Source: an uncultured Fibrobacteria bacterium
GTDB lineage: Bacteria > Fibrobacterota > Fibrobacteria > UBA11236
DNA: 64,000 nucleotides
Direction of reading: 5' to 3'
Assembly (NCBI GenBank): GCA_963716395.1
Contig: OY970309.1
Location: 1,566,485 to 1,630,484, forward strand
In this document: positions 1 through 64,000 of the stretch, piece after piece
How positions within the stretch are numbered: the first letter of the stretch is position 1
How the letters are laid out: each line of letters starts with the position of its first letter
Notes under the pieces: model-generated
What the model saw: only the letters and a program-made list of their open reading frames with translations
Database searches by the model: none
What the model was told of the DNA's origin: nothing
Program-made: the position numbers and the translations under genes

Positions 1-144
1 TTCACCACCAAGCCTGTGGGCCAGGGCTTGGGTCTGGGTCTGCACATCAGCTACGACATCGTACGCGCCCACGGCGGAACCCTGGAAGTCGCAAGCGAAC
101 CCGGGCGCGGAGCCGAGTTCATCGTGCGGCTGCCGGTGGCATGA
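1..144 (+). CDS. Histidine kinase, C-terminal HATPase_c fragment (5' partial, runs off window start)
   Basis: Frame-1 translation ...[45 protein letters not shown] shows the G2-box and ATP-lid motif typical of sensor kinase C-termini. Stop at 142-144. Confidence 0.6.
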
Positions 145-234
145 TCGGCGGCAGCACTCCGGATTCCGGGGGGAAAAAATGCTATAACGGGGATCGCCGC
201 CGCTACGGAGAGCGGCGGCGAAACCATCGGAACC

Positions 235-1071
235 ATGCCGAACCTGGGCGACTATTTCCGCCATCTGCCGACTTTGGAAACCGAACGCCTGGTGTTGCGC
301 CCGGTGCGGAAAACCGATTGGCAGGACATGTGGGAATACGCGCATGATCCGAAAGTCTCCGCGCTGACCACGGGTGAATACCACCACGACCTCGACGCGA
401 CGCACGCCTATATCGATCGCGTCCTCGATCATTACGCCGCGGGTCAGGTGGAAAACTGGGGATTGGAGTTGAAGGCCACGCACGCCTTCGTCGGCATGGC
501 CGGATTCAGCGACGCCAGCGCCGAACACCGCGTGGGCGAAATCGGCTATGTGCTGTCGTCGCGCCACTGGAATCAGGGGCTTACCACCGAAGCCATTCGC
601 GCCGTACTGGATCAGGGGTTTTCGGCGTTGGGTCTGGAAAAAATTTTCGCCCGCTTCCTTTCCGAAAACATCGCCTCGCGCCGGATTCTGGAAAAACTGG
701 GCTTTCGCAAAGAAGCCCATCTGCGCAGCCAATTCGTCAAAGACGGCCTCGCGCGCGACGTCGAGATCTACGGCATGTTGAAAGACGAAATGCCCGGCCG
801 GGGCACGTTGTTGATGGAATTGCTGGCGATGCTGGGCGCCGACGAACTCGAAGTCTTTCACGAAGTCTTGCAGGGGCTTATCGACCGCGGCGGCCGCATC
901 GAATCCGTTTCCGCCGCTGCGCTGGCCAAGTCGGGCAAACCGGGTTTGGCGAACAACCTGCTGATTCGCAAGCTATCCAAGCGGGGCGTGTTGCAACCCG
1001 TCAAGGGCCGGCGCGGCTGTTATGCCCTGACGCCCGCCTGGAGCGATTTGGCGAAAACCGCGGCGGAGTGA
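235..1071 (+). CDS. GNAT family N-acetyltransferase (RimJ/RimL-like) with ~90-aa C-terminal extension
   Basis: 278-aa ORF. N-terminal ~185 aa has the GNAT fold pattern (ERLVLRP...GEIGYVL...LGLEKIFARFLSENIASRRILEKLGF). C-terminal tail (LLIRKLSKRGVLQPVKGRRGCYALTPAW) resembles a winged-helix segment. Confidence 0.75.
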   Translation: MPNLGDYFRHLPTLETERLVLRPVRKTDWQDMWEYAHDPKVSALTTGEYHHDLDATHAYIDRVLDHYAAGQVENWGLELKATHAFVGMAGFSDASAEHRVGEIGYVLSSRHWNQGLTTEAIRAVLDQGFSALGLEKIFARFLSENIASRRILEKLGFRKEAHLRSQFVKDGLARDVEIYGMLKDEMPGRGTLLMELLAMLGADELEVFHEVLQGLIDRGGRIESVSAAALAKSGKPGLANNLLIRKLSKRGVLQPVKGRRGCYALTPAWSDLAKTAAE

Positions 1072-1186
1072 ATCGCAGCCTTAAAAGTCCCTGCTGCAGG
1101 GCTGGCCGTAAACATCCATGCCGCCTTCGTTCGCGGGAAAGCCGGCTGCGGCTTGGGATTTCGCAGCTTGTTCGGCCGCGAAATTG

Positions 1187-1206
1187 ATGTTAGTTTAAAC
1201 TAACAT
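1187..1206. promoter_or_regulatory. Perfect 20-bp palindrome ATGTTAGTTTAAACTAACAT overlapping the TetR start codon; putative TetR operator
   Basis: Read directly in the sequence. AT-rich inverted repeat in a ~65% GC background. The ATG of the TetR gene (1205) lies inside the right half-site. Confidence 0.5.
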
Positions 1207-1795
1207 GAAATTGCGTCGGGCTTACGTGCTGCGATCCCGTGCGGTGTCGGCGCAAACCACCCGCCGATCCATCCTGGAGGCGGGGGTGTCGGAACTGCGG
1301 GCCCGGCGCGTCTCCGATGTTCGCCTCGAAGACATCGCCGCCCGCGCCGGGGTTACCGTGCAGACCATCCTGCGGATCTTCGGAACGAAAGCGCGGCTGG
1401 TCGAGACCGTCTGGGACAGGGAAAGGGATCGCATCCTCGCTCAGCGCCATACGGCCGCGCCCGGAGATCTCCCCGGTTCCATCCGGGCGCTTTTCGATCA
1501 CTACGAGGAGATGGGCGATCTCGTCATCCATAACCTCGCCGAGGAGGCCCACCTTCCCGACATGAAGGCCTGGCTCATGCGCGGACGGAAGGCGCATCGG
1601 CGATCGATGCAACGCCAGTTCGCCCCGTTTCTCGCGCAGCGCGGGGCCGGCGAGCGAAGAATGCGGGTCGATTGCCTGGTCGCCGCCTGCGACGTCTACA
1701 CCTGGAAATTGTTGCGGCGGGACTTGGGCCGAACGCGGAGGGAAGCGGAAAATGTCGTTCTCAAAATGGTGTCCGCAATCTTGGGAGGTAACTAG
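1205..1795 (+). CDS. TetR/AcrR family transcriptional regulator
   Basis: 196 aa. N-terminal HTH signature RRSILEAGVSELRARRVSDVRLEDIAARAGVTVQTILRIFGTKARL. Confidence 0.85.
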   Translation: MKLRRAYVLRSRAVSAQTTRRSILEAGVSELRARRVSDVRLEDIAARAGVTVQTILRIFGTKARLVETVWDRERDRILAQRHTAAPGDLPGSIRALFDHYEEMGDLVIHNLAEEAHLPDMKAWLMRGRKAHRRSMQRQFAPFLAQRGAGERRMRVDCLVAACDVYTWKLLRRDLGRTRREAENVVLKMVSAILGGN

Positions 1796-2950
1796 ATGGC
1801 TCTTTTTGCCTTTGTGACTTGGGATGGCGGGGGAAACGTGGGACCGGCGCTCGGCATCGCCCGCGCTCTAACGATACGCGGACACGAATGTCGCTTCATC
1901 GGTTATGCCGTGCAGCGTGACCGCATCGAGGCGCAGGGGTTCCGCTTCAGCGCGCTGGACCGCGGCAGAAACTTTGAAGTCCGCCGCCTGGCCCCCGCCG
2001 ATCGCACTCCGGCGTTGGTCAAAAATGTGTGGGCTTGCCCGGAACATTTCACAGAACTTTCCCAGGCGCTCGCCGAGACTCCGGCCGATCTGCTGGTGGT
2101 CGACTTCATGCTGCAGGGCGCCCTGGCCTGGGGCAGGCGTACGGCGACGCCGATGGCGGTCCTCGTCCATTCCGCCTTGGCCGGGCTGGTTCCACCGCCG
2201 GATTCGCCGATGGGCGCCGCCGTGCTGAGCGCCTCGAATAGCTTGCGCGGGCTAGCCGGGCTCGCGCACATGGGTCGCCTGAATGAGGCCTGGGAAGGCC
2301 TGCCGACGCTGGTGACCACGGTTCCGGATCTGGATCCGGCCAGTACCGGAAGGGGGCCGTCGGTGCACTATGTGGGCCCGATCGTCGAGCCGTTCTTGGG
2401 GCAGACCTGGGATTCTCCCTGGGAAAAGGGCGACGGCCGCCCCTTGGTCCTAGTCAGCTTCAGCACCACCCGGTTCTGGGATCAAGGGAGCCGCATCCGC
2501 AATTCTCTCGACGCCCTGGCGGGCGAAGCGGTGCGGGTTTTGATTACGACCTCGGAGGCCGTAGACGGAGTCGCCCTGCCACCAAATGCAGAGATCCGGT
2601 CTAACCTGCCCCACACCTTGGTGCTTCCCATGGTCTCGCTCACCATAACCCACTGCGGTCATGGGACGGTTGCGGCTTCACTTGCGCATGGGGTGCCGCT
2701 GCTCGGGCTGCCGAACAAAGTGGCCGACCAGCCTTTTTTCGCCGAGCGCGTGCGACAATTGGGCGCGGGCTTGGCCCTCGATGGAGAAGCCGAAGCGGGC
2801 GAAATTCGCAGCGCCGTAAGAGAGATTTTAGCCAACCCCGCCTATGCCACGGCCGCGCGCGGCCTCGCCAAGGCCATCCGTTCATCTCCTGGCGCCGCGG
2901 GTTCGGCTTTGTTGTTGGAAAATGCGATGCGCTCTGACAATACTCGATAA
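1796..2950 (+). CDS. GT1-family UDP-glycosyltransferase (MGT/UGT-like)
   Basis: 384 aa. C-terminal donor-binding motif HCGHGTVAASLAHGVPLLGLPNKVADQPFFAERV. Start codon abuts the TetR stop (1795/1796), implying co-transcription. Confidence 0.8.
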   Translation: MALFAFVTWDGGGNVGPALGIARALTIRGHECRFIGYAVQRDRIEAQGFRFSALDRGRNFEVRRLAPADRTPALVKNVWACPEHFTELSQALAETPADLLVVDFMLQGALAWGRRTATPMAVLVHSALAGLVPPPDSPMGAAVLSASNSLRGLAGLAHMGRLNEAWEGLPTLVTTVPDLDPASTGRGPSVHYVGPIVEPFLGQTWDSPWEKGDGRPLVLVSFSTTRFWDQGSRIRNSLDALAGEAVRVLITTSEAVDGVALPPNAEIRSNLPHTLVLPMVSLTITHCGHGTVAASLAHGVPLLGLPNKVADQPFFAERVRQLGAGLALDGEAEAGEIRSAVREILANPAYATAARGLAKAIRSSPGAAGSALLLENAMRSDNTR

Positions 2951-3027
2951 CAGGGGGTATTCGGGGGGTTAACCCTCTCAAACCCGTTCGGCATGCGCTG
3001 CGGAAGTCTTACGAAATAACGAAAAGA

Positions 3028-3104
3028 TGGGGTGAGCGACGGGACTTGAACCCGCGACCAGCGGAACCACAATCCGCTGCTCTACCAACTGAGCTACGCC
3101 CACC
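3028..3104 (-). tRNA. tRNA-His (anticodon GTG)
   Basis: The reverse complement folds by hand into a cloverleaf. D-arm GCTCAGTTGGTAGAGC, anticodon loop TTGTGGT, T-arm GCGGGTTCAAGTCCCGT, 3' CCA. The extra 5' G(-1) pairing with discriminator C is the tRNA-His hallmark. Confidence 0.85.
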
Positions 3105-3536
3105 GCGACGGCGAGCAAAATTAAATCGCGTTGGGAAATCGGTCCAGCCGCATTTCGCCGCTCAAACCGGCAATTTGTCCCGCGCCAGCGAAGCGACCGA
3201 TCCGGAATGCAGGGGCATGGGCGGAGGCAGCAGCTTGATCGTGAATTGATTGTCCCCGAATTTTTTCCCCTCGAAATACATGAAAACCGAAAAACCCAAA
3301 AGGAAAAAAGCGAAGGCGAACAAGAAACAGGTGCAACAGAGGCCCATACCGACCCATGCTATCACGCGGCGCGAGGCGGTGTCCAGGGAGGCGGGATAAA
3401 ATGTCTCTTGGCCTCGCTCTCCGGTAAACCACGGCCCGGAGATCGTGATGGACTGCCGCAATTTTTTCATTTCCCGCCGACAGGATCAAACCTCCCAAGC
3501 TATCTTAAGTCCCGACCGGGGGGTCGCGGAGGGGGC

Positions 3537-5594
3537 GTGGGCGGAACGGGCGGACGAAAGTTGGCGGCGGTGGGATTGGCCGCATTCGCGATTTTCGCCG
3601 GTTGCAATGTCTTCGAGCCTTTCGCCTCCAAAAGCGACGGCGCGCTGGATTACACGGGGTTGGTCATCCGCGGCAACGATGCGCTGGACGCGGGTAATTA
3701 TGCGCAGGCCGAAAGCCTGTTCGCCGCGGCCCAACAAAAGAATCCCGCGGGCTCCGAAGCCTATCTCTTTCACGCCCAGGCCATCGTGGCCGAGTACCAT
3801 CTCGACTTCAACCGTCTCCAAGACGAATTCGACTGCAAACGCAGCACGCGCAACACGGCCCGCTGCCTGGCGGAGAATATCGACACCACCGGCGTTCCGT
3901 TCATCCATCCCGGCGTGGAAGTCGAGAACATCGACAGCATCTACTATCCCATCGTCACGGCCGTCACGGATCTGAACCACATCATCCGCCTAAAAACCGA
4001 CACCATCTACGAAGGCAACTATGCGCTGCCCCCCGACGGTGACACGGCGTCGGACGGCGTCGTCTCGCCGGGCGTGGCGCGCCTGGATTTGGGGCTGCTG
4101 CTGGCCGTCGACGGCGTGCTGGCGCCGCTCGATCTCGACGGCAACCACCACACCGATCGTCATTGCGGCGCAGCTATCACCAGCGATTCGCTGCGGTTGG
4201 CCGATTGCCCCGACGGCGATTCCAGCGAATCGGAGCGTCTGCATAATTTCATCAAGCTGACCCAGAATATCCACCTCGATAGCCTGAGCAGCGACGACGT
4301 GAATGCGCGCGACATTTCGGTCAATCCCAATGACATCAACGCCTTCATCACGTCCATCCAGGTTCCCATTTCCGGATCGGTGTACAATCTCGATTCGGTG
4401 ACCCACAGCCTGCAAAACCATAACGATACCGCTCTCACCGGCGAGATCCAGGGTGCGGTCGACAACGTCAACGATCTGAGCAATTTCCTGGGGTACATGC
4501 ATTACAACGACGGCATCGACGACGACTACGACGCCCAGGAGGTCGCCAATCCCACGCCCATGCGTTGGCACAACTTCGACCGCGATGCCGATCCCACGGG
4601 CGCGTACCAGAACCACGGCATCCGCTACGATTATGACGATGGAATGGATTTCAACGTTTTTCCCTTGGGCTCCGGCGACATTGGGCATCCCATCCATCGC
4701 AATTTGCACCCCAACCTGTATCTGACTTTTTCCCAATGGGGAAAAGCTTTTCCCAAGCTCGCGGCCGACACATCGAAAAATTCGCGCTTCGCCCTGGAAC
4801 GCAAGAAATGCCGCGACATGGTGAACGCTTTGACCGCCAATGCCTGGGTGGCGGCGCATCTCGACACCCTGAACAAGACCTGCGATTCGGTTTCGACGGT
4901 TTTGCAGGCGACGGTGACGCCTCCGCTCCACAGCGATTGGATCAGCGGAACCGCCGGCGTCGACGAAGAACTGATCGATAATTTCGACAACGATTACGAC
5001 GGCATCAAGGACGAAGACGGGCGCAACCTGGTGGGCTACGATGACGACGACGACGCCCTACTCGATGTGGGCATGATCGATTCGGTGAGCGCCGGGCACC
5101 CGCTGACCCCCATGCAATGGCACGACGTGGCCGGCCATGCCAACCAATGCGCCGACATCGACACGACGCTGCCCATGGATCGCGGCACCACGCCCGCGGG
5201 CGTCACCGATGCCAAGGTGCTGTATCACTACCGGCGCATCAACTGCATCGGCACCCTGGAGAACCGTCTCTATTTCGAGCGCAACCACCCCGATTCGCTG
5301 GCGGTGTATTACAGCCCTTACCTCGACGCGGGCAATCCCAATCCTTTCCCGCCCGACTCCAACTGCGAAGACGATTACAACACGATGGATCCCACCTTTC
5401 GCACTTTGTGGGGTGCCACGCAAAGCGCGGTGGATTCGGCCTGCCATTACAAGCACATCTGGGTCGCCCCCATTCCTCCGCGTTCGGAATGGACGGGCGG
5501 GGTGTTCGGTATCGACGAGGAAAAACTGGACGGCATAGATAACGACGGCGATGGCTGGATCGACGAAGATGTGGATGTCTCGACCACGAAATAG
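3537..5594 (+). CDS. Acidic lipoprotein with thrombospondin-type-3-like Ca2+-binding Asp repeats
   Basis: GTG start 3537 preceded by GGAGG (3528-3532). Signal peptide with lipobox (RKLAAVGLAAFAIFAGC). Body is Asp-rich with repeated DxDxDGxxDxxD motifs (NFDNDYDGIKDEDGRN; DGIDNDGDGWIDEDVD). The ORF-track start at 3207 is probably an upstream artefact. Confidence 0.6.
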   Translation: MGGTGGRKLAAVGLAAFAIFAGCNVFEPFASKSDGALDYTGLVIRGNDALDAGNYAQAESLFAAAQQKNPAGSEAYLFHAQAIVAEYHLDFNRLQDEFDCKRSTRNTARCLAENIDTTGVPFIHPGVEVENIDSIYYPIVTAVTDLNHIIRLKTDTIYEGNYALPPDGDTASDGVVSPGVARLDLGLLLAVDGVLAPLDLDGNHHTDRHCGAAITSDSLRLADCPDGDSSESERLHNFIKLTQNIHLDSLSSDDVNARDISVNPNDINAFITSIQVPISGSVYNLDSVTHSLQNHNDTALTGEIQGAVDNVNDLSNFLGYMHYNDGIDDDYDAQEVANPTPMRWHNFDRDADPTGAYQNHGIRYDYDDGMDFNVFPLGSGDIGHPIHRNLHPNLYLTFSQWGKAFPKLAADTSKNSRFALERKKCRDMVNALTANAWVAAHLDTLNKTCDSVSTVLQATVTPPLHSDWISGTAGVDEELIDNFDNDYDGIKDEDGRNLVGYDDDDDALLDVGMIDSVSAGHPLTPMQWHDVAGHANQCADIDTTLPMDRGTTPAGVTDAKVLYHYRRINCIGTLENRLYFERNHPDSLAVYYSPYLDAGNPNPFPPDSNCEDDYNTMDPTFRTLWGATQSAVDSACHYKHIWVAPIPPRSEWTGGVFGIDEEKLDGIDNDGDGWIDEDVDVSTTK

Positions 5595-6714
5595 CCGCAA
5601 GGCAGCGGACGGTGCGGTGGGTCTGGCCGCCCTGCTCCTGGCCGCCTCGGCGGGCCTCTGCGAACTCGGGCCGCAATACCGCGGCTTTGAGGTCGACGGC
5701 ATGGGACGCTCGGGCACGGCCTCGATTTACGGCGTGCAATCGTTGTTCCTGAATCCGGCCGGATTGGCCGACTTGCAGGACGAGGAATTCGAGGCGTCGG
5801 CCGACTTGGGCTTAAACAGCATTCTGCTCGATTATGCGAAATGGGCCGCGGACAATTACCAATACATCAATTCCATCGACTCGTTGTTGCAACACATGCA
5901 ACCTATCCAGAATAAATGGGCCCCGTTTTCCAACTCGCTGTTTATGCAGGGGCATTATCAGGATTTCGCCGTTTCGATGGTCGAAGACGTCCGCTACGAT
6001 CTTTCGCTCAGCAAGGCGGTCATCACGCCGGTTCCCGGCGTGGGCATGCAGTCGGATTTGCAAATAGTGGCCGGACGCGGCTTTCGCGTGCGGCCCGATT
6101 GGACCGTGGGATTCACGGTCAAGTATTTGGACCGCCTGCAATACAGCGACCGGCTGGTGGGAACCACCGACGAGGATTTCTACACCGTCAAGAACATACT
6201 GCAGCAGCCCGGCGGCACGATTTCCGACAACCTGAGCAAGATCGGGGCGGCTTCCCAGGTGGCGCAAAGCGGCCAGGGTTTCGGGCTCAACCTTGGAGCA
6301 CAGCATCAGTTGCCCTACGGTTTCACGGTCGGCGCTTCGCTGCTCGACTTCCCCACTTTTTTCGACGGCGGATTCTTGGATCCGCAGTTGAATCTGGGCG
6401 GTTCTTACGTGCGCGACTTTGAGATTCTCACCGGCCTGCACCACCGTGTGATTCTCAACTGCGACTGGCAAATGCCCTTCGCGGGCACGCCCTGGTTCAA
6501 GCAATGGAAGCTGGGCGCCGGCATCGAAGGCCGCCTGGGGGATCGCCTCGTGAGTTTAATCACGATTGGTTTGAACGATGGCTACCCCGCGTTCGGGCTC
6601 AAAGTGGGCTACATCGTGAATTTCTACTACCTGTTCACCGCCGAAGAAACCGGCACCTATCCCGGCCAGCGTGAATTGAGCTTCAACAAGCTGGGTCTCG
6701 ACTTCGATTTTTAA
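5569..6714 (+). CDS. Putative outer-membrane beta-barrel protein (C-terminal Phe)
   Basis: N-terminal signal peptide (MSRPRNSRKAADGAVGLAALLLAASAGL). Alternating amphipathic beta-strand pattern. Terminal ...LGLDFDF. Overlaps the upstream lipoprotein gene end. Start uncertain (ATG 5569 or 5575). Confidence 0.5.
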   Translation: MWMSRPRNSRKAADGAVGLAALLLAASAGLCELGPQYRGFEVDGMGRSGTASIYGVQSLFLNPAGLADLQDEEFEASADLGLNSILLDYAKWAADNYQYINSIDSLLQHMQPIQNKWAPFSNSLFMQGHYQDFAVSMVEDVRYDLSLSKAVITPVPGVGMQSDLQIVAGRGFRVRPDWTVGFTVKYLDRLQYSDRLVGTTDEDFYTVKNILQQPGGTISDNLSKIGAASQVAQSGQGFGLNLGAQHQLPYGFTVGASLLDFPTFFDGGFLDPQLNLGGSYVRDFEILTGLHHRVILNCDWQMPFAGTPWFKQWKLGAGIEGRLGDRLVSLITIGLNDGYPAFGLKVGYIVNFYYLFTAEETGTYPGQRELSFNKLGLDFDF

Positions 6715-7574
6715 CCCTTGGCGGCGTCGGAGAGCCGCTGCAACACCCAGGCGTGCAGGGCTGGCGTGGCGGCGAGCAGGCCGTGGTGCACCCCCATCGA
6801 AGCGGCGCGAAAGTCGAGGGCCCGGCCCTCCAGGGCGGTCAGAACGCCGCCAGCCTCGGCCAGCACGACGTGGGGGGCGCAGACATCCCACAGCGACATG
6901 CGGTTCTCGGGCGGAGCCACGAAGGCGGTATAGGGGCCGCGCGCGATTTCGCAGATCTTGAGCGAGCCGTCCATGGCCGTGGCCGGGGGATGTCCCAGCC
7001 GCGCCAGCAAAGCTTCGACGGCCGCATTGCGCCGGCCGCGCGAGACCAAAATTCTTGGCTCCACGTCCGGAGAAACGCGCAGACGCGTCCACGCAGCGGC
7101 TTGAAACGGGTCGGCCGCCGTCAGCCAGGCGCCTTCGCCCTCCGCCGCCCAGAACAGCTCGCGCGTCTCGGGGCGATAGGCCATGCCCAGGCGTGGTGCG
7201 CCGTCGACGGTGAGCCCGAGCAGAATGCCGTAATGGTCGCCGCCGTGGACGAAGCTCGAGGTCGAGTCGAGCGGGTCGACCATCCAGCAGCGGCAGGCGT
7301 TGCGCCAAACCCCGGCCGTGCGGGATTCGTGGGTTTCTTCGTTCAAGACCCCGTCGGCGGGGAACAGTGCTTCGAGATGGCGATCGAGAAACAGCGCGCA
7401 GCGGTGATCGAGTTCGGTGACCAGGGAGTGGTCGGCCTTGCGGCGGACCTCGGTGAGGCCGGGACGCCCTGCGCGCAGCATCGTCCCCGCCTCCACCAAC
7501 AGCGGCAGCAGGGCTGCGGATTCGGCTTGGAAGCGGGAAGCCGCGAACGGGAGTCGCGGCGGCGTCCTGTTCAT
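6711..7574 (-). CDS. Inositol monophosphatase / CysQ-family phosphatase
   Basis: C-terminal 288 aa of the 534-aa ORF match the IMPase/CysQ family (ELDHRCALFLDRHLEALFP...WMVDPLDSTSSFVHG...). Start ATG at 7574 overlaps the upstream HAD stop as ATGA. The upstream 246 aa of the track ORF are read-through. Confidence 0.8.
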   Translation of the reverse strand: MNRTPPRLPFAASRFQAESAALLPLLVEAGTMLRAGRPGLTEVRRKADHSLVTELDHRCALFLDRHLEALFPADGVLNEETHESRTAGVWRNACRCWMVDPLDSTSSFVHGGDHYGILLGLTVDGAPRLGMAYRPETRELFWAAEGEGAWLTAADPFQAAAWTRLRVSPDVEPRILVSRGRRNAAVEALLARLGHPPATAMDGSLKICEIARGPYTAFVAPPENRMSLWDVCAPHVVLAEAGGVLTALEGRALDFRAASMGVHHGLLAATPALHAWVLQRLSDAAKG

Positions 7575-8437
7575 GTTACCGTGCCCGCAAAGTGTCGGTC
7601 GACCGCCTCGGCGACCCCGCATGCGGCCGCGGCCGCGACGGTTTCCTGGGCACATTCCCGCACCGCCGCGGGGGCATTGGCCACCGCAATGGATCGGCCC
7701 GCGCTCCGCAGCAGCGGCATATCGTTGGCCGAGTCGCCGACGGCCACGGCCTCCGCCAGATCCAATCCCAGCCACGCGGCCGCGCGGCGCGCGCCGGAAA
7801 GTTTGGAAACGCCTTGCGGCGTGATTTCCAGCATTGAGCCCGCGTAAAAGGTGTTGCGGATGAGCGCGGTTTCCAGCGGCAGCGGCGCCAACGCCATCTG
7901 GGCGCGCCGCAATTCCTCCTCGGGTCCGAGCAGGATGAGTTCGACCACTTCGAGGTCGCGCAACTCGCGGCTTTCGCGCCAGGTCCGGCAGCATCCCGCG
8001 TTCTTGGCCACGAAGTCGCCGTTTAAGAGGCTCAAGCGCCGATAATGCACGTCGACCCCGTCGGCGGGATTGTGGCTCAAGGCGATGGGGTCCCAGCCCA
8101 GGGCGTCCAGGACTTCCAGTGTCGCCATCTTTTGCTCGGCGGGAAAGCTTTCCGCATGCACGACGTCGCCGGTGTCCAAAGCGTGCATGCGCATGCCGTT
8201 GTTCACGATAGCCAGATCGGCGAGGGCCGCGAGCCCGAAACGGTCCACCAGGCGGCGCAAGGTACTCCAGCGTCTTCCCGTGGCCAGCACCACGGGAATG
8301 CCCTGCCGGCGGCAATGCTCCAGCGCCGCGCGGTTACGTGGGGGCAAGCCGCCCGCGTCGTCGAGCAAGGTTCCGTCGATATCGGTGATGAGCCAGCGAA
8401 AGGACACGGGCTTTATTAAGCATTTTTTTCGCGCCAT
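7571..8437 (-). CDS. HAD-IIB (Cof-type) phosphatase
   Basis: Motif [13 protein letters not shown]. Cof-like cap. C-terminal motif [13 protein letters not shown]. Start ambiguous: ATG 8437 or GTG 8407. Confidence 0.75.
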
Positions 8438-8798
8438 GGCCAAATGGGATTTGCCCGCCGGCGACGAGGAACTTTTGGCCCAATGCGAGGTCGAAACCTT
8501 TCACGCCTCCGGCAAGGGCGGACAGCACGTGAACAAAACCGAAAGCGCGGTGCGGCTGCGGCACCGGCCTACCGGCCTCGTGGCCAGTTGCCAGGAATCG
8601 CGCAGCCAATGGCAGAACCGCCGGCGTTGCCTGCAGAAGCTGCGGGCGCAGGCGGCGGCGCGCAGCTTCGTACCCAAACCGCGCGTGCCCACCTCCAAGA
8701 CCGGCGCGGCGCGGCGCAAAAGCCGCGCGGCCAAAATCCGGCACTCCCAAAAAAAAATCCGGCGCACGGCGCGCGATTGGCGCGATGAAGAAGCCTGA
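8436..8798 (+). CDS. arfB: Alternative ribosome-rescue factor ArfB (peptidyl-tRNA hydrolase, RF-like GGQ protein)
   Basis: 120 aa: [49 protein letters not shown]..., followed by a basic Arg/Lys-rich C-terminal tail, as in YaeJ/ArfB. Confidence 0.8.
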
Positions 8799-8831
8799 AA
8801 CGCGCGGCCGCATTCCCGGGATTGTGCGATA

Positions 8832-10193
8832 ATGGAGGCCATGAAACCCCGCGCGCTGGTGGTCGACGACGAAGCTTCGCTGTGCAGTCTGCTCGAGGTG
8901 TTTTTCGAGCGCCGTGGCTTCGAGGTCGATACGGCCCAAAACCGGCGCGAGGTGCAGAACCTGCTCGGCAAGCCCGAGCCCATGCTGGCCATGGTCGACC
9001 TGGCCCTGGGCAAGGATTCGGGGCTGGCCGTGCAGCAGGATCTCAACGCCCGCTTCACCGCTTTGCCGGTGGTGGTCATGACCGCATACGGCACGGTGGA
9101 AAAGGCGGTGGAGGCCATCAAACTCGGGGCGTTTGATTTCATCACCAAGCCCTTCGACATGGATTTTCTGGGCAAAGTGGTCGACAAAGCCCTGGCCACC
9201 CGCGCCTTGCAGGGCGAAAACCGGGAATTGCGGGCTTTAATCCACCGGCCTGCGGTGGAACTCATCGGATCGTCGCCGGTTCTGGCCACGCTGCGCACGC
9301 GCATCGAGGCCGCGGCCCCGTCCGACAGCACCGTGCTCATCACCGGCGAAAGCGGCACCGGCAAAGAGCTGGTGGCCAAGCTCATCCACCAGAAATCGCG
9401 CCGCGTGGGCAAACCCTTCGTGGTCGTGAATTGCTCGGCGTTGTCCGAAAACCTGCTCGAGTCGGAGCTGTTTGGGCATGTCAAGGGTGCTTTCACCTCG
9501 GCCCATGCCGACAAAGAAGGCCTGTTTTCGGTGGCGGACGGCGGCTCGGTTTTTCTCGACGAGATCGGCGACATGCCGCTCAAAACCCAGGTCAAGCTAT
9601 TGCGCGTGCTACAGGAGCGCGAGGTGACTCCCGTGGGCGGCACCGCCGCGCAGAAGATCGATGTGCGCGTGCTGGCCGCCACCAATGTGGATTTGGAACA
9701 GGCCGTGGCCCAGGGCCGTTTCCGCGAAGACCTGTACTACCGGCTCAATGTACTGCGTCTGCAAACGCCGCGGCTGGCCGACCGCCAGGATGACGCCGTG
9801 ATTCTCGCCACGCATTTTCTGAAGAAGAAAACCCGCGACCGCAAACGCTTTTCCCCCCAGGTGCTGGCCGAGATCAAAGCCTATTCCTGGCCGGGAAACG
9901 TGCGACAGTTGGAGAATGCCGTGGAACGCGCCATCGCCTTCGCACCCGACGAAGTCATCGAAACCCTGGATTTGGATGCACCGCGCGAAGCGCCCGAGAA
10001 GTCCGGGGAGGGCGAACCGGCCCTCGAGGCCGCGGCATTTCCGCCCTCGCTGGTCGAGGTCGAGAAAGCCTACATCCAATGGATTCTGATGCAGCACCAA
10101 TGGCAGAAACCCAAGGCCGCAAAGGTTCTGGGCTTGGATATTTCCACCCTTTATCGGAAAATCGAACGATACGGGTTGAAGCAAAACCCGTGA
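8832..10193 (+). CDS. Sigma-54-dependent response regulator (NtrC/Fis family): receiver + AAA+ + HTH
   Basis: Receiver domain (ALVVDDE...MVDLALGKDSG). Sigma-54 interaction domain ([11 protein letters not shown]; ESELFGHVKGAFT). C-terminal Fis-type HTH. Confidence 0.9.
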   Translation: MEAMKPRALVVDDEASLCSLLEVFFERRGFEVDTAQNRREVQNLLGKPEPMLAMVDLALGKDSGLAVQQDLNARFTALPVVVMTAYGTVEKAVEAIKLGAFDFITKPFDMDFLGKVVDKALATRALQGENRELRALIHRPAVELIGSSPVLATLRTRIEAAAPSDSTVLITGESGTGKELVAKLIHQKSRRVGKPFVVVNCSALSENLLESELFGHVKGAFTSAHADKEGLFSVADGGSVFLDEIGDMPLKTQVKLLRVLQEREVTPVGGTAAQKIDVRVLAATNVDLEQAVAQGRFREDLYYRLNVLRLQTPRLADRQDDAVILATHFLKKKTRDRKRFSPQVLAEIKAYSWPGNVRQLENAVERAIAFAPDEVIETLDLDAPREAPEKSGEGEPALEAAAFPPSLVEVEKAYIQWILMQHQWQKPKAAKVLGLDISTLYRKIERYGLKQNP

Positions 10194-10219
10194 ATTGTGA
10201 ATACCATTTGGGCTTTTCT

Positions 10220-12418
10220 ATGCCGCATTTCCGCCGCCGTCCGGGTCTTGTCTTCGACCGCACACGCCTTTTCCTCGGCGTGCTGTTGGCGGCGGCCCTT
10301 TGTGCCGGAACGGTTCGTGGCGCCACGTCCGATGCCTTGCTGCAGCAATGGCGCCAAGCCCTGGCGGCCCGGTTTCAGTTCGAAAGCGATCATCCCGCCG
10401 CGGCCGCGCTCTTTTCGGGCCGGCGCGATTTTTCCGGAACCGCGGCGTGGCTGGATTCGCTGCGCGGCCCGTTTTGGAATTCGGATTCCACCCTGCGCGG
10501 ATGGAATCTCGTCGCCCAGGCCCTGCTGCTGAACGCCCCACAACCCTCTGCGGCGGATCGCGCCCTCGCGGAACTTTCGCGCCGCTGGGCCGCCTATCCC
10601 GGTTGGTTGTACGAGGCGGCCAAAACCGCCGACCGCGCCGGCGCCGCGCGGCTGGCCGATTCGCTGCGCCTCAATCTGCGCCGGGCTCTCCTGGCGCAAG
10701 GGTACCGGCGTGTGCCGGAATTCGCAGCCGCCAGCCTGTGGACCGGCCTGGAACACATGCGTGTAGGCCGTTATGATCGCGCCCGCGCCGCTTTCGACTT
10801 GGCCGCGGCGTTCGACCCGATTTGCCCGTGGGTTCCCTGGGCCCAGCTCGAAAACTCCATACACGCCTCCGGCCCCTGGCACCTGAATCTGGGGGAGACC
10901 TGGGATTATCTGAGTCAGACCTTTCGGCTGCTGCGTTTTTTCGGCAATCAGTTATTGCTCGCCTACAACGTGCTGCACGCGCTGCGCCTGGGATTTCTGT
11001 ACTTCGGATTTGCCTGCCTGGTGGTTTTGTTCGCGCGCCATTTTTCGCGCCTCGCGCATCCTTGGGCCGAGCGCCTGCCCGGCAACGTCGATTTGCAGGT
11101 ACGCTATGCGGCCATCGCCATGGTGCTCTTGGGTGCAGCCGTGGCCGGCGCCGGCATGGGCATCGCCGCCATGGCGGTGTTCCCCTGGATTTGGCCCCAC
11201 GCCAACCCCGGCGAAAGGCGTCTGATGCGCTGGCTGCTGGCCGGACTGTTTTTACTGCCGGCGGCGCATTGGAGCGAACGCGTTTTGCTGCGGGCTTGGG
11301 ATCCGCAAGATGCCCTGCATGCCTTTCATCTGGCTTCGACGCGCGGCTTTGATCCCGCCGTGCTGCAATTAGCCCGCGAGCAGAAGCCCCGGGATTCTTC
11401 CGACGCGGCGTATCTGGCTTTGGCGCAATCGCTGCAATACAAGAAGCAGGGAAATTACCGGCGCGCCCTGGAAACCGTCGAGGCGGCGCCCGAAAGCACC
11501 ACCGTCCAACCTTTGCTGGAAATTCAAACAGCTGATTTGGCGTTTCTGGGATTCGATTATGCCCGGGCCGAGTCTTTGTTGACGCAAGCCAGTGGTAGGG
11601 CCGGAAACCGCGTCGACCTGTGGTTCAATGCCAGTCAGGCCGCCCTTTTCCAAAACAGTTCGAGCCGCAACAAAGAATATCTCGATCGGGCGGCGTCTGC
11701 CGATGCCACCTTGGTGACGAATTTCCTCAAAGAGAACGACGATTTGTTCGGCTCCAATGTGCCGGCCAACCGGCGGTTGATGGATCCCACGCTCCGCTCC
11801 AGTTCGGTCCTCTACGCGGCGATTTCCAACCGGGGTTGGACGCAACTTTTGACCGCGTCGGTTCCGAGCGGTTTGCTCGTTTTTCCCGGTGGCGTGTGGC
11901 TGGGCCTGTGTCTGGCTGCAAGCGTTCTGGTGTTCGTGCGTGCGCGCCAGAACTTCGTCACCCGGGGCAAGGCGGTCTTCCAATGCAAAATATGCGGAAG
12001 GATTATGTGCCGTACCTGCCGGAAAGGCGTACATTGCGCGCACTGTTTTAAAACCGTATCGGGCGTGGCCGAACCCAAGATGCGGCTGCAATTAATCGAA
12101 CGCCTGCGCCTGCGCAGCCAGTCCTTGACCCTGGTCTTGTTCCGCGCCCTGAATGTGATGGCGCCCGGCAGCGGTTGGCTGTTCCTGGGACGGGCCGATA
12201 CGCATCTTTTGCGCATGCTGTGTGTCTCGATGCTGCTGGCCTGGACGTATCAGGCCCATCACGCCATCCTGGAATATCCGCGCTTCGCGCCGGGCCTCCT
12301 GGTGTCGCTGCCGGGTGTTCTGGTGGTCGCCTATTACGCCGGCACGCTGTGGCGTACCTATCTGTGGCGTAAAGGCGAGTCGCCACCGGTGGCCGCCGAA
12401 ACGGGAGACGGGCTATGA
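10220..12418 (+). CDS. Polytopic membrane protein with helical TPR-like repeats and an embedded Cys-rich zinc-ribbon
   Basis: ATG 10220 gives a signal peptide (MPHFRRRPGLVFDRTRLFLGVLLAAALCAGTVRGA). Several hydrophobic helices. Motif CKICGRIMCRTCRKGVHCAHC (CxxC-x4-CxxC-x5-CxxC) lies between TM segments. No confident family assignment. Confidence 0.6.
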   Translation: MPHFRRRPGLVFDRTRLFLGVLLAAALCAGTVRGATSDALLQQWRQALAARFQFESDHPAAAALFSGRRDFSGTAAWLDSLRGPFWNSDSTLRGWNLVAQALLLNAPQPSAADRALAELSRRWAAYPGWLYEAAKTADRAGAARLADSLRLNLRRALLAQGYRRVPEFAAASLWTGLEHMRVGRYDRARAAFDLAAAFDPICPWVPWAQLENSIHASGPWHLNLGETWDYLSQTFRLLRFFGNQLLLAYNVLHALRLGFLYFGFACLVVLFARHFSRLAHPWAERLPGNVDLQVRYAAIAMVLLGAAVAGAGMGIAAMAVFPWIWPHANPGERRLMRWLLAGLFLLPAAHWSERVLLRAWDPQDALHAFHLASTRGFDPAVLQLAREQKPRDSSDAAYLALAQSLQYKKQGNYRRALETVEAAPESTTVQPLLEIQTADLAFLGFDYARAESLLTQASGRAGNRVDLWFNASQAALFQNSSSRNKEYLDRAASADATLVTNFLKENDDLFGSNVPANRRLMDPTLRSSSVLYAAISNRGWTQLLTASVPSGLLVFPGGVWLGLCLAASVLVFVRARQNFVTRGKAVFQCKICGRIMCRTCRKGVHCAHCFKTVSGVAEPKMRLQLIERLRLRSQSLTLVLFRALNVMAPGSGWLFLGRADTHLLRMLCVSMLLAWTYQAHHAILEYPRFAPGLLVSLPGVLVVAYYAGTLWRTYLWRKGESPPVAAETGDGL

Positions 12419-13497
12419 TCCTTCAAGGCGAACTGCGCGATTTTTCCCTGCCCGACGTGCTGCAACTTTTATGGCAGCAGAAAAAAAGCGGCGCCCTCAC
12501 CGTGACTCAAGCGGGTTCCGAAAAGCGCACGGCGGAAATATTCATCTCGCAGGGAAACATCGTGGGCGTCAGCGTGCAGGGGCGTACACCGGAAAACAAG
12601 ATTCAGGAAATCCTGACCGCTTCCGGCCGGGTGTCGCCGCAGGAAATGGCCGAGCTGGAAACCTTTGCGCGCGACATGGGTCGACCTTTGCTCAGCACGC
12701 TTACGGCCAAGGGGTTGATCCAAGATGCGCAGCGCGAAACGTGGTTTCAAATGGCCGCCGAAGACATGGTGTGCGATTTGTTTGCCTGGAATGACGGACA
12801 ATACGCCTTTTCCACCACCCAGCGCAGCCTGCCGCATGCGCTCGGGACCCTGCGCCTCTCCACCGAGTTCGCTTGCATGGAAGGTATGCGGCGCGTGGAC
12901 GAATGGCCGCATCTCCATGAAGCCCTGACGTCGGATCAAATTGTGTTCCAGGTCACGAGTACGCCGCCCACCGAAGCCTTGGGCGAATGGGAGGCGTTCA
13001 CCTTGGAAGTGGTGAATGGTCGGCGCTCTTTGGCGGAAATCGGGCGCCTGGTCCCTTTCGGCGCTTTCCGGCTTTACGAGTGCATCCTAAATTTGTGGAA
13101 ATCGGGTTGCATCGAACCGACCGGAAGCGTCTCGGCTCAGCCGGCCGAGGCGCTGCCGATCGTGCAACAATCCGATCGGGATCAAAAAACGGCGCTGGTG
13201 CTGGGTTTGGCCGCGGTCTTTCTCCTGTTTATGCTTTTACTGCGGGGTGTGGGGATGTGGGTCGAATTGCAGGGCAACATTCCTCTGCGCCGGGTGGAAA
13301 CGCGTGTGCGCGCCGACTTCGCGCGGCGTAATGCGGAGGTTTTCGTGCTGCAAGACGCCTCTGCAAGGGGGGCGTACCCTCCCGACCTCGACGCCTTGGT
13401 GCGTGCGGGAATGCTGTCGGTGCCCGAAGCCGACGGCCCGGCCGGAGCGCGTTTGCTTTACCACCGTAACGGTGCCCTGGATTTTGTACTGGAATAG
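12415..13497 (+). CDS. DUF4388 domain protein with C-terminal TM segment
   Basis: N-terminus GELRDFSLPDVLQLLWQQKKSGALTV matches the DUF4388 signature (G.L.dfsL.DlLQLL....ktG.L). Hydrophobic segment ALVLGLAAVFLLFMLLL. ATGA overlap with the upstream gene. Confidence 0.65.
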   Translation: MILQGELRDFSLPDVLQLLWQQKKSGALTVTQAGSEKRTAEIFISQGNIVGVSVQGRTPENKIQEILTASGRVSPQEMAELETFARDMGRPLLSTLTAKGLIQDAQRETWFQMAAEDMVCDLFAWNDGQYAFSTTQRSLPHALGTLRLSTEFACMEGMRRVDEWPHLHEALTSDQIVFQVTSTPPTEALGEWEAFTLEVVNGRRSLAEIGRLVPFGAFRLYECILNLWKSGCIEPTGSVSAQPAEALPIVQQSDRDQKTALVLGLAAVFLLFMLLLRGVGMWVELQGNIPLRRVETRVRADFARRNAEVFVLQDASARGAYPPDLDALVRAGMLSVPEADGPAGARLLYHRNGALDFVLE

Positions 13498-13499
13498 CC

Positions 13500-14312
13500 A
13501 TGCCGCTCCTGCTCAAACCCCATCGCGTGGCCTCGCCGGCAGAAATTCTTGAAGCCGATCCCCGTTGCCAGAAATTCGTGCAAAGCTCCACGACGCTGGC
13601 GTATTGCTGTTTACTGATCCGCCGGGGTGACTTGGATTTGGCGCGCCACGTTTGGAAGGTGTTGGCCGAGAACCAAGAGGCCGCTTTCCGCGACGAGTTG
13701 GTGTACTTGCAAGCCTGGATGGACATGAAAGCCCAGGATTTTGCCGCCGCCAAGGCCGCACTCCTGGGCCGCCTGGAAGCCCTGCCGGGCGATATGGCCG
13801 CACTTTCCCTCTTGCAGGCCTGTCTGGTGCTGGAACTGGATGAGAAAGCCCGCGGGTCCGCCAAATCCTACGCGTCTACCAAACCCGCTCCGGTCTTTAC
13901 GTCGCCCTCCGCTCAGGGCGCCATTTCGACACCACCCGGCGCGACGGAAGCGCCGCCCTCCGAAAACAACCCCTATCAAACGGTGCTCTCCGATCCGCAA
14001 ACCCGTGGTCTGGCGTTGTGGTCGGCCGGCGGCGAAGTCGAAAACTTAGGATCGGGCGAAGGGGAAGCGCTCGCCGCTGCGTTACCCGAATTGTTTCCAG
14101 CCTGGTTGGCCGAGGCGGTGGGAAACCTGGAAGGCGGAGAGGCGGTAAAAATCTGCTTCGCCTTTGAACACTGCACCGTCACCACATGGCATGGTGGCGG
14201 TCGGAACGCCGGACTGGTAACCGGGCCCTTGCGGCAATCGTTGCTCACCCTGGCCCGCGCCGAAAAAATTTTCCGCGCGTCCCCGCAGCCTCCGGTCCCG
14301 GAGGTCGCATGA
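13500..14312 (+). CDS. Hypothetical protein (helical N-domain, Pro/Ala-rich linker, small C-domain)
   Basis: 270-aa ORF in operon context. Stop overlaps the next start as ATGA. No recognisable motif. Confidence 0.5.
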   Translation: MPLLLKPHRVASPAEILEADPRCQKFVQSSTTLAYCCLLIRRGDLDLARHVWKVLAENQEAAFRDELVYLQAWMDMKAQDFAAAKAALLGRLEALPGDMAALSLLQACLVLELDEKARGSAKSYASTKPAPVFTSPSAQGAISTPPGATEAPPSENNPYQTVLSDPQTRGLALWSAGGEVENLGSGEGEALAAALPELFPAWLAEAVGNLEGGEAVKICFAFEHCTVTTWHGGGRNAGLVTGPLRQSLLTLARAEKIFRASPQPPVPEVA

Positions 14313-14734
14313 GCGCGGCCCGCACGGCGGCCGAAGTGAATCGCCTTTTGGAAGCGGCCGAGCCCTCCGCCTGTCTCGGATATCTCAGTTTGGTGAACGG
14401 CATCGACGGCGCGGTGTTATTCGACCATCAGGGTTGGGCCATGGCCACGGGCGAAGAAACCACCGAAAACCTGCTTCTCGAAGCGCCGTATTTTCTTTTT
14501 CATTTCCAGGAAGTGCTCCGGAATTTTCAGGAGTTGGGACTCGAGCCGCTGGAGTCCCAAGTCGCGTTTGGCGGCGCGAAATTTTATCTCGTCCTCAATT
14601 TGGAGCGGGAAAGCCGGTTTTTTTTAGTAGTTTCCGGCGCGCGGGGAAGTTACGATCTCTTCAAATACCGGGTGGACCGCGGAGCCCAGGCCATCGTGGG
14701 CCTGCTTCACGGTCGCGGCTATTTCCGGAGTTGA
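14309..14734 (+). CDS. Roadblock/LC7 domain protein (MglB-like), paralogue 1
   Basis: ATG 14309 with GGAGG 4 nt upstream. Pattern LVNGIDGAVLFDHQGWAMATGEE...FYLVLNLERESRFFLVVSGARGSYDLFKY is typical of the Roadblock/LC7 fold. Confidence 0.7.
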   Translation: MSAARTAAEVNRLLEAAEPSACLGYLSLVNGIDGAVLFDHQGWAMATGEETTENLLLEAPYFLFHFQEVLRNFQELGLEPLESQVAFGGAKFYLVLNLERESRFFLVVSGARGSYDLFKYRVDRGAQAIVGLLHGRGYFRS

Positions 14735-14738
14735 ACCC

Positions 14739-15071
14739 ATGCAAGCGGTCTTGGAGCGAATCAACCGGATCAAAGGCGTTAAGGGTTCCAGCATCGTGGG
14801 ATCCGACGGAATCGAAATCGTCTCGGCCTTCCGGGCCCCGGTCCCCTCCGAATTCATCAGCGCCTTGATCGTTTCGATTCAGCAAGCGGCGGCCAAAATC
14901 GTGGCGGCCGCAGAGACCGGCTCTTTGCTGCAAACCATGATTGAAGCGACCGAAGGAAAATTTTTTGTCCAAGTGGTAGGATTGGGATATCTTGTGGTCT
15001 TGGCCGACAGCCAAGCCAACGCGGGATTAATCCGAGTAGAAATAACCCAAGTCAGCCCCTTGATCAAATAA
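14739..15071 (+). CDS. mglB: Roadblock/LC7 domain protein (MglB-like), paralogue 2
   Basis: 110 aa: GVKGSSIVGSDGIEIVSAF...EGKFFVQVVGLGYLVVLADSQANAGLI is a canonical Roadblock pattern. Immediately upstream of the MglA gene, as in characterised mglBA operons. Confidence 0.8.
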   Translation: MQAVLERINRIKGVKGSSIVGSDGIEIVSAFRAPVPSEFISALIVSIQQAAAKIVAAAETGSLLQTMIEATEGKFFVQVVGLGYLVVLADSQANAGLIRVEITQVSPLIK

Positions 15072-15086
15072 GCAGAGGACGATCCT

Positions 15087-16655
15087 GTGGCATCCATCAA
15101 TTACGCAACCCGAGAAATCAGTTGCAAGATCGTGTATTACGGTCCGGGACTGAGCGGCAAAACCACCAATCTGCAAATCATCCACCGCAAAATTCCCGAC
15201 AAGGACAAAAGCGAAATGGTTTCGCTGGCCACTGAAACCGACCGCACCTTGTTTTTCGACTTCCTGCCGCTGGATCTGGGATCGATCAAGGGCTTTTCCA
15301 CCAAGTTCCAGCTTTATACCGTGCCGGGCCAGGTTTACTACAACGCCACCCGCAAGCTGGTGCTGCGCGGCGTCGACGGCGTGGTGTTCGTGGTCGACTC
15401 GCAGACCGACAAGATTCAGGAGAACGTGGAAAGCTTCACCAATCTGCAGGAGAACCTGCGCGAGTACGGGCATGCCATCGAGGCGATTCCACTGGTGCTG
15501 CAATACAACAAGCGCGACCTGCCCAACGTCTATCCGGTGCAGCAATTGAACGACCTGTTCAACAAATGGAACCTCCCCTATTGCGAAGCGGTGGCGGCCA
15601 CCGGGGTTGGCGTGTTCACCACTCTCAAGGCCATCGGCAAATTGGTGATCGACCGCTTCAACGCCAAGTACGCGGGTTTTCAAGGCGCCGGTCGCCGCAT
15701 GCAGCCGGGCCAACGCATGCAGCCTCCGCCGACTTCTCCCGCTCCTTCACCGTCTCGCGGCGATATGCGTCCCTTGCCCACTTCGCCTTTCGGCAGTCCC
15801 ACCGGAATGCCGGGAGGGCCGCGAACCCCGGCTCAGGGGCCCGCCGGTTTTGCTCCGCCGCCGCGCGAAAACCCCTTCGCATCGGCGCCGCCTTCTTTTT
15901 CGCCGGGGGCCCCGGGACCCGGGCACCCGCCGTTCATGATTCCGACACCTTTCCAAACACCTCCGGGAAACGCGCCTTCTCCTGCCGGGGGATTCGCTCC
16001 GCCGCCTCCGCCCGCCCCCAATTATCCGGGCGGCGGTTTTGCCGCCGGCCCGGCACCGTACCCGGGATCCAATGCACCGTTTCCGCCCCCGGGAAATATG
16101 CCCCCGCCGGGCGGATCGCCCGCCCCCGGAGGCATGCCTTCGCGGCCGGGCTTTCCCTCCGCTCCGGGCCCGAGTCCCGGACAGGGTAACATACCGGTTT
16201 CTCCTTTCCTGGATTCGTTCGCCGGTCCCCGGCCGGCCGCCCCGCTGGGCAATCCCGGACCGATTCCGGGATTGCAAACCAGCAACCCGTTCGCGGGGCA
16301 ACGTCCGCCGCCTCCGCCGTTTCCGGCATTCGGCGGCGCGCCACAACCGCAACAGCCGCCACCGCCCCCGTATCCGGGTGGCCCCTTTGCCCCGGGCAAC
16401 ATGCCGTCCATGGGCGGCCCCACCCCTTTCCCCGCACCCAACACACCTTTTCCTCCGACGCGGCCCAACGAACCCGAAGTCGCGCCGCCTCCGCCCCCGC
16501 CCGGGGGGCTGCGCAACAGCTTCGACGACGCCAGCGGTATCGTGTCGACTTATGAAGACGTGCAGCGCAACGAGAATTTCAAAACCAAAAAACTGCCGTT
16601 GCCGGGAGAAAAGAAAAAGGGTTTGTTCGACGGTTTTTTCCGCAAGGACAAATAG
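15087..16655 (+). CDS. mglA: MglA-family Ras-like GTPase fused to ~325-aa Pro/Gly/Ala-rich low-complexity tail with conserved-looking charged C-terminus
   Basis: Residues 1-195 align closely with Myxococcus MglA. P-loop GPGLSGKTT. Switch I TETDRTLFFDF (intrinsic Arg). Switch II TVPGQVYYNATRK. QYNKRDLPN. TGVGVFTTLKA. The reading frame then continues uninterrupted through a Pro-rich region to ...STYEDVQRNENFKTKKLPLPGEKKKGLFDGFFRKDK. Stop 16655, 3 nt before the next start. Confidence 0.85.
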   Translation: MASINYATREISCKIVYYGPGLSGKTTNLQIIHRKIPDKDKSEMVSLATETDRTLFFDFLPLDLGSIKGFSTKFQLYTVPGQVYYNATRKLVLRGVDGVVFVVDSQTDKIQENVESFTNLQENLREYGHAIEAIPLVLQYNKRDLPNVYPVQQLNDLFNKWNLPYCEAVAATGVGVFTTLKAIGKLVIDRFNAKYAGFQGAGRRMQPGQRMQPPPTSPAPSPSRGDMRPLPTSPFGSPTGMPGGPRTPAQGPAGFAPPPRENPFASAPPSFSPGAPGPGHPPFMIPTPFQTPPGNAPSPAGGFAPPPPPAPNYPGGGFAAGPAPYPGSNAPFPPPGNMPPPGGSPAPGGMPSRPGFPSAPGPSPGQGNIPVSPFLDSFAGPRPAAPLGNPGPIPGLQTSNPFAGQRPPPPPFPAFGGAPQPQQPPPPPYPGGPFAPGNMPSMGGPTPFPAPNTPFPPTRPNEPEVAPPPPPPGGLRNSFDDASGIVSTYEDVQRNENFKTKKLPLPGEKKKGLFDGFFRKDK

Positions 16656-16658
16656 CCC

Positions 16659-17144
16659 ATGGGTGATTTCGTCCTCTTCAAAGAGGATGTGGAGCGGATT
16701 CAGAAAATCCTTTCGCATCTGCTGACGGAATCCGCCGCCACCTACGTGCTTTTGATCAACAAAGACGGCAACCTCATCGCCAACGTGGGATTCAGTTCCT
16801 CCATCGACGCGAACAGCCTGGCCGCGCTGGCGGCGGGCAGCTTCGCCTCGACCCGCGCCATTGCGGCGTTGGTGGGGGAAACCGAATTCACCGTGCTGTT
16901 CCATCAAGGCGCGAAAGAGAACATCCACATCTCGCTGGTCGACGAAGACGGAATTCTGGTGCTGATTTTCGACGACCGCACCAATCTCGGCATGGTGAAA
17001 ATGGTGGCCGAGCAGGCACGCCGCAAATTGTCCGAAGTGCTGGACGACGTGCGGGCGAACGAAGTCGACGCGTTGCCTCCGGTGCCCGACGCGGAAAACG
17101 ATGTGGCGGATCGCATCGATTCCCTTTTTCCACCCGGCCCCTGA
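16659..17144 (+). CDS. Roadblock/LC7 domain protein (MglB/MglC-like), paralogue 3, with acidic C-terminal tail
   Basis: ATYVLLINKDGNLIANVGFSSSIDANSLAALAAGSFASTRAIAALVGE...EDGILVLIFDDRTN matches the Roadblock pattern. C-terminal ~40 aa are acidic. Confidence 0.75.
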   Translation: MGDFVLFKEDVERIQKILSHLLTESAATYVLLINKDGNLIANVGFSSSIDANSLAALAAGSFASTRAIAALVGETEFTVLFHQGAKENIHISLVDEDGILVLIFDDRTNLGMVKMVAEQARRKLSEVLDDVRANEVDALPPVPDAENDVADRIDSLFPPGP

Positions 17145-17198
17145 CCCGTTCCGGGGGCGGCGAGTCCGCCGCTTTTCCTTTTCTCCAAGTGCGGGCGC

Positions 17199-18239
<1,041 letters not shown>

Positions 18240-18335
18240 TTTTGCGCGCGGTTTGCCCGTCGGGCACGGCGGTTGGCGTTATATTGATCTTTGAACTATG
18301 GTCAACGCGCCGCGACGTTTCCGCGGGGGGCAAAT

Positions 18336-20441
18336 GTGAAGGCGCGCCGCATTCTCGGACTGGGAATTATCGCCGTCCTCTCCCTGGTCGTTTTATGTAT
18401 TCCGGGGTCCACGCGTTTTGCCCGCCCTTTTTTTTATCGCCTGTTCTTAGCCTTGCCGGCCCGGCATTCCGATCCTGTCACCCGCGTCGTCACTACGACG
18501 CCAGAGAATTTGCCGGCCGTCCTGCAGGAATTGACCACGGCGCAACCCAAATTGATCGCCTTGGATCCGGCGCTGTGGCAGGGTCGCGGCGACGAGGTGC
18601 AAAATCTATTGGCCCTCTTGCGCGGCATTCCGGTGGTGTTGGGATGGGCGGCCGATTCCGCAGGTCCGGGGATCGCCGTTTCCGAACCCGCCGCGCCGAT
18701 GCCGCGTCTTTCCACTTTGGAAGGCGCGCTGGCGATGAGCCTGCCGGTCATCCATCTGCGCGCCGGCGAGGCCCCACCCGCGCGTTTCGGTAACGTCTCG
18801 GCCGGTTGGGAGGTAGAGCCCAAGGGCCCGATTAATTCTTTGCAGGCTTTGGCGCGCCAGGGCGACGCCATCGTCCCATCGGCGGGCCTGGAAACTTTGC
18901 GCCGCAGTGCCGAGGTGTTTCCCGATCGCATCGCCTATGTGGACGGGATCGGCCTTTTCATCGGCAAGGATCTCACTTTGCCGTTGACCGCCCGGGGCAA
19001 GGTGCTCCTGCGCTTGCGATCCGCCGCGCCGATTCCGGCCGGGGTGCTGCCGCAGAATCTGGAGGCGATGGCCGGTAAAATCATCCTAGTCGGATCGCCG
19101 CAGCATGTGGTCGCCACCGCGGCCGGCCCGCGGTTGGCGGTCGAAACCTGGGCCTCGCTGGTCGACGACGCCCTGGCCCACGAAACCTTGGCGTTACCTG
19201 CGGGTGCGCCCTGGGTGGCCGCCGGCGTGGGCGCGGCCGGCATCCTGGCCGTGGAATTGGCTTTCTTCTTCGGCATGGAGGCGGGCGGTTTGGCCGCCTT
19301 GGCCGGCGGGCTGTCGCTGTTGTACCCCTTGCTGTCGCTGGGATTTTTCCTGGGTGCGAACTGGTGGCTGCCGCCCGACAAACCCTTCTTCACCCTGCTG
19401 GCCGCGGGCGCCGCCGCGGCGCTGTTCGCGGTGGGAAGAGGCCGTGCCGATGCCCCGGTCCGGCCTGAGCCGCCTCGGCCAATCCGGACGCCGTTGCCCA
19501 AGACGCCCCTGGCGGCATCGTCCGCGGGGTCCCCCTCTCGGCCGCATGTGCATGCCCCGCGCCTCGGCGAGAAACCGCCGTCGGCCGAGTCGGGGCTGGA
19601 GCGCGACGCACAGGGGCAATTGACTCGCCTCGGACGCTACCGCATCGTGCGGAAAATGAGCTCGGGATCGTCGGGAGATGTTTTCGAAGGCCTCGATACC
19701 CACATGGCGCGGCGGGTCGCCGTCAAGACCATGGCCCGCGGCGCGTCGCTGCATTTCGATCACGCGCTGGAACGCTTTCAGGTCGAGGCCAAGGCGGCGG
19801 GATCGCTCAACCACCCCAACATCAACACCGTCCACGATTTCGGCACCCTCGGCGATGTTTCTTACATGGTCCTCGAGTATCTCGACGGCGTCACGCTGTC
19901 GCAGTGGATGCGCAGCCATCCCATTCCGCCTCCGCCGGCTGTGCAGGAATGGGTTCGTCAAATCGCCGCTGCGCTCGACTACGCCCATGCCCACCACGTC
20001 ATCCACCGCGACCTTAAGCCCAGCAACCTCATGGTGGTCGACGAGGGAAAGACGGTCAAGCTCCTCGACTTCGGCGTGGCCAAAGTCGAAGACGTTATGC
20101 TGACCCAGACCGGCATGACCGTGGGCACCCCGTCGTACATGTCTCCCGAACAATTGCAGGGCGAAAAGGTGACCGCCGCCTCGGATCAGTACTCCCTGGC
20201 CGTGGTGCTCTATCAGCTTTACAGCCACCGGCTGCCCTACGGCGGCAGCCGCATTCCCGAGATTTGCGGGCACATTCTCAAAGGGGAATTCATTCCGCTG
20301 CACGAGGCCAATCCCGTCTTGGATCCGGCCTATTGGGAGGTGTTTCTGCGCGCGCTGCGGCGCGATCCCGCCGAGCGGTTTCCCGATTGCCGTGCCCTGG
20401 GCGATGAACTCGAAGGTGTACGCGCGCATTCCGCCCCGTAA
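18336..20441 (+). CDS. Membrane Ser/Thr protein kinase with N-terminal extracytoplasmic (CHASE2-like) sensor domain
   Basis: GTG 18336 start gives a TM anchor (ILGLGIIAVLSLVVLC). ~300-aa sensor region, then hydrophobic helices. C-terminal Hanks kinase (VAVKTM; HRDLKPSNLMV; DFGVAK; GTPSYMSPE). Confidence 0.8.
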   Translation: MKARRILGLGIIAVLSLVVLCIPGSTRFARPFFYRLFLALPARHSDPVTRVVTTTPENLPAVLQELTTAQPKLIALDPALWQGRGDEVQNLLALLRGIPVVLGWAADSAGPGIAVSEPAAPMPRLSTLEGALAMSLPVIHLRAGEAPPARFGNVSAGWEVEPKGPINSLQALARQGDAIVPSAGLETLRRSAEVFPDRIAYVDGIGLFIGKDLTLPLTARGKVLLRLRSAAPIPAGVLPQNLEAMAGKIILVGSPQHVVATAAGPRLAVETWASLVDDALAHETLALPAGAPWVAAGVGAAGILAVELAFFFGMEAGGLAALAGGLSLLYPLLSLGFFLGANWWLPPDKPFFTLLAAGAAAALFAVGRGRADAPVRPEPPRPIRTPLPKTPLAASSAGSPSRPHVHAPRLGEKPPSAESGLERDAQGQLTRLGRYRIVRKMSSGSSGDVFEGLDTHMARRVAVKTMARGASLHFDHALERFQVEAKAAGSLNHPNINTVHDFGTLGDVSYMVLEYLDGVTLSQWMRSHPIPPPPAVQEWVRQIAAALDYAHAHHVIHRDLKPSNLMVVDEGKTVKLLDFGVAKVEDVMLTQTGMTVGTPSYMSPEQLQGEKVTAASDQYSLAVVLYQLYSHRLPYGGSRIPEICGHILKGEFIPLHEANPVLDPAYWEVFLRALRRDPAERFPDCRALGDELEGVRAHSAP

Positions 20442-20495
20442 AAAGAGACGGACTTGAGGCGGGAATATTTCGCCGCATCGGTTAAATTCTTCGCC

Positions 20496-22322
20496 ATGAC
20501 CGCCGCCCAGTACCGATGCGCCGCCGGCTTTTTCCTCTGCGCCGCGGTGGGCTGGGCCTCGGCCGCCAGCCTGCAGCGGGCCGAAGCCGCCGTCAAAGCC
20601 CAGCAATGGAAGCGCGCCGAATCCGATTTAGAGCAGTTGCTCCGCCAAGCCCCGCATGCAGCGGTGGCCGAAGAAGCGACCGTACTGCTCATCGATGTGG
20701 CCCTGCAGCAGGAGAATACCGATTTCGCCGAGGCCACCGTACAGCGCTTCAAACGCCAATACGGGGCGTCGCCCCATTTGGCCCGCGTGCTGTATTACCA
20801 GGGAATTTTGGCCCTGCAAAAAGGCCGCAACGGCGATGCGGCCCAGGCCTTCGCCGCCGCCCTGATGCAGGCGCGCGTGCAGGGGGTTTACGACGCCGCC
20901 AGCCTGGCCTTGCGGCGCCTGGTCGATGCGCGGGGGCTGTTGCCCGACGAGTTGGAGGCCACCTGGAAAACCCTGCAGCGCGATCCGGTGCTGGGCCCGG
21001 GTCTGCTCGAGCGCTTGGGCGACGAACGCGAACGGGTCGGCCGCCACCGCGCAGCCGAGGCCGCCTACACCCAGTATCTTGAAAGTTACCCGGACGTCGC
21101 CGGTGCGGAGCGCGTGCGCGACAAACTGGCGCGCGCCCAGGCCGCTCCCGAAGAAAGCCCGGTGGTCCTCCTCATGGCGCCCTTCTCGGGTGAATTTTCC
21201 GAAGTGGGGCGTTCGTTGCGCGAAGGCGCGACCTTGGCCTTTGAGGACGCCCAGCGGCGGGGCGTTTCCTTGCCGGTGCTGGAGACGCTGGACGATCAGG
21301 GCAATCTCATCTACGGCGTACAAACCTTCCGCAAGACTCTGCGCGAAGAGCGCATCGGCGCCGTGATCGGGCCCGCCATGAGCGATGTGGCCACGGGCGT
21401 GGCCATCGAGCTCAGCGCGCGCAAAAGCTCCATTCCCCTGATCACGCCCACGGCCACCACTTACGGCATCGCCTCGTTGGGCGAAGGCGTGTTTCAACTC
21501 AACGTCACCACCCATACCCTGGGGCAGCGCATCGCCGCCTTTGCGTCGGATTGCCTAGGGCTCAAGGACTTCATCATCGTGGCGCCGCACAACGAATACG
21601 GCTTTCAACTTTCCGAGGTGTTCGCCAAAACCGTGGAGAAAAAAGGCGGCACGGTGGTGTCGGTGACCTATGTCGATCCCGACGCCACGGATTTGTCGGA
21701 TCCTCTGCAAGACGTGCGGCAAAAGCTGGCCAAAATATTTTTCGATCAGATGAAGTGGGAGGGCCAGCCGCTTCCCGACGCGCATGCGCTGCGATCGTGG
21801 ATGTCCGACTCGACCTTTCCGGTCGACGGCATTTTCATTCCCGCCACCAGCGCCGACGAAGCCAATAAGTTGGCGTCGCAGGTCATCTTCAACAAAATCA
21901 GCGGCCAGATGCTGGGTTCTTCGGGATGGTTCGACAAAACCCTGTTGCTCAAGAATTCCGAGGCCACCCATGGCGCTTATTTCAGCGTCGATTTTCCCGA
22001 TCAGCCCAAAACCCAGATTTACTCCGACTTTTCCCAGGCCTACCGCAACCGCTGGAAACGCTCGCCGGATCGGGTCGCCGCCCTGTCGTACGACGCCGCG
22101 CGCTTTTTGCTCGCCGGCATGTCCCAAGCCTCGCCTCCCGATCAATTGATTCGGGCGCTGCGGGCCATCCGCACCTTTCCGGGAGTGTTGGGCGACATCG
22201 AATTCGGCGAAGACGAGGGCGTGAACGAAAACACTGCGGTGTACCACTTCGAGCGCAAGGCGTTCAAAGAAGTGAACGATTGCCCGGACAGCGCCGCGGC
22301 GGTCAAGGCGCCGGTACGGTGA
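20496..22322 (+). CDS. Secreted TPR-repeat + type-1 periplasmic binding protein (LivK/amide-receptor-like) fusion
   Basis: ATG 20496 gives a signal peptide (MTAAQYRCAAGFFLCAAVGWASAAS). N-terminal TPR-like helices. C-terminal ~380 aa with the PBP1 pattern (VLLMAPFSGEFSEVGRSLREGATLAFED...IGAVIGPAMSDVATGV...). Confidence 0.7.
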   Translation: MTAAQYRCAAGFFLCAAVGWASAASLQRAEAAVKAQQWKRAESDLEQLLRQAPHAAVAEEATVLLIDVALQQENTDFAEATVQRFKRQYGASPHLARVLYYQGILALQKGRNGDAAQAFAAALMQARVQGVYDAASLALRRLVDARGLLPDELEATWKTLQRDPVLGPGLLERLGDERERVGRHRAAEAAYTQYLESYPDVAGAERVRDKLARAQAAPEESPVVLLMAPFSGEFSEVGRSLREGATLAFEDAQRRGVSLPVLETLDDQGNLIYGVQTFRKTLREERIGAVIGPAMSDVATGVAIELSARKSSIPLITPTATTYGIASLGEGVFQLNVTTHTLGQRIAAFASDCLGLKDFIIVAPHNEYGFQLSEVFAKTVEKKGGTVVSVTYVDPDATDLSDPLQDVRQKLAKIFFDQMKWEGQPLPDAHALRSWMSDSTFPVDGIFIPATSADEANKLASQVIFNKISGQMLGSSGWFDKTLLLKNSEATHGAYFSVDFPDQPKTQIYSDFSQAYRNRWKRSPDRVAALSYDAARFLLAGMSQASPPDQLIRALRAIRTFPGVLGDIEFGEDEGVNENTAVYHFERKAFKEVNDCPDSAAAVKAPVR

Positions 22323-22325
22323 CCG

Positions 22326-22550
22326 ATGGCCACGTGTTGGGATACGCTGTGCGGGCCCGACTGCGCCTGGTGCCGGTATAAACAGGCGCGTTACCGCCAG
22401 GGGTTCGCCACCCCCTGCTGGGAATGGTTTCACGCGCAACGCATCGAAAAGCGTTGTCGCCTCTGCCGCTTCTACCTTGAGCAGCGGAGTCTGCGCCCGG
22501 AATTGCCCGAAGATCCGTCTTGGCACCCGGCGGACGCCGCCTCCCGCTGA
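22326..22550 (+). CDS. Possible small Cys-rich protein (8 Cys / 74 aa)
   Basis: ATG 4 nt after the upstream stop. CGPDCAWC...C...CRLC spacing. No RBS seen. Could be chance in a GC-rich intergenic region. Confidence 0.25.
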   Translation: MATCWDTLCGPDCAWCRYKQARYRQGFATPCWEWFHAQRIEKRCRLCRFYLEQRSLRPELPEDPSWHPADAASR

Positions 22551-22559
22551 ACGCGCGGG

Positions 22560-23174
22560 TCAGGGCGTGTCGCGATACGGTGCGGTCGGCAATCCGCTTT
22601 GCTCCCGGCGCAAGAATTCCCGCGCCCGTAACAAAGCCGCTACCGTAATGGATTCGGTGAAGGTTCCCTCCAGCGCCTCACGGCAGGCTGCTTCCAGCGG
22701 CATCCAGCGGATTTCCAGCACTTCGGTGGGCTCGGGTTCGGACCGGCCCGGCGTCAGGTCGCGGGCCAAAAACAAATAGGCCACTTCATCGGTCACCGAA
22801 TTGGAAAGCGCCAAGCACCCGAGCGCATCCCAGCGCTTGGCCGTGAGTCCGGTTTCTTCGCGCAGCTCGCGGGCCGCGGCGTCCCGCACGGTGCCGCCTT
22901 CTTTGCGGCAGCCGCCTTCGGGAATTTCCCAGGAGTAGTAATCGAGCGGATAGCGGTGCTGCCCCACCAAGGGAATGTTGCCCTGCGGGTCGACGGCCAC
23001 CACACCCGTGGCCCAGTGGGCGAATTCGACCACCCCGTAGATGCCGGGTTGGCCGTCGGGGTGCAACACGCGATCCTCGCGCACCCGGATCCAAGGGTTG
23101 CGGTAAATGGGGCGGGTCGAAAGAACGGTCCAGGGCCCGACGCGCCGGAGCGCTTCGTCTTCGGAATCGTTCAC
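22560..23174 (-). CDS. NUDIX hydrolase (ADP-ribose pyrophosphatase-like)
   Basis: Nudix box GGCRKEGGTVRDAAARELREETGL. GTGA overlap with the upstream lipoprotein gene stop. Confidence 0.85.
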   Translation of the reverse strand: MNDSEDEALRRVGPWTVLSTRPIYRNPWIRVREDRVLHPDGQPGIYGVVEFAHWATGVVAVDPQGNIPLVGQHRYPLDYYSWEIPEGGCRKEGGTVRDAAARELREETGLTAKRWDALGCLALSNSVTDEVAYLFLARDLTPGRSEPEPTEVLEIRWMPLEAACREALEGTFTESITVAALLRAREFLRREQSGLPTAPYRDTP

Positions 23175-24034
23175 AACCGCCGGCTTTCTTCGGCGAGCAA
23201 TCGCCGCGCGCGTTTTTGTTCGAAGAAGTTTTCCGGCGCGGCTTCCGGCAAAGTGTCGGGATTGGCGTGCAGCACGAATTCCAACTGCGCGCGGAAGTCG
23301 GCGGTGTCTTTTTCCGGAGCGAACAGGTACTCGGCCATCAAGGTGCGCGTGCCGAAATACAGCGGCGCCAATTGCAGGGCGCGTTCAAAATGCAAGCGCG
23401 CCGAATCGGAATTGGGTTGGGGCAGCACCATGTACATCACCCCGAGAAAACGGTGGGCACCGCCATAATAGAACCCCTCGTTTTTGGCCAGCACCTTGAC
23501 GATAAAGGCTTCGAGGCGTTCACGGCTGCCGATGCGCGCCTTAGCGCCTTCGAGATTGGCGAGACGGCCGAGATTGGCGGCATACCAGAACGCCGAGGCG
23601 ACGAACGGGCCGTTGATCTGGCCCACGGCTTCCACTTCGTCGCCGCTTGCCTGGAACACCCGGTAAAACCCCGGTTGCTGCATCAACGCCTTTTCGGCCG
23701 CGAAGGCGCCTTCGAGGTAGAGGGATTCTTTTTGATCCGGGCGCGTTTCCACATACGTCGCGACGAAATACCCGGCCCGCGCCCAGCGCGTCAGCAATTC
23801 CGGAACTTTGTTTTGGCGTTTGGCGGCGCGGCGATATTCATCCAGTGCCGCCCGGGCTGAGGCGGAATCGCGGCGCAGATTCCATAAACTGTCGGCGCGT
23901 AGCCAGGCCGCGCCTTTGGCCGACGAATACGGGGCGAAGTCGCAGGCCGGCGCCACCTTCACCAGGCGTCCCGAACAGGCCGCCAATCCCAGGGCCAATA
24001 CCATCCAACGCGTTCGTTTCACGATAGTGCGCAT
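23171..24034 (-). CDS. TPR-like lipoprotein (TatT-like family)
   Basis: ATG 24034 gives MRTIVKRTRWMVLALGLAACSG with lipobox LAAC. Helical repeat body (ASAFWYAANLGR...FYYGGAHRFLGVMYMVLP). The longer track ORF start at 24463 is unlikely. Confidence 0.6.
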   Translation of the reverse strand: MRTIVKRTRWMVLALGLAACSGRLVKVAPACDFAPYSSAKGAAWLRADSLWNLRRDSASARAALDEYRRAAKRQNKVPELLTRWARAGYFVATYVETRPDQKESLYLEGAFAAEKALMQQPGFYRVFQASGDEVEAVGQINGPFVASAFWYAANLGRLANLEGAKARIGSRERLEAFIVKVLAKNEGFYYGGAHRFLGVMYMVLPQPNSDSARLHFERALQLAPLYFGTRTLMAEYLFAPEKDTADFRAQLEFVLHANPDTLPEAAPENFFEQKRARRLLAEESRRL

Positions 24035-24118
24035 CCCTTCTGACCCCTGTGGGCATTGAATTTCATGGTCGAAGGCGAAATTTACTTCTTTTGGGTTTGC
24101 CGCTTTCGGCCACTTCCC

Positions 24119-25138
24119 ATGCAAACCGGCGTTCTGCTTCTCAATCTCGGCAGCCCCGAAGCGCCGACCCCCAAGGCGGTGCGACCCTATTTGCAGGCCT
24201 TGTTGGGAGATCCGCGGGTGTTGGAAATGCCGGCGCCGCTGCGGTGGCTGCTTCTGCACGGTGTCATCCTGCGTACGCGCCCCAAATATGCGGCGCATGC
24301 CTACTCCCGTATCTGGACCGCCGAAGGTTCTCCGCTGATGACGCACACGCGCGCCTTTGCCGCCGGCCTCGCTGCCGAGCTCGGGTCGGAGTACCGGGTG
24401 GAGGTCGGCATGAGTTGCGGAACACCTTTCATCGCCGAAGGGCTGAAGGCGCTGTTCCGCCATCCACTACGGGAATTGGTGGTGTTTCCGCTGTATCCCC
24501 AATACGCCTCGGCCACTACGGGATCGGCTCTCGCCGCCGTGTTTCAAGGGTTGCAGCGGCGGCGCAGCATTCCCGCGGTGCGCACGGTGCCCGCTTTTTT
24601 CGATCACCCGGCCTATCTCGAAGCCGCGGCCGCCGTGGCCGCGCCGGTGTTGGCGGAAGCCCGCCCCGATCACGTCTTATTCAGTTTTCACGGATTGCCG
24701 GAAAGCCAAATTCGCCGGGCGGAATCCGCGCCGGGTTTTTGCCTGGCGTCCGGCGACGCCTGCTGCGCCTCCATGGGCCCCGCCAATTTTTATTGCTACC
24801 GCGCGCAATGTTTTTCCCTCGCACGGCGGCTGGCCGAGCGCCTGCGCCTCCCGGCTGCGGGATTTTCCCTGTCGTTTCAATCGCGGCTGGGGCGCACGCC
24901 CTGGATTCGGCCTTATACCGACGAAACCTTGGTGTTACTGGCCAAGCGCGGGATCCGCCGCCTGGCGGTATTGACACCATCTTTTGTGGCGGATTGCCTG
25001 GAAACGCTGGAAGAAATCGGATTGCGCGGGGCCGAGGCGTTTCAGGCCGCGGGCGGAGAGCGGCTGACCTTGGTCCCCTCGCTCAACGCGGATTCCGCCT
25101 GGATTCGGGCCGCCGGCGGCATGATCCGGAATTTTTGA
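24119..25138 (+). CDS. hemH: Ferrochelatase
   Basis: MQTGVLLLNLGSPEAPT...VRPYLQALLGDPRVLE...FSFHGLPES... are conserved ferrochelatase motifs. Confidence 0.9.
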   Translation: MQTGVLLLNLGSPEAPTPKAVRPYLQALLGDPRVLEMPAPLRWLLLHGVILRTRPKYAAHAYSRIWTAEGSPLMTHTRAFAAGLAAELGSEYRVEVGMSCGTPFIAEGLKALFRHPLRELVVFPLYPQYASATTGSALAAVFQGLQRRRSIPAVRTVPAFFDHPAYLEAAAAVAAPVLAEARPDHVLFSFHGLPESQIRRAESAPGFCLASGDACCASMGPANFYCYRAQCFSLARRLAERLRLPAAGFSLSFQSRLGRTPWIRPYTDETLVLLAKRGIRRLAVLTPSFVADCLETLEEIGLRGAEAFQAAGGERLTLVPSLNADSAWIRAAGGMIRNF

Positions 25139-25201
25139 AGAATTGCGGCCCAGGCTTTATTTCTGTCAAACCAAGGTCGTTGGTTTTTTCCCATAAAGTC
25201 G

Positions 25202-25230
25202 TTGACGCTCGGCCTCGGGTGTTGTAAATT
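25202..25230 (+). promoter_or_regulatory. Putative sigma-70 promoter of rRNA operon (TTGACG-17-TAAATT)
   Basis: -35/-10-like hexamers with 17-nt spacer, ~300 nt upstream of the 16S 5' end. Recognised by eye only. Confidence 0.35.
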
Positions 25231-25528
25231 TATCGACCCCTGGGAAAACGTCGCTTGCGACGGAACACACGGGGCGCTTCATCCACAGCGGTGAGGCGGA
25301 TGATTGAGAGTGAAAAGAGAACGGTAGGGAGAAGGCGAGCGTGGCCGGGGAAAGGCGCCGAGAAATCGGAGCAAGACCTCGGGCAATCGCAAAAAGGGGT
25401 TTTGCCACTCAAGGCGCAAGTCTTAAGCGGATCACAAAACCCGCCCGATGCGTGGATGGATGCATTGGGAAGCTTCACAAAGAAGCAAATCTCCGGAAAT
25501 TAGAGTTTTAATCAGTGAACGAAGGATC

Positions 25529-27070
<1,542 letters not shown>

Positions 27071-27450
27071 AGCATTCCAAGGGAGAAAGAAGGCAACGCA
27101 AGAAGTTTTCAATCGACCGAGGAAGTTGACCTTCAAAGCATCCGCCAATTCCTGGATGCCTTGAAGCGGAGGCGATCGCACACATAAAAACCATGTTTGT
27201 CCTTCTTCCTACCGAACTCTTTCACTTAAGATTTTTCCCGCCTCTAGCGCGAGGAAAGTTCTTTGTCAGGCGAACCATATTTCCTTGTGAGAAACAAGCA
27301 TTAAGGCCAAGAATCAATTTTTGTTGTTGAACCACACTGCTAAGGGCTAAAAGCATTTTTGGCTCCTTGTGGTTGGGTGCAAGGGGAAACCAGGCGGTTG
27401 ACCACACTTTGAGTGAGGGAAATTGCTTGGGAAAACCTTGATAGACCGAA

Positions 27451-30424
<2,974 letters not shown>

Positions 30425-30651
30425 ATTATCTTCGCCTTCGGTCAATTCAAGGTCTTCCCTTGAACCCAATCCGAAGGAGCCAAGTGCTTCCTGCCCAAAG
30501 CAGGTGGTACACAACAAAAGAACCAAGGTTGGTTGCGAAAGCTTCCCGCCAATACCAAGATTCTTGGTCCTTAATGCGATCTCACCTCCGTTCTAATGCA
30601 AAAATTAGGGCGGAAAAAAACAAATCGAAATATGGCTTCGCCAAACGAGTC

Positions 30652-30768
<117 letters not shown>

Positions 30769-30785
30769 GTTATTTCAAAAAAAAT

Positions 30786-30826
30786 CGGGTCATTCCTTTA
30801 TCGGAATGGCCCGGTTTGTTTTTATA
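30786..30826. terminator. Stem-loop plus T-tract after 5S (possible bidirectional intrinsic terminator)
   Basis: GGGTCATTCC-TTTATC-GGAATGGCCC followed by GGTTTGTTTTTA. Lies between the convergent rRNA operon (+) and zinc-ribbon gene (-). Confidence 0.4.
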
Positions 30827-30871
30827 CCCGGCGCTTCTGATAGATCATTTTTTGCAGGTATTGGTGGGCGT

Positions 30872-31495
30872 TCAAAAAAAGCTGTGGCCATAATCACCCG
30901 CCTCGCGTTTCCATTTCGCCAGCCATTTTTGTCTTTCTTCTTCAAACTTGCGTTCCGCGTTTTCCTTTTCCTTTTTCAATTGATCGTCCAGGAGATTCCC
31001 GCCGGATTTGCGCCAATCCAACAGTCGGTTCAATTCGCCAGCCTGTAAAAAGGTCCCATGCTTTCCGCATTGATCCGTAATCACCCCGCTGCGGGCCCCG
31101 AAATTCACGCGGTTCATATACTTGCCGCATACCGGGCATTTCCGATACTTTAAGATGTCGGGAGGCGCGCTCGTCCCCATTTCTCCGAGCCGGGCGAAAT
31201 CGATGCGATCGGCATGGAATACCGACGCCTCCAGAATCGCTTCCAGTTCGCCCGTGTCGAAAAACATTCCCAGGCAACGTTCGCACCGATCCACCAGAAA
31301 ACGCTTCTCCGGCTGGGCGCTGATGTTCCAGGAGGCCATCGGCATATCGCAATCGGGACAATGGCGCTTGGTTTCCGGTTCGGCTTCGGTATATCCGCCG
31401 ACACGGCGGAGATCCACATCGTTCACCGTGCCGCAATACGCGCAAACCGGCGAAGCCTCTGGGAGCAGGGCGGAACAATTGCGGCAGCGGGGCAT
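30872..31495 (-). CDS. Tandem zinc-ribbon (zf-TFIIB-like, YfgJ-type) protein with charged C-terminal helix
   Basis: Four CxxC pairs (CRNCSALL...CAYCG; CPDCDMPM...CERCLGMFFD; CPVCGKYM...CGKHGTFLQAGEL). The 'F.D.GEL..IL' motif is typical of this family. Confidence 0.7.
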   Translation of the reverse strand: MPRCRNCSALLPEASPVCAYCGTVNDVDLRRVGGYTEAEPETKRHCPDCDMPMASWNISAQPEKRFLVDRCERCLGMFFDTGELEAILEASVFHADRIDFARLGEMGTSAPPDILKYRKCPVCGKYMNRVNFGARSGVITDQCGKHGTFLQAGELNRLLDWRKSGGNLLDDQLKKEKENAERKFEEERQKWLAKWKREAGDYGHSFF

Positions 31496-31501
31496 GCAGC
31501 G

Positions 31502-32506
31502 TTATAGCGCGGCGAGGATTTCCTTGCGTTTGCTTTGGAATTCCTCTTCCCCGATGAGTTTTTTCTGGTAAAGATCGAGCAAAACCTGCAAACGTTCCTC
31601 CACGCGCTGGCTCGCGGAACCGGGTTTCGGCGCTCCGAGCGACTCGGCCATGGCGCCGCTCAAGGCCATGCCCGCGCCCAATCCCACGCCCGCTCCGGCG
31701 GCCCCGCCTTGGTTGCGGGCGGCGTCGCGCAAGGCGTCAAGCTTTTGCATTTCGACATAAGAAAGTCCGGCGGCCTTGGCCTCTTGGGTGGCCGCGATGC
31801 GATCGCCGATTTGTTTGATCCGCGCCCGGGTTTCGTCGTCGAAGTCCGCGCCTTCGATGCGGAAATCCAAGGCCTTCAACCCCAGCTTTTGGAACTCGGC
31901 TCCCACCTTGACCAGGATGCCGGCGGCGATTTCTTCGCGGCGCGCGTCGATTTCCAAATAGGGCGGGCGCGCTTCGGCCACGTAATCGCTGATGCTTTGC
32001 ACAATGCGGTCGGCCAGCACCGCCCTTGCGTCGCTGATGCGGTACAGGGCTTGCCCGCCCACCAAGGCCCGGTAAAAGCTTTCGGGTTCCGCCACCAGAT
32101 AACTGAAATTGCCGTGGGCCCGCAGGGCCGCGGGAATGCCGTATTTCGGCTCCTCGTATTTGACGGGGGCGGGAGTTCCCCATTTTTGGTCGACGATCTC
32201 GCGGCGCGCGAAGAAGTAAATCCCCGTCTTGTGTTCGCTTTGGAAGAATTGCATGCTCTTGGTTACCGTGGTCCAAAAGGGAAGGTTGGCGGTATGCAGC
32301 TCCATCATGCCTTCCCGTTGGTGCACGGCGCGAATCTGCCCTTCGTAAACGAATATGCAACCCTGGCCCGGACCGAGGATCAGCTTGGAGGCGTTTTTGA
32401 TTTCATCGCCGTTTTCCGACCAGCGCCAAAAAAGTTGGTCGGGATGGGGATCTTCCCATTCAATCACCGATCGAAGCTGGCGTTTCAAACCGTCGAGCAT
32501 ACCCAT
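31502..32506 (-). CDS. SPFH/Band-7 domain protein with C-terminal SHOCT domain
   Basis: N-terminal SPFH-like ~250 aa. Gly/Ala-rich linker. Terminal LQVLLDLYQKKLIGEEEFQSKRKEILAAL matches the SHOCT (short C-terminal oligomerisation) motif. Confidence 0.8.
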   Translation of the reverse strand: MGMLDGLKRQLRSVIEWEDPHPDQLFWRWSENGDEIKNASKLILGPGQGCIFVYEGQIRAVHQREGMMELHTANLPFWTTVTKSMQFFQSEHKTGIYFFARREIVDQKWGTPAPVKYEEPKYGIPAALRAHGNFSYLVAEPESFYRALVGGQALYRISDARAVLADRIVQSISDYVAEARPPYLEIDARREEIAAGILVKVGAEFQKLGLKALDFRIEGADFDDETRARIKQIGDRIAATQEAKAAGLSYVEMQKLDALRDAARNQGGAAGAGVGLGAGMALSGAMAESLGAPKPGSASQRVEERLQVLLDLYQKKLIGEEEFQSKRKEILAAL

Positions 32507-32631
32507 AGTATCCCCCGATCGAAGATTTCACAAAGGTCTGTTCTATGTTCGCAAACTGACGGGCGAATGACAAGAGAACCCCGAGGATAGACATTCCGTT
32601 CCTGGTTGTATTTCTTCGGCAGCGCGGCCGT

Positions 32632-35211
32632 TCATTCTCCAACCGGCTCCTTCGGGCAAAGAAATTCCAGCGCCGGCGGAAGCGCGGTGAACATGACCAG
32701 CAACCCGGCCCCGATGCCGAGCGTGGCCAGAAATCCGATGGTTTGCATTCCCTTGTGGCTTACGAAGCAGAGGCCGGTGAATCCGAACATGTTATTGAGC
32801 GTCCCGGTCAACACCGCCGAACCCGTGGTGTGATAGAGTTCGGTCATGCGGCCGGCCCCCAACTCCAGGCGACGGTGATAGAGATGGATCACCGAATCCA
32901 CCGAAACCGAAAGGATGGTGGGCAGCACCACCAGGTTGAAGACGCCGAGTTTCAAACCCAGGATTCCCATGCACTTGTAGGTCCAATAAGCCGAAAGCAC
33001 GATGAAACCCACGGCGATCAAAACACCGCGCCAACTGCGCATGTCGAGCCAGGTGATGAGAATCAATAGCAGCAGAGTCGCAGCCGCCAGCAACGGCGCG
33101 TCTTCTTTGACCATGCGCACCACGTCGGCGTAAATGAAACCGCTGCTGGCCACCAGCACCGGGCCTTGCGCGGAAGGGAGGTGTTGGAAGCGCGCCTGGA
33201 ATTTGGCGCTTTCCAGGGCGTCGCTTTCGCGCATCTGGGCGTAGAGATAACCCAATTTTCCGTGGCTGCCGTCGGCTTCGGTGAGAAAGCGCTGCGCCCA
33301 GACCGGAAGATCGCGAAAACCGAAAACCCCCACGTCCAAATGATTCTTGAGCAACGCCAGTTCGGCCCGGGTGGAAGAGTCGACCCGGCGCAGCGCACGG
33401 GCGTTCAGGAGCGTGCGGATTTCCCCGAGAATTTGCAGGCGTTCCCGTTGAGCCGGCAGGGGCGGCACGAAGCTTTGGATGGTGATGAAACTTTTCAGCA
33501 TGCTGTCCGCCGGAGTTCCGTAACGCGCGGCCAGGGAGTCGTGCACCGAGCGCATTTGCGCTTCGCTGTGGCCGAGAATAATGGCGGGAGAGGTGTTCCG
33601 CCCTCCGCCCACGGCCCGGCCGTAACTGATGCTCGACCCGGTGCTGCGGCCGCGGAGGTTTTGGAAATCGTTTTCGAAACGTACGCTGGGTCCGAAGGCG
33701 ATGGCCAAGGTGAACAAGGCCGACACGATTCCCAGGACGACGAGTCTCTTCCGTGAAAGGCGAATTTCGGGGAGCAGAAGTCCGCCCTGCACATCATGGG
33801 ATGAAGGGAGCAGCCAGTGCAGAACGGTTTTGACCGCGGGCCTCGCGGCGAAAACGCGATCCAGCCGAGCGGTCATGCGCAGCACCAGAAAGAAGAGTGG
33901 AGGCATTACGACCCAATTGGCCAGCAAGGCAAGGCCGATGCCGAAGCAAACCACGATGCCGAACTCCTGGAAACCCTTGAAATGCCCCACTTGCAGGCTC
34001 AGCATGGCGAACACATTGGTGGCCGCTCCGGAGAGCAGGGATCTTCCGGTGGCCACCATGGCGCGACCCATGGCGTCGACGGGCTTGAACCCGGTGCGGC
34101 CTTCTTCGGCCCAGCGCGCATACAGATGCACGGCGTATTCGATGCCGAGACCCAAGATGAGCGAGAGAATGAAGGCGGTCAGCAAGGTCAGCCGCCGGTA
34201 CACCAGATACGTCAGGCCCATGGCCCAGGCCATGGCCACGAACAGCGGAATGTTGATCAGGAGCAGATTCACGGGTTTACGCACGAAGAACCAGAGCAGC
34301 ACAAGCATGAGGCCGAAAGAAATCACGCCGGCCAGAATGATGTCGCCCACGACCTCTTGGATTTCGTTGAAGTTGCGGTAGGCGCCCGTCACTTGCGCCA
34401 CTAGGCCGGTTCCGTAATCTTCGGGATGCATGCGGGCGAGCAGCGCCTCGCCTTTGTCAAACATCGCCTTCGCGAACGCGGCGTTGGTGGAGGGTTGATT
34501 CAATTGGGCCAGCACTACCGCGACCCAGACACCCTTTTCGGCATGCCATCCCATCAACCGGCTCGAAAGCGAATCGGGCCGCGGAGGCGCAGCGTCGATT
34601 CCCGTATCCAGCGTGGCGGCCGTGGCCGGTTCAATCTTTTTCAGCAAAGCCTCGACGATGTCTTCCGGAAGGCCCTGGCGCCGCAACGACTCGGGATCGG
34701 GCCATCCTTTCAGCGAAGGCGTCGCGGATTCGTCGACCAAAGATTCCACCAGCGGATTCGCCGCGGCGAATTTCGATCCCACCATGCCCCGGATGCGATC
34801 CCGCAAATCGACGAGATCCGATGTCGGCAGATAAAGCAGGGCATGCTTTTCGAAAAACGACGGATCCTGATCGTATTGCACCCACACCGCTTCCGGCCAG
34901 GTTTGCAAAGACTCGGCCACGGCCTTTTGGAACCGGCCCAGGTCTGCGAGCGAAGGCGACTGCATGGCGATGGTGAAAAAATCGGTCGACCCTTTGCGCC
35001 GCTCGGCTTCTTCGATGGCGAGCTTCGAGGGCGTTCCCTTGGGCAGCAAGACCCGCAAATCGGTGTCGATGCGCAGGTTTCTGGCCACATAGGTTCCGGC
35101 CCAGGCTGTCAAGGCGATGAAGGCCAGGGGAATCCAGGGCCAGGCATGGGAAAACCGCACATAGCCCCAGGCCAGGCGCGCGAAAAATCCCGATTTATCC
35201 TGGGTATTCAT
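32632..35211 (-). CDS. MMPL/RND-superfamily exporter (HpnN-like, two SSD-type TM bundles)
   Basis: 859 aa. 12-TM topology with two large periplasmic loops, as in RND/MMPL transporters. Confidence 0.85.
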   Translation of the reverse strand: MNTQDKSGFFARLAWGYVRFSHAWPWIPLAFIALTAWAGTYVARNLRIDTDLRVLLPKGTPSKLAIEEAERRKGSTDFFTIAMQSPSLADLGRFQKAVAESLQTWPEAVWVQYDQDPSFFEKHALLYLPTSDLVDLRDRIRGMVGSKFAAANPLVESLVDESATPSLKGWPDPESLRRQGLPEDIVEALLKKIEPATAATLDTGIDAAPPRPDSLSSRLMGWHAEKGVWVAVVLAQLNQPSTNAAFAKAMFDKGEALLARMHPEDYGTGLVAQVTGAYRNFNEIQEVVGDIILAGVISFGLMLVLLWFFVRKPVNLLLINIPLFVAMAWAMGLTYLVYRRLTLLTAFILSLILGLGIEYAVHLYARWAEEGRTGFKPVDAMGRAMVATGRSLLSGAATNVFAMLSLQVGHFKGFQEFGIVVCFGIGLALLANWVVMPPLFFLVLRMTARLDRVFAARPAVKTVLHWLLPSSHDVQGGLLLPEIRLSRKRLVVLGIVSALFTLAIAFGPSVRFENDFQNLRGRSTGSSISYGRAVGGGRNTSPAIILGHSEAQMRSVHDSLAARYGTPADSMLKSFITIQSFVPPLPAQRERLQILGEIRTLLNARALRRVDSSTRAELALLKNHLDVGVFGFRDLPVWAQRFLTEADGSHGKLGYLYAQMRESDALESAKFQARFQHLPSAQGPVLVASSGFIYADVVRMVKEDAPLLAAATLLLLILITWLDMRSWRGVLIAVGFIVLSAYWTYKCMGILGLKLGVFNLVVLPTILSVSVDSVIHLYHRRLELGAGRMTELYHTTGSAVLTGTLNNMFGFTGLCFVSHKGMQTIGFLATLGIGAGLLVMFTALPPALEFLCPKEPVGE

Positions 35212-35250
35212 GTTGCGGCGGGATCGGGACCTCGCGGTTGGGCCGCATGT

Positions 35251-35985
35251 TTACGGCAGTTGCGACCCGAGCAGCCCCTGTTGCAGGCGGATCAATTCGC
35301 CGCAGCCTTTTTCGGCCAGGGCCAATAAGGCGTCGAGTTGCGCGCGCGAGAACACCGCCTCTTCGCCCGTGCCTTGGATCTCGACGAAGTCGCCGGAGTC
35401 GGTCATGACCACGTTCATGTCCACCTCGGCTTCGCTGTCTTCGGCATAGCACAAATCCAGCAAGGGGGTATCTTCCACAATACCTACGCTGACGGCTGCC
35501 ACAAAATGTTTCAGGATTTGTCCGGAAGGAAAAGCCTGCGGCAGGGATTTTTTCATCCGTTGCAAGGCGCGGGCCAGGGCCAGAAATCCGCCCACGATGG
35601 AGGCCGTGCGCGTGCCGCCGTCGGCTTCGATCACGTCGCAGTCGATGATGAGGTGGCGCTCGCCAAGTTTGCTCAAATCGCAGACCCCGCGCAAGGCGCG
35701 GGCGATGAGACGCTGGATTTCCTGCGTGCGGCCCGACGCCCCCGTCCGTTCACGCTTCACCCGCTGCGATGTGCTGCGCGGCAACAGGCTGTACTCGGCC
35801 GACACCCAGCCCTTATTGCGGCCTTTGAGCCAGCGGGGAAGGTCTTCGTCGAGGCTGGCGCAGCAAAGAATGCGCGTGCGCCCCACTTCGACGAAAAACG
35901 AAGCCTCGGCCGAGGCGACGAAATCTTCCGTCACCTTGATGTTACGGAGCTGATCGCGGGCGCGGTTATCGGGGCGTGCTGTCAT
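35251..35985 (-). CDS. rph: Ribonuclease PH
   Basis: ATG 35985 with AAGGAG RBS. ...RPDNRARDQLRNIKVTEDF...GRTRILCCAS...DCDVIEADGGTRTASI... Confidence 0.9.
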   Translation of the reverse strand: MTARPDNRARDQLRNIKVTEDFVASAEASFFVEVGRTRILCCASLDEDLPRWLKGRNKGWVSAEYSLLPRSTSQRVKRERTGASGRTQEIQRLIARALRGVCDLSKLGERHLIIDCDVIEADGGTRTASIVGGFLALARALQRMKKSLPQAFPSGQILKHFVAAVSVGIVEDTPLLDLCYAEDSEAEVDMNVVMTDSGDFVEIQGTGEEAVFSRAQLDALLALAEKGCGELIRLQQGLLGSQLP

Positions 35986-36045
35986 GGGACTCCTTTCTTT
36001 CGGTTTGTCTCGAACCATCCGCCTGCGGCGGACGCTGGGCAAACT

Positions 36046-36933
36046 TTATTGTTTCGGCGTTCGCCGAGTCGCCGAGGGTTTTCGCCCCTTACCGGGGGGT
36101 GGCGGCGTATCGAGACGGGCGCGCGCATAGCTGCCCAGCATCCGCAGGCTGCGGGTCAGGCCGCGCAATTGATCCAGGGTCGCGTGCACCTCGGGATCGG
36201 CGGCTCCGCCGGCGAAGTCGAGATAAAAGCGGTAGGCGAACGGGTTTTCGGGATCGGGGCGCGATTCGATTTTCGTGAGATCGATGGCGTGTGCGGCGAA
36301 GGCGCCCAACAATCGGAACAGCGAACCGGCCTGGTTGCGGCGCGGAATGAAGGTGATACTGGTTTTGAGCGGCCCCGTCACCCCCCGCGCGGGCTGGCGC
36401 GCCACGGCCAGAAAGCGCGTGAAGTTTCGGGCGCGGTTCTGCAAATGGCGGCGCAATACCACGAGGTGGTACAGCTGGGCGGCGCCTTCGCCGGCGATGG
36501 CCGCAACCGGGGTCGAAGTTTCTTTCGTCAGCGATTGGGCCGCGCCCGCAGTGTCGAACCAGGCCACAGGCCGAAGCCGGGGGTGGTCGGAAAAGAAATC
36601 GCCGCATTGCGCCAAAGCCTGGGGATGCGATCGCACTTCGCGCACGGCGGAAAAAGTCGTCCCGGGCCGGGCCAGCAAAGCGTGATCGATGCGCACATAG
36701 GTTTCTCCCGTCACGTACAAGCGATGTTTCAAAAGGAGATCGTAATTCTGGTGGATGCTGCCGGCCAGCGAATTCTCGATGGGCAGCACGCCTGCCCCGG
36801 CCGCGCCGCGATGTACGGCTGCGAAGACGGCCTCGAAGGTGGGTTGCGGCAGCATGCGGCTGCGTGGTCCGAATAGGGTACGCGCCGCCATTTCGCTGTA
36901 GGCCCCGGGCACCCCCTGATACGCGACTTGCAT
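36046..36933 (-). CDS. pheA: Prephenate dehydratase
   Basis: PDT domain (AYQGVPGAYSEMAA...LPIENSLAGSI). ACT domain (ESRP motif TKIESRPDPENPFAYRFYLDF). Confidence 0.85.
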   Translation of the reverse strand: MQVAYQGVPGAYSEMAARTLFGPRSRMLPQPTFEAVFAAVHRGAAGAGVLPIENSLAGSIHQNYDLLLKHRLYVTGETYVRIDHALLARPGTTFSAVREVRSHPQALAQCGDFFSDHPRLRPVAWFDTAGAAQSLTKETSTPVAAIAGEGAAQLYHLVVLRRHLQNRARNFTRFLAVARQPARGVTGPLKTSITFIPRRNQAGSLFRLLGAFAAHAIDLTKIESRPDPENPFAYRFYLDFAGGAADPEVHATLDQLRGLTRSLRMLGSYARARLDTPPPPGKGRKPSATRRTPKQ

Positions 36934-36964
36934 TTTGGGTAATGGTAGCTATTGGGCCTGCGCG

Positions 36965-37549
36965 CTAGTCGAGCACGCGCTTCGCGCCTGCGTAATGGTC
37001 GTCGAAATAGTCGGCGTCCAGTCGCGTGTAAGTAACCCCCACGCTGGTTTGCGAATGCATGAAGTACCCGTCGCCCATGTAAATGCCGACGTGATCCACG
37101 AACAGAAAGCCGCGGAAGAAAACCAAATCGCCGGGACGCAAAGCGCTTTTGGAAACCTCGCGGCCGTAATGCGACATGGCCGCGGCGTTGTGGGGAAGGT
37201 TCATGCCCAGAGCTTGGTGAAATACTTCGCGTACGAATCCCGAGCAATCGATGCCCCCGCGGCTTTCGCCGCCAAAGCGGTAAGGCGTGCCCAAATACGA
37301 CTCCGCGGCTTTGCGCAAACGTGCGAAGGCCTCCGAGGCGGGTCGGGCCGCCGGGGCTGCCGGTTGCGCCGCAACCGGTGCCGCTGGCGAAGTTGCAGCC
37401 AAGGCAGCGGGGGGCGTTGCGGTGTAATCGGGATCTTTGGGCGCGACCCAGGCGCCGGCTTGGCGCGAGTAGTAAGGACGCGGCCCGGGGGGCGCGCAGG
37501 CGCAGAGCCAAAGGGCCGTAGCCCAAAGGTTACGGCCGCGAATCCGCAC
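36965..37549 (-). CDS. NlpC/P60 (C40) cell-wall peptidase with Pro/Ala-rich N-terminal linker
   Basis: Catalytic region GIDCSGFVREVF...H...H at the C-terminus. GTG start at 37549 inferred. Overlaps the last ~20 nt of gatA. Confidence 0.7.
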   Translation of the reverse strand: MRIRGRNLWATALWLCACAPPGPRPYYSRQAGAWVAPKDPDYTATPPAALAATSPAAPVAAQPAAPAARPASEAFARLRKAAESYLGTPYRFGGESRGGIDCSGFVREVFHQALGMNLPHNAAAMSHYGREVSKSALRPGDLVFFRGFLFVDHVGIYMGDGYFMHSQTSVGVTYTRLDADYFDDHYAGAKRVLD

Positions 37550-38963
37550 CCACGAGCGTTTCCACGGCGGCCGCGACCTGAAACAGTTCCTGTTCCGCAA
37601 AGGGGCGGCCGATGAGTTGTAGCCCCACGGGAAGGGAATCGGTCTTGCCGGCCGGAAGCGACAGGCCGGGCAAACCGGCCAGGTTGACGGCCACGGTGTA
37701 GATGTCTTGCAAATACATGGCCAGGGGATCCTGAAACACTTCGCCCACCTTGGGGGGCGGCGAAGGCATAGTGGGCATGGCCACCACATCGCATTGCGAA
37801 AAGGCGCGGCCGAAGTCTTCGGTGATCACTCGACGCACCTTCTGCGCCTGCATGTAATAGGCGTCGTAAAATCCCGAGGACAAGACGTAGGTGCCGAGCA
37901 AAATGCGCTTTTTGACCTCGAAGCCGAAGCCCTCGGATCGCGACCGGGCGTACAAATCGTACAGATCCTTGGGCGCTGCGGCGCGGTAGCTGTAGCGCAC
38001 GCCGTCGTAGCGCGCCAGATTGGCCGAGGCTTCGGCCGTGGCCAGAACATAATAAGCGGCCACCGCGTAGCGCAGGCTGGGCAGGCTCAACTCGATCACG
38101 CGCGCGCCCGCGCCTTCGGCGGCGGTGATGGCCGCGCGCACCGCCGCAGCCACGCCGGGATGCAACCCGTCGCCGAAACACTCCTTGGGCACGCCCAGGG
38201 TTTTGCCTTCCAGGCCGCCTTGCAGGAGTTCGGTGAAGTCGGGCACCGGCTGCTGCGACGAGGTGTTGTCATGCACGTCGGGTCCCGCCATGACGTTGAG
38301 GAGATAGGCGACGTCGGGAACGCTGCGGGCAAAGGACCCGATTTGATCCAACGACGAGGCATAGGCGACCAGGCCATAGCGCGATACACGGCCGTAGGTG
38401 GGCTTGAATCCCACCACGCCGCAGCAGGACGCCGGCTGGCGGATGGAGCCGCCGGTATCCGACCCCAACGCCGCCGGCACGGTGTCGGCGGCCACGGCCA
38501 CGGCCGAACCGCCCGACGACCCGCCGGGAATCACCTTCGCGTCGATGGGATTCACGGGTGCGCCGAAGGCGCTGGTCTCCGAAGTCGAGCCCATGGCGAA
38601 TTCGTCGAGATTGGTTTTGCCCACCGGCACGGCTCCCGCGGCCAGAAGTCGCGACACCACGGTGGCGTCATAGGGCGAATGGAAATTTTCCAGCATGCGC
38701 GAGGCGCAGGTGGTGGCGCCGGCCGCCACCACGATGTTGTCCTTCACCGCCAAGGGCACGCCGGCCAGCGGGCCCAGGGTTTCGCCGGCTTCGCGCCGGC
38801 GATCCAAAGCGCGCGCTTTATCCAGCGCGTAGTCGGCCAGCACCGCGAGATAGGCTTTGAGATGCTGGGTGGCGGCGATGCGATCCAGCGCCGATTGCAC
38901 GGAACTTTCGGCGCGGAGCTCGCCGGTTTGCACGCGGCCCGCGAGTTCGGCCAGCGCGCTCAC
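37530..38963 (-). CDS. gatA: Glutamyl-tRNA(Gln)/Aspartyl-tRNA(Asn) amidotransferase subunit A
   Basis: Amidase signature GGSSGGSAVAVAADTVPAALGSDTGGSIRQPAS. GTG start at 38963 overlaps the upstream stop (GTGA). Confidence 0.9.
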   Translation of the reverse strand: MSALAELAGRVQTGELRAESSVQSALDRIAATQHLKAYLAVLADYALDKARALDRRREAGETLGPLAGVPLAVKDNIVVAAGATTCASRMLENFHSPYDATVVSRLLAAGAVPVGKTNLDEFAMGSTSETSAFGAPVNPIDAKVIPGGSSGGSAVAVAADTVPAALGSDTGGSIRQPASCCGVVGFKPTYGRVSRYGLVAYASSLDQIGSFARSVPDVAYLLNVMAGPDVHDNTSSQQPVPDFTELLQGGLEGKTLGVPKECFGDGLHPGVAAAVRAAITAAEGAGARVIELSLPSLRYAVAAYYVLATAEASANLARYDGVRYSYRAAAPKDLYDLYARSRSEGFGFEVKKRILLGTYVLSSGFYDAYYMQAQKVRRVITEDFGRAFSQCDVVAMPTMPSPPPKVGEVFQDPLAMYLQDIYTVAVNLAGLPGLSLPAGKTDSLPVGLQLIGRPFAEQELFQVAAAVETLVGADSRP

Positions 38964-39271
38964 GACCGCCACCACTTGAGCATATACAGCGAGGTGAACA
39001 CGCCCAGCACGCTGCAAAAATTGAACTTGAAGCCGAGGCCCAGGCGCACCTTGATGAGATAGAGATCCACGGCCCAGCCGTTCTGGTTGTAACCCAGGTC
39101 GAGATCCCACGACTTCACGAAAAAGCTGCGGATGGGGTTGTCGAAACTGCTGCCGCTCATCTCGCCCAGCTTACCGAGCAGGTAGCCCAGGGCATTGCCG
39201 AGCACGCCGCCGATGAGAAGTCCGAGCACTACAAAGAGAATGACCAAGCCGAGGTTTTTATGCCGATCCAT
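38960..39271 (-). CDS. Small membrane protein (DUF4321-like)
   Basis: 103 aa, N-terminal TM helix NLGLVILFVVLGLLIGGVLG. Translationally coupled to gatA. Confidence 0.5.
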   Translation of the reverse strand: MDRHKNLGLVILFVVLGLLIGGVLGNALGYLLGKLGEMSGSSFDNPIRSFFVKSWDLDLGYNQNGWAVDLYLIKVRLGLGFKFNFCSVLGVFTSLYMLKWWRS

Positions 39272-39306
39272 GCCGCTCCCGCTGAAAACGATCCCGTTTC
39301 GGAAAC

Positions 39307-40458
39307 TTAGAAGATACTCCGCGAGCGCGGAGCTTCTTGCAGCGTCATTTCCGTCCGCCGGTTTTGGCCATGGCGGCGATAGAGAATTTCCACTTTCTCC
39401 CCGACTTGGAATTGCCGGAATAAATCGAGGACATCCTGCAAATCGTCGATGCGCTTGCCGGCCACCGCGTACAGCACGTCGCCGGCTTGCAATCCCGCCT
39501 TGTCGGCCGGAGAACCGGCGTCGACGCGCGCCACCGTCACACCGTGGTGGTGGGGATTGTAATCGGGCTCGGCGTACAGGCCCGTGGTGAATTGCCGGAT
39601 GGTTCCGTATTTCAGCAATTCGTCCATGACCAGCTTGGCTTTTTCAATGGGAATGGCGAATCCGAGGCCGATTGATCCCTGCGACGATCCGCCCCCGGTC
39701 AGAATGAAGGTGTTGATGCCGATGACCTTGCCGTCGGTGTTCACCAGCGGCCCGCCGGAATTGCCCGGATTAATGCTGGCGTCGGTTTGAATCATGTTGA
39801 AGTAGTGGATGCCGCTCTGGCTGCTGAAGGAGCGGCGCACCGCGCTGATCACCCCCACCGTGACCGTGGGCTTGGGGTCGCCGATCAAATAGCCGAAGGG
39901 GTTGCCGATGGCCACCACCCATTCGCCGATCAGATTGTCATCGACCGTCTGCAATCGCGCCACCGGCAGATTTTTGGCCTGGATGGAAAGCACCGCAATG
40001 TCGTTGTCGGCGTCGGCGCCCACGACCTTGGCGGGAAACTGGCGCCCGTCGGGCAAGGTCACCCAGACGGCTTGGAGTTCGCCGCCCTCGTTAACGCCCA
40101 GCACATGCGCGTTGGTGAGAATATGGCCCTCGTGGTCCACGATGAAACCCGACCCCAGGCTGCTGATTTCGCGGCGGCGCAGTTGCGGGCCGAAAAAATC
40201 GAAAAAGGGATCTCCCGACGGGCGTTCGGCCACCACGTCGCTGCGGCGCACGTTGACGCTCACCACGGCCGGCGAGGTTTCTTCGGTAGCGATGACGATG
40301 GCATTGCGGCGGCTGTTGGAGACGCCGGTTGCCGACGCCGCGGCCTGGGGGGGATCGGGCGCCTTGACCGGCGGAGTTCCCTGTGCGGTGTAATGGCCTA
40401 CGGCCAAGGCAACCGCGGCGCCCAAGCCCATCCACACCACGTTTTTAAAAATCATCAT
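39307..40458 (-). CDS. HtrA/DegP-family serine protease with PDZ domain
   Basis: Catalytic triad context (TNAHV...DIAVL...GNSGGPLV). C-terminal PDZ (GVTVARVDAGSPADKAGLQAGDVL). Confidence 0.85.
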   Translation of the reverse strand: MMIFKNVVWMGLGAAVALAVGHYTAQGTPPVKAPDPPQAAASATGVSNSRRNAIVIATEETSPAVVSVNVRRSDVVAERPSGDPFFDFFGPQLRRREISSLGSGFIVDHEGHILTNAHVLGVNEGGELQAVWVTLPDGRQFPAKVVGADADNDIAVLSIQAKNLPVARLQTVDDNLIGEWVVAIGNPFGYLIGDPKPTVTVGVISAVRRSFSSQSGIHYFNMIQTDASINPGNSGGPLVNTDGKVIGINTFILTGGGSSQGSIGLGFAIPIEKAKLVMDELLKYGTIRQFTTGLYAEPDYNPHHHGVTVARVDAGSPADKAGLQAGDVLYAVAGKRIDDLQDVLDLFRQFQVGEKVEILYRRHGQNRRTEMTLQEAPRSRSIF

Positions 40459-41191
40459 CGGGGTAACTCACCCGTTCCAGACATAATCCCTGCGGCGGAG
40501 CCCACAGGCGCGGGCCGCGAAAGGCGTCGGCCAGAACCGCGGCGGTCGAACCTGCGGGATGCGCGCCCCGTGCCACGTCGACGCACAGGCCCACCACCGA
40601 GCGCACCATTTTGTGCAAAAAGCGGTCGGCTTCCATTCGGATCGCCAGAAAATCTCCTTCGCGCTCGACATCGGCGGTAAGGACGCGGCATGCCGTGGAT
40701 TTTCCGTCATTTCGTGGTATGGAAAAATTTAAAAAATCGTGTTTGCCCAAGACAGCGCGCAACTCGGATTGCAGCGTATGCTCGTCGAGAGCAAAGCCGG
40801 TATGCCAGCTCAGGGCCGCCCACAAGGCGGTCGGCCGCAGGGCGATGCGATAGAGGTAGCGGCGCGACCGCGCACTGTAACGCGCATGGAACTCCGGCGG
40901 ACAAGGCGCGAGGCCGCGGATGCAGATGGAAGGCCCGGCCAGGGCGTTCACCGAATGCGCGAGCCGCCCGGCATCAATGGCGACTCCGTCGGGAAGATCG
41001 AAATGGGCCACCTGCCCGGTGGCGTGCACGCCGGCGTCGGTGCGGCCGGCCCCGATGACGCGCACCTGCCGACGCAAGGCGGTGGCCAGGGCCTGCTCCA
41101 GAGCGCCTTGCACGGTGGAGGCGCCGGGCTGCGCCTGCCAACCGGCGAAGGGTGCGCCGAAATATTCCACCGTAAACCGATACCGGGGCAT
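40445..41191 (-). CDS. truA: tRNA pseudouridine(38-40) synthase
   Basis: RYRFTVEYFGAPFAGWQAQ...VIGAGRTDAGVHATGQVAHFD are TruA motifs. Start ATG 41191 inferred. Confidence 0.85.
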   Translation of the reverse strand: MPRYRFTVEYFGAPFAGWQAQPGASTVQGALEQALATALRRQVRVIGAGRTDAGVHATGQVAHFDLPDGVAIDAGRLAHSVNALAGPSICIRGLAPCPPEFHARYSARSRRYLYRIALRPTALWAALSWHTGFALDEHTLQSELRAVLGKHDFLNFSIPRNDGKSTACRVLTADVEREGDFLAIRMEADRFLHKMVRSVVGLCVDVARGAHPAGSTAAVLADAFRGPRLWAPPQGLCLERVSYPDDDF

Positions 41192-41253
41192 GTCCCAAAA
41201 GATATTCGGGAACAAGGCGCGGTCGCCACGATCCGTGTCGGTGCGAAGCGTCC

Positions 41254-43260
41254 CTAACCCAACAAATCCACTTGGGACATCGGTCCCGAGGCCTTAGGCC
41301 ACATTCCATCCCCGGTTTCGGCAGCTTGGGCTTGGGATTTTTCCGGCAGCGGGGCATACGACCAGCCGCTAAGCCGCATCTCAAGATCCGACAGGAGGTG
41401 CTCGAGCGGCGCCAGCGATTGCGACAGCAGTTCGCGCACGTCGCCGCGGTTGTTGCGAAAGTCGAGATGCGACCCGCGGCGATCCAGCGAGAGCTTGATC
41501 TCCACCTCTCCCAGATGCGGGGTCTGGGTGCGGATCTGGAGTTGCACCGGAGGCCGCTCCGCCGGCGGCCGCCCGCGCTGCGGTGCCGCGCCCACCTGCG
41601 ACCATTGCACGCCGGCCGGATGCCAGGCGTTGTCGAAGAAGTAGTAGGTTTGCGCCTCACCCGGCGTCGCCGCCTCGGGGCGCGGGGTGGAGCCGGTTAC
41701 GGTTTGCAGCCAATATTTACCTGCGGCATCGAGTTTTCCCCCGTCGGGAGCTGCGTTTCGCAGCGCGTCGAGCAAATCGTCGAGGCGCGCATCGGTCCGG
41801 CCCAAATCGGCCAACGCTTGCGACCACGAAGAATGAGCGGCGGCCGTCGGGTCCGTCTCCGATGCAACGGCGGCGCGCAGGGGCAAATCGCGCGTAAGCA
41901 GCGCGGCGTCGGCGTCGGGCCGCACCTGTTCCAGAAAGTCGGTGAAAGCGGCGGGATTGCGGCCGGCATTGCTCCAGGCTTGCGTTTGCGGCGCGGTGGC
42001 GTCGCGGGGAAAAGCCAAAACCAGGCGGAGCAGGAAATTCATTTCATCTTGTGCAGGCAGGGGTTGCCCCCCTTGCAATCTGCCGGAATCGGCCAGCACA
42101 TGGGCCAAATCCAATACGGCCTGTGCGCCGCCCGGTTGATTCAAATCGGGTTCCAAAAAATCGGCGGCCAGCCGCAGCGCCGATTGCCGCGGCGGATCGG
42201 CCGCGGTCAGCGCCGTCTGCAAAGCCGGCGGCCAACTGCGCTCGGGGCTTTGAAACCGCATCACCAGGTTTCCGGATTCGCGCTGCAGCGAAAAGCGCAC
42301 GAAATCGCCGGGCGCGCGCGTTTCCGTAGAAACCGCTTCAAGGGAGGCGCCGCCCAAATCCAGCCGGTAGCGCGTCAGTGACGGTTGCTGCAATCTGGTG
42401 GGGTCGGAGGCCTCGGGCCCGGATTCGGCCCGCCGGCCTGCCGGGCCCGGCAAGGCGGCGGAACGGCTTTCGAGCACCAAGCCGTGGCCGGTGAACAAGG
42501 CCGATCCCGTCGCCGGAACCAGGTAACGCGGAAGTTCCTTCCCCGTGTTTAGGGAGGGCGGTGTCGGGATCGCGTCGGCCGCCGCGGGGTTCGACGCCGC
42601 ACCGGACGACGGCAGAGTCGTGGCGCCGGAAACGGCGACCTTCTCATTAGTATCATCCATGTTACTACTGGTGCCGAGCGCACGGCGAAAGCCTTGCAGC
42701 AGGGTCAATAATTCGCGCTGCCCCGCCTGGTCGGCGGGAGCCGGGAGTTGCGCCAGCGCGCCGATCAAGGTCTTCAAGGTTGCCGAAGGCAACTGACCGA
42801 TTTGCTGCGTGAGAAATTCCAGACCGTCGGGTTGGCTCAAAACCTGGCGCAACAAGACGGGCAAGGATTGCATCGCCGGCGGTGCCGCGGTTCCGGTGGC
42901 GGCGGCGGCCAAAAATCCGGACAGGGCGTTTTCGAAACGGCTGAGGTCGCGCAGCAGGGCGGGCCAATTGGCAGGCATCCCGACGTCGGGGCCGGGATCG
43001 GCCGGGTCTTCGGCGGGATCGGCCGGCTTTTCGACGCGCCAGCCGTTGGCCGTGACAGTGAGCTTCAATACGTCGCCGGCCTGCACGTCGTCGGGAACCT
43101 CGGCGCGCAGGCGGCCCAGGGCGAAGTCGATCACCGCGACCTTTTTCCCCGCCGCGTCGGTTTGCACAGCGTCGACTCGGCCGGGATAGCTTGCGCCCGG
43201 CGCCCCTTCGGGCGCGGATGCGGAAAACGGACGGCCGGCGGAAATCGGCGTGGGCATCAC
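41254..43260 (-). CDS. Pro/Ala-rich protein with FliK-like C-terminal domain (putative flagellar hook-length control protein)
   Basis: 668 aa low-complexity. C-terminal segment LGEVEIKLSLDRRGSHLDFRNNRGDVRELLSQSLAPLEHLLSDLEMRL fits the Flg_hook pattern. Located near flgKL. Confidence 0.55.
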   Translation of the reverse strand: MMPTPISAGRPFSASAPEGAPGASYPGRVDAVQTDAAGKKVAVIDFALGRLRAEVPDDVQAGDVLKLTVTANGWRVEKPADPAEDPADPGPDVGMPANWPALLRDLSRFENALSGFLAAAATGTAAPPAMQSLPVLLRQVLSQPDGLEFLTQQIGQLPSATLKTLIGALAQLPAPADQAGQRELLTLLQGFRRALGTSSNMDDTNEKVAVSGATTLPSSGAASNPAAADAIPTPPSLNTGKELPRYLVPATGSALFTGHGLVLESRSAALPGPAGRRAESGPEASDPTRLQQPSLTRYRLDLGGASLEAVSTETRAPGDFVRFSLQRESGNLVMRFQSPERSWPPALQTALTAADPPRQSALRLAADFLEPDLNQPGGAQAVLDLAHVLADSGRLQGGQPLPAQDEMNFLLRLVLAFPRDATAPQTQAWSNAGRNPAAFTDFLEQVRPDADAALLTRDLPLRAAVASETDPTAAAHSSWSQALADLGRTDARLDDLLDALRNAAPDGGKLDAAGKYWLQTVTGSTPRPEAATPGEAQTYYFFDNAWHPAGVQWSQVGAAPQRGRPPAERPPVQLQIRTQTPHLGEVEIKLSLDRRGSHLDFRNNRGDVRELLSQSLAPLEHLLSDLEMRLSGWSYAPLPEKSQAQAAETGDGMWPKASGPMSQVDLLG

Positions 43261-43336
43261 TCCTCCCCCTCTTTATATCGGCCGCGGTGAACGAATGCTG
43301 TTGCGGGCTAAAGCCGCCGGCCGCCGAAAATGCGGG

Positions 43337-44302
43337 TCAGCCGCGTTCGCGGCGGATGCGGATGATGAGATCGACCTGATCCTGCCCCATGCGCAGGCGG
43401 CGGGCGATTTCCGAAGGGGTCATGCCTTTGCGGGCATAGCGTAATACCTCTTCGCGTTGCCGTTCCAGTTGCTCGAACTCGGTGGTTTCGGGCATTTTTC
43501 CGAGGGGAGGATCGTCGGTGGTTTCGGCGTCGGTCCTGGGTGCCGATAACGCATGCGCGCCTTCGTCTTCCATGGACAGCGCAGGTACGGTCCACACCGC
43601 GTCGGGGTCGGGGGGCGGAACCGGAGGCGCTGCGGAGAGGTCTTCGAGAAATTCCAGATCCACTTTGCCCACCCGCGGCGGTTCGGTCGGCGCGGTTTCG
43701 GGCTCTTGGAACAGCGGTTCGACGGGCCGTGTGGTCGGCCCAGGCGAAGGTTCGTCCCAGGGGGCGGCCGTGTCGGCTTCAGCGGGTTTGGCGGGTTCGT
43801 CGCCGCGTCGCGCCGCGGTTTGCAAATGTGCCATCTCCTCGGCTTTGCGATTTTCGATCCCGAAGTGCCGAGGTGCTTGCGTCGCGGCGGTCTTGGACCC
43901 CAGGGCGCGGCCGGCCAAGGCGCCCGCGATGGGAAAACCGAGTCCGAGGGCCGCCAGCCACATCCACAGATCGCCGACCCACACTCCGAATCCCGACAGC
44001 GAAGCATGGGATTGCGATTGCACCCATGCTCCCAACTGGCCGCGCAAAGCGGTGTATCGACGCCAGGCGTTCTCCTGTGCGGTTTTCAAATCGTCCGGAA
44101 CCTTCGGCGCCGCGGCGATTTGCTGTTCGCGCTGCTGCAAGCCAAGGTATTCGCTTTGCATTTCCCGTTTCCAAGTCGGTAGCTTATGGCCCGCAAGGGC
44201 CAGGACCGTCACGCGCACGGGCGTCAGATAGACGACTCCCGTCACAGCCACGAAGGCGACAAACCCCCATCCGACTCCCGGCCAAATTTTACTGCGTTTC
44301 AT
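43337..44302 (-). CDS. Membrane protein with Pro-rich region and C-terminal HTH-like segment
   Basis: N-terminal TM, second TM (LWMWLAALGLGFPIAGALAG). C-terminal RYARKGMTPSEIARRLRMGQDQVDLIIRIRRE. Confidence 0.45.
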   Translation of the reverse strand: MKRSKIWPGVGWGFVAFVAVTGVVYLTPVRVTVLALAGHKLPTWKREMQSEYLGLQQREQQIAAAPKVPDDLKTAQENAWRRYTALRGQLGAWVQSQSHASLSGFGVWVGDLWMWLAALGLGFPIAGALAGRALGSKTAATQAPRHFGIENRKAEEMAHLQTAARRGDEPAKPAEADTAAPWDEPSPGPTTRPVEPLFQEPETAPTEPPRVGKVDLEFLEDLSAAPPVPPPDPDAVWTVPALSMEDEGAHALSAPRTDAETTDDPPLGKMPETTEFEQLERQREEVLRYARKGMTPSEIARRLRMGQDQVDLIIRIRRERG

Positions 44303-44387
44303 GGGTTCTCATCGCAAAATGTACTCGCATCCCCTGGTGAAATCGCTGGGAAGGGCACGCGCCTTTTGATATAGTTTTTCGGGTAGT

Positions 44388-45011
44388 ATGGCCAAGTTTA
44401 TTTTGCGTTACCAGAATCAAACGGTATCGGAACACAATCTGGGCCCGGGATTCAACAACATCGGGCGGCTGCCTTCAAACTCGATCCGCGTGGATAACCC
44501 CGGCATCTCGCGGCAACACGCTTTTGTTTTGGGCGATGCGGGCGGCGGAATTTTCGTGATCGAGGATTTGGAAAGCCTGAACGGCACCTATGTGAACAAG
44601 CGCCGGGTGCAGAAGCATTGGCTGCGTCCGGGCGATGTGGTGACGGTGGGACAACATACGCTGGAGTTTGTGGAAGACGAGGGTGGGTCGACGGCTGTCG
44701 GCGCACCGGCGGCCCACGAACCCTATCTCGAGGAATTGCCTGCGGGAAAAAAACATGCTCTGCACAAAGACGTGGTCTACTTCGGCAACAGCAGCGCCGA
44801 TGATATTCAGATTCCCGGTCTCATGGTGGGCAAGAATTTCGCCAGCTTGAATCGCAAAGGCAATATCTGGGTCGCCAACCTGCTGGTCAAACGCTTTTCG
44901 CAACTGCGTCTGAACGATGAGGAAATCCATTCGGCCAAGGTCGAAGACGGAGACGCGCTGGAAGTGGCCGGTGTGAAATTCGTGCTGCACTTGCCCGGCT
45001 CCGCGATTTAA
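44388..45011 (+). CDS. Tandem FHA-domain protein
   Basis: Two FHA-like halves: GRLPSNSIRVDNPGISRQHAFV...NGTYVN...GDVVTVG, and GNSSADDIQIPGLMVGKNFASLNRKGNIWVANLL... Confidence 0.75.
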   Translation: MAKFILRYQNQTVSEHNLGPGFNNIGRLPSNSIRVDNPGISRQHAFVLGDAGGGIFVIEDLESLNGTYVNKRRVQKHWLRPGDVVTVGQHTLEFVEDEGGSTAVGAPAAHEPYLEELPAGKKHALHKDVVYFGNSSADDIQIPGLMVGKNFASLNRKGNIWVANLLVKRFSQLRLNDEEIHSAKVEDGDALEVAGVKFVLHLPGSAI

Positions 45012-45035
45012 AGCCCCGCCGGAAGATGCCCGGCG

Positions 45036-46208
45036 TCAGAGAAAATCCATCAAGGTGTGCTGGATCGATTGCGCACCCATCTGCAGGGTGGCGGTGAACA
45101 CCGATTGCTGCAAGGCCAACTGGCTGGTGGCCGCGGCAAAATCCACGTCTTCGAGATTGGACTGCTGATCGGTCAGATTGGTGTTCTGCGTGGCGCCGCG
45201 GTTTTGCGCGGCGGTCAATGCGTTGACGCGCGCTCCGTTTTGCGCCTGCGCCGCCAAATTGCGGTTCAGCGCCGCGCTCAGGGGGTCGACGCTGTCCTCG
45301 ATCTGGGTCGAATTGTTGTTGTTGAGACCTGCCAGCAAGTTAATCACGGCGGCAAAGGTGTTGCCTTGCGCATCTGATCCCGAACCGTATGCGTCGCTGG
45401 CCGTGGTGTTGATTTGCGCCGTTTGGTTCTGTGCGACCGAGCGGTTGATGGCGCCGTCGAGATCGGCCTCGTTGCGGCGAATCCAGCTGAAGCCGACCTG
45501 CAAATTGCCGCCGCCCACGGCGGCCAGGGCGGCCGTGCCCGGCGGCAGGAAGGTGATGGTGCCCTTGACGTAATCGACGGTGTAATCCGTGCCTTCCTGG
45601 AGCCCGTTGATGCTCAAGGTTCCCGGAATGACATCGTAGGCGTTGGCCGCCCCTGAAGGCGAATCGGCCGAATCGGTGACCTTGGTGTCGACGAGCTGGA
45701 TGGGCTGCCCGATTGTTCCGGCGGTGAGTTGGGCAGCGGTGATTTGCGCCGAACCATCTTGCTCGGTGAAAGGGGGAGCCTGGGTGTTGGTGCCCGAAAA
45801 CACGTAATCCCCCTGATACGTGGTGTTGGCCACGGCGACCATCTGATCGAGATTGCTGCGCACTTGCTGAGCAATCGACGCCCGGTTCAAGGCCGTCAGG
45901 GTGCCGGTGGCGCCTTGCAGGGCCAGTTGCTGGGTGTTTTGAATCAGCTGGTTATTGCCGTTCAGGGTGGTGTCGATCGTCGCCAGATACGCGCTGCCGT
46001 CGCTGATGTTGCGGGTGTATTGGGTGTTCTGCGCCAGTTGGGTGCGCACCTGCAAATCTTCGGCCGCGCCCACGGGATCGTCCGAAGGTTTATTGATGCG
46101 CTTGCCGGTGGAAAGCTGCTGCTGCAGATTCATGATCTTGGCGTAGTTGAGTTGAATCTCCTGCAAGATGTCAGTCGTGGCTTGCCCGAAAGTAACGCGC
46201 GAGGTCAT
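45036..46208 (-). CDS. flgL: Flagellar hook-associated protein 3
   Basis: Flagellin-like N-terminus (TSRVTFGQATTDILQEIQLNYAKIMNLQQQLSTGKRINKPSDDP) and C-terminus. ATG 46208 with AAAGGA RBS. Confidence 0.85.
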   Translation of the reverse strand: MTSRVTFGQATTDILQEIQLNYAKIMNLQQQLSTGKRINKPSDDPVGAAEDLQVRTQLAQNTQYTRNISDGSAYLATIDTTLNGNNQLIQNTQQLALQGATGTLTALNRASIAQQVRSNLDQMVAVANTTYQGDYVFSGTNTQAPPFTEQDGSAQITAAQLTAGTIGQPIQLVDTKVTDSADSPSGAANAYDVIPGTLSINGLQEGTDYTVDYVKGTITFLPPGTAALAAVGGGNLQVGFSWIRRNEADLDGAINRSVAQNQTAQINTTASDAYGSGSDAQGNTFAAVINLLAGLNNNNSTQIEDSVDPLSAALNRNLAAQAQNGARVNALTAAQNRGATQNTNLTDQQSNLEDVDFAAATSQLALQQSVFTATLQMGAQSIQHTLMDFL

Positions 46209-46222
46209 GGGGAAATCCTTTC

Positions 46223-47905
46223 TCACATGTTCATCAGCACATCGAGCATGGACTGAACCGTGGTGACGATGCGGGCCGAAGCCTGGTACGAGTTTTGGTA
46301 CTTGATGAGGTTGGTCATTTCCTCGTCGAGCGAAACCCCCGAGACGGATGTTTGCTCCTGTTGGAGCTGGGTCACGAGATTGTTTTGGGTTTGCAGGCCG
46401 TTGGTGCTTTGGGTGCGCGCCGCGCCGAGATCGCCCACGACCGACGAATAGTAGTCGGAGAAGGTTTGGGTGGCGTTGCCGCTGGAATCGGGCGCCATGG
46501 AATTCTGCTGGGCCAACTGCGAAATCGCCAGGGCGTTCGAGCCGTCGCCGACGCCGGGAAAACCGTTTTGCGCATAGCGCAGGTTGACGGTGATGTTGTC
46601 GCCCGCGGCGAATTTATTGTAATTGAGAAAGGTGATGGTGCCCTGCGCATAGTCGACGATGTAGTCCTTGCCCGCGCCTTCCTGCAAGGTTTGTCCGTTG
46701 CTGTCGAGGGTAATCTGCACGCTACCATTCACCAGATAGCGGTAATTGGGATCGATGGTTTTCAGATCCAAGGTGGGCGCGGTTTGGGCCGGAATGCCGC
46801 CGGCCGGACTCACGGTCGCCGACGCCGTGGTGCCGCCCGACGCGGCGGCGATATTGTTGGGATCGGCCAGCACCGCGTCCGACAGGCTGATGGTGCCGGC
46901 GGTGGTGTCGTTGGGATTGAAAAAATCGATGCCGGTATCCTGGTTCATATTGAAGCCGGTTTCGTGCAGGGCGTTCACACTTTGCACCAGACCTTTCGCC
47001 AGCGAGTCGAGTTTGTCCTGATACGACGGAATGATGGTTTGTTCGACGTCGAGGATGCCTTTGAGTTGACCGGTCGCCGGCTGCACCACCTGTTTGTTGC
47101 TCTGCAGGCGGACTCCGAAAGTGGGTTGCTGGGTGCCATCGGCTTGCGTGACCGTGGTCCCATAGGTTTCGAGCTGTTGATAACTGGACGGACCCACCAT
47201 CAGCACACCGCCCGAGGTGATGGAAACGCGCCCCTGCGCGTCCTCGGTGGTGGTCACGTCCATAAGCTGCGACAACTGGGTCACCAACTGGTTGCGTTGA
47301 TCGCGGCTGTCGTTGGCGTTGCCGTTCGGTTGCGCCTCTTCGGAGGAGATGGTTTTGTTCAGCGCCGAGATCTGCTGCATCAGGTTGTTGGCCTGGGTGA
47401 CCGTGTCTCCCAGCACGCCCTGCTGTTGGCTTTGGTATTGCTGCAGCCCCTGGGTCAAGCCGTGCAAGTTGTCGGTCAGAGTTCCGGCCGCGGCGCTCAG
47501 GGCTTCGCGCGTCGACAAATCGCCGGGATTGTTGGCCAAATCCTGCCACGCGCTGAAGAAACTGTTGAGATTGTCATTCAGGCTTCCGTTCTGCGGTTCG
47601 TTAAACAGATTTTCCACCTGCCCCAAGGCCGCGTCGACCTGGGTGTAATATCCCTGCTGCCCGGATTGGCTCTGGATTTGTTGATCGAGGAAAGCATCGC
47701 GGATGCGCGTGATATCGGCCACGTCGACACCCATGCCCATTTCGCCGTAGGTGCCATCGGGCCGGCTGAGCGGTTGGAGATCGATCTGCTTGCGCGAATA
47801 CCCTTCGGTGTTGGCGTTCGAGATATTCTGCCCGGTGACGTCGATGGCGGTTTGCGAGGCATTGAGCCCGGTCAACGCCACGCTCAGGGAACTGAACAGC
47901 GACAT
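46223..47905 (-). CDS. flgK: Flagellar hook-associated protein 1
   Basis: MSLFSSLSVALTGLNASQTAIDVTGQNISNANTEGYSRKQ is the canonical FlgK N-terminus. C-terminal ...LIKYQNSYQASARIVTTVQSMLDVLMN. Confidence 0.9.
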   Translation of the reverse strand: MSLFSSLSVALTGLNASQTAIDVTGQNISNANTEGYSRKQIDLQPLSRPDGTYGEMGMGVDVADITRIRDAFLDQQIQSQSGQQGYYTQVDAALGQVENLFNEPQNGSLNDNLNSFFSAWQDLANNPGDLSTREALSAAAGTLTDNLHGLTQGLQQYQSQQQGVLGDTVTQANNLMQQISALNKTISSEEAQPNGNANDSRDQRNQLVTQLSQLMDVTTTEDAQGRVSITSGGVLMVGPSSYQQLETYGTTVTQADGTQQPTFGVRLQSNKQVVQPATGQLKGILDVEQTIIPSYQDKLDSLAKGLVQSVNALHETGFNMNQDTGIDFFNPNDTTAGTISLSDAVLADPNNIAAASGGTTASATVSPAGGIPAQTAPTLDLKTIDPNYRYLVNGSVQITLDSNGQTLQEGAGKDYIVDYAQGTITFLNYNKFAAGDNITVNLRYAQNGFPGVGDGSNALAISQLAQQNSMAPDSSGNATQTFSDYYSSVVGDLGAARTQSTNGLQTQNNLVTQLQQEQTSVSGVSLDEEMTNLIKYQNSYQASARIVTTVQSMLDVLMNM

Positions 47906-47908
47906 GGC

Positions 47909-48505
47909 TCAGGCCTTGCGGTTCACCAGACTGCGCAATTGACGGCGGTGCAATTGCGATTGACCCTGCCGCGTATACAGGCGGTGGCGCTCGGCCGGGC
48001 TGCGTCCCGCCACGCTGGTGATGGCCGACAAGGTGGCGGCCACCAGGCGCTGACCGTTCTCGGCCAGAGCCGTGTTGATGCGCGCCGTATCCTGCGCTTC
48101 GCGCAAGAGCGGCCGCAGGGCGTCGCGCGCCGCCAGCAGACGGCGGGCCGCTTCCGCTTCGAGGTGCGGAACCAGCTCTTCGCATTTGGCCGATGGTTTC
48201 ACAGCCGGCCGCGTGAACCAGCCTTCGGTGGGACTGCGGCGATACAGGCCGGCTTTTTCCAGGATCGCCGCCACCCAGGCTTCGCGGTCGACGTCGAGTT
48301 GCAACAGCCGCGCCAGCACGCCGTCGATGGCGGCGTTGGCTTCGGCGAGATGCGCCATCGCGCCATGAATTAAAGCGTGACGTTGGTCGCGGAGCAAAAC
48401 AAGGTAGTCGCGGTAGGCTTCGGTTTGCATTTCGAGATTGCGCGCTAGGGCGTGGCCGGGATTTTTTTCCGGCTCCGGAACGCGACGGTGCGGCACGGTG
48501 ATCAT
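47909..48505 (-). CDS. Putative FlgN-like flagellar export chaperone
   Basis: Helical ~190-aa protein immediately upstream of flgK. Position and size are consistent with FlgN. Weak sequence signature. Confidence 0.5.
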   Translation of the reverse strand: MITVPHRRVPEPEKNPGHALARNLEMQTEAYRDYLVLLRDQRHALIHGAMAHLAEANAAIDGVLARLLQLDVDREAWVAAILEKAGLYRRSPTEGWFTRPAVKPSAKCEELVPHLEAEAARRLLAARDALRPLLREAQDTARINTALAENGQRLVAATLSAITSVAGRSPAERHRLYTRQGQSQLHRRQLRSLVNRKA

Positions 48506-49383
48506 GGCGAATCTCCTTGCGCAACGTGGTTGCGCATTTGCAGCACACGGCTGACATAATCCTGGGTTTCGGGATAGGGCGGGATGCCGCCGAAGCGATC
48601 GACGGTCGCAGGCCCGGCATTGTAACCGGCCAGGGCCAGGCCTTCGTTGCCGTGGTAGCGGTCGAGCAGGGTGCGCAGGTAGCGCGCCCCGCCCATGACG
48701 TTCTGGAGGGGATCGAAGGGGTTCGCCACCCCCATCGCCGCCGAGGTCGTATCGGTCAATTGCATCAAGCCTTTGGCGCCTTTGGAAGACACGGCGGCGG
48801 GGTCACCCGCCGATTCGGCATGGATGACGCTGCGTAACAAATCGGCCGGCACGTCGTATTGCTGCGACGCTGCCTGCACCAGCGGATTCAATTGCGCGGG
48901 TGGCAGCGCCGCGCCTCCCGAGGATGGGACCGCAGGCGTCGGCGCGCCTTTGAGTCCGGCGATATCGGTCGGCGTCAAGGTGCGTCCACTTTGCCGCAAG
49001 GAGCGATAAATTTCCGCGGCCAGCGAATTTGAAGTGCCGTTCTGGGCGGCGGTTAATCCCGCGAGTCCCGAGGTGAGCGGCGAACTCGCTGGTGCGGCCG
49101 CGACATCTTGATCGAACATGTCGGTGAACATGTTGCGCGCAAACGAGGGTTGGGTCAGGTCGCTGTGGTCCACGGTTTGGCGCATCGACTTGTACAGTTG
49201 GGTGAGAAACATGGTTTGAAAATCGAGACTGGTTTTCCAGCGCTGCATTTCCGCGGCCGACGATCCCGCCGCGGCCTTGGGGCCGGCGTTTGCCGCCGGA
49301 GATGTCGGCGGGTGCGAGGCCAGCGCTGCTTCGGCTTGCAAAAGATTCAGGCTCTGTAGGCCGGAGGCATCGGGTATGGGCAT
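48502..49383 (-). CDS. flgJ: FlgJ-like rod-assembly protein: N-terminal rod-binding domain fused to lytic transglycosylase (SLT) domain
   Basis: Rod-binding-like segment (FQTMFLTQLYKSMRQT...FTDMFDQ). C-terminal SLT motifs (ESAGDPAAVSSKGAKGLMQLTDTT...LALAGYNAGPATV). ATG 49383 assumed. Confidence 0.7.
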   Translation of the reverse strand: MPIPDASGLQSLNLLQAEAALASHPPTSPAANAGPKAAAGSSAAEMQRWKTSLDFQTMFLTQLYKSMRQTVDHSDLTQPSFARNMFTDMFDQDVAAAPASSPLTSGLAGLTAAQNGTSNSLAAEIYRSLRQSGRTLTPTDIAGLKGAPTPAVPSSGGAALPPAQLNPLVQAASQQYDVPADLLRSVIHAESAGDPAAVSSKGAKGLMQLTDTTSAAMGVANPFDPLQNVMGGARYLRTLLDRYHGNEGLALAGYNAGPATVDRFGGIPPYPETQDYVSRVLQMRNHVAQGDSP

Positions 49384-49641
49384 GGCGGACTCGGGTTGAA
49401 ATTTCCCTTGAACGTTGCCAGACGCAAACCCTATGCCACGCGCCCGTTTCTGCAACGCAGCCGAATTCGGCGCATGCCGCCGATATGCCGTTTCCATTCC
49501 TGCCGGGACCAGCAATTTTTTCCACCCCTGAGTGGGTAGGCGCGGGACGAAAATCGGGGTAAAATCAAAAAACCTTATGGCTTTTGGGTTTCGATCCGAT
49601 ATTCGGAAAGAGAAGGAGCTTGCGTGTTTTTTGCATCGGGT

Positions 49642-50244
49642 ATGGACGGATTACGATCGATAGCACCTCTGGAAGAGTGGACCCGCGTCGCCCAGGCCGG
49701 CGTGATCGCACCTGAACACGATTCCGACGAAGGCGGGGGCGCCGAAGGTTTCCACCGCCCCCCTCCGCGGCGCAAAGCGGCGCAGGCCTATGCGGCGGCG
49801 CGGCGGGCGCTGCCGCCCGAGCCCATTCTCACCGCCGACAAAGCCATGCAGGCACCGGCGCATTGCGTGCGTGCCGAAGTCCCTCTGGAAGAGGCCGAAC
49901 ACCTGATGCGCGTCAAGGGCGTCGGACATCTGCCCGTGCTGGCAAAAGAGGGCTTGCTGGTGGGCGTACTCTCCGATCATGATTTGTTGCGCCTGCGCGT
50001 CCATCCGCCGCAGGGGCTGGAATGGTCTGAAGTGTTGGCACGGCCCGTGGGCGAATTCATGGCCTCGCCCGCCTTCGCGGTGGGCCCCGAAGCCGACATC
50101 CGTTATATCGCCGCCATGCTGCTCGACAAGCGGGTGGGATGTGCGCCGGTGATCAATACCGCAGGCGAGGTGCTCGGCATCATTACCCGTACCGACATTC
50201 TGCAAGGCTTCGTTAAACATCCGCCCCTGCGTCTTTGGGCCTGA
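49642..50244 (+). CDS. CBS-domain pair protein
   Basis: Two CBS motifs (VKGVGHLPVL...GVLSDHDLL; VGCAPVINTAGEVLGIITRTDIL). Confidence 0.65.
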   Translation: MDGLRSIAPLEEWTRVAQAGVIAPEHDSDEGGGAEGFHRPPPRRKAAQAYAAARRALPPEPILTADKAMQAPAHCVRAEVPLEEAEHLMRVKGVGHLPVLAKEGLLVGVLSDHDLLRLRVHPPQGLEWSEVLARPVGEFMASPAFAVGPEADIRYIAAMLLDKRVGCAPVINTAGEVLGIITRTDILQGFVKHPPLRLWA

Positions 50245-50284
50245 TCCCGTTGCGTTCGGGCCGTGGCCCGGTTAGGTTTGCGGC

Positions 50285-51085
50285 ATGTCCGCCGCCAAGA
50301 TTCCGCCGCTGCTGGAAGTGCGCCATGCCACCGTGCAGCGGGAAGAAACCTTGGCGTTACGCCGGTTTTCCTGGACCGTGCGCGGCGGGGAGCATTGGGC
50401 GGTGCTGGGCCCCAACGGTTCGGGCAAAAGCACCTTGGTACAGATGCTGCAAGGGTGGCTGTGGCCGCGCACGGGAACGCTGTCGGTGCTGGGGCGGAAT
50501 TTCGGATCCGACGACGTGGCCGAATTGCGGCGGCATGTGGCCTGGGTCGGCCAGGAGGCCGAGGCCGAATCGCCGGCGCACCAAAGCGTGGGCGCCATCG
50601 CCGCTTCCGGAACCGTGGGTGCCTGGGGGTTGCAATTCGAACGGCCCGGAGGGCGGCAGCGCGCCCGGGCCCGGGCGGCGCTCCGCGCCTTGGGGCTTCT
50701 GCGTCTGGCCGATCGGCCATTCCGGCATTTAAGCCAGGGGCAACGCCGCCTGGTGGTGATTGCCCGCGCCTTGGCGATGCGGCCCCGGCTCCTGTTGCTC
50801 GACGAAGCCACGGGCGGGCTCGATCCCGTTGCCCGCGAACGGTTTCTTCGGCGCGTGGCCGGCTTGCTCCGCCCGCCCCACCATCCTGCCGTGATTTATG
50901 TCACGCATCATATCGAAGAAATTCTGCCGGGGTTCACCCATGTCTTGCTGCTGCGCGCCGGCCGCTGCGTGGCCGCCGGGCCGCGCCGCGACGTTCTGAC
51001 GCCGGCGACGCTGCGCGCCACCTTTGGAACTCGTTTTACAGTGGCTTTTCGCGAAGGCCGGTATTGGGTGCGCTCGCTCGGTTAA
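50285..51085 (+). CDS. ABC transporter ATP-binding protein (stand-alone ATPase)
   Basis: Walker A GPNGSGKST. Signature LSQGQRR. Walker B LLLLDEATGGLD. Confidence 0.8.
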   Translation: MSAAKIPPLLEVRHATVQREETLALRRFSWTVRGGEHWAVLGPNGSGKSTLVQMLQGWLWPRTGTLSVLGRNFGSDDVAELRRHVAWVGQEAEAESPAHQSVGAIAASGTVGAWGLQFERPGGRQRARARAALRALGLLRLADRPFRHLSQGQRRLVVIARALAMRPRLLLLDEATGGLDPVARERFLRRVAGLLRPPHHPAVIYVTHHIEEILPGFTHVLLLRAGRCVAAGPRRDVLTPATLRATFGTRFTVAFREGRYWVRSLG

Positions 51086-51165
51086 GGCCGAGCGCAGCCC
51101 CGCGCGGATTGCGGGGACCTTGCCGGTCCGATCCCACATCCGCCCCAGGCCAACAGGGTCGCGCT

Positions 51166-52761
51166 TTAATGCTCCATGGTGGGGGGGCGCAAGGGATTGG
51201 CGGTACCATCGTCGGTCTGCACCGGCGTGGCGGTCGCCGGCGTGGCGGCGGGCGTCGCCGCAGCGGCTGCGGGATTCGCACCCGGCGCAGCGCCCGTTTC
51301 GCCGGCTTCGGGGGCCGCATTTCCATAAACACCGGGATCGTTCCGGTCGGTGTTCGCCGACGTCGCCGAGGCCGTGGTACTGACCTCGCCGTTGCTCACG
51401 ATATGCGGTGTGACGAATACGATGAGATCGCGCTTGGTGGTCTGATGGGATTTGTGTTTGAACAGCCAGCCGAGAATGGGAATGTCCTTCAGCAGGGGAA
51501 TGCCGGTTTCGACATCGGTTTCTTCTTTGGTGGTGAGTCCCGCAATCACCACGGTTTCGCCGTCGTTGACCAATACCGTGGTTTTGGCGTTTTCTTTCTC
51601 GAGAATCACTCCGGCCTGCGCGTCCACCCGATAGGAGTTTTTTTCGGGTTCGAGGTCGAGCAGGATGTGTCCGTCCCCGGTCACATGCGGCGTCACGGTG
51701 AGCGAGGTTCCCGCGTCTTCCAACTGGATGGCCTGACGGCCATTGACGTCCAGCACCTTCACCGGCACCTCTTCGCCCATGAAGATCCTGGCTTCGGTAT
51801 TGTCGACCGTGGTGATTTGCGGCTTGGCGAGAATCTCGCCGCGTGATTCACTGAGCAGATCGGCCACGGCCACGGCCAAATGGGTGTTGAGCAGGCCGAA
51901 GGCGAATTGCGATGTGGCTCCGGTCACACCGCCTACGCCGCTGCTGGTGGTGGTGCTGGAGGCCGTTCCCCCGGACGTCGAGGATTGGGAATTGGCGGTG
52001 ATGCCGCCGGGATTGCTGGTTCCCACGGCATTGAAATTGCCTTTCAGCGAAGGATCGATTTTTCCCGGAGTGTTGAGCAGGGCTCCCACATGCCCTTGGC
52101 CGAATTGCCAATCCACCCCCATCGATTGCAGGCCATCGGCGTCGACTTCGATCAATTGCGCCTGGATATTCACCTCGGGAGTGGGCACGTCGAGTTCGTC
52201 GATAGCCGCGCGGATTTCCCGGATGTTCTGGCGGGTGTCGAACACCAGGAAAGCATTGTTGCGCTCCACGTAGTTCACGCGCCCGCGCACCGATAAAAGC
52301 CCCTTGACCGACTCCAGCAGATCGCTTCCCTTGGCGTTGCGCAGGTGGATCACGTCGCGCACCAACGGCGCCAGGGCCCCGGTTTGCTGCATGGCGGTGG
52401 CGTTTTCCACCGAGCTCTTGTTGAATTCGCTGATGGGCTGCACGTAGAGGTAATCCTTCTCCACCGTGTACTTCAGGTTGAACATCTGGCACAGAATGAT
52501 GAGCGCCTCCTGCCAGGTCTTGTCGGTGAGTTGCAGACTGGGGACGGTGCCGTTCACCGTCGGCGACACCACGATATCGACCCGGCCTGTGGCCGACAAG
52601 GCCTTGAAGGCCGAGCGCAAATCGGTGTTGGAAAAATTGAAGTTCTGGCGGAACTCCTGCGCATGCGAGGTCGAAAAGCTGGCGCCGAAGGCGGCGGAGT
52701 TCAGGGCCGTCAGCGTCGTGAACGCCATGATGGGGAAAAAACGCGCGTGCGAAAAGTTCAT
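51166..52761 (-). CDS. pilQ: Type IV pilus secretin
   Basis: Signal peptide, N0/N1-type region. C-terminal secretin core (...VVIAGLTTKEETDVETGIPLLKDIPILGWLFKHKSHQTTKRDLIVFVTPHIV). Confidence 0.85.
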   Translation of the reverse strand: MNFSHARFFPIMAFTTLTALNSAAFGASFSTSHAQEFRQNFNFSNTDLRSAFKALSATGRVDIVVSPTVNGTVPSLQLTDKTWQEALIILCQMFNLKYTVEKDYLYVQPISEFNKSSVENATAMQQTGALAPLVRDVIHLRNAKGSDLLESVKGLLSVRGRVNYVERNNAFLVFDTRQNIREIRAAIDELDVPTPEVNIQAQLIEVDADGLQSMGVDWQFGQGHVGALLNTPGKIDPSLKGNFNAVGTSNPGGITANSQSSTSGGTASSTTTSSGVGGVTGATSQFAFGLLNTHLAVAVADLLSESRGEILAKPQITTVDNTEARIFMGEEVPVKVLDVNGRQAIQLEDAGTSLTVTPHVTGDGHILLDLEPEKNSYRVDAQAGVILEKENAKTTVLVNDGETVVIAGLTTKEETDVETGIPLLKDIPILGWLFKHKSHQTTKRDLIVFVTPHIVSNGEVSTTASATSANTDRNDPGVYGNAAPEAGETGAAPGANPAAAAATPAATPATATPVQTDDGTANPLRPPTMEH

Positions 52762-54590
52762 TTTCCAGCCCTTTCCTGAGAGGGGACCAATTTCAAAGTG
52801 TAGGAGCGCGTGATCCCGAATTCCGTGAGATCAAAGGTGACGGCGTCCCGGGTGATGCGCGCCACGTGTCCGTTGTGAACCGGATCGCCCGGGCGCACGG
52901 TGAATGAAAGGTTCGATTCCTTGATGTTTTCCAGCACGGCCATGGGCCCCTCTCCCTGCCACACAATGCCGACCACCTTCATTTCGTCGATGTCGATGCC
53001 GTTGTCGGGCGAGCCCTGTTCGACCGGAATGAACGGGTCGCGGCGCCCGTAGCTGTTGTAGGTCACGGCCTCGCTGCTTGGAGGGGCGAGATTCACTTTT
53101 TCCGAATCCGCCGCTTTTTGTTCGTCGTCGAGCGCCGTCGGCGGAATCTCCATCTTGGCGCCGGGGGCGGCCAAGGAGAGCTTCGGTTCTTCCGTTTTTT
53201 TGCTGTGGACGGCCGTCGCGGGCGGGGCCGGGGGGGCGGGCGGCTCTTCGGCGCGGGGCTTTCCGGCGGGCGCTACGGCGGCTTGCGCGGCCGTCTGGCG
53301 CGCGTGGATCTTGGCTTGCAGCGCGCGCAACTGGGCCGCCGATAATTCATCCGGGTAGGCGGCCGCCGCGGCCGCAACATAACCGGTATCGTTGTCCGCG
53401 ACCGCGCGCAGGTACCCTGCATGTGACCCTAGCCGCCGCAGATTTTCTCCCGCCTGAAGCCAGCGTCGCACGGCGACGGATTTGCCCGGGCCGGCCAAAA
53501 GCGGGGCCGAATCGCGCACCACCACCATGGGTTTGCCGGCTGGGGCCAAGGTGAAGATATGGCTGCTGGTAAGGGCATGGGCGTGTTTTTGATCCAGAGT
53601 CGCGCCTTCGGCGAAAGCCGAGGGCAAGGGGCCGACCGGAACACGGGGCGTTACCGGATGTCGGCTTTTCCAGGAAAAGGCCGGCGTGCCCGGCGGCAGA
53701 GGGATCCGCAGCCGAACGTTGCTTTTTTCCGCGGTCGGCTGCAGCGATTGCGCCGAATCCAGCAACAGGACGGCCACTAAATCCGAGTCGTGTTCCTGCC
53801 AGAAAAGCCCGCGCACGCGGCCCAGCGGTCCGAGGTCGAATTTGGCCTCGGGCGGGGCGGCCTCGGTGTGGTGAAAGATCAGTCCCAAGGCGGGCGCCGT
53901 ACCCGAAGGATTTTCCACCCGGTAATCCGGTGTTTGGCCTTGGAATTGAAAACTCACCTCTTCCCATGACCCGGCAGCCGTGATGCGCACCTCACGCAAT
54001 TTTCCGGGCGAGGCGGCTGGTGCCGGGGTGGCCGGGGCCGAAGCCTCCGCTGCCGGCGCGGAAGAAGCCGTGGGTGTTACGGGAGGGGCGGCGCTTCCCT
54101 GGGCCAGCGACCAGGCGGCGAGGGAAGCAGCGGATTTGGGGGCTTTGCCCAAGAAGATGCGCAAGATCGAACCGGTGGGAATCAGGCTCCAGTCGGCGGT
54201 GGCGGGCAACCGCTTGAGCGAAAATTCCACACCCAGAAAATCCTTTCCGCTGGGGGAGCGGAAGCGTTGGAGGGTGACGCCGGCGACGGGGGCCTGCGAA
54301 GGCAAGGGTGTGAAGCCCATCGGCAGCGACGTTTCGGTTTCGAGAAAAGAAAACAAGGCGGTCTTGCGGGCCGAGTCGATTTTCTGGAAATAAGGGGGAA
54401 AGGAAAAAGTCTGACCCTCTTCGGGAGGCGCGAAGTGGATTTCGGCCGCGATCTTTCCTGCAAACTTCAAGGTGACATCGGTGATTTGGGGCGAAGCCCA
54501 AAGCGGCGCCAAGGCACAGGCCAGTACGCCCAAGGCCCGGGCACAACCTGTGCGGAGGGGGAGGAGTCGATGCGAAAAGCCGCGCAGCAT
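52758..54590 (-). CDS. Enlarged PilP-like pilus assembly protein (AMIN-like N-domain + SH3b-like domain + Ala/Pro linkers + C-terminal PilP domain)
   Basis: C-terminus DPFIPVEQG...MKVVGIVWQGEGPMAVLE...FTVRPGDPV...ARITRDAVTF matches PilP. Middle VVRDSAPLLAGPGKSVAVRRWLQAGENLRRLGSHAGYLRAVADNDTGYV is SH3b-like. 610 aa versus ~180 for typical PilP. Confidence 0.65.
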   Translation of the reverse strand: MLRGFSHRLLPLRTGCARALGVLACALAPLWASPQITDVTLKFAGKIAAEIHFAPPEEGQTFSFPPYFQKIDSARKTALFSFLETETSLPMGFTPLPSQAPVAGVTLQRFRSPSGKDFLGVEFSLKRLPATADWSLIPTGSILRIFLGKAPKSAASLAAWSLAQGSAAPPVTPTASSAPAAEASAPATPAPAASPGKLREVRITAAGSWEEVSFQFQGQTPDYRVENPSGTAPALGLIFHHTEAAPPEAKFDLGPLGRVRGLFWQEHDSDLVAVLLLDSAQSLQPTAEKSNVRLRIPLPPGTPAFSWKSRHPVTPRVPVGPLPSAFAEGATLDQKHAHALTSSHIFTLAPAGKPMVVVRDSAPLLAGPGKSVAVRRWLQAGENLRRLGSHAGYLRAVADNDTGYVAAAAAAYPDELSAAQLRALQAKIHARQTAAQAAVAPAGKPRAEEPPAPPAPPATAVHSKKTEEPKLSLAAPGAKMEIPPTALDDEQKAADSEKVNLAPPSSEAVTYNSYGRRDPFIPVEQGSPDNGIDIDEMKVVGIVWQGEGPMAVLENIKESNLSFTVRPGDPVHNGHVARITRDAVTFDLTEFGITRSYTLKLVPSQERAGK

Positions 54591-54603
54591 GGGCTGGGTC
54601 TGC

Positions 54604-55212
54604 CTATTTCTTGGAGGTGAAGGTGGTCAGTTCGAAGGTGGCCGTGATGGTTTTCGGAATTTCGCCGTGATCGTGCGCGTCGGACACCACCTTGTCGAGG
54701 TCGGGGGCTTTTTCGATTTCCAATTTGTTGATGGCCGTGGGGTAGCGGAAGTTGGCGATATCGGCCAGCAAACTCCCCAACCCGTGGTAGCTGCTGCTCA
54801 AGGTGACCGAATAATGGTTCTCCTTGTAAAACTCTTTTTCTTCCGATTGCAGCGGGAGGAATTTGGTGGGGATGGTCTGCGAACGGCGGGTGACGGCCGT
54901 GAGATCGATGAGCCGTTTAGGAATGACTTCGCGGTCGGGAAACATCTCTTGCAGCCGCGCGAATTCCTGGTTGGCCACTTCGATTTCGGCTTCGAGATCC
55001 TTGAGGCGTTGTTTTTGCGCCAGGATTTGCCGCAGTTCACCCCTTTTGGTTTCGATTTGCTGATCGAACTGCTTCGATTGCTGGGCATAGTCATGGTATT
55101 GCTGCGTGTAGAACAGATAGCCCAATCCGCCGACGGCCGCGAGGCAGAGGCCGAAAAAAATCCACAGCTTGGCTTGCAAGGTGAGCAAGGCGTTGAGGTC
55201 GAACTTTTTCAC
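54604..55212 (-). CDS. pilO: Type IV pilus assembly protein PilO
   Basis: N-terminal TM, coiled coil. Gene order pilM-N-O-P-Q. Confidence 0.8.
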   Translation of the reverse strand: MKKFDLNALLTLQAKLWIFFGLCLAAVGGLGYLFYTQQYHDYAQQSKQFDQQIETKRGELRQILAQKQRLKDLEAEIEVANQEFARLQEMFPDREVIPKRLIDLTAVTRRSQTIPTKFLPLQSEEKEFYKENHYSVTLSSSYHGLGSLLADIANFRYPTAINKLEIEKAPDLDKVVSDAHDHGEIPKTITATFELTTFTSKK

Positions 55213-55829
55213 AGCACCTTGCCCTTCACGGCCCCGTTGGCTTCGACCGGCATCCCGGAATTGGGATTCATCTCTATTTTCAAGGTGAAGGAGAAATAGC
55301 TTTGATCCGCGTCATGCTTGAATTCGATGGAAGCCAGTGACACCTGCTGGAAGCAGTCGAGCTTTTCCAACTCCATCATGTATTCCGCCACTTCGGGGAA
55401 GACGAAGGTTTTCCCATCGATTTCCAGGCCTTCCTCGTCGGCACCACTCTGCTTGATGGACTCCAGCCAGGTGTTGAGCGGCAACGATTTGGATAGCCCT
55501 TCAAGCACCCCGATCCACTTGCGTTTGTTCACGCTGATGCTTTTCAGCGAGGTATTCTTGGCGTTCTTTTCGTCGCGGATTTTTTCCAATTCGCGGATTT
55601 TCTGTTCCACGAAATTGTTTTGGGCGATTTCCGCCTGTACCTGGGTCAAAGCCGATTTTTTGGTGGCGAGGTTGGCCTCGATGAACTGGCGGCCGGCCAC
55701 GAACGCCAAGCAGGCTGCGATCACAATCACGGTTCCCGTCAACGGGCGCCAGTCGAGCAGAAAGGAATAATCCTTCCGGACGACGCGGTATTCAATGGGA
55801 AGCAGGTTGACTTGGATGTAGTCGCGCAT
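55209..55829 (-). CDS. pilN: Type IV pilus assembly protein PilN
   Basis: MRDYIQVNLLPIEYR carries the conserved INLLP motif. Confidence 0.85.
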   Translation of the reverse strand: MRDYIQVNLLPIEYRVVRKDYSFLLDWRPLTGTVIVIAACLAFVAGRQFIEANLATKKSALTQVQAEIAQNNFVEQKIRELEKIRDEKNAKNTSLKSISVNKRKWIGVLEGLSKSLPLNTWLESIKQSGADEEGLEIDGKTFVFPEVAEYMMELEKLDCFQQVSLASIEFKHDADQSYFSFTLKIEMNPNSGMPVEANGAVKGKVL

Positions 55830-55830
55830 G

Positions 55831-56913
55831 TCACACCTTGCGCAAGGCCAGGCCCGTGGCCACGGTCAGAATGGTCGAGATATTTTCGGGAATCGGGCCG
55901 CTGAAGCGCTTCTCGTCATAGGCGATGTGGGCCAGCGGGTTGGCGATTTCCACTTCGACGTTGTGGCGCTTGGCCAGAATGCCCGCCAGGTTGCGGATGG
56001 TGGCGCCGCCGCCGCACAGCACCATTTTTTCCACCTTGAGATTGTTCTCGGAAGACTGGAAATAGCCGAAGGCCAAATCGATTCCCACCGAAAGCTCTTC
56101 GGCCGAGAATTCGATGCTGCGGTTGACCACCGACTGCACCTGGGGTTCGACGTTCTTGCCGCGCAGGATGGTCGAGGCCTCTTCGCGATCGACCTTCAGG
56201 TTTTTCATCAGGGTCTTGAGAAAGAAGTCGCAGGCTGTGGCGATGTCGCGCGTGGAATGGTAGGTGCCGTTCTTCAGAAAGGTGAGGTTGGTCAGATGTT
56301 CGCCGATATTGATGACGCTGACCACCTTGTTGGCATCTTCTTCGGACGAGGCCAGCAGATAGGCGTTGGTGACCGCGAAAGCGTCGACGTCGATGACCAG
56401 GGGCCGCAATCCGGCTTCGTACAAGAGGTCGATGTACGACTGCATCACCTGGTTCTTGGCGGCCACCAGCAGCACTTCCATCTCTCCCGACTCGGGGGTT
56501 TTCGACAGCACCTTGTAATCGAGCGTGATGTTGTCGACATCGAAGGGGCTGCGTTGCCCGGCTTCCATGAGGATTTGCTCCTCGTCTGATTCGCCGGAAT
56601 CGATTTTCAGGTGGATGCGGTCGGCGATCACGCCGTACGACCACGAAAGCGAAAGCACCACATCTTTGATTTTTCCCGAAGGATCGGTGCGGTGCACCAA
56701 GGTCGTCAGCGAATGCAACAATTCGTCGCGATTCTTGATTTCGCCGCCCGACAAGGTGTCGGGTTTGAGCACGTGAATACCGGCCCCGAGCAGAACGGGT
56801 CCGGCTTCGCGATGGGCGATCCGCGCAATCTTGATGGAGTAATTGCCAATATCAATGCCCACCGTGGTGGGTTCGCTTTGTATCAGGCGGAGAAGGGACT
56901 CCCGAATGCTCAC
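55831..56913 (-). CDS. pilM: Type IV pilus assembly ATPase-fold protein PilM
   Basis: Actin-like fold motifs (VGIDIGNYSIKIA; VIDVDAFAV). 360 aa. Confidence 0.9.
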   Translation of the reverse strand: MSIRESLLRLIQSEPTTVGIDIGNYSIKIARIAHREAGPVLLGAGIHVLKPDTLSGGEIKNRDELLHSLTTLVHRTDPSGKIKDVVLSLSWSYGVIADRIHLKIDSGESDEEQILMEAGQRSPFDVDNITLDYKVLSKTPESGEMEVLLVAAKNQVMQSYIDLLYEAGLRPLVIDVDAFAVTNAYLLASSEEDANKVVSVINIGEHLTNLTFLKNGTYHSTRDIATACDFFLKTLMKNLKVDREEASTILRGKNVEPQVQSVVNRSIEFSAEELSVGIDLAFGYFQSSENNLKVEKMVLCGGGATIRNLAGILAKRHNVEVEIANPLAHIAYDEKRFSGPIPENISTILTVATGLALRKV

Positions 56914-57018
56914 GCAACGGCCCTCATCTTCAAAGGTTTTTGAGGAATTTCAACTTGGCCATTATAGCACCACGTCCGCCGGGAAGCAACCTTTGCCGCT
57001 GCATATTTCCAGGCGGGG

Positions 57019-58119
57019 TCAAGCCGGAAAAGGCGCGCCGCGATCCTGGGCGCCCAGGCGCTGCTTCTCGAACACATAGCGCACGATGCTTTCCTGCTGG
57101 GCGGTTTCCAGGCCCATGAATTTGAGATGGTGTTCGAAGTCTTCGCGACCGGGTTTAGACACCGCCGCCACGCGCATCACTTCGGCCCGCAGTTCGCGGA
57201 AGGTGGCGCCGCCGGGCAGATCGAAATTCAACGACAGCTTGTGCCCTTTGGGCACGGAAGTGGGCAGCCGCGCGCAGGCTCCTCCTCCGGACAAATCGGC
57301 CAGACGGCCCTCCACCAGGAGGCCGGCGGGCAAAAGGCGATCGTCGGGGCCGGGATGCTCCGGCCCGCTCACGACCAGAATGCGGCAGGGCAAATTGACC
57401 TCGACGCGCACCCAATTGCGCAATTGTTTGCGTTCCAGGTTGCGCGTGTGGGCCAACACCAGAATGCGATGGGCTGGGCGCACGGCCACCAGCGTGGTGC
57501 GAATGCCGTATTCCGCGTCACCGGGCCGCGTCAACGCGAGCGCGAGTTCGACGCCGGCCCGGATGTTTTCGGGCAGGCGATCGAAAGCCGCCACATGCCA
57601 CTCGCGTTCGGACACGAATTGAATCTGGCCTTTGAGAGCGGTGCCCGACATCGTCCACGCAACGGCAAGTCCGTCTCCCAGTTGGCGCGTGCTGCTGAGC
57701 GGGATTTCCGCCGGTAATTGCAGAAAGCCGAGCTTGAAACGGATGCTGCGCAAAACGCCGTACAGCGCCGGATCGCGAGCTAGGCGGTCTTTCTCTTCGG
57801 CCAAAAAAGCTTCGACGGCGTCTTCGAAAACATAGGGGGAATCGAAAACCATGTCGGCGCTCATCACTTCGCCGCTGCGCACCACGGCTTTGAGCAGGGA
57901 GTTCTCAGTCGCCGACAATTCTTTTTGGGTGGCGCACTCTTCAAAGTACCGCCAGCCGATTTGCACCTCTTCTTTGTGGTGGCGGGCCGAGCGCAGAATT
58001 TCCAGGAACACCAGCCATCCCATGGCTCCGATGAGCAGAAATCCGGCTATCACCACGGCCAATGGATTCATGCGTCCGAAGCCGCTGCCCATGGCGTGAA
58101 GCAACTCTTGCACCGACAT
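57019..58119 (-). CDS. Membrane-anchored PilZ-domain (c-di-GMP binding) protein, YcgR-like two-domain architecture
   Basis: N-terminal TM. C-terminal PilZ motifs RNWVR (RxxxR) and DLSGGGACA (DxSxGG). Confidence 0.7.
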   Translation of the reverse strand: MSVQELLHAMGSGFGRMNPLAVVIAGFLLIGAMGWLVFLEILRSARHHKEEVQIGWRYFEECATQKELSATENSLLKAVVRSGEVMSADMVFDSPYVFEDAVEAFLAEEKDRLARDPALYGVLRSIRFKLGFLQLPAEIPLSSTRQLGDGLAVAWTMSGTALKGQIQFVSEREWHVAAFDRLPENIRAGVELALALTRPGDAEYGIRTTLVAVRPAHRILVLAHTRNLERKQLRNWVRVEVNLPCRILVVSGPEHPGPDDRLLPAGLLVEGRLADLSGGGACARLPTSVPKGHKLSLNFDLPGGATFRELRAEVMRVAAVSKPGREDFEHHLKFMGLETAQQESIVRYVFEKQRLGAQDRGAPFPA

Positions 58120-58146
58120 AGAAGCCCTATTTTCCCATAATTCCCG

Positions 58147-58176
58147 TTGCCGGTGCGGAAAGAAGAGCGATAGAAT
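58147..58176 (+). promoter_or_regulatory. Putative sigma-70 promoter for HDOD gene (TTGCCG-18-TAGAAT)
   Basis: Hexamers seen by eye ~35 nt upstream of ATG 58210. Weak. Confidence 0.25.
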
Positions 58177-58209
58177 GCAAAACGAGGTTCGCTTTCAAAA
58201 AAAGACCAA

Positions 58210-59094
58210 ATGCCGGCCACCGACAACCAACTCAAGGCCGTGGTGCAGAAAATTACCGATCTGCCCACCTTGCCGGCATTGTTCGTCACCCTCACCCGGT
58301 TGATTCAAGACCCGCATACCTCGGCCGAACAGTTGGGCCGCGCCCTGTCGACCGACATGACCTTGGTGTCGAAAGTGCTGAAGCTGGTGAACTCGGCTTT
58401 TTACGGATTTCCCGGACGCATCGGCACGGTGTCGCAGGCCATCGTCATTCTGGGATTCAGCTCCATCCGCAATATCGTGCTGACCACGTCGGTGATGAAG
58501 ATGTGGGAACATCCCAAATTGCAGAAGCAATTCGATCTCGACGGCTTCTGGCGGCATTCGCTGCAAACCGCGGCGCTATCCAAAGCCCTGGCTATGGAAC
58601 GGGCCATCCCGTTTATGGAAGAGCTTTTCATCGCGGGGTTGCTGCACGATATCGGGCGCATCGTGCTCAGCGGCAAGTTGCCCGAAGATTTTGAAAAAGT
58701 CCTCGATTATCGCGCCCGGCGCCATGTCAGCCTGCTTGAAGCCGAGAAGAAGGTATTGGGGCTGACGCATGCCGAACTCGGCGCATTTCTGGCGAAGAAG
58801 TGGAATTTGCCCGCGCCCTTGGTGGAAATCATCCGCTGCCACCATGCTCCGGAGTTGGCGGATACGAGTCCGGGAGCGCCGCTGTCCGGAGACGCTTCGG
58901 CCTCGCTGGCGGTGGTGCGTCTGGCCGATGCGTTGTCGCGCGTGGTGACCGAGGGAGAATTACCCCCGGGTTATGTGGAAAAGGTCGCGCCGGGTTTGTG
59001 GGAGCAAGTCGGATTTGAATCGCTTCCCGGGGGCGGTTTTCCGGATCGGGCGCGCGAGGAAATCGGCAAGGCTTTGGCCTTCCTCAGCGTTTAA
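58210..59094 (+). CDS. HDOD-domain signalling protein
   Basis: LPTLPALFVTLTRLIQDPHTSAEQLGRALSTDMTLVSKVLKLVNSAFYGF...GLLHDIGRIVL is the HDOD pattern. Confidence 0.85.
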   Translation: MPATDNQLKAVVQKITDLPTLPALFVTLTRLIQDPHTSAEQLGRALSTDMTLVSKVLKLVNSAFYGFPGRIGTVSQAIVILGFSSIRNIVLTTSVMKMWEHPKLQKQFDLDGFWRHSLQTAALSKALAMERAIPFMEELFIAGLLHDIGRIVLSGKLPEDFEKVLDYRARRHVSLLEAEKKVLGLTHAELGAFLAKKWNLPAPLVEIIRCHHAPELADTSPGAPLSGDASASLAVVRLADALSRVVTEGELPPGYVEKVAPGLWEQVGFESLPGGGFPDRAREEIGKALAFLSV

Positions 59095-59160
59095 GCGTAT
59101 ACTCGGAAGCGCAGGCATTGCCGGCACCGGCGGCGGCATCCGGGGAAGCCGGGAGATTTC

Positions 59161-59451
59161 ATGACGGTCGAATACAAAAAGTCGAACAAGAAGCGCCTGA
59201 CCATCGAGCAATTGCAAGACGTGTCGCTTCCCGTGAGTTTGGAATTGGGAAAGAAGCGCATGCGCGTGCGCGAGCTCTTGGCCCTATCGCGCGGCTCGAT
59301 TGTCAAACTCGAACGGCTGGCCGGCGAGCCCGTCGACCTGGTGATCAACGGACGCGCCATGGCCAAAGGCGAAGTGGCGGTGATCGACGAGAATTTCGCC
59401 GTGCGCCTGGTGACTTTGCTTTCTCCCGAAGAGCGTCTGAAGCTCTTGTAG
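59161..59451 (+). CDS. FliN/SpoA-domain protein (flagellar switch C-ring family, stand-alone 96 aa)
   Basis: LQDVSLPVSLELGKKRMRVRELLALSRGSIVKLERLAGEPVDLVINGRAMAKGEVAVIDENFAVRLVTL matches the FliN C-terminal/SpoA domain. Confidence 0.7.
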   Translation: MTVEYKKSNKKRLTIEQLQDVSLPVSLELGKKRMRVRELLALSRGSIVKLERLAGEPVDLVINGRAMAKGEVAVIDENFAVRLVTLLSPEERLKLL

Positions 59452-59872
59452 GACGCCTCTAAAATATTGAGACTTTTCCTTCGGTCCGCTCCGCCGGCAG
59501 ACGAGGACTGAGCCAGTCGAGAGATGGCGAAGGCCGATCAAGCCGCGCGGGCGCGGGGCCAGGAAAGCGGCCGGAAGCGCTGCGCCCGGGAAAAGCCGGG
59601 TAACTCGCATGTTTCGGGGGAGGAGGCGGCTTTCAGCGCGGGTTGCGCCACGCCTTGGTCTTCGGCCGCCCAGTGCAGAAACGGAAAGCTGCGGACTTCG
59701 GCCTGATAGACTTCACGCAGTTCCCGCGGGGTGACCACTTTGCACCGCATGCCTTTAAACTAGCAAGGGTAGCCCGGGACGGTAAGCTTCGGTACAAAAT
59801 CTCCGCAGTGAAAGTTCAACCTCAAGTCGAAGTTCGGCTGCAAGATTTCTTGCCCAAGCCGTTCCGCCGGAT

Positions 59873-60850
59873 TTATAAAGCCGGGTGGTATTTGGCCAGC
59901 GAAGGCGCAAGAGTGCGCACCAGGCGCAACAGTTCGGCCTCCAATGCGGGGCCGCCTTCGGTTTCGCGCACCGAGGCCAGCGGCAAAAACAGGGGGGAGT
60001 GGAACAGAGTTCCCAGCGGAACCGGATTCTTGCGGCTGAATACGGCCTGCACAAAGGTCATGACCTCTTTCTGGCCGCGTTCCGCGTCTTGAACCCGGCC
60101 TGCGCGATGCGCCTCCACCAACCGCAGAAACAGGCGGGCCGCCTCGGGAATGTTTCCCGTGGCGGTGATCACGCCGTGTCCGCCCAGTTCCAGCAGGGCG
60201 AACACGCCGTCGTCTTCGCCGCTCACCACCGCGAAGTCGGAGTTTTTCGTGGCTTCGATCACGGCGCGGGTATCCTCGCGGTAACGTCCGGGGCTGCGGA
60301 AATCCACCGCCTGTTTGAGCCCGATGATGTTGCGGTCTTCGGCCAGCCGCAGCAGGGTGTCGGGTTCGAGATAGCTGGCGGTGCGTCCGGGAACATTGTA
60401 AATCACGATTTTGGCGCCGGTTTCGCGCGCCAGGGTTTCGTAATGCGCCGCCAATCCGGCCTGGGGCGGATTGTTGTAATACCCGGTCACACACAGGCAG
60501 GCCACCGGCCCCGTGGTCCGGAACAATTCCTGAATGAGATCCACCGACTCGCGGGTGCAATTCGATCCCGCTCCGGCCACAATGGGCACGCGGCCGTCGA
60601 CGTATTCGGCGGCGAAGCGGATGAAATCGAGATGCTGCGCGGTGCTGACCGTGGGGCTTTGCCCCGTGGTGCCCACCGGCACCAGACCGTCGACGCCGGC
60701 GGCGATGAGGTCGTCGATCATGCGGCGCGCTTTTTCATAGTCGATGGAGTTGCGCAGGCGCTTGGGATCGTCGTCGCGCAAGGGCGTGAACAGCGCCGGC
60801 CATACGCCGCGCAATTCCGCCGCCGCGGCGATGCTTTTCACGGAAGACAT
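59873..60850 (-). CDS. DapA-family aldolase (4-hydroxy-tetrahydrodipicolinate synthase family)
   Basis: GVDGLVPVGTTGQSPTVS...; schiff-base lysine context IVIYNVPGRT...; 325 aa. Confidence 0.85.
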   Translation of the reverse strand: MSSVKSIAAAAELRGVWPALFTPLRDDDPKRLRNSIDYEKARRMIDDLIAAGVDGLVPVGTTGQSPTVSTAQHLDFIRFAAEYVDGRVPIVAGAGSNCTRESVDLIQELFRTTGPVACLCVTGYYNNPPQAGLAAHYETLARETGAKIVIYNVPGRTASYLEPDTLLRLAEDRNIIGLKQAVDFRSPGRYREDTRAVIEATKNSDFAVVSGEDDGVFALLELGGHGVITATGNIPEAARLFLRLVEAHRAGRVQDAERGQKEVMTFVQAVFSRKNPVPLGTLFHSPLFLPLASVRETEGGPALEAELLRLVRTLAPSLAKYHPAL

Positions 60851-60924
60851 GGAACGCTAACCTAGCAAGAGCGCGGGCCGGCCGTCCAGCGCCCGCCTGG
60901 GGCGCCGCGGCGGGCCGCCTCGCG

Positions 60925-62280
60925 TCAACCCGCCTGCATCAGTTCGGGATGTTGTTCGAGAAACTTGGTGCTGTAGGTGCCGCGCGCGAAGCGGGGATGG
61001 CGGAGGACGCGCTTGAGCAGGGGAATGGTGGTTTTGACGCCCTCAATGACGAATTCGTCGAGGGCGCGCAGCATGCGGGCGATGGCCTGTTCGCGGTCGG
61101 GCGCATGCACGATCAGTTTGGCGATCAGACTGTCGTAATTCGGCGGCACAATATATCCGGCATAGCAGTGGGTGTCGATGCGCACGCCCAGGCCGCCCGG
61201 CAAATGGAAGTCGGTGATGAGGCCCGGGCTGGGTTTGAAGTCGTCGAAGGGATCTTCGGCGTTGATGCGGCATTCGATGGCATGCCCCTCGAAGCGCACG
61301 TCTTTCTGGGCAAAGGGGAGTTTTTCGCCCGCCGCCGCCAGAATTTGCAGCCGCACCAAATCCAACCCCGTCACATATTCGGTCACCGGATGTTCCACCT
61401 GGATGCGCGTGTTCATTTCCATGAAGTAGAACGAACCGTCTTGGTCATAGAGAAATTCGATGGTGCCCGCGTTGGAATAGCCCGCCTCCAAGGCTCCGCG
61501 CGCCGCGGTTTCGCCCATACGCCGGCGGATTTCCGGAGTGACGGCGGGGCTGGGGCTTTCTTCGATGAGCTTTTGATGCCGGCGCTGCACCGAGCAGTCG
61601 CGCTCGCCCAGGTACACCATGTTGCCGTGCGCATCGCCCAGCAGTTGAATCTCGACATGGCGCGGCTCGGTGAAATAGCGTTCGAGATACAAATCGCCGC
61701 GGCCGAAACAGGCCTGGGCCTCGGAAGCGGCCACGGCGTAGATTTTGTTCAGCTCCTCCAAATCCTTGGCCACGCGCATGCCGCGCCCGCCGCCGCCGGC
61801 GGCGGCTTTGACGATGACCGGATAGCCCACGATTTGCGCGGCCGCCGCGGCCTCGGCCAAGGTGGCCACCAGGCCTTCGGACCCGGGAATGGTGGGCACG
61901 CCCGATTTGCGCATGGTGGCCTTGGCCTCGGCTTTGTCGCCCATGCTGCGGATGACTTCGGGCGAAGGGCCGATGAACACCAGCCGGTTGTCGCGGCACA
62001 CTTCGGCGAACTTGGCGTTCTCCGAGAGAAAGCCGTAGCCGGGATGCACGGCGTCGGCGTTGGTCAATTCGGCTGCGGCCAAAATCTGCTTGGTGTTGAG
62101 ATAGCTCTGTTTGCTGTTGGGCGGGCCGATGCAGATGTCCTCGTCGGCGAAATGCACGTGCAGCGAATGGGTGTCGGCGGTGGAATGCACCGCCACGGTG
62201 GAAATGCCCATTTCTTTGCAGGTGCGAATGACCCGCAGGGCGATTTCACCGCGGTTGGCGATCAGGATTTTTTTAAACAC
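60925..62280 (-). CDS. accC: Acetyl-CoA carboxylase biotin carboxylase subunit
   Basis: [26 protein letters not shown]...[17 protein letters not shown]... is near-universal AccC sequence. Confidence 0.95.
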
Positions 62281-63373
62281 CGGTGATCCAACTCCGATCG
62301 GAAGTGCCTTCGACGCCGCGCACCTTCAATTCGAAATCTTCGGGATTGGTGGCACTGCGCATGGCGGTTTCATAACTGATTTGTTCGTCGTGGTACAGGC
62401 GCAAAATCGACTGGTCGAACGATTGCGACCCGTACTGGGTGTAGCCTTCGCGGATGCAGGCGTCGAGCAGATGGGTGTTTTCGGGCTGCGTGAGAATGTC
62501 GCGCACGGTGGCGTTGTTGACCAGAATTTCACAGGCCGGTACGCGGCTGCGTCCGTCTTTACGCACCAAAAGGCGCAGCGTGATCACCGCCACCAAAGTG
62601 CTCGAAAGGGTGAGCCGAACCTGTTGGTGCTGGTGGGGCGGAAAGAACGAGACGATGCGGTTGATGGTTTCCACCGCGTTCATGGTGTGCAAGGTCGACA
62701 GCACCAGGTGGCCGGTGTCGGCTGCGGTCAGGGCGATGGACATGGTTTCCATGTCGCGGATTTCGCCCAACAGGAGCACGTCGGGATCCTGGCGGAAGGC
62801 GGCGCGCAGCGCGGTCGTGAACGAGTCGGTATCCGAGTTCACCTCGCGCTGCGAGATGATGCTTTTCTTGTCGCGGTAGAGAAATTCGATGGGGTCTTCG
62901 ATGGTGATGATATTCGAGGCGGTGTTCTCGTTGATGTGGTCGATCATCGAAGCCAAGGTGGTGCTCTTGCCCGATCCCGTGGTGCCGGTGACCAAAATGA
63001 GGCCGCGCCGGCGCAGCGAGAGATCGCGGATGACCTCGGGCAGGCCCAATTGCTCGAAGGCCGGCACCACGCTGAGGATGGCGCGCAGCGAAAGCGCCGG
63101 GGTGCCGCGCTGCTTGAAGGCGTTGACGCGGAAGCGGCCCACGTTGCGGATGCCGATGGCGAAATCGAGTTCATGCTGCTGGTCGAAGCGGGCCTTCTGG
63201 TTGCGGTCCATCACGTCGAGCAGGAATTGCTCCATCTCTTCGGTGGAGATGCGCTCGCTTTGCAGCCGGTACAGATCGCCGTTGATGCGAAAGGTGGGCG
63301 GCGATCCGACGCGCAGATGCAGATCCGACGCGTTGCGCAGCATCATTTCCTTGAGCAGGGTTTCCACGTTCAC
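62273..63373 (-). CDS. pilT: Type IV pilus retraction ATPase
   Basis: Walker [15 protein letters not shown]. Asp box, Walker B LLLGEIRD. His box. PilT-specific AIRNLIRE-like region ([13 protein letters not shown]). Confidence 0.9.
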
Positions 63374-63431
63374 GGGATACTCCTCCGGCGGCCGGGAAGG
63401 AGACGCACTTCCATCGGAGAGCCGGGCCGCC

Positions 63432-63917
63432 TCACGCCATGCGCACGCGGAACAGCACGGTGCCGTATTCCACCGGCGTTTCGCTGGGGGCGCATACCTC
63501 TTCGATGACCCCGGCCACGTCGGACTCGATTTCGTTCATGATTTTCATGGCTTCGATGATGCACAAAACCTGCCCCGGCTTGACCGGCGACCCCGCCTGC
63601 ACAAAGGGTTCGGCGCCGGGCGAGGGCGAGGCAAAGAAAGTGCCCACCATGGGTGAGGTGATTTCTTTGAGTTTGGGGTTGGGCTTTTCGCTCGTGGCAT
63701 GGGCTTCTTGGGCCGGGGCCGTCGGCGCGGCTATCGGGGCGGGCGCGGGCGTTGGGGCCGCCGCCATGGGTGCCGAAGCCAGCAGTCGATACGACTCTTT
63801 CTTGAGCACCACTTTCGACTTTTCGTCGCTGAAGCTGATTTCGGTGAGGCTGCTTTTATCCAGCAACTTGATCAGCTGGGACACGTCGGAAAGCTGCATG
63901 TTTCCCTTTCCGGACAT
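63432..63917 (-). CDS. accB: Biotin carboxyl carrier protein
   Basis: Pro/Ala linker. Biotinylation motif CIIEAMKIMNEIE. Confidence 0.9.
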   Translation of the reverse strand: MSGKGNMQLSDVSQLIKLLDKSSLTEISFSDEKSKVVLKKESYRLLASAPMAAAPTPAPAPIAAPTAPAQEAHATSEKPNPKLKEITSPMVGTFFASPSPGAEPFVQAGSPVKPGQVLCIIEAMKIMNEIESDVAGVIEEVCAPSETPVEYGTVLFRVRMA

Positions 63918-64000
63918 TCGCCTTATTTTTTGCGGCGGGGAACCTTGAGCCCGGGACGCGGTGCGCGCCGATCCGCCTCGGACCCTTGCGCTTCGTCGTC

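Follow-up and report, generated by a model that had tools for sequence, protein, structure and literature searches.

Twelve consecutive genes in the window, by which we mean the whole 64,000-nucleotide stretch of an uncultured Fibrobacteria bacterium analysed here, place two sigma-54 activators, a Hanks-type kinase and a binding-protein fusion beside an MglA-type polarity GTPase, and the question raised by this locus is whether these genes make up a single programme. A sequence-only reading took this view and described a 14-kb supercluster in which several signalling inputs gate motility or polarity in response to the environment. Its account of the DNA itself is borne out, in that the twelve plus-strand genes at 8436-22322 are all co-directional with gaps of -4 to 54 nt (33, 26, -4, 2, -4, 4, 15, 3, 54, 51 and 12 nt in order from g01 to g12), and nearly all of its domain calls hold in ORF and domain searches (Table 1). 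The 95 nt that it gave as the upper limit of the gaps is explained by the GTG start of g11 in the public annotation (P0001), which yields a g10-g11 gap of 96 nt. Co-directionality by itself is not unusual here, since about 25 genes at 30.8-64 kb of the same window lie mostly on the minus strand, but the spacing within g03-g09 (-4 to 15 nt) is operon-like. Judged from gene order in relatives, the 14 kb divide into three layers that differ in evolutionary age and are arranged around one ancient module, at the core of which is a widespread form of the MglA polarity switch of bacteria that had not been described. It is to our mind moderately probable that the locus is a composite of this MglA-variant module, an NtrC layer and a young g10-g11 signalling unit, possibly including g12, with arfB being unrelated.

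Table 1. Features of the cluster and of the long MglA, in window coordinates
Feature	Positions	Strand	Description and evidence
g01	8436-8798	+	Small GGQ/RF-1 domain protein, ArfB-like, 120 aa; Pfam RF-1 E 1.7e-24
g02	8832-10193	+	NtrC-type response regulator; Pfam Response_reg + Sigma54_activat + HTH_8
g03	10220-12418	+	Polytopic membrane protein; zinc-ribbon-like Cys6 motif at nt 11984-12046
g04	12415-13497	+	PATAN (DUF4388) protein with one C-terminal TM; Pfam DUF4388 E 2e-27
g05	13500-14312	+	No Pfam match; helical-repeat N-terminus, variable linker, conserved C-terminal domain of ~100 aa
g06	14309-14734	+	Cryptic Roadblock-fold protein (AF2 + Foldseek); no Pfam match
g07	14739-15071	+	Roadblock/LC7 protein directly 5' of MglA; Pfam Robl_LC7 E 3e-8
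g08	15087-16655	+	Long MglA, 522 aa; MglA G domain + 327-aa tail
g08 G domain	15087-15671	+	Residues 1-191 align with solved MglA structures
g08 Pro-rich linker	15672-16604	+	Roughly 310 residues
g08 basic amphipathic end	16605-16652	+	C-terminal motif GEKKKGLFDGFFRKDK
g09	16659-17144	+	MglB-type Roadblock protein 3' of MglA; Pfam Robl_LC7 E 2e-12
Terminator-like site, g09-g10 gap	17153..17186 (hairpin 17153-17176)	+	GC hairpin with 10-pair stem + T-rich run
g10	17199-18239	+	Receiver-less sigma-54 activator; Sigma54_activat E 3e-64 + HTH_8
g11	18291-20441	+	Membrane Hanks-type Ser/Thr kinase; Pkinase E 1e-43; CHASE2-like extracytoplasmic region
g12	20454-22322	+	Exported TPR + type-I PBP fusion; Peripla_BP_6 E 2e-33; TPR/YfiO matches

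The tiers are directly observed in the synteny, which was compared in 97 related loci, neighbour-gene counts being taken over 80 genome loci. The first layer, a membrane-associated MglA/MglB variant, would consist of g04-g09 together with g03 in Fibrobacterota; its core order of PATAN (DUF4388), g05, g06, Roadblock, long MglA and MglB is found in Fibrobacterota, Ignavibacteria, Zixibacteria, Planctomycetota and BRC1, and g03 lies upstream of the PATAN gene in all Fibrobacterota-type loci extending that far. The second layer would be g02, which heads the block only in a subset of Fibrobacteria: in L001, L082, L085, L088 and an 11-kb ENA contig, which share the g02-g03 arrangement, the NtrC gene opens the block and is tightly spaced or overlapping. 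The third layer, g10-g11 and possibly g12, would be a young clade-restricted signalling unit, since the order MglB, g10, g11 occurs, besides the window, in two close relatives alone, L081 (enhancer-binding protein, EBP, 65% and kinase 44% identical to those of the window) and L095 (68% and, over the full length of the kinase, 55%). In L001, L082, L085, L088, L003, L005 and the other phyla g10-g12 are not found beside the module, and the genes 3' of MglB in Fibrobacteria less closely related to the window are unrelated ones, TldD/PmbA (L082) or a convergent BNR gene (L001), so the proposed supercluster is not one conserved unit. Neither was g12 found adjoining the module in any other locus, the contigs of L081 and L095 stopping within g11. 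The arfB-like g01 has GGQ at residue 28 and a basic C-terminal tail, and stays at 51 bits for the NCBIfam ArfB equivalog, whose cut-off is 100; it is absent beside the module in all related loci, its slot being taken by an M50 peptidase gene and rpsT in other Fibrobacteria relatives, and on this comparison it is a lineage-specific, unrelated neighbour outside the conserved block.

That all twelve genes nonetheless belong to a single programme of motility or polarity gated by the environment, its inputs feeding directly into MglA and the Roadblock proteins and its genes probably being co-transcribed or under common sigma-54 control, appears unlikely to us. This view agrees with the tight co-directional spacing, with the retention of NtrC at the head of the block and with the MglB-EBP-kinase order being kept in L081 and L095, which shows that the gene order is not unique to this genome; indeed, that g09-g10-g11 have stayed together in three lineages at identities of only 44-68% could equally reflect functional coupling to the module. 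It is furthermore in line with the Planctomycetota loci L022 and L054, where a Pkinase+TPR gene is found directly 5' of the PATAN gene and a divergent sigma-54 activator beyond it (with a GAF domain in L022, truncated at the contig end in L054), and with the masABK genes of Myxococcus xanthus, where the gene for the membrane-associated kinase MasK adjoins the mglBA operon and where mglA8 has a suppressor allele in masK (PMC3546991). However, masABK is divergent from mglBA whereas g11 is co-directional with and downstream of MglB, and g11 differs from MasK in its CHASE2-like sensor and in the sigma-54 activator and TPR-PBP protein that accompany it, homology being shown for the kinase domain only. 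The confinement of g10-g11 to three lineages and the lack of synteny of arfB and g12 speak against a single programme. On the whole the sequence-only interpretation is supported in part, by the NtrC gene, heading the block in five other Fibrobacteria contigs, by the MglB-EBP-kinase order in L081 and L095 and by the precedents for kinase adjacency.

Sigma-54 control of the cluster likewise finds no support in the promoter scans. No -24 GG/-12 GC promoter was found at intergenic sites in 8000-22400, including those upstream of 10220, 12415 and 17199 where a search for the consensus had been proposed, and it is also absent upstream of the NtrC gene in relatives; sigma-54-type sites number 69 window-wide, below the shuffled mean of 85, and a near-consensus promoter instead precedes a flagellar gene (49424-49438). 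The Sigma54_activat domain of g02 scores highly (E 4e-71), and orthologues 66-67% identical occupy the same position in L001, L082, L085 and L088, but its GAFTGA loop reads GAFTSA, with G[AS]FTSA throughout g02 and these orthologues, and since GAFTSA or GSFTSA replaces GAFTGA the sigma-54 dependence of the group is uncertain. No histidine kinase partner for g02 was found within the cluster. On the composite reading g02 would have become the promoter-proximal operon gene in one Fibrobacteria lineage, and it probably connects a remote histidine kinase with a sigma-54 regulon elsewhere. In g10, which is without any regulatory domain, GAFTGA is intact at residue 117. This gene is bounded on either side by the two widest gaps of the cluster (54 and 51 nt), the first of which holds the top-ranked terminator-like site in a scan of 7000-25000, a further point against one programme. 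The hairpin is however weak evidence, since it has no counterpart in L081 or L095, and we infer the g09/g10 boundary from gap size, this one non-conserved hairpin and synteny taken together.

The GTPase at the core of the module is clearly related to known MglA proteins, as g08 matches M. xanthus MglA structures with E 2.7e-75 (PDB phmmer); Gtr1_RagA is its top Pfam match. The motifs GPGLSGKT at 19, TETDRT at 49-54, TVPGQ at 78 and NKRD at 141 fit the MglA group 1 signature of a P-loop GxxxxGK[ST], NKxD, a Thr-for-Asp G3 (TxxGQ) and a catalytic Gln. TETDRT aligns with the Arg-finger region of MglA (switch I), and we take its Arg to be equivalent to MglA R53. At 522 aa g08 is however not a single-domain MglA of ~195 aa, and 31% of its tail is Pro. 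Among 90 loci with a full-length MglA start, MglA measures 192-211 aa in every case where MglB lies upstream, but 311-705 aa in 39 of the 41 where MglB lies downstream, the short exceptions being L089 and L090 (both 202 aa). The extreme C-terminus of the long form is kept in frame across phyla while the linker varies: it reads KKRGFFKRLFG[IL]K in Ignavibacteria and Zixibacteria and KKKG[FL]FDG[LF]F[KR]K in Fibrobacteria, and a hydrophobic TM tail replaces the amphipathic end in Planctomycetota. By sequence the amphipathic end closely matches the Escherichia coli MinD MTS, KGFLKRLFGG (PMC5471200). Among the 150 best representatives, all of 255-717 aa, a strict amphipathic motif ends 41 and a C-terminal TM 13, compared with 2 and 4, respectively, of 725 internal control windows.

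From its sequence the end of the g08 tail is a probable membrane anchor, and the flexible Pro-rich linker and MinD-type amphipathic helix would then hold the GTPase at the inner face of the cytoplasmic membrane. The C-terminal region might instead provide no membrane tether, being low-complexity sequence without function or else a scaffold that binds proteins, as could be argued from the wide variation of the linker in length and sequence, giving totals of 311-705 aa, and from the minority of long MglAs that end otherwise, in acidic Phi-x-P-[FY] or alternating beta-like sequences. We regard this as quite improbable, given that the extreme C-terminus and not the linker is conserved in frame across phyla, that the motif is enriched at the C-terminus relative to the controls, that the Planctomycetota TM tail is a different route to the same result, and that the MinD MTS, so closely matched, has been used experimentally. 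It should also be mentioned that the Fibrobacteria motif contains an acidic residue; at 0.45 its hydrophobic moment is the value that the MinD MTS gives on this scale, but it is not extreme.

The tethered GTPase would be served by several proteins of Roadblock type. An MglB-type gene is present in 75 of the 80 genome loci, and g09, which scores 82 bits against NCBIfam MglB, under the equivalog cut-off of 200, is the presumed GAP of g08. The Roadblock gene directly 5' of MglA (g07) is kept at -0.4 kb in 27 loci. According to its structural model (AF2 pLDDT 90.4, pTM 0.85) g06 has a Roadblock fold, the best Foldseek match in the PDB being M. xanthus MglB (6hjm, E 1.6e-6, TM 0.67-0.79), followed among the top matches by Ragulator subunits (LAMTOR) and Asgard roadblocks; g06 is furthermore matched by hhalign at 93.6% to the C-terminal Roadblock domain of a 327-aa Ignavibacteria/Zixibacteria protein. 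In g05, which gave no significant hhalign match, pLDDT is 70-88 at residues ~30-110 and 35-55 in a C-terminal beta-beta-alpha-alpha-beta-beta-beta-alpha part; its C-terminal domain may have a Roadblock-like fold. On our proposal g06 and g07 would form an accessory Roadblock platform, to which the C-terminal domain of g05 may also belong.

The module likely acts as a polarity switch for type IV pili that is tethered to the membrane and has acquired signalling additions particular to individual lineages; the link with the pili is inferred from the PATAN protein and from pilus genes of this and other loci. The PATAN gene occurs beside MglA in 38 of the 80 genome loci, and a PilB-like ATPase gene (T2SSE + MshEN) occurs in 21 loci, in 14 of which, 13 of Ignavibacteria/Zixibacteria type and L089, it lies directly 3' of MglB. 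The PATAN domain of Synechocystis is membrane-localised and binds PilB1 and PilC (bioRxiv 10.1101/2021.06.11.447907). In Fibrobacterota loci no pilB adjoins the module and type IV pilus genes are 30-40 kb off; the window also encodes pilMNOPQ-like genes, a PilZ-domain gene and a pilT-like gene. Anchored by its TM (residues 261-279), g04 would couple the switch to the pilus extension motor. As in cyanobacterial PatA-type regulators it carries a DUF4388/PATAN domain, but it is without a receiver domain and has a TM segment of its own. The other membrane protein, g03, has five to eight hydrophobic segments and matched no Pfam or NCBIfam family; its CxxC-x4-CxxC-x5-CxxC motif is invariant across seven homologues, including that of the Chitinispirillales locus L003, and it may be a lineage-specific membrane partner. 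The sequence-only reading was silent on the g06 Roadblock fold, on the tail and anchor of the long MglA and on the PilB-like neighbour gene in Ignavibacteria/Zixibacteria.

In the third layer, g11 has the Hanks-type kinase motifs VAVK at 476, HRDLKPSN at 572, DFGV at 593 and GTPSYMSPE at 612. Its CHASE2 match equals the gathering score (26.3 bits, profile positions 58-226 of 257) and its TMs at 21-39, 309-327 and 336-354 fit CHASE2 topology, but the L095 orthologue has no CHASE2 match at E 1e-4, and the sensor half has no relative except itself in a set of 5.8 billion proteins. Kinase homologues fused to Peripla_BP_6 do exist (P0115, P0116). The candidate signalling input g12 has an N-terminal hydrophobic segment at 22-40, shows no clear lipobox and is LpoA-like in architecture. 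One might imagine that g10-g12 are an envelope signalling unit unrelated to MglA, in which g12 is an LpoA-like periplasmic or outer-membrane lipoprotein, g11 and g10 control cell-wall or envelope genes, and the position after MglB is a historical accident. This would be consistent with the LppC (LpoA family) match of g12, barely over the cut-off at 29.5 versus 28.8 bits, with the resemblance of its N-terminal TPR to BamD, YbgF and CpoB, with the absence of ABC transporter genes nearby, and with a clade-restricted unit that has the widest gaps and the hairpin at its 5' edge. Such independence nevertheless seems doubtful, since phmmer against the PDB retrieves only Leu/Ile/Val-binding (LivK-type) proteins and not LpoA, since adjacency to MglB is kept in three diverged lineages, and since kinases recurrently adjoin MglA modules in other phyla. 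In the composite that we prefer, a cue from outside the cytoplasm would be perceived by the PBP together with the CHASE2-like kinase g11, and g11 would control g10; that g11 phosphorylates module proteins directly would be less likely.

Group 1 MglA has been recorded in Fibrobacteres before, and so have a subset in which two MglB genes are coupled and, occasionally, PATAN genes as neighbours (Wuichet & Sogaard-Andersen 2014, PMC4316618). The MglA/MglB pairs of M. xanthus and Thermus thermophilus, also of group 1, resemble the present system in G domain, motifs and adjoining MglB-type gene. They differ in gene order, mglB-mglA as opposed to Roadblock, MglA, MglB here, in the 120-500 aa low-complexity tail and amphipathic or TM anchor of the present MglA, in the presence here of three, perhaps four, Roadblock-fold proteins, and in the fixed membership here of a TM-anchored PATAN protein and, in Fibrobacterota, of the Cys6 protein. 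No RomR/RomX gene was found in the 8436-22322 cluster. As to SofG, we know of no coupled MglB, and to our knowledge its extensions are not terminal membrane anchors. This extended MglA paralogue positions the PilB and PilT ATPases (PMC4316618). That one MglA may be tuned by several Roadblock-domain proteins (MglC and the co-GAP RomY) is known from M. xanthus (PMC9481161), but the additional Roadblock genes here are operon members and, as far as tested, not MglC orthologues. In eukaryotes, Ras/Rab proteins are likewise held at the membrane by a flexible C-terminal linker, the hypervariable region, though with a lipid anchor in place of the amphipathic helix or TM tail, and Rag-Ragulator likewise uses several Roadblock-fold proteins as a platform, including the LAMTOR subunits matched by g06; the likeness, an unproven analogy, would be functional, without sign of shared tail ancestry. 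Finally, in the actinobacterial conservon CvnA-D (PMC4316618) the gene of a sensor kinase is hard-wired to those of a Roadblock protein and a GTPase of the MglA family, but this is a fixed four-gene cassette in which the MglA belongs to group 2 and the kinase is a histidine kinase, whereas here the GTPase is group-1-like and a Hanks kinase is present in one clade only.

MglA and MglB are the model for how bacterial front-rear polarity is set and switched, and to our knowledge the mechanistic work on MglA has all been carried out on the soluble 195-residue form, in Myxococcus and Thermus. The more interesting result of the present analysis is the variant of this module rather than the gene run in which it lies. 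The run itself, which the sequence-only reading had described as twelve co-directional plus-strand genes at 8436-22322, was confirmed (g01-g12, see table), with intergenic gaps of, in order, 33, 26, -4, 2, -4, 4, 15, 3, 54, 51 and 12 nt (-4 to 54 nt), and nearly all of the earlier domain calls were upheld by Pfam and NCBIfam. From g03 to g09 the genes overlap or lie 2-15 nt apart, which is an operon-like spacing; in its length the co-directional run is however nothing special in the window, since some 25 mostly minus-strand genes follow from 30.8 kb. The cysteine array of g03 is unchanged in 7/7 homologues, the membrane region preceding the g11 kinase domain scores exactly at the CHASE2 gathering score, and the closest relatives of the MglA are found in Fibrobacterota MAGs, with 91% identity in the G domain.

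Features of the window, with positions in nt and the domain identities of g01-g12
Feature	Position	Strand	Remarks
tRNA	3031-3103	-	
HAD hydrolase gene	7571-8443	-	flanks the g01-g12 run upstream
g01		+	120 aa; RF-1/GGQ protein, ArfB-like, under the ArfB equivalog cut-off
g02		+	NtrC-type: REC, sigma-54 AAA+ domain, HTH_8
g03		+	732 aa; polytopic membrane protein, CxxC-x4-CxxC-x5-CxxC, no family match
g04		+	DUF4388/PATAN and one TM
g05, g06		+	no family match (Pfam, NCBIfam)
g07		+	Roadblock/LC7
g08		+	MglA (E 2.7e-75 to solved M. xanthus MglA) with 327-residue tail, 31% Pro
Fibrobacteria MglA C-terminal motif	16605-16652		
g09		+	Roadblock protein, MglB type
Terminator-like hairpin	17153-17176		9 nt past the g09 stop
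g10		+	sigma-54 activator, AAA+ domain from its very start
g11		+	Hanks kinase preceded by TM / ~270 aa / TM-TM region
g12		+	exported fusion, TPR and LivK-type binding protein
NUDIX gene	22560-23174	-	flanks the g01-g12 run downstream
16S rRNA	25528-27064	+	
23S rRNA	27457-30428	+	
5S rRNA	30654-30769	+	
FliK-like gene	41254-43260	-	
Flagellin-family/FlgL gene	45036-46226	-	
FlgK	46223-47905	-	
FlgJ-like gene	probable ATG near 49386	-	Rod-binding and SLT
Near-consensus sigma-54 promoter	49424-49438	-	~35 nt upstream of the likely start of the FlgJ-like gene
PilQ secretin	51166-52761	-	
ORF without family	52758-54590	-	in the PilP position
Two PilO/PilN-sized ORFs	54604-55829	-	assigned by size
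PilM	55831-56913	-	
PilZ-domain protein	57019-58119	-	
PilT-like T2SSE ATPase	62273-63373	-	

Of 94 loci surveyed, 90 have an MglA with a full-length start. Where MglB lies upstream of it, as in the canonical order, MglA without exception has 192-211 residues; where MglB lies downstream, it has 311-705 residues in 39 of 41 cases, the exceptions (loci L089 and L090) having 202. The linker of the long form is of low complexity and unconserved, and its extreme C-terminus is conserved in frame, reading KKRGFFKRLFG[IL]K in Ignavibacteria and Zixibacteria (KKRGFFKRLFGIK in the Ignavibacteria version), KKKG[FL]FDG[LF]F[KR]K[DE]K in Fibrobacteria, QKGFIKKLFNKD in Chitinispirillales and a hydrophobic tail-anchor in Planctomycetota; the membrane-targeting sequence of E. 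coli MinD is KGFLKRLFGG (PMC5471200). When 1.84 billion representatives were searched exhaustively with HMMER, the best 150 hits were all 255-717 aa long. A strict basic amphipathic motif closes 41 of them and a TM segment 13, as against 2/725 and 4/725 internal linker control windows, respectively, while ten others carry an acidic Phi-x-P-[FY] ending. These classes rest on a rule that combines motif and charge and uses the internal windows as controls; a hydrophobic-moment threshold was dropped as a classifier, since the MinD sequence itself reaches only 0.45. Clustered at 50% identity, the long-MglA branch counts at least 150 clusters, from Fibrobacterota, Ignavibacteria, Zixibacteria, Planctomycetota and others. 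A literature search found no paper describing the tail, and Wuichet & Sogaard-Andersen (PMC4316618), who report group 1 MglA in Fibrobacteres, a two-MglB subset and occasional PATAN neighbours, do not record the extension. It should also be mentioned that a second class of long MglAs ends acidic-aromatic and without membrane anchor (DSPFIDLQPFRGV, DLDFNPYG, DPEFNPFQDS, IELRPY[IV]PK) and a third in alternating hydrophobic/polar stretches, e.g. RRFKLSLRLRLESVD; members of the two are the proteins P0164, P0176, P0177, P0180, P0181, P0184, P0189, P0192, P0204 and P0208 and the one at 10001-11209 of locus L005, and these endings may serve as peptides that bind partners, or may be small domains.

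The comparison of all twelve proteins and their flanks took in 80 genome loci, 14 metagenome loci and, found via g06 homologues, three further contigs. Signalling genes whose linkage to the GTPase module is conserved do exist, not however at one common depth but at three evolutionary depths. At the first, a PATAN gene followed by the genes of two variable proteins, of a Roadblock protein, of the long MglA and of MglB is shared by Fibrobacterota, Ignavibacteria, Zixibacteria, Planctomycetota and BRC1. In Ignavibacteria and Zixibacteria this arrangement is embedded in a fixed string, which runs from MurJ and ComEC through PATAN, a membrane protein of 120 aa, TPR+Roadblock, TM+Roadblock and Roadblock to long MglA, MglB and a PilB-type ATPase (T2SSE and MshEN). 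MurJ and ComEC upstream and the ATPase downstream are seen at roughly 2000-13400 in L006, L007, L014 and about 15 similar loci, and ComEC beside a T4P-linked module hints at control of a competence pilus. At the second depth, the PATAN gene is preceded by g03 wherever a Fibrobacterota-type locus extends that far, L003 of Chitinispirillales included, and an NtrC gene (66-67% identical) precedes g03 in L001, L082, L085, L088 and an 11-kb ENA contig, overlapping it in L001 and lying 5-59 nt away in the other NtrC-bearing relatives; in L003 and L005, g03 directly follows rpsT without NtrC. An M50 peptidase gene and rpsT, not arfB, are found 5' of NtrC in these NtrC-bearing relatives; g01, which had been counted into the cluster, is an unrelated neighbour. 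At the third depth, distant Fibrobacteria have unrelated genes 3' of MglB (TldD/PmbA in L082, a convergent BNR gene in L001), and two closer relatives, L081 and L095 (GCA_041483475.1), retain MglB followed by receiver-less activator and kinase, with identities of 65% and 44% in L081 and of 68% and, over full length, 55% in L095; both contigs stop inside the kinase gene, and the comparison thus reaches g11 and not the position of g12. Taken as gene order the comparison shows sigma-54 regulators and a Hanks kinase that appear to have joined an old module stepwise, rather than one ancient super-operon. L005 (CAZRWX010000003.1) is titled 'uncultured Bifidobacteriales bacterium' and carries rpsT, a g03-like Cys6 protein, PATAN and onward to long MglA; this gene string is of the Fibrobacterota type and the taxonomic label is probably wrong.

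Within the module, g06 gave a confident AF2 model (pLDDT 90.4), and the PDB structures that it matches best are those of M. xanthus MglB (E 1.6e-6, TM 0.67-0.79), of Ragulator subunits and of Asgard roadblocks. Profile comparison furthermore links g06 to the C-terminal Roadblock domain of a 327-aa Ignavibacteria/Zixibacteria protein, and one g06 homologue has a weak match to MAPKK1_Int, a family which we take to be MP1/LAMTOR3. In g05, helical repeats at the N-terminus are followed by a variable linker and by a C-terminal domain that is conserved and for which AF2 predicts, with low confidence and in a model too poor for fold search, the order beta-beta-alpha-alpha-beta-beta-beta-alpha. This predicted order would be compatible with Roadblock, again at low confidence, and the g05 family had no significant hhalign match to Roadblock or TPR-Roadblock families. 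The fold of g06 and the element order of g05 thus bring the Roadblock-fold proteins of the module to three certain and possibly four.

We envisage that the long MglA would be leashed flexibly to the cytoplasmic membrane through its terminal helix, with g09 as its GAP, and that g07, g06 and perhaps g05 would make up an accessory Roadblock platform, analogous to MglB-MglC-RomY of Myxococcus (PMC9481161) and functionally likened to Ragulator. The TM-anchored PATAN protein may couple the switch to the T4P extension motor, since the PATAN domain has PilB1 and PilC as partners in Synechocystis (bioRxiv 10.1101/2021.06.11.447907) and the gene of the PilB-type ATPase is tied to the module in 21 loci. 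That the long MglAs are membrane-tethered GTPases of several phyla, which with a three- to four-protein Roadblock platform and a PATAN adaptor place T4P, is a reading to which we give an even chance; the tether would then consist of the hypervariable linker and a terminal anchor, either an amphipathic helix like that of MinD or a tail-anchor TM, and in this design prokaryotes would have a counterpart to the eukaryotic 'HVR + anchor' and to Rag-Ragulator. If the long form is indeed tethered, several poorly studied phyla control polarity via a GTPase cycle that is surface-bound and has a Roadblock platform of its own, and the leash-plus-membrane-anchor architecture of GTPases evolved in bacteria too; a study of Asgard GTPases treats a membrane-inserting C-terminal extension as an innovation of the era of eukaryogenesis (PMC10933270).

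As to the signalling genes, g02 would have been recruited in one lineage as first gene of the operon, its targets and kinase lying elsewhere, and g10 and g11, possibly with g12, would form a younger unit. The notion of several signalling inputs placed beside the GTPase is partly supported: some of the linkage is conserved, but the depths differ and g12 is a candidate input only. A metagenome scan with the g11 kinase found zero relatives, and its sensor half has no other relative among 5.8 billion proteins; g11 and g12 as a sensing pair are supported by two kinase homologues fused to Peripla_BP_6 (P0115 and P0116). That g12 is a mere ABC-transporter binding protein was rejected as the whole account, there being no adjacent permease or ATPase genes and an N-terminal TPR being present, and a mobile-element or horizontal origin of g10-g12 is likewise unsupported, their GC3 of 0.74-0.78 being typical of the window. 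The regulator-less activator adjoining a kinase suggests control by phosphorylation or expression level. Signalling from g10-g12 to MglA is kept in play by the precedent of M. xanthus MasK, a kinase beside mglBA (PMC3546991), and by two Planctomycetota loci (L022, 990-5041, and L054, 1-3955), in which a Pkinase+TPR gene lies directly 5' of, and co-directional with, the gene of a 1050-aa module member with PATAN, TPR and beta-propeller, and a sigma-54 activator gene, with GAF domain in L022 and cut by the contig end in L054, is oriented divergently to that of the kinase. Here the kinase-plus-activator neighbourhood recurs independently.

No trace of a shared sigma-54 promoter was seen in the cluster. 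A TGGCAC-N5-TTGC-like element is absent upstream of 10220, 12415 and 17199, the 69 consensus matches in the whole window are below chance (shuffled mean 85), and a weighted -24/-12 scan found no intergenic site in the cluster and none upstream of NtrC in four relatives. The sigma-54 scan is able to see such promoters in the source genome, since TGGCATAGGGTTTGC was detected before the FlgJ-like gene. A sigma-70 scan gave zero sites, which is possibly uninformative, as the promoter type of the phylum may fall outside the scan. The hairpin between g09 and g10, followed by TTTTCCTTTTCT, is the best terminator-like site in the scanned 7000-25000; it has no counterpart in L081 or L095, and the fold z-score of the entire gap (-0.37) is unremarkable.

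The flagellar genes, which extend over 41254-49515 (-), are plausible targets of the sigma-54 activators of the window, with pilin and flagellar genes at 41-57 kb as the first candidates for g02 and g10, and together with the T4P set (51166-63373, -), situated 30-40 kb from the MglA module, they indicate that the organism has both flagella and T4P. The rRNA operon (25528-30769, +) is complete and accounts for the low-GC, high-skew stretch at 26-30 kb. At the upstream border the longest HAD hydrolase ORF (-, TTG at 8443) shares 8 nt with the start of arfB (8436); its true start is probably further in, e.g. at a GTG ~36 nt downstream, before ITDIDGTLL, which would leave a very short divergent intergenic region towards arfB. 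A neighbouring 534-aa ORF (6711-8315, -) looks by eye like an inositol monophosphatase in its C-terminal part only (~6711-7530), and elsewhere it lies over the well-supported HAD gene in a different frame; it is probably not one gene but a spurious long ORF, as is usual for a GC-rich genome.

Follow-up and report, generated by a model that had tools for sequence, protein, structure and literature searches.

A complete MglA GTPase with a built-in disordered tail in uncultured Fibrobacteria ends in a MinD-like motif and may be tethered to the membrane

In the 64,000-nucleotide stretch of uncultured Fibrobacteria DNA that we analysed (the window), a single reading frame encodes a 522-residue protein, hereafter MglA-long, in which a complete polarity GTPase of the MglA type runs into a long disordered linker and then into a short conserved end that resembles the membrane-targeting sequence of MinD. 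We favour, with moderate confidence, the reading that MglA-long is a membrane-tethered MglA switch, built from a GTPase, a disordered linker and a MinD-type end module. The gene and its parts are laid out as follows.

15087..16655, + strand: mglA-long coding sequence, 522 aa, GTG start, TAG stop
15087..15671, + strand: MglA G domain, residues 1-195, from PDB matches and identity to M. xanthus MglA
15672..16523, + strand: intrinsically disordered Pro/Gly/Ala/Phe-rich linker, residues 196-479, from composition, AF2 and Pfam
15870..15878, + strand: first NPF motif, residues 262-264 (RENPFASAPPS), a conserved NPF island in which F264 is nearly invariant
16191..16220, + strand: short linear motif IPVSPFLDSF, residues 369-378, from an alignment of 23 tails
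16284..16292, + strand: second NPF motif, residues 400-402 (GLQTSNPFAGQ), from the alignment and shuffle counts
16533..16559, + strand: acidic/hydrophobic motif SGIVSTYED, residues 483-491, opening the C-terminal module, from the alignment
16578..16619, + strand: polybasic/Pro stretch FKTKKLPLPGEKKK, residues 498-511
16620..16652, + strand: putative membrane-targeting amphipathic helix GLFDGFFRKDK, residues 512-522, from its motif and end-pattern statistics

An earlier sequence-only reading of this DNA had placed a true MglA in the first ~195 residues, and gap-free matches to MglA structures, together with a full set of catalytic residues, bear this out. Residues 1-191 aligned without gaps to M. 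xanthus MglA (PDB 5ymx and 6h17; E about 3e-75) and to Thermus MglA (3t12; E 2e-72), and the G domain is 61% identical to the M. xanthus protein. The P-loop reads G19PGLSGKT26, matching GxxxxGK[ST], and the NKxD motif reads N141KRD144. Two further signatures are the same as in M. xanthus MglA: the intrinsic arginine of switch I, R53 (TETDRTLFFDF), as placed by the gap-free alignment, and T78-V-P-G-Q82, the TxxGQ form in which Thr replaces the Asp of G3 and which carries the catalytic Gln; the Thr78 feature of MglA is described in PMC3000849. The same PDB alignment shows L64, I67, K181 and K185 to be present, the residues of the allosteric pocket with which MglA binds the acidic helices of MglB and RomR (PMC6785124), and the Pfam families Ras, Arf and Gtr1_RagA all score above their cut-offs on the protein. 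Judged by its residues, the 1-195 segment is a complete group-1 MglA, and its switch is catalytically complete. MglA-long thus combines the features of group 1, i.e., a Ras-like G domain, the intrinsic Arg and TxxGQ, and coupling to an mglB gene, and with 522 aa it exceeds the single-domain range of ~150-240 aa set by Wuichet & Søgaard-Andersen (2015).

At the opposite end of the protein, residues 480-522 form a conserved module of 43 residues. Among 23 relatives whose tails are otherwise unalignable, K499, T500, P506, K510, K511, G512, F514, G516 and F518 are invariant. In the opening motif, SGIVSTYED, G484 is invariant and S483, I485, V486, T488, E490 and D491 are at least 90% conserved; the motif was found in 25 proteins versus 0 in a shuffle, and its Chitinivibrionia-type counterpart, [FY]F[ST][ST][VIM]-D, in 61 versus 0. 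The last 30 residues carry a net charge of +6. The final 11, preceded by EKKK, place hydrophobic residues at i, i+1, i+4 and i+5, as in the MinD membrane-targeting sequence. MglA-long ends in EKKKGLFDGFFRKDK, the clade consensus is EKKKGFFDGLFKKDK, and E. coli MinD, whose C-terminus was retrieved as EEEKKGFLKRLFGG, ends in EEKKGFLKRLFGG; set side by side, all share a KK-G-ΦΦxxΦΦ register (EKKK-G-LF-DG-FF-RK in MglA-long and EEKK-G-FL-KR-LF-GG in MinD). The hydrophobic interfacial contribution on the Wimley-White scale is -3.95 kcal/mol for the MglA-long end, compared with -3.38 for MinD.

We searched for such ends with a detector that requires ΦΦxxΦΦ and at least two K/R within the last 22 residues, and which picked up MinD, the positive control. 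The pattern was present in 121 of 255 long MglAs, as opposed to 8 of 2642 internal tail windows (0.3%) and 10 of 574 unrelated ORF ends (1.7%), and it recurred in several distinct G-domain clusters whose linkers differ considerably in composition, Zixibacteria included. In 20 other long MglAs, the protein closes with a true hydrophobic transmembrane helix, following an Ala/Pro-rich linker. This interchange of amphipathic and transmembrane ends is the strongest indirect argument that membrane attachment is what the end is for.

The putative helix is short, with a core of only about 8-9 residues that includes an Asp and a Gly, and its Eisenberg hydrophobic moment over 11 residues is not exceptional (0.45, versus 0.61 ± 0.08 for shuffled tails). 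Since the Eisenberg scan did not single out the C-terminus, the case for membrane targeting was built on the motif, its conservation and the controls. The AF2 prediction of the full protein, made from a 23-sequence alignment, lacks the C-terminal helix; this model is poor throughout (mean pLDDT 46.5, with even the G domain at low confidence), so that it speaks neither to the helix nor to docking of motifs in cis. A search with the C-terminal 40-mer returned no PDB sequence match. One Fibrobacterota subclade ends in ...YPTRRMPLGPGQ and carries no amphipathic helix, and membrane binding is thus not the sole role of these tails. Two other kinds of C-terminal signal were considered and set aside: a CAAX, CC or CXC lipidation box (the tail contains no Cys and the protein ends ...FFRKDK), and a secretion-type C-terminal domain, argued out by inference from the cytoplasmic GTPase and an end module of only 43 residues.

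In orthologous Fibrobacteria loci, the long mglA sits inside a conserved 8-gene operon. Its neighbours in the window are listed below.

10079..12418, + strand: polytopic membrane protein, 779 aa, with a weak TPR match and five hydrophobic 19-mers
12415..13497, + strand: PATAN (DUF4388 / PatA_N) domain protein, 360 aa, Pfam PF14332, E 2e-27
13500..14312, + strand: 270-aa protein, conserved in orthologous loci
14309..14734, + strand: cryptic Roadblock-fold protein, 141 aa, from AF2 and Foldseek
14739..15071, + strand: Roadblock/LC7 protein, 110 aa, adjoining mglA upstream, Pfam PF03259, E 3e-8
16659..17144, + strand: mglB, encoding the cognate GAP, 161 aa, with the acidic C-terminal helix region ...DAENDVADRIDSLFPPGP
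17153..17176, + strand: terminator-like GC-rich hairpin (10-bp stem, 6 GC pairs) and T run, a consensus match only

The MglB protein matches M. xanthus MglB (6izw_B) over residues 4-160 with an E of 3e-26, as well as Pfam Robl_LC7 and the NCBIfam MglB model, and in 13 loci its gene lies directly downstream of the long mglA. The 110-aa Roadblock protein is 75-84% identical across all loci, and the PATAN gene is kept both in the orthologous loci and in Chitinivibrionia-type loci. In 14 of 14 orthologues, the 779-aa membrane protein carries a Cys6 zinc-ribbon-like motif, CxxCx4CxxCx5CxxC (nt 11984-12046 in the window). The hairpin downstream of mglB is likely the end of the operon.

If MglA-long is indeed a membrane-tethered switch, the terminal helix and the polybasic stretch would bind the cytoplasmic face of the inner membrane, while the linker would let the G domain search a layer roughly 15-20 nm deep, as estimated from polymer scaling (fully extended, it would measure an estimated ~110 nm). 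The GTP/GDP switch would then act in two dimensions, controlling its cellular process beside membrane-embedded partners, for which two products of the same operon, the Zn-ribbon membrane protein and the PATAN protein, are candidates, as is the machinery of pili or flagella. MglB, whose gene begins 3 nt downstream, would switch MglA-long off, and further regulation probably comes from the two Roadblock-fold proteins whose genes lie directly upstream. A lone MinD-type helix binds membranes weakly, and stable attachment would therefore likely need clustering, to which a sticky Phe-rich linker could contribute; MinD itself sets a precedent of weak, multimerisation-dependent membrane binding (PMC8155659). 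Such tethering would be analogous to that of eukaryotic Ras, Rho and Rab by a hypervariable region and a lipid anchor. A tethering role for the tail had been proposed at the outset, with a pole, the membrane or a motility machine as possible sites; it is still the reading that fits the data best, with the membrane as the site to which the evidence points.

The same conserved end could instead serve as a protein-docking peptide rather than a lipid-binding helix, following the logic of FtsZ and SSB, in which a disordered linker joins a folded domain to a conserved C-terminal tip, and we regard this as possible, if rather doubtful. The tip would then dock onto a partner such as a Roadblock dimer, the PATAN protein, the membrane protein with the Zn ribbon, or part of the pilus or flagellum; in a variant, it would fold back onto MglA's own pocket for the MglB helix. 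Conservation reaches ~30 residues back from the helix (SGIVSTYED...FKTKKLPxP) and is stricter there than a membrane-targeting sequence requires for lipid binding, which suggests a protein partner, and the operon keeps candidate partners across loci. In M. xanthus, moreover, the membrane protein GltJ reads MglA-GTP and MglB by means of short linear motifs and a zinc-ribbon domain (PMC11135422). The tail also exits helix alpha-5 right beside the pocket of K181, K185, L64 and I67 that binds acidic MglB and RomR helices (PMC6785124), and it contains acidic/hydrophobic motifs of its own (FDDASGIVSTYED and SPFLDSF). Docking leaves unexplained, however, the transmembrane helix at the same position in other clades, as well as the MinD motif in the final 11 residues across clades with unrelated linkers, both of which fit a membrane tether.

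Between the G domain and the end module, the linker of about 285 residues is low in charge, with evenly spaced Phe and eight polyproline tracts of at least three Pro. In the AF2 model, poor as a whole, it has no secondary structure (pLDDT <55), and no Pfam family matched the tail. Across orthologues, linker composition stays within narrow bounds (Pro 24-31%, Phe 6.4-8.4%, charged fraction 2.7-6.4%), and Phe is almost the sole aromatic. In all 14 orthologues, Phe was spaced more evenly than in shuffles (z -1.05 to -3.35), although the orthologues are related and hence not 14 independent tests, and two of the z-scores are only about -1. The linkers contain no adjacent FF pairs; the contexts GFG, PFG and GFP are enriched ~2-fold, GFG being the top tripeptide. 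Short motifs stand out as well: NPF was counted 89 times in the tails versus 23 in one shuffle, and in IPVSPFLDSF, P370 is invariant and P373 and F378 are at least 90% conserved in the 23 otherwise unalignable tails, with the wider form PF[ILV][DEQN]x[FY] found in 20 proteins versus 0 in a shuffle. By these comparisons, the linker is disordered yet constrained. Collagen-like GXY repeats were ruled out, the longest run being two triplets.

These Phe statistics are what an alternative centred on the linker draws upon, namely that the tail mainly self-associates, its Pro/Gly spacer and regular Phe 'stickers' forming a condensate or gel, for instance a patch at the pole or on the membrane surface, in which MglA and its clients are concentrated, with the C-terminal motif secondary. 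Aromatic sticker-spacer disordered regions, such as FG-repeat domains, are indeed low in charge with regularly spaced Phe, and the constant Phe and charge fractions, the near absence of other aromatics, the lack of FF pairs, the even spacing and the enriched GFG, PFG and GFP contexts all agree with such a region. Yet FG-repeat or prion-like domains carry far less Pro than is found here, and high Pro+Gly favours a soluble, expanded chain; the 14-of-14 result is tempered by kinship among the orthologues; and Phe stickers are not general, since the tails of other clades are Gln-, Glu/Lys- or Ala-rich. We consider self-association unlikely as the main role of the tail; it is in any case compatible with a tether and not exclusive of it.

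More speculative still, and improbable in our estimate, is a self-built polarity patch, in which the weak MinD-like helix and the sticky Phe linker would make membrane binding cooperative while acidic motifs (SPFLDSF and DDASGIVSTYED) contend in cis for the K181/K185 pocket with helices of the MglB and RomR type. A single polypeptide would in this way couple attachment, clustering and nucleotide exchange, and the result would be a reaction-diffusion switch of the Min or Cdc42 kind that organises itself on the bacterial membrane, a counterpart of the membrane-anchored small GTPases of eukaryotes.

Each of these readings presupposes a tail that is translated, and its coding status is proven by comparison of the orthologous loci. 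A GAGGA ribosome-binding-like site lies 8 nt 5' of the GTG start, the N-terminus MASINYATREISCK agrees exactly with homologues, and the 522-aa protein (P0001) was found identical in public data. The tail comprises 327 residues (P 31%, G 15%, A 9%). In 13 of 13 orthologous Fibrobacteria loci that are complete at the mglA 3' end, the ORF is unbroken (506-719 aa) and reaches the same C-terminus, with tails of 311-524 aa and the frame open in all. The sequence-only reading had described a built-in Pro-rich tail in one frame, a conserved-looking charged and aromatic C-terminal segment, and a stop 3 nt before the next gene, and all three hold: the fusion is the same in the 13 loci, the segment contains the invariant residues described above, and the TAG occupies 16653-16655 with the mglB ATG at 16659 (3-7 nt apart across the 13 loci). 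For related genomes it had envisaged either the same fusion or a separate downstream Pro-rich gene, and only the former was encountered in the 13 complete loci.

An open frame by itself is weak evidence for a coding tail in GC-rich low-complexity DNA, where few stops in other frames and antisense ORFs are to be expected; here, the other forward frames contain just 1 and 2 stops, and a 495-aa antisense ORF overlaps the tail. Frame-specific GC and stop counts are likewise no proof of coding, because with Pro/Gly/Ala codons every frame stays rich in GC and almost free of stops. The tail uses codons much as the remainder of the genome does, and the tail region contains no DNA tandem repeats, which rules out a recent microsatellite expansion as its origin. 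The mglA-long fusion is a real gene and not a frameshift artefact. To regard the tail as a sequencing or assembly frameshift that joins a normal mglA to the next gene, or as neutral, functionless low-complexity read-through, one can point to frames held open by chance and to two visibly frameshifted public homologues, P0016 (910 aa) and P0022 (425 aa), which mark such regions as error-prone, but this extremely improbable reading is already contradicted by the comparative data, i.e., the frame and C-terminus kept in all 13 loci, the invariant end module and internal motifs all in frame, the genome-like codon usage without tandem repeats, and mglB directly past the stop (3 nt in the window) in every locus.

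The fusion was present in 17 of 17 Fibrobacterota loci, also occurs in Zixibacteria, and is shared in layout by more than 100 independent metagenome proteins. The low-complexity tail skews the ranking of matches to the full protein. When the G domain alone served as query, 149 of the top 150 cluster representatives (clusters at 50% identity) were long proteins, of 255-717 aa. This proportion is not a frequency, and the counts of long proteins are inflated, since a cluster tends to be represented by its longest member and short canonical MglAs fall into few clusters or end up inside others. By these counts, long-tailed MglA is common in uncultured Fibrobacterota, and the architecture is not rare. 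The tail had been called unusual, which is right when set against the handful of characterised MglAs and wrong in sequence space, where it spans all 17 Fibrobacterota loci and at least 149 clusters. Of the prospect that the fusion would turn out to be common and already annotated in a well-studied clade, the first half came true and the second did not.

Larger MglA-like proteins have been noticed before. Of 488 MglA-subclade sequences, 39 exceeded 240 aa and were set aside from the classification of Wuichet & Søgaard-Andersen in 2015 (PMC4316618), a length cut-off that has kept long MglAs outside the reference classification, and Fremgen et al. (2010) distinguished a 'group 2' of larger MglA-like proteins, including one of 313 aa from Fibrobacter succinogenes (PMC3000849). 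Our literature search found no description of, or experiment on, a membrane-anchored, disordered-tailed or long-tailed MglA. What is new appears to be the reading of the tail. Both of these groups of proteins (PMC3000849, PMC4316618) resemble MglA-long in joining an MglA-type G domain to a C-terminal extension, and F. succinogenes belongs to the same phylum; the two papers list only the sizes of the long forms and propose no motif, anchor or mechanism. Compared by its published description, the 313-aa protein has a shorter extension and was scored without an MglB partner.

The MglAs characterised so far are soluble proteins that effectors bring to the pole. With the canonical group-1 proteins (M. 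xanthus MXAN_1925 and that of T. thermophilus), MglA-long shares its catalytic and pocket residues and an adjacent MglB with an acidic C-terminal helix; it differs in length (522 versus about 195 aa), in gene order (mglB downstream here, upstream there), and in an operon that adds two extra Roadblock proteins, the PATAN protein and the Zn-ribbon membrane protein. The likeness to MinD is confined to the extreme C-terminus, i.e., KK-G-ΦΦxxΦΦ with basic flanks, a similar interfacial energy and an expected weak affinity as a single copy, and there is no homology outside the motif: MinD is a ParA-type ATPase whose helix follows directly after the fold and which dimerises upon ATP binding, whereas the MglA-long helix lies ~315 residues from a monomeric Ras-like fold. 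FtsA-type amphipathic anchors group with MinD as the same kind of terminal motif. FtsZ, too, has a nucleotide switch tied to the membrane by way of a long linker, variable in length and poorly conserved, and a short conserved end, which in Mycoplasma, according to a preprint, is itself an amphipathic membrane helix (bioRxiv 10.1101/2023.08.29.555414). Its fold, however, is tubulin-like and not Ras-like, and FtsZ polymerises, whereas nothing suggests that MglA does.

RomR, a member of the MglA polarity circuit, starts with a receiver domain, continues as a disordered region and closes with an acidic Glu-rich helix (PMC10329633), and is thereby similar in its succession of a folded domain, a disordered region and a short C-terminal element. 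The resemblance of the tail to a RomR-type linker that the sequence-only reading had noted comes down to Pro-rich composition: MglA-long has a GTPase at its N-terminus and a basic amphipathic motif at its C-terminus, without a receiver domain or sequence relationship, and homology to RomR was rejected on the absence of a Response_reg match and the +6 charge of the last 30 residues. The functional analogy with eukaryotic Ras, Rho and Rab extends to a small GTPase, a variable C-terminal spacer, basic residues and a membrane anchor, with the differences that MglA-long ends in RKDK and not in CAAX or CC, that its anchor would be a peptide helix (transmembrane in other clades), and that its spacer is ~10 times longer.

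The usual view of Ras-like GTPases in bacteria is that of small soluble switches which depend entirely on partners to find the pole, while in eukaryotes a variable C-terminal region with a membrane anchor makes spatial organisers of Ras, Rho and Rab. Should the tails be membrane tethers, a large and diverse set of MglAs, from Fibrobacterota, Zixibacteria and many other lineages, would share this eukaryotic design principle with peptide anchors, amphipathic in some clades and transmembrane in others. Polarity models built on M. xanthus would then generalise differently, and the 11-residue end would offer an easily testable, movable handle. Fibrobacterota are a phylum important in cellulose and chitin degradation, and the conserved module of Zn-ribbon membrane protein, PATAN protein, three Roadblock proteins and MglA would merit study.

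Two of the upstream genes in this module encode proteins that sequence searches did not place. The 270-aa protein had no match in Pfam, in the PDB or by hhalign against Roadblock. For the 141-aa protein, a Roadblock relation went undetected by Pfam, by hhalign against a Roadblock alignment and by a PDB-sequence profile search. Its true start lies inside a 182-aa ORF listed from 14186, and the exact 141-aa protein (P0272) is present in the source genome. AF2 modelled it with a pLDDT of 90.6, and the best Foldseek match of the model was M. xanthus MglB (6hjm; TM 0.67-0.79, E 1e-6).

MglA-long, a protein with a G domain, a linker and an end module, is encoded by 522 codons running from a GTG start (preceded by a GAGGA motif 8 nt upstream) to a TAG stop, which lies 3 nt before the following gene start. 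A PATAN protein is encoded in the same operon, which is laid out, together with its surroundings, as follows (window coordinates; strand in brackets where assigned):

8832-10193, upstream sigma-54 activator with a receiver domain, conserved in the compared loci
10079-12418, 779-aa polytopic membrane protein with a weak TPR match; Cys6 motif at 11984-12046
13500-14312, 270-aa conserved protein, with N-terminal (helical-looking) and C-terminal conserved regions and an Ala/Pro/Ser-rich linker between them
14309-14734, 141-aa protein, ATG start at 14309, inside a listed 182-aa ORF (14186-14734); overlaps the previous stop by 4 nt
14739-15071, Roadblock protein (110 aa; Pfam), 5' of mglA-long
15087-16655 (+), mglA-long
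16659-17144 (+), mglB
17153-17176, strong terminator-like hairpin (10-bp stem and T run), directly 3' of mglB
within 17199-20441, downstream sigma-54 activator without a receiver domain, followed by a CHASE2-Ser/Thr kinase gene

Residues 1-191 align without gaps to M. xanthus MglA (5ymx, 6h17; E ~3e-75) and to Thermus MglA (3t12; E 2e-72), with 61% identity between the G domain and M. xanthus MglA. All MglA-defining residues are found (P-loop G19-T26, intrinsic arginine R53, T78/Q82 in TVPGQ, and N141-K-R-D144). Also kept are L64, I67, K181 and K185, the four residues making up the M. xanthus pocket that receives the C-terminal helix of MglB (PMC6785124). By every sequence criterion but size, MglA-long belongs to the MglA family. 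The frame was correctly recognized as an MglA with a tail in the sequence-only reading, which had also likened the tail to the Pro-rich linker of RomR-type polarity scaffolds; the protein is no relative of RomR. The 327-residue tail (residues 196-522; Pro 31%, Gly 15%, Ala 9%) returned no match in a Pfam search.

In GC-rich, low-complexity DNA such as this, an open frame by itself says little about coding: the tail's two alternative forward frames have no more than 1 and 2 stops. The decisive evidence is comparative. A 495-aa, Arg/Gly-rich antisense ORF (15747-17234, -) overlaps both mglB and the tail; it can be dismissed, almost certainly, as an artefact of composition rather than a gene. Scanning one genome per species, we obtained 17 loci, every one of them in a Fibrobacteria or Fibrobacterota MAG and all sharing one gene order: sigma-54 response regulator, 779-aa membrane protein, PATAN, 270-aa protein, 141-aa protein, 110-aa Roadblock, mglA-long and mglB. 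In all 13 loci that reach far enough, nothing interrupts the frame between the G domain and the C-terminus ...FKTKKLPxPxEKKKGFFDGLFKKDK, the orthologues being 506-719 aa long, with tails of 311-524 residues, and ending 3-7 nt before mglB. Moreover, codon usage in the tail is similar to that of the remaining genome, and a search of the tail-coding region found no DNA tandem repeats; taken together, the retained frames, ordinary codon usage and lack of repeats practically exclude a frameshift artefact. Two public homologues, P0016 (910 aa) and P0022 (425 aa), have tails that become Arg/Ser-rich, and in P0016 the frame continues into mglB. Both have the appearance of frameshift errors, a sign that other assemblies are prone to mistakes in GC-rich, low-complexity DNA of this kind.

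The best 120 database matches to full-length MglA-long all measure 297-910 aa. When the G domain alone was searched against 1.84 billion cluster representatives, 149 of the top 150 matches were long proteins (255-717 aa). The figure sets a minimum for diversity and is not a frequency, since a cluster tends to be represented by its longest member and short MglAs fall together in a handful of clusters or are taken up by others. Named sources of long MglAs include Fibrobacterota, Chitinivibrionales/Chitinispirillaceae and Zixibacteria. The fusion that had been singled out as unusual is real but not peculiar to the window: a long-tailed MglA is the standard form in the phylum. Fremgen et al. 2010 (PMC3000849) listed larger MglA-like proteins as a 'group 2', the 313-aa protein of Fibrobacter succinogenes among them. 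Wuichet & Søgaard-Andersen 2015 (PMC4316618) left 39 of 488 MglA-subclade sequences, those exceeding 240 aa, out of their analysis, and our literature search found no paper analysing long-MglA tails or proposing a membrane anchor for them. Long forms have been noted in passing, the nature of their tails being undescribed.

In an alignment of 23 close relatives, the G domain is nearly invariant and the tail is mostly unalignable save for a few conserved islands, among them the C-terminal segment that had already looked conserved from the single sequence. The tail features are:

residues 213, 257, 305, 333, 339, 407, 424 and 467 (starts), eight polyproline tracts of 3-6 Pro each (15723-16505)
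residues 262-264 and 400-402, NPF motifs (conserved islands)
residues 369-378, IPVSPFLDSF (conserved island)
residues 480-522, 43-residue end module in three parts: acidic/hydrophobic SGIVSTYED, basic Pro-containing FKTKKLPLPGEKKK and terminal GLFDGFFRKDK

The conserved tail motifs are absent from shuffled tails, with the exception of NPF (89 versus 23 in one shuffle). Across 14 orthologues, the linker has a charged fraction of 2.7-6.4%, a constant Phe content (6.4-8.4%), almost no Tyr or Trp, and no adjacent Phe pairs. Gly is enriched two-fold on either side of Phe (GFG, PFG, GFP), and Phe spacing is more even than in shuffles in 14/14 (z -1.05 to -3.35), the orthologues being related and not independent. 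A disordered linker is a conserved property of these proteins. In the window protein, the eight polyproline runs make EF-P dependence of tail translation likely.

The MinD-like end is likewise conserved. E. coli MinD, a ParA-type ATPase with a C-terminal membrane-targeting helix, ends in EEEKKGFLKRLFGG as retrieved; the window protein ends in GEKKKGLFDGFFRKDK and its clade consensus is EKKKGFFDGLFKKDK. The ends share a KK-G prefix and a hydrophobic register of i, i+1, i+4, i+5, with Wimley-White interfacial hydrophobic contributions of -3.95 kcal/mol for MglA-long versus -3.38 for MinD; the last 30 residues of MglA-long carry a net charge of +6. Chitinivibrionia-type proteins have the same three parts made of other residues (MYFTSVDTD, RQKKPVRRPVNPRTQQQK, GFLSKFFNKD). 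A detector requiring ΦΦxxΦΦ and at least 2 Lys/Arg within the last 22 residues, which recovered MinD as a positive control, scored 121 of 255 long MglAs as positive, versus 8 of 2642 internal tail windows and 10 of 574 unrelated ORF ends. The positive ends span several separate G-domain clusters, with Pro/Gly-, Gln-, Glu/Lys- or Ala-rich linkers. In 20 further long MglAs, an Ala/Pro-rich linker is followed by a true hydrophobic transmembrane helix, and these proteins look tail-anchored. That different clades have either an amphipathic or a transmembrane helix at the same position is, in our view, the strongest indirect argument for membrane attachment through the end.

Of the tethers proposed in the sequence-only reading (pole, membrane or motility machine), we accordingly lean towards the membrane, if by a modest preference. 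The end of MglA-long would bind the inner membrane; the linker would give the G domain a layer ~15-20 nm deep (a polymer-scaling estimate for ~315 residues, contour ~110 nm); and MglB, with the extra Roadblock proteins, would switch it between its GTP and GDP states on the membrane surface, beside membrane-bound partners. One MinD helix on its own binds too weakly to hold a protein stably at the membrane, MinD requiring dimerisation (PMC8155659), so attachment of MglA-long is probably cooperative, and the Phe-studded linker may be the source of that cooperativity. The nearest working patterns are eukaryotic small GTPases with a hypervariable region and anchor, and bacterial FtsZ with its linker and C-terminal peptide, the putative anchor motif of MglA-long being of MinD type.

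Several observations count against the membrane reading. The end module is conserved further than lipid binding demands, the 11-residue hydrophobic moment of the C-terminus is unremarkable, AF2 predicted no C-terminal helix in an unreliable model of MglA-long, and one Fibrobacterota subclade ends in YPTRRMPLGPGQ, without a helix. In other long-MglA clades the protein ends in a beta-rich module (…VPVEV…RFKLSLRLRLE) or in DSPFIDLQPF, an acidic motif. We keep a protein-docking tip as a less probable main function of the end. Self-association as the main role of the tail seems unlikely, and could coexist with tethering. That the tail is an artefact or functionless junk is scarcely credible given its 13 unbroken orthologous frames. 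The MinD-like end is one of several end types within a large, overlooked class. A DLDxEIxRYxxE motif occurs in ~60 other long MglA homologues.

The MglA/MglB switch is complete: mglB matches M. xanthus MglB over its full length, acidic C-terminal helix region included, and the hairpin right behind it suggests that the operon ends there. Sequence methods found no family for the 141-aa protein. Its AF2 model (pLDDT 90.6) has M. xanthus MglB as best structural match (Foldseek, TM 0.67-0.79, E 1e-6), and one distant homologue contains Pfam PF08923 (MAPKK1_Int/LAMTOR3). Together with the Pfam Roadblock protein and MglB, this makes three Roadblock-fold proteins flanking the GTPase. The 270-aa protein (orthologues ~260 to 414 aa), without a match in Pfam, PDB or hhalign, is a second linker-containing protein of the operon.

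As for partners, PATAN genes have been reported near mglA/mglB, as has contact with the type IV pilus motor (bioRxiv 10.1101/2021.06.11.447907). The 779-aa protein contains a zinc-ribbon-like CxxCx4CxxCx5CxxC motif (CKICGRIMCRTCRKGVHCAHC in the window), kept in 14/14 orthologues, which recalls the MglB-recruiting zinc-ribbon domain of GltJ. This M. xanthus membrane protein reads MglA-GTP by a linker motif and MglB by its zinc ribbon, and also has a GYF domain with a Pro-rich sequence as its target (PMC11135422). By analogy, GltJ may serve as a pointer to partners of MglA-long, a lead and not evidence. Of the sigma-54 activators on either side of the operon, the downstream one and its CHASE2 kinase are conserved as a pair only in the closest locus, L016.

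In a Chitinivibrionia-type locus (L020, 1360-10300), three flagellin genes are followed by TPR, PATAN, MglA-long (523 aa, ending KGFLSKFFNKD) and a 242-aa Roadblock; the core module is thus common to classes of the phylum, here beside flagellar genes. On one metagenome contig (L019, 1686-2855), the protein P0063 joins an MglA G domain through a Pro/Gln/Tyr linker to a FliN-type domain (FliMN_C) at its C-terminus. Its gene has a PATAN gene on one side and cheY-like, fliO and further genes on the other. Found on a single contig, P0063 may be a genuine MglA-FliN fusion or else the product of mis-assembly. In the window itself, flagellar, secretin and PilZ-domain genes lie 25-40 kb downstream:

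41254-47905, 51166-52761 and 57019-58119, FliK-like, FlgL-like (flagellin N-terminal domain), FlgK, secretin and PilZ-domain genes

Judged from these genes, the organism is probably flagellated, with a secretin-based system. The window also contains a complete rRNA operon (16S 25528-27064, 23S 27457-30428, 5S 30654-30769).

Follow-up and report, generated by a model that had tools for sequence, protein, structure and literature searches.

A PilT-family ATPase gene lies between accB and accC in an inherited operon of Fibrobacteria and related phyla

The genes accB and accC are usually adjacent in bacteria, where accBC is among the most stable of two-gene units; the canonical operon is found in E. 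coli, B. subtilis and P. aeruginosa, and often takes the form efp-accB-accC. In the window analysed here, a 64-kb stretch of DNA from an uncultured Fibrobacteria bacterium, the ORF list and the sequence place a PilT-family ATPase gene between the two, giving the minus-strand order accB, pilT, accC. The first gene, accB (63917-63432, minus strand), encodes a biotin carboxyl carrier protein of 161 amino acids that matches PF00364, scores 153.7 bits against TIGR00531 (cutoff 115.2) and carries the biotinyl-lysine motif EAMKIM at 63537-63554. The last, accC (62280-60925, minus strand), encodes a biotin carboxylase of 451 amino acids that matches PF00289, PF02786 and PF02785 and scores 714.3 bits against TIGR00514 (cutoff 626.5), so that both proteins exceed their equivalog cutoffs. 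Since the AccC profile alignment begins at residue 1, the GTG start of accC is supported. Between them, pilT (63373-62273, minus strand) also starts with GTG and encodes a predicted hexameric secretion ATPase of the PilT1 type, 366 amino acids in length, that scores 456.8 bits against TIGR01420, the PilT/PilU family (cutoff 319.1, residues 3-346), and 168.7 bits against PF00437 (T2SSE). AccB and AccC are ordinary orthologs whose genes share a strand and follow the order of canonical accBC operons; unlike in those operons, the two cistrons are not adjacent, as an unrelated ATPase gene of 1.1 kb (1101 nt) intervenes.

Upstream of pilT is a 58-nt spacer (63374-63431, minus strand) with a Shine-Dalgarno (SD)-like GGAGGAG at 63380-63386, 6 nt ahead of the pilT start. 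A spacer of this length is peculiar to the window, as most relatives, including most Fibrobacteria, have 1-5 nt at this position. A structured element in the spacer was considered and rejected, because its predicted fold is no more stable than those of shuffled sequences (z = 0.95) and the spacer is missing from relatives. Downstream of accC lies a dapA-like gene of the DHDPS family (59873-60850, minus strand), whose product just misses the TIGR00674 cutoff (203.9 bits against 206.15). It adjoins accC in loci L002-L015 of the comparison set and is unlikely to belong to the core block, since this adjacency is missing in L001 and in other clades.

At the second junction, the accC GTG start and the pilT TAA stop share an overlap of exactly 8 nt, GTGTTTAA (62273-62280, minus strand), with the stop at 62275-62273. 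ORF coordinates and TIGR profile matches, together with this overlap, bear out two observations of an earlier sequence-only reading, namely that pilT sits between accB and accC and that its stop overlaps the accC start by 8 nt. The overlap is identical throughout L001-L015, while L016-L024 have junctions of -1, 0 or +2 nt, so that a tight junction (-8, -1, 0 or +2 nt) is found in 24 of 24 complete Fibrobacteria loci; it is also found in all 15 Gemmatimonadota loci, each time as a -1 nt junction with the sequence TGATG. Within the 3' end of pilT, in codons for the residues DRSW, an SD-like GGAG (62292-62295, minus strand) precedes the accC start by 11 nt. Of the 24 Fibrobacteria loci, 19 have the same motif in pilT codons 11-13 nt upstream of accC, the remaining five (L014, L015, L018, L022 and L024) having GGAA, GAAG or no motif in its place, and several Gemmatimonadota have GGCGGAG at a similar place. 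Conserved in relatives, the stop/start overlap and the SD-like motif within the preceding gene together constitute the geometry of coupled cistrons. By this geometry, translation of accC would be coupled to that of pilT rather than accB, since the 1.1-kb ATPase gene splits the original pair. A search for terminators and promoters found none at either junction; the consensus matches were all intragenic and close in number to shuffle expectation. The shared transcript proposed in the sequence-only reading is consistent with this result, with the tight packing and with the GGAG inside pilT, and accB, pilT and accC would accordingly be predicted to be co-transcribed.

One explanation for such an arrangement is a pure frozen accident, in which pilT was inserted once by chance, came to carry the ribosome-binding site of accC in its 3' end and persists only because cutting it out precisely would cripple an essential gene; the insertion would then have no regulatory meaning, and expression of pilT from this position would be neither advantageous nor tuned. 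Both the placement of the SD within pilT codons and the overlap of stop and start favour this explanation, as do cases in which the linkage was lost by accB and accC moving away and not by deletion of pilT. However, pilT persists in four phyla under strong purifying selection, which argues that the protein is needed. Furthermore, in Zixibacteria and Krumholzibacteria there is no overlap between pilT and accC but a gap of 31-877 nt, and the gene order is still kept, so that structural lock-in alone is insufficient for its retention. The Zixibacteria block is looser still, with gaps of up to 3.8 kb; between pilT and accC there is either an NYN gene in antisense orientation or a short ORF for a TRASH zinc ribbon, and these gaps and intervening genes indicate that the coupling is not obligatory. 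On balance, a frozen accident with nothing more is regarded as unlikely, though worth keeping in view. Other additional genes of the Zixibacteria block encode SurA, an amino-acid permease and a protein of unknown kind. A pilus- or lipid-related role was considered for the additional genes as a group, and no functional theme emerged.

The layout is not confined to the source genome. Among 83 independently assembled loci, about 59 have pilT flanked by both accB and accC, and in about 65 it adjoins one or both of the two. The order accB-pilT-accC is common to Fibrobacteria, Zixibacteria, Gemmatimonadota and Krumholzibacteria, and its recurrence in dozens of independent assemblies puts it well beyond chance or artefact. 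The sequence-only reading had allowed for an assembly chimera at 62.27 or 63.4 kb and for an unusual rearrangement; to these may be added a horizontally acquired insertion specific to the source genome. No support was found for any of them, the sole local oddity being the 58-nt spacer. Both junctions recur in independent MAGs from different studies and from four phyla, GC and GC3 are even over the three genes (GC3 0.78, 0.82 and 0.79), and the PilT tree follows taxonomy. A chimera or recent transfer was therefore rejected, and the probability left to an origin of this kind is negligible. Synteny and the NJ tree point instead to an ancient layout passed on by vertical descent: accB-pilT-accC is an old inherited arrangement of at least four related phyla and not an assembly error. 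A literature search found no published account of it, a wider search on PilT paralogs contributing only the Geobacter study (PMC5065972), and the best 120 matches from Gemmatimonadota held no cultured carrier, all being MAG or metagenome proteins.

Beyond the three genes, extended blocks of the form pepP-efp-accB-pilT-accC-ftsK and TPR-efp-accB-pilT-accC-ftsK are found. In Gemmatimonadota and Krumholzibacteria, accB is preceded by pepP, efp or both, a setting known from many other bacteria, and accA lies upstream of the block in relatives. One locus, L086, carries accA-x-TPR-accB-pilT-accC-FecR, and genomes of the Fibrobacter/Chitinivibrionales type carry TPR-pepP-pilT-FecR with neither accB nor accC at the locus; the latter are remnants of the same block. 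From these variants, we infer an ancestral block TPR-pepP-efp-accB-pilT-accC, with pilT as an intruder in an otherwise classic efp-accBC cluster. Among close relatives, PilT is 83-85% identical, AccC 79-81% and AccB 57-64%, making the conservation of PilT at least equal to that of AccC.

In an alignment with the PilT structures of Aquifex and Thermus, the window PilT shows, as far as its sequence tells, every catalytic motif expected of a working PilT-like hexameric motor. These are the Walker A motif GTTGSGKST (residues 130-138, 62960-62986), the Asp box (residues 155-164, 62882-62911), the Walker B motif (residues 196-207, 62753-62788) and the His box (residues 220-230, 62684-62716), and the Lys, Glu and His needed for catalysis are intact. 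The canonical AIRNLIRE motif, present in Aquifex PilT and Geobacter PilT4, is missing, and its position is taken by a degenerate TVRDILTQ (62486-62509) in the window and by AVADNIRD in Gemmatimonadota. The protein is 44% identical to G. sulfurreducens PilT4. In the NJ tree it does not group with proven retraction motors: all 100 bootstraps place the two PilT4 sequences and Aquifex PilT outside the other 83 sequences. All accBC-linked PilTs lie in one clade that follows phylum taxonomy (the FCB clade, 74/100, NJ), with unlinked PilTs of Fibrobacterota and Zixibacteria nested inside it. As the monophyly of the FCB clade has an NJ bootstrap of only 74%, more than one insertion is possible. The genes next to members of the clade are mostly housekeeping rather than pilus genes, among them recA/recX/alaS, rpoD-like and CCA-adding enzyme genes, and the window gene is likewise encoded in a housekeeping operon outside any pilus gene cluster, as is typical of the PilT1 type. 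By motif and phylogeny, the window ATPase belongs to a non-canonical, AIRNLIRE-less clade of the PilT1 type. The sequence-only reading had called it the pilus retraction ATPase and had raised a regulatory coupling of twitching motility with fatty-acid biosynthesis. With TVRDILTQ in place of AIRNLIRE and with PilT1-type rather than PilT4 clustering, that label is unproven, and both the label and a conclusion of co-regulation go beyond the evidence.

To our knowledge, the roles of orphan PilT paralogs are largely unknown, and the sole studied member of this clade, Geobacter PilT1, has no assigned function. In Geobacter sulfurreducens, pilT1 (GSU0146) lies in the order recA-pilT1-recX and was shown to be co-transcribed (Speers et al. 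2016; PMC5065972). Its product does not serve as the pilus motor, and the paralogs for which rescue of a P. aeruginosa pilT mutant is reported do not include it (PMC5065972). As in the window, a PilT paralog splits a housekeeping pair away from pilus genes; co-transcription with the upstream neighbour is established for Geobacter (PMC5065972), whereas for the window pilT it is predicted. The two systems differ in host operon (accB/accC instead of recA/recX), in phylum (FCB instead of Desulfobacterota) and in the downstream junction, which here is an overlapping stop and start with an essential gene. In Desulfobacterota-type MAGs (L053, L057, L058, L061, L063 and L078), the recA-linked PilTs are, as a clade, sister to those linked to accBC, and like them have no strict AIRNLIRE; the clade uniting the FCB and recA-linked sequences has 92 of 100 bootstraps in a tree built by NJ only, in which GSU0146 is represented by a context-defined ortholog. 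This ortholog, L061, stands for GSU0146, itself outside the alignment, on account of its Geobacteraceae label, its recA/alaS context and an identity to PilT4 of 53%, against 52% in the paper (PMC5065972).

These comparisons bear on whether the ATPase works with its operon neighbours. In a direct partnership, a PilT1-type ATPase would not serve primarily in pilus retraction but would act with or regulate acetyl-CoA carboxylase (ACC), or take part in membrane-lipid or envelope biogenesis, and its position would have been selected for co-expression and perhaps physical interaction. The linkage with tight junctions across four phyla, the conservation of PilT on a par with AccC, the loss of AIRNLIRE, the housekeeping neighbourhoods of the clade and the exclusion of Geobacter PilT1 as pilus motor (PMC5065972) all speak for it. 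Against it, biochemistry offers no known case of a PilT-like ATPase that acts on ACC, and an ACC-specific function fits poorly with the presence of members of the same clade in recA-recX of Desulfobacterota-type genomes. In addition, genomes of the Fibrobacter/Chitinivibrionales type keep pilT with TPR, pepP and FecR away from accB and accC, Zixibacteria tolerate unrelated genes between pilT and accC, and among characterised relatives the nearest is Thermus PilT2, a motor that acts on pili (PMC12393216). A direct partnership thus seems improbable. The difference in context between clades, accBC in one and recA-recX in the other, reveals no single functional theme and in that respect suits a frozen accident. 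A broader proposal would see the PilT1-type ATPases as an ancient, distinct subfamily wedged in essential gene pairs, with a pilus-independent, growth-coupled function, and the operon as the mark of a direct tie between a motor ATPase and acetyl-CoA carboxylase; we consider this, too, quite doubtful. The gene pairs would then be accB/accC in the four FCB lineages and recA/recX in Desulfobacterota-type bacteria, and the function might lie, for example, in connecting a membrane machine with DNA transactions or with the synthesis of lipids or the envelope.

A second known case of pilT in a housekeeping operon is pilT-ftsA-ftsZ of Clostridium perfringens (PMC6958937). There, pilT is the first gene, encodes a proven retraction ATPase and splits no conserved pair (PMC6958937). 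That arrangement is kept in a few Clostridium species only, while accB-pilT-accC spans several phyla.

The best solved relative of the window PilT is a Thermus PilT, 5FL3 (E = 1e-104), which we take to be PilT2 rather than PilT1. It is also the best solved match for the Gemmatimonadota and Geobacteraceae relatives, and it has the same degenerate, VRELL-type motif in the place of AIRNLIRE; its identity to the window PilT is only about 50%, and in the NJ tree it lies outside the clade of FCB and recA-linked sequences. Thermus PilT2 is described as a secondary, accessory motor acting on pili (PMC12393216). The window itself holds a type IV pilus cluster on the minus strand (51166-58119) consisting of genes for a PilZ-domain protein (58119-57019), PilM, PilN and PilO, an ORF of 610 aa that matches no Pfam family, and the gene for the secretin PilQ. 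The cluster begins downstream of accC, at about 2.8 kb if measured to the PilZ gene and about 4 kb to pilM. No second T2SSE ATPase of the PilT or PilB-like kind is encoded within the 64-kb window. When the window PilM, PilN, PilO, PilQ, PilZ, HDOD and FliN proteins were searched against the related loci by tblastn, no matches were returned in any of them, and a conserved linkage to pilus genes was rejected. For a pilus role, which is proposed by homology, the evidence points in both directions: the pilMNOPQ cluster and PilZ gene in the window and the Thermus PilT as nearest solved relative are in favour, while the missing AIRNLIRE, the PilT1 sister clade and the unconserved proximity of pilMNOPQ count against it.

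With these points weighed, the ATPase is most likely an accessory type IV pilus ATPase whose gene draws its expression from a constitutive essential operon and is locked in there by translational coupling. A genuine ancient operon, a single insertion, an accessory pilus ATPase and lock-in by coupling, taken together, are given a probability of roughly 60%. Under this explanation, a PilT-family gene would have been inserted once into (TPR)-pepP-efp-accB-accC, exactly at the junction of accB and accC, and the block would then have passed vertically through Fibrobacteria, Zixibacteria, Gemmatimonadota and Krumholzibacteria, lineages of the FCB superphylum. The ATPase would act on the type IV pilus machine in retraction or pilus dynamics, much as Thermus PilT2 does in its accessory role. 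Because pilT rides on an essential, growth-regulated operon, its supply would be constitutive and its level tied to growth. Ribosome loading on accC would now depend on pilT, making the insertion hard to remove and accounting for its long-term retention without any direct link to ACC.

That an unrelated gene has stayed within accBC in at least four phyla, apparently with the translation of accC chained to it, makes for an unusually strong signal in comparative genomics. The operon offers a handle on orphan PilT paralogs, in that it makes testable whether expression of PilT1-type proteins is growth-coupled and whether they serve pili or something else. For annotators, it carries the caution that the label PilT does not always denote a twitching-motility motor. 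Finally, efp-accB-pilT-accC may be used as a synteny marker for a subset of FCB-superphylum lineages.

The three genes are encoded on the minus strand of the window and were identified with NCBIfam and Pfam. accB (63917-63432; 161 aa) specifies the biotin carboxyl carrier protein and matches TIGR00531 at 153.7 bits (cutoff 115.2), the PilT/PilU-family ATPase gene pilT (63373-62273; 366 aa, GTG start) matches TIGR01420 at 456.8 bits (cutoff 319.1), and the biotin carboxylase gene accC (62280-60925; 451 aa, GTG start) matches TIGR00514 at 714.3 bits (cutoff 626.5). The ORFs and profile identities confirm the gene order proposed in the sequence-only reading, as well as its 8-nt pilT/accC overlap, which lies at 62273-62280 where the pilT frame ends ...ACC GGT GTT TAA and the accC frame opens GTG TTT AAA. 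The GTG start of accC is supported by the AccC profile alignment, which begins at residue 1. GC and GC3 are even across the three genes, and a consensus scan found neither terminators nor promoters at the two junctions. The accB-pilT spacer (63374-63431) carries GGAGGAG 6 nt ahead of the pilT start. At 58 nt it compares with 1-9 nt in 12 of the 15 nearest relatives and 36-42 nt in the other three; it also contains a GC-rich inverted repeat, GGCGGCC...GGCCGCC, and its predicted fold is not stabler than that of shuffled sequence.

accB and accC are among the most conserved gene pairs, and the accB-pilT-accC arrangement is notable both for splitting this pair and for its phylogenetic depth. Searching the PilT protein against one genome per GTDB species gave 80 loci (L numbers below), on which the window AccB, AccC and adjoining proteins were placed by tblastn before stops and starts were located. 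About 59 of 83 loci have accB on one side of pilT and accC on the other, and about 65 of 83 have at least one of them next to it. The arrangement occurs in all loci labelled Fibrobacteria in the two clades nearest the window (L001-L024 and the truncated locus L054), in most Zixibacteria, including three Ignavibacteria-labelled loci that cluster with them, in 15 of 15 Gemmatimonadota loci and three unclassified MAGs, and in L055 and L056, which a second protein search grouped with Candidatus Krumholzibacteria and 'Latescibacteria'-labelled proteins. In three more assemblies, TPR-efp-accB-pilT-accC-ftsK-miaB is confirmed by independent gene calls for which Pfam hits had been precomputed, and a contig from a metagenome, belonging to the L016-L024 clade, reads accA-x-TPR-accB-pilT-accC-FecR with gaps of 0-10 nt. 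Recurrence in about 59/83 loci excludes an artefact, including the assembly chimera named as a refutation in the sequence-only reading, and with its recurrence across related phyla the order is not an unusual rearrangement local to this genome. In one Gemmatimonadota MAG (JANYLJ01), two contigs (L067 and L069) each carry pepP-efp-accB-pilT-accC, representing either a whole-block duplication or a mixed-strain bin.

The pilT/accC overlap is an identical GTGTTTAA in L001-L015. Of L016-L024, six loci have a -1 nt junction (TGATG), two have 0 and one has +2; every one of the 15 Gemmatimonadota loci has -1 nt. A GACCGGAGCTGGATG-like string, conserved in Fibrobacteria in the junction alignment, codes for the PilT C-terminal DRSW(M/I) while providing a Shine-Dalgarno-like GGAG (19 of 24 loci) 11-13 nt upstream of the accC start; GGCGGAG lies at a similar distance in several Gemmatimonadota. 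This geometry is that of translationally coupled cistrons, from which coupling itself may be inferred. On the other side of pilT, the gap from accB is only 1-5 nt in most Fibrobacteria. Database gene calls in Gemmatimonadota use a longer pilT start (database protein P0241, 391 aa) and, if it is right, pilT would overlap the accB stop by 8 nt, as computed on L059. Zixibacteria and Krumholzibacteria have looser blocks, with gaps of 31 to 877 nt and one of 3.8 kb, and the inserted genes include SurA. In one Zixibacteria subclade an antisense (minus-strand) NYN-domain gene (PF01936) separates pilT from accC (L031 7199-7771, L040 7178-7744, L043 7182-7811), where the operon is necessarily either interrupted or read through. 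Some Zixibacteria have a conserved 57-60-aa ORF just upstream of accC (L036 7374-7556, L038 5593-5766, L042 7514-7687) with a CxxC...C TRASH-type zinc ribbon (PF08394, E = 4e-7) and a very acidic tail.

A neighbor-joining tree of 86 PilT sequences (357 columns, rooted on Aquifex PilT) unites all PilTs flanked by accB and accC in one clade (bootstrap 74/100) whose structure tracks phylum labels: Krumholzibacteria with Gemmatimonadota, then Zixibacteria, then Fibrobacterota. Nested within it are the unlinked Fibrobacterota, which lack accB and accC at the pilT locus, and two unlinked Zixibacteria. One ancient pilT insertion followed by later losses would be the most parsimonious history, although more than one insertion is possible given the moderate support. 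Upstream of the block, Gemmatimonadota carry pepP, for an M24 Xaa-Pro peptidase, and efp; Krumholzibacteria carry a TPR protein gene and efp; Zixibacteria carry pepP; and the window's class carries accA with the gene of a large TPR protein. Since pepP-efp-accB-accC is a widespread housekeeping cluster, pilT would have been inserted exactly at its accB/accC boundary. Unlinked Fibrobacterota (L025-L030 and a Fibrobacter sp.-labelled MAG) read TPR-pepP-pilT-FecR, sharing TPR, pilT and FecR with the linked order accA-x-TPR-accB-pilT-accC-FecR; most simply, accB and accC were removed from around pilT at a later stage. In Fibrobacterota and Krumholzibacteria, a gene for a TPR-repeat protein of 330-1430 aa is a repeated neighbour ahead of pilT, with or without accB/accC (L003 2411-5470, L086 5437-7506, L081 3805-4803, L084 973-4908); on the downstream side, Fibrobacterota repeatedly carry a gene for a FecR-domain protein (L019, L027, L030, L084-L086). 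The TPR and FecR-domain proteins may each work together with this PilT.

The sister group comprises PilTs of Desulfobacterota-, Bdellovibrionota- and Acidobacteriota-type MAGs (92/100 for the union with the linked clade), and Geobacter PilT4 (5ZFQ, 6OJX) falls outside all else in 100/100 replicates. The order recA-pilT-(small ORF)-alaS surrounds six of seven sister-group PilTs, from Desulfobacterota- and Bdellovibrionota-type MAGs (L053, L057, L058, L061, L063, L078; in most, pilT is at about 6001-7150), and thus this PilT subfamily repeatedly splits classic housekeeping pairs. A direct functional tie of PilT to acetyl-CoA carboxylase or lipid biology could account for the deep conservation of the linkage, but it is improbable: the sister clade has its pilT in a recA-recX context, and some lineages retain pilT without accBC at the locus. 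In Gemmatimonadota, recA follows accC at a distance of only about 5 kb (L059, L067, L068).

Among close relatives, PilT identity is 83-85%, compared with 79-81% for AccC, 57-64% for AccB and 61-66% for a dapA-like protein; PilT, no less conserved than AccC, is accordingly subject to strong purifying selection. Its catalytic boxes are all present, and TVRDILTQ occupies the position of the canonical AIRNLIRE motif, which is degenerate throughout the clade. The best solved relative is Thermus thermophilus PilT 5FL3 (E = 1e-104, 50% identity), which we take to be PilT2; identity to G. sulfurreducens PilT4 is 44%. By context, the recA-linked sister clade corresponds to Geobacter pilT1 (GSU0146), a gene between recA and recX that shares its transcript with recA and differs from the motor PilT4 (Speers et al., PMC5065972). 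Of the Geobacter paralogs, only PilT3 and PilT4 could complement a P. aeruginosa pilT mutant (PMC5065972), while Thermus PilT2 does work on pili, as a secondary motor (PMC12393216). The window protein is securely a PilT-family ATPase; its designation as the pilus retraction ATPase is not secure, and the degenerate motif and pilT1-like sister clade do not bear it out.

The best overall explanation, with a probability of roughly 0.6, is an accessory pilus ATPase in an ancient coupled operon. accB, pilT and accC would share one transcript, and ribosomes ending at the pilT stop would re-initiate at accC. Expression of the PilT1-type protein would then be constitutive and would follow that of an essential growth-regulated operon, and the protein could serve as an accessory motor tuning pilus dynamics. 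Reliance of accC on pilT translation might keep the arrangement stable; that it persists purely as a frozen accident is unlikely. Precedents exist in recA-pilT1-recX (PMC5065972) and pilT-ftsA-ftsZ (PMC6958937), where a pilT gene likewise lies within a housekeeping operon. The literature searched makes no mention of pilT between accB and accC; this arrangement is what is new here, pilT genes within housekeeping operons being already known. It constitutes a strong comparative signal on the PilT subfamily, the case for a new mechanism not being made so far.

Downstream of accC, a PilZ-domain gene (58119-57019, minus) precedes pilM, pilN, pilO, a 610-aa ORF without Pfam match (54590-52758, minus) and the pilQ secretin, which together span 56913-51166 (minus). 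With this complete type IV pilus assembly set near accC, the organism has a pilus machine on which the ATPase could act. Neither a PilB nor a second PilT is encoded in the 64-kb window. Between accC and the pilus set lie, in divergent orientation, an HDOD gene and a stand-alone 96-aa fliN (58210-59451, plus), and none of these genes, those of the pilus set included, was found beside accB-pilT-accC in related loci. Flagellar genes include flgN, flgK, a flagellin-N-domain flgL-like gene and a FliK-like hook-length protein (41254-48505, minus), along with an SLT/Rod-binding FlgJ-like gene (48502-49515); the organism, labelled Fibrobacteria, thus seems to have flagella in addition to pili. Large ORFs of 795, 387, 394, 779 and 522 aa (3207-6714, 8501-12418, 15087-16655) have high GC3 and no Pfam match at E <= 1e-6. 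The window also holds a tRNA (3031-3103, minus) and a complete plus-strand rRNA operon (25528-30769; 16S 25528-27064, 23S 27457-30428, 5S 30654-30769), whose 16S sequence could place the organism precisely.
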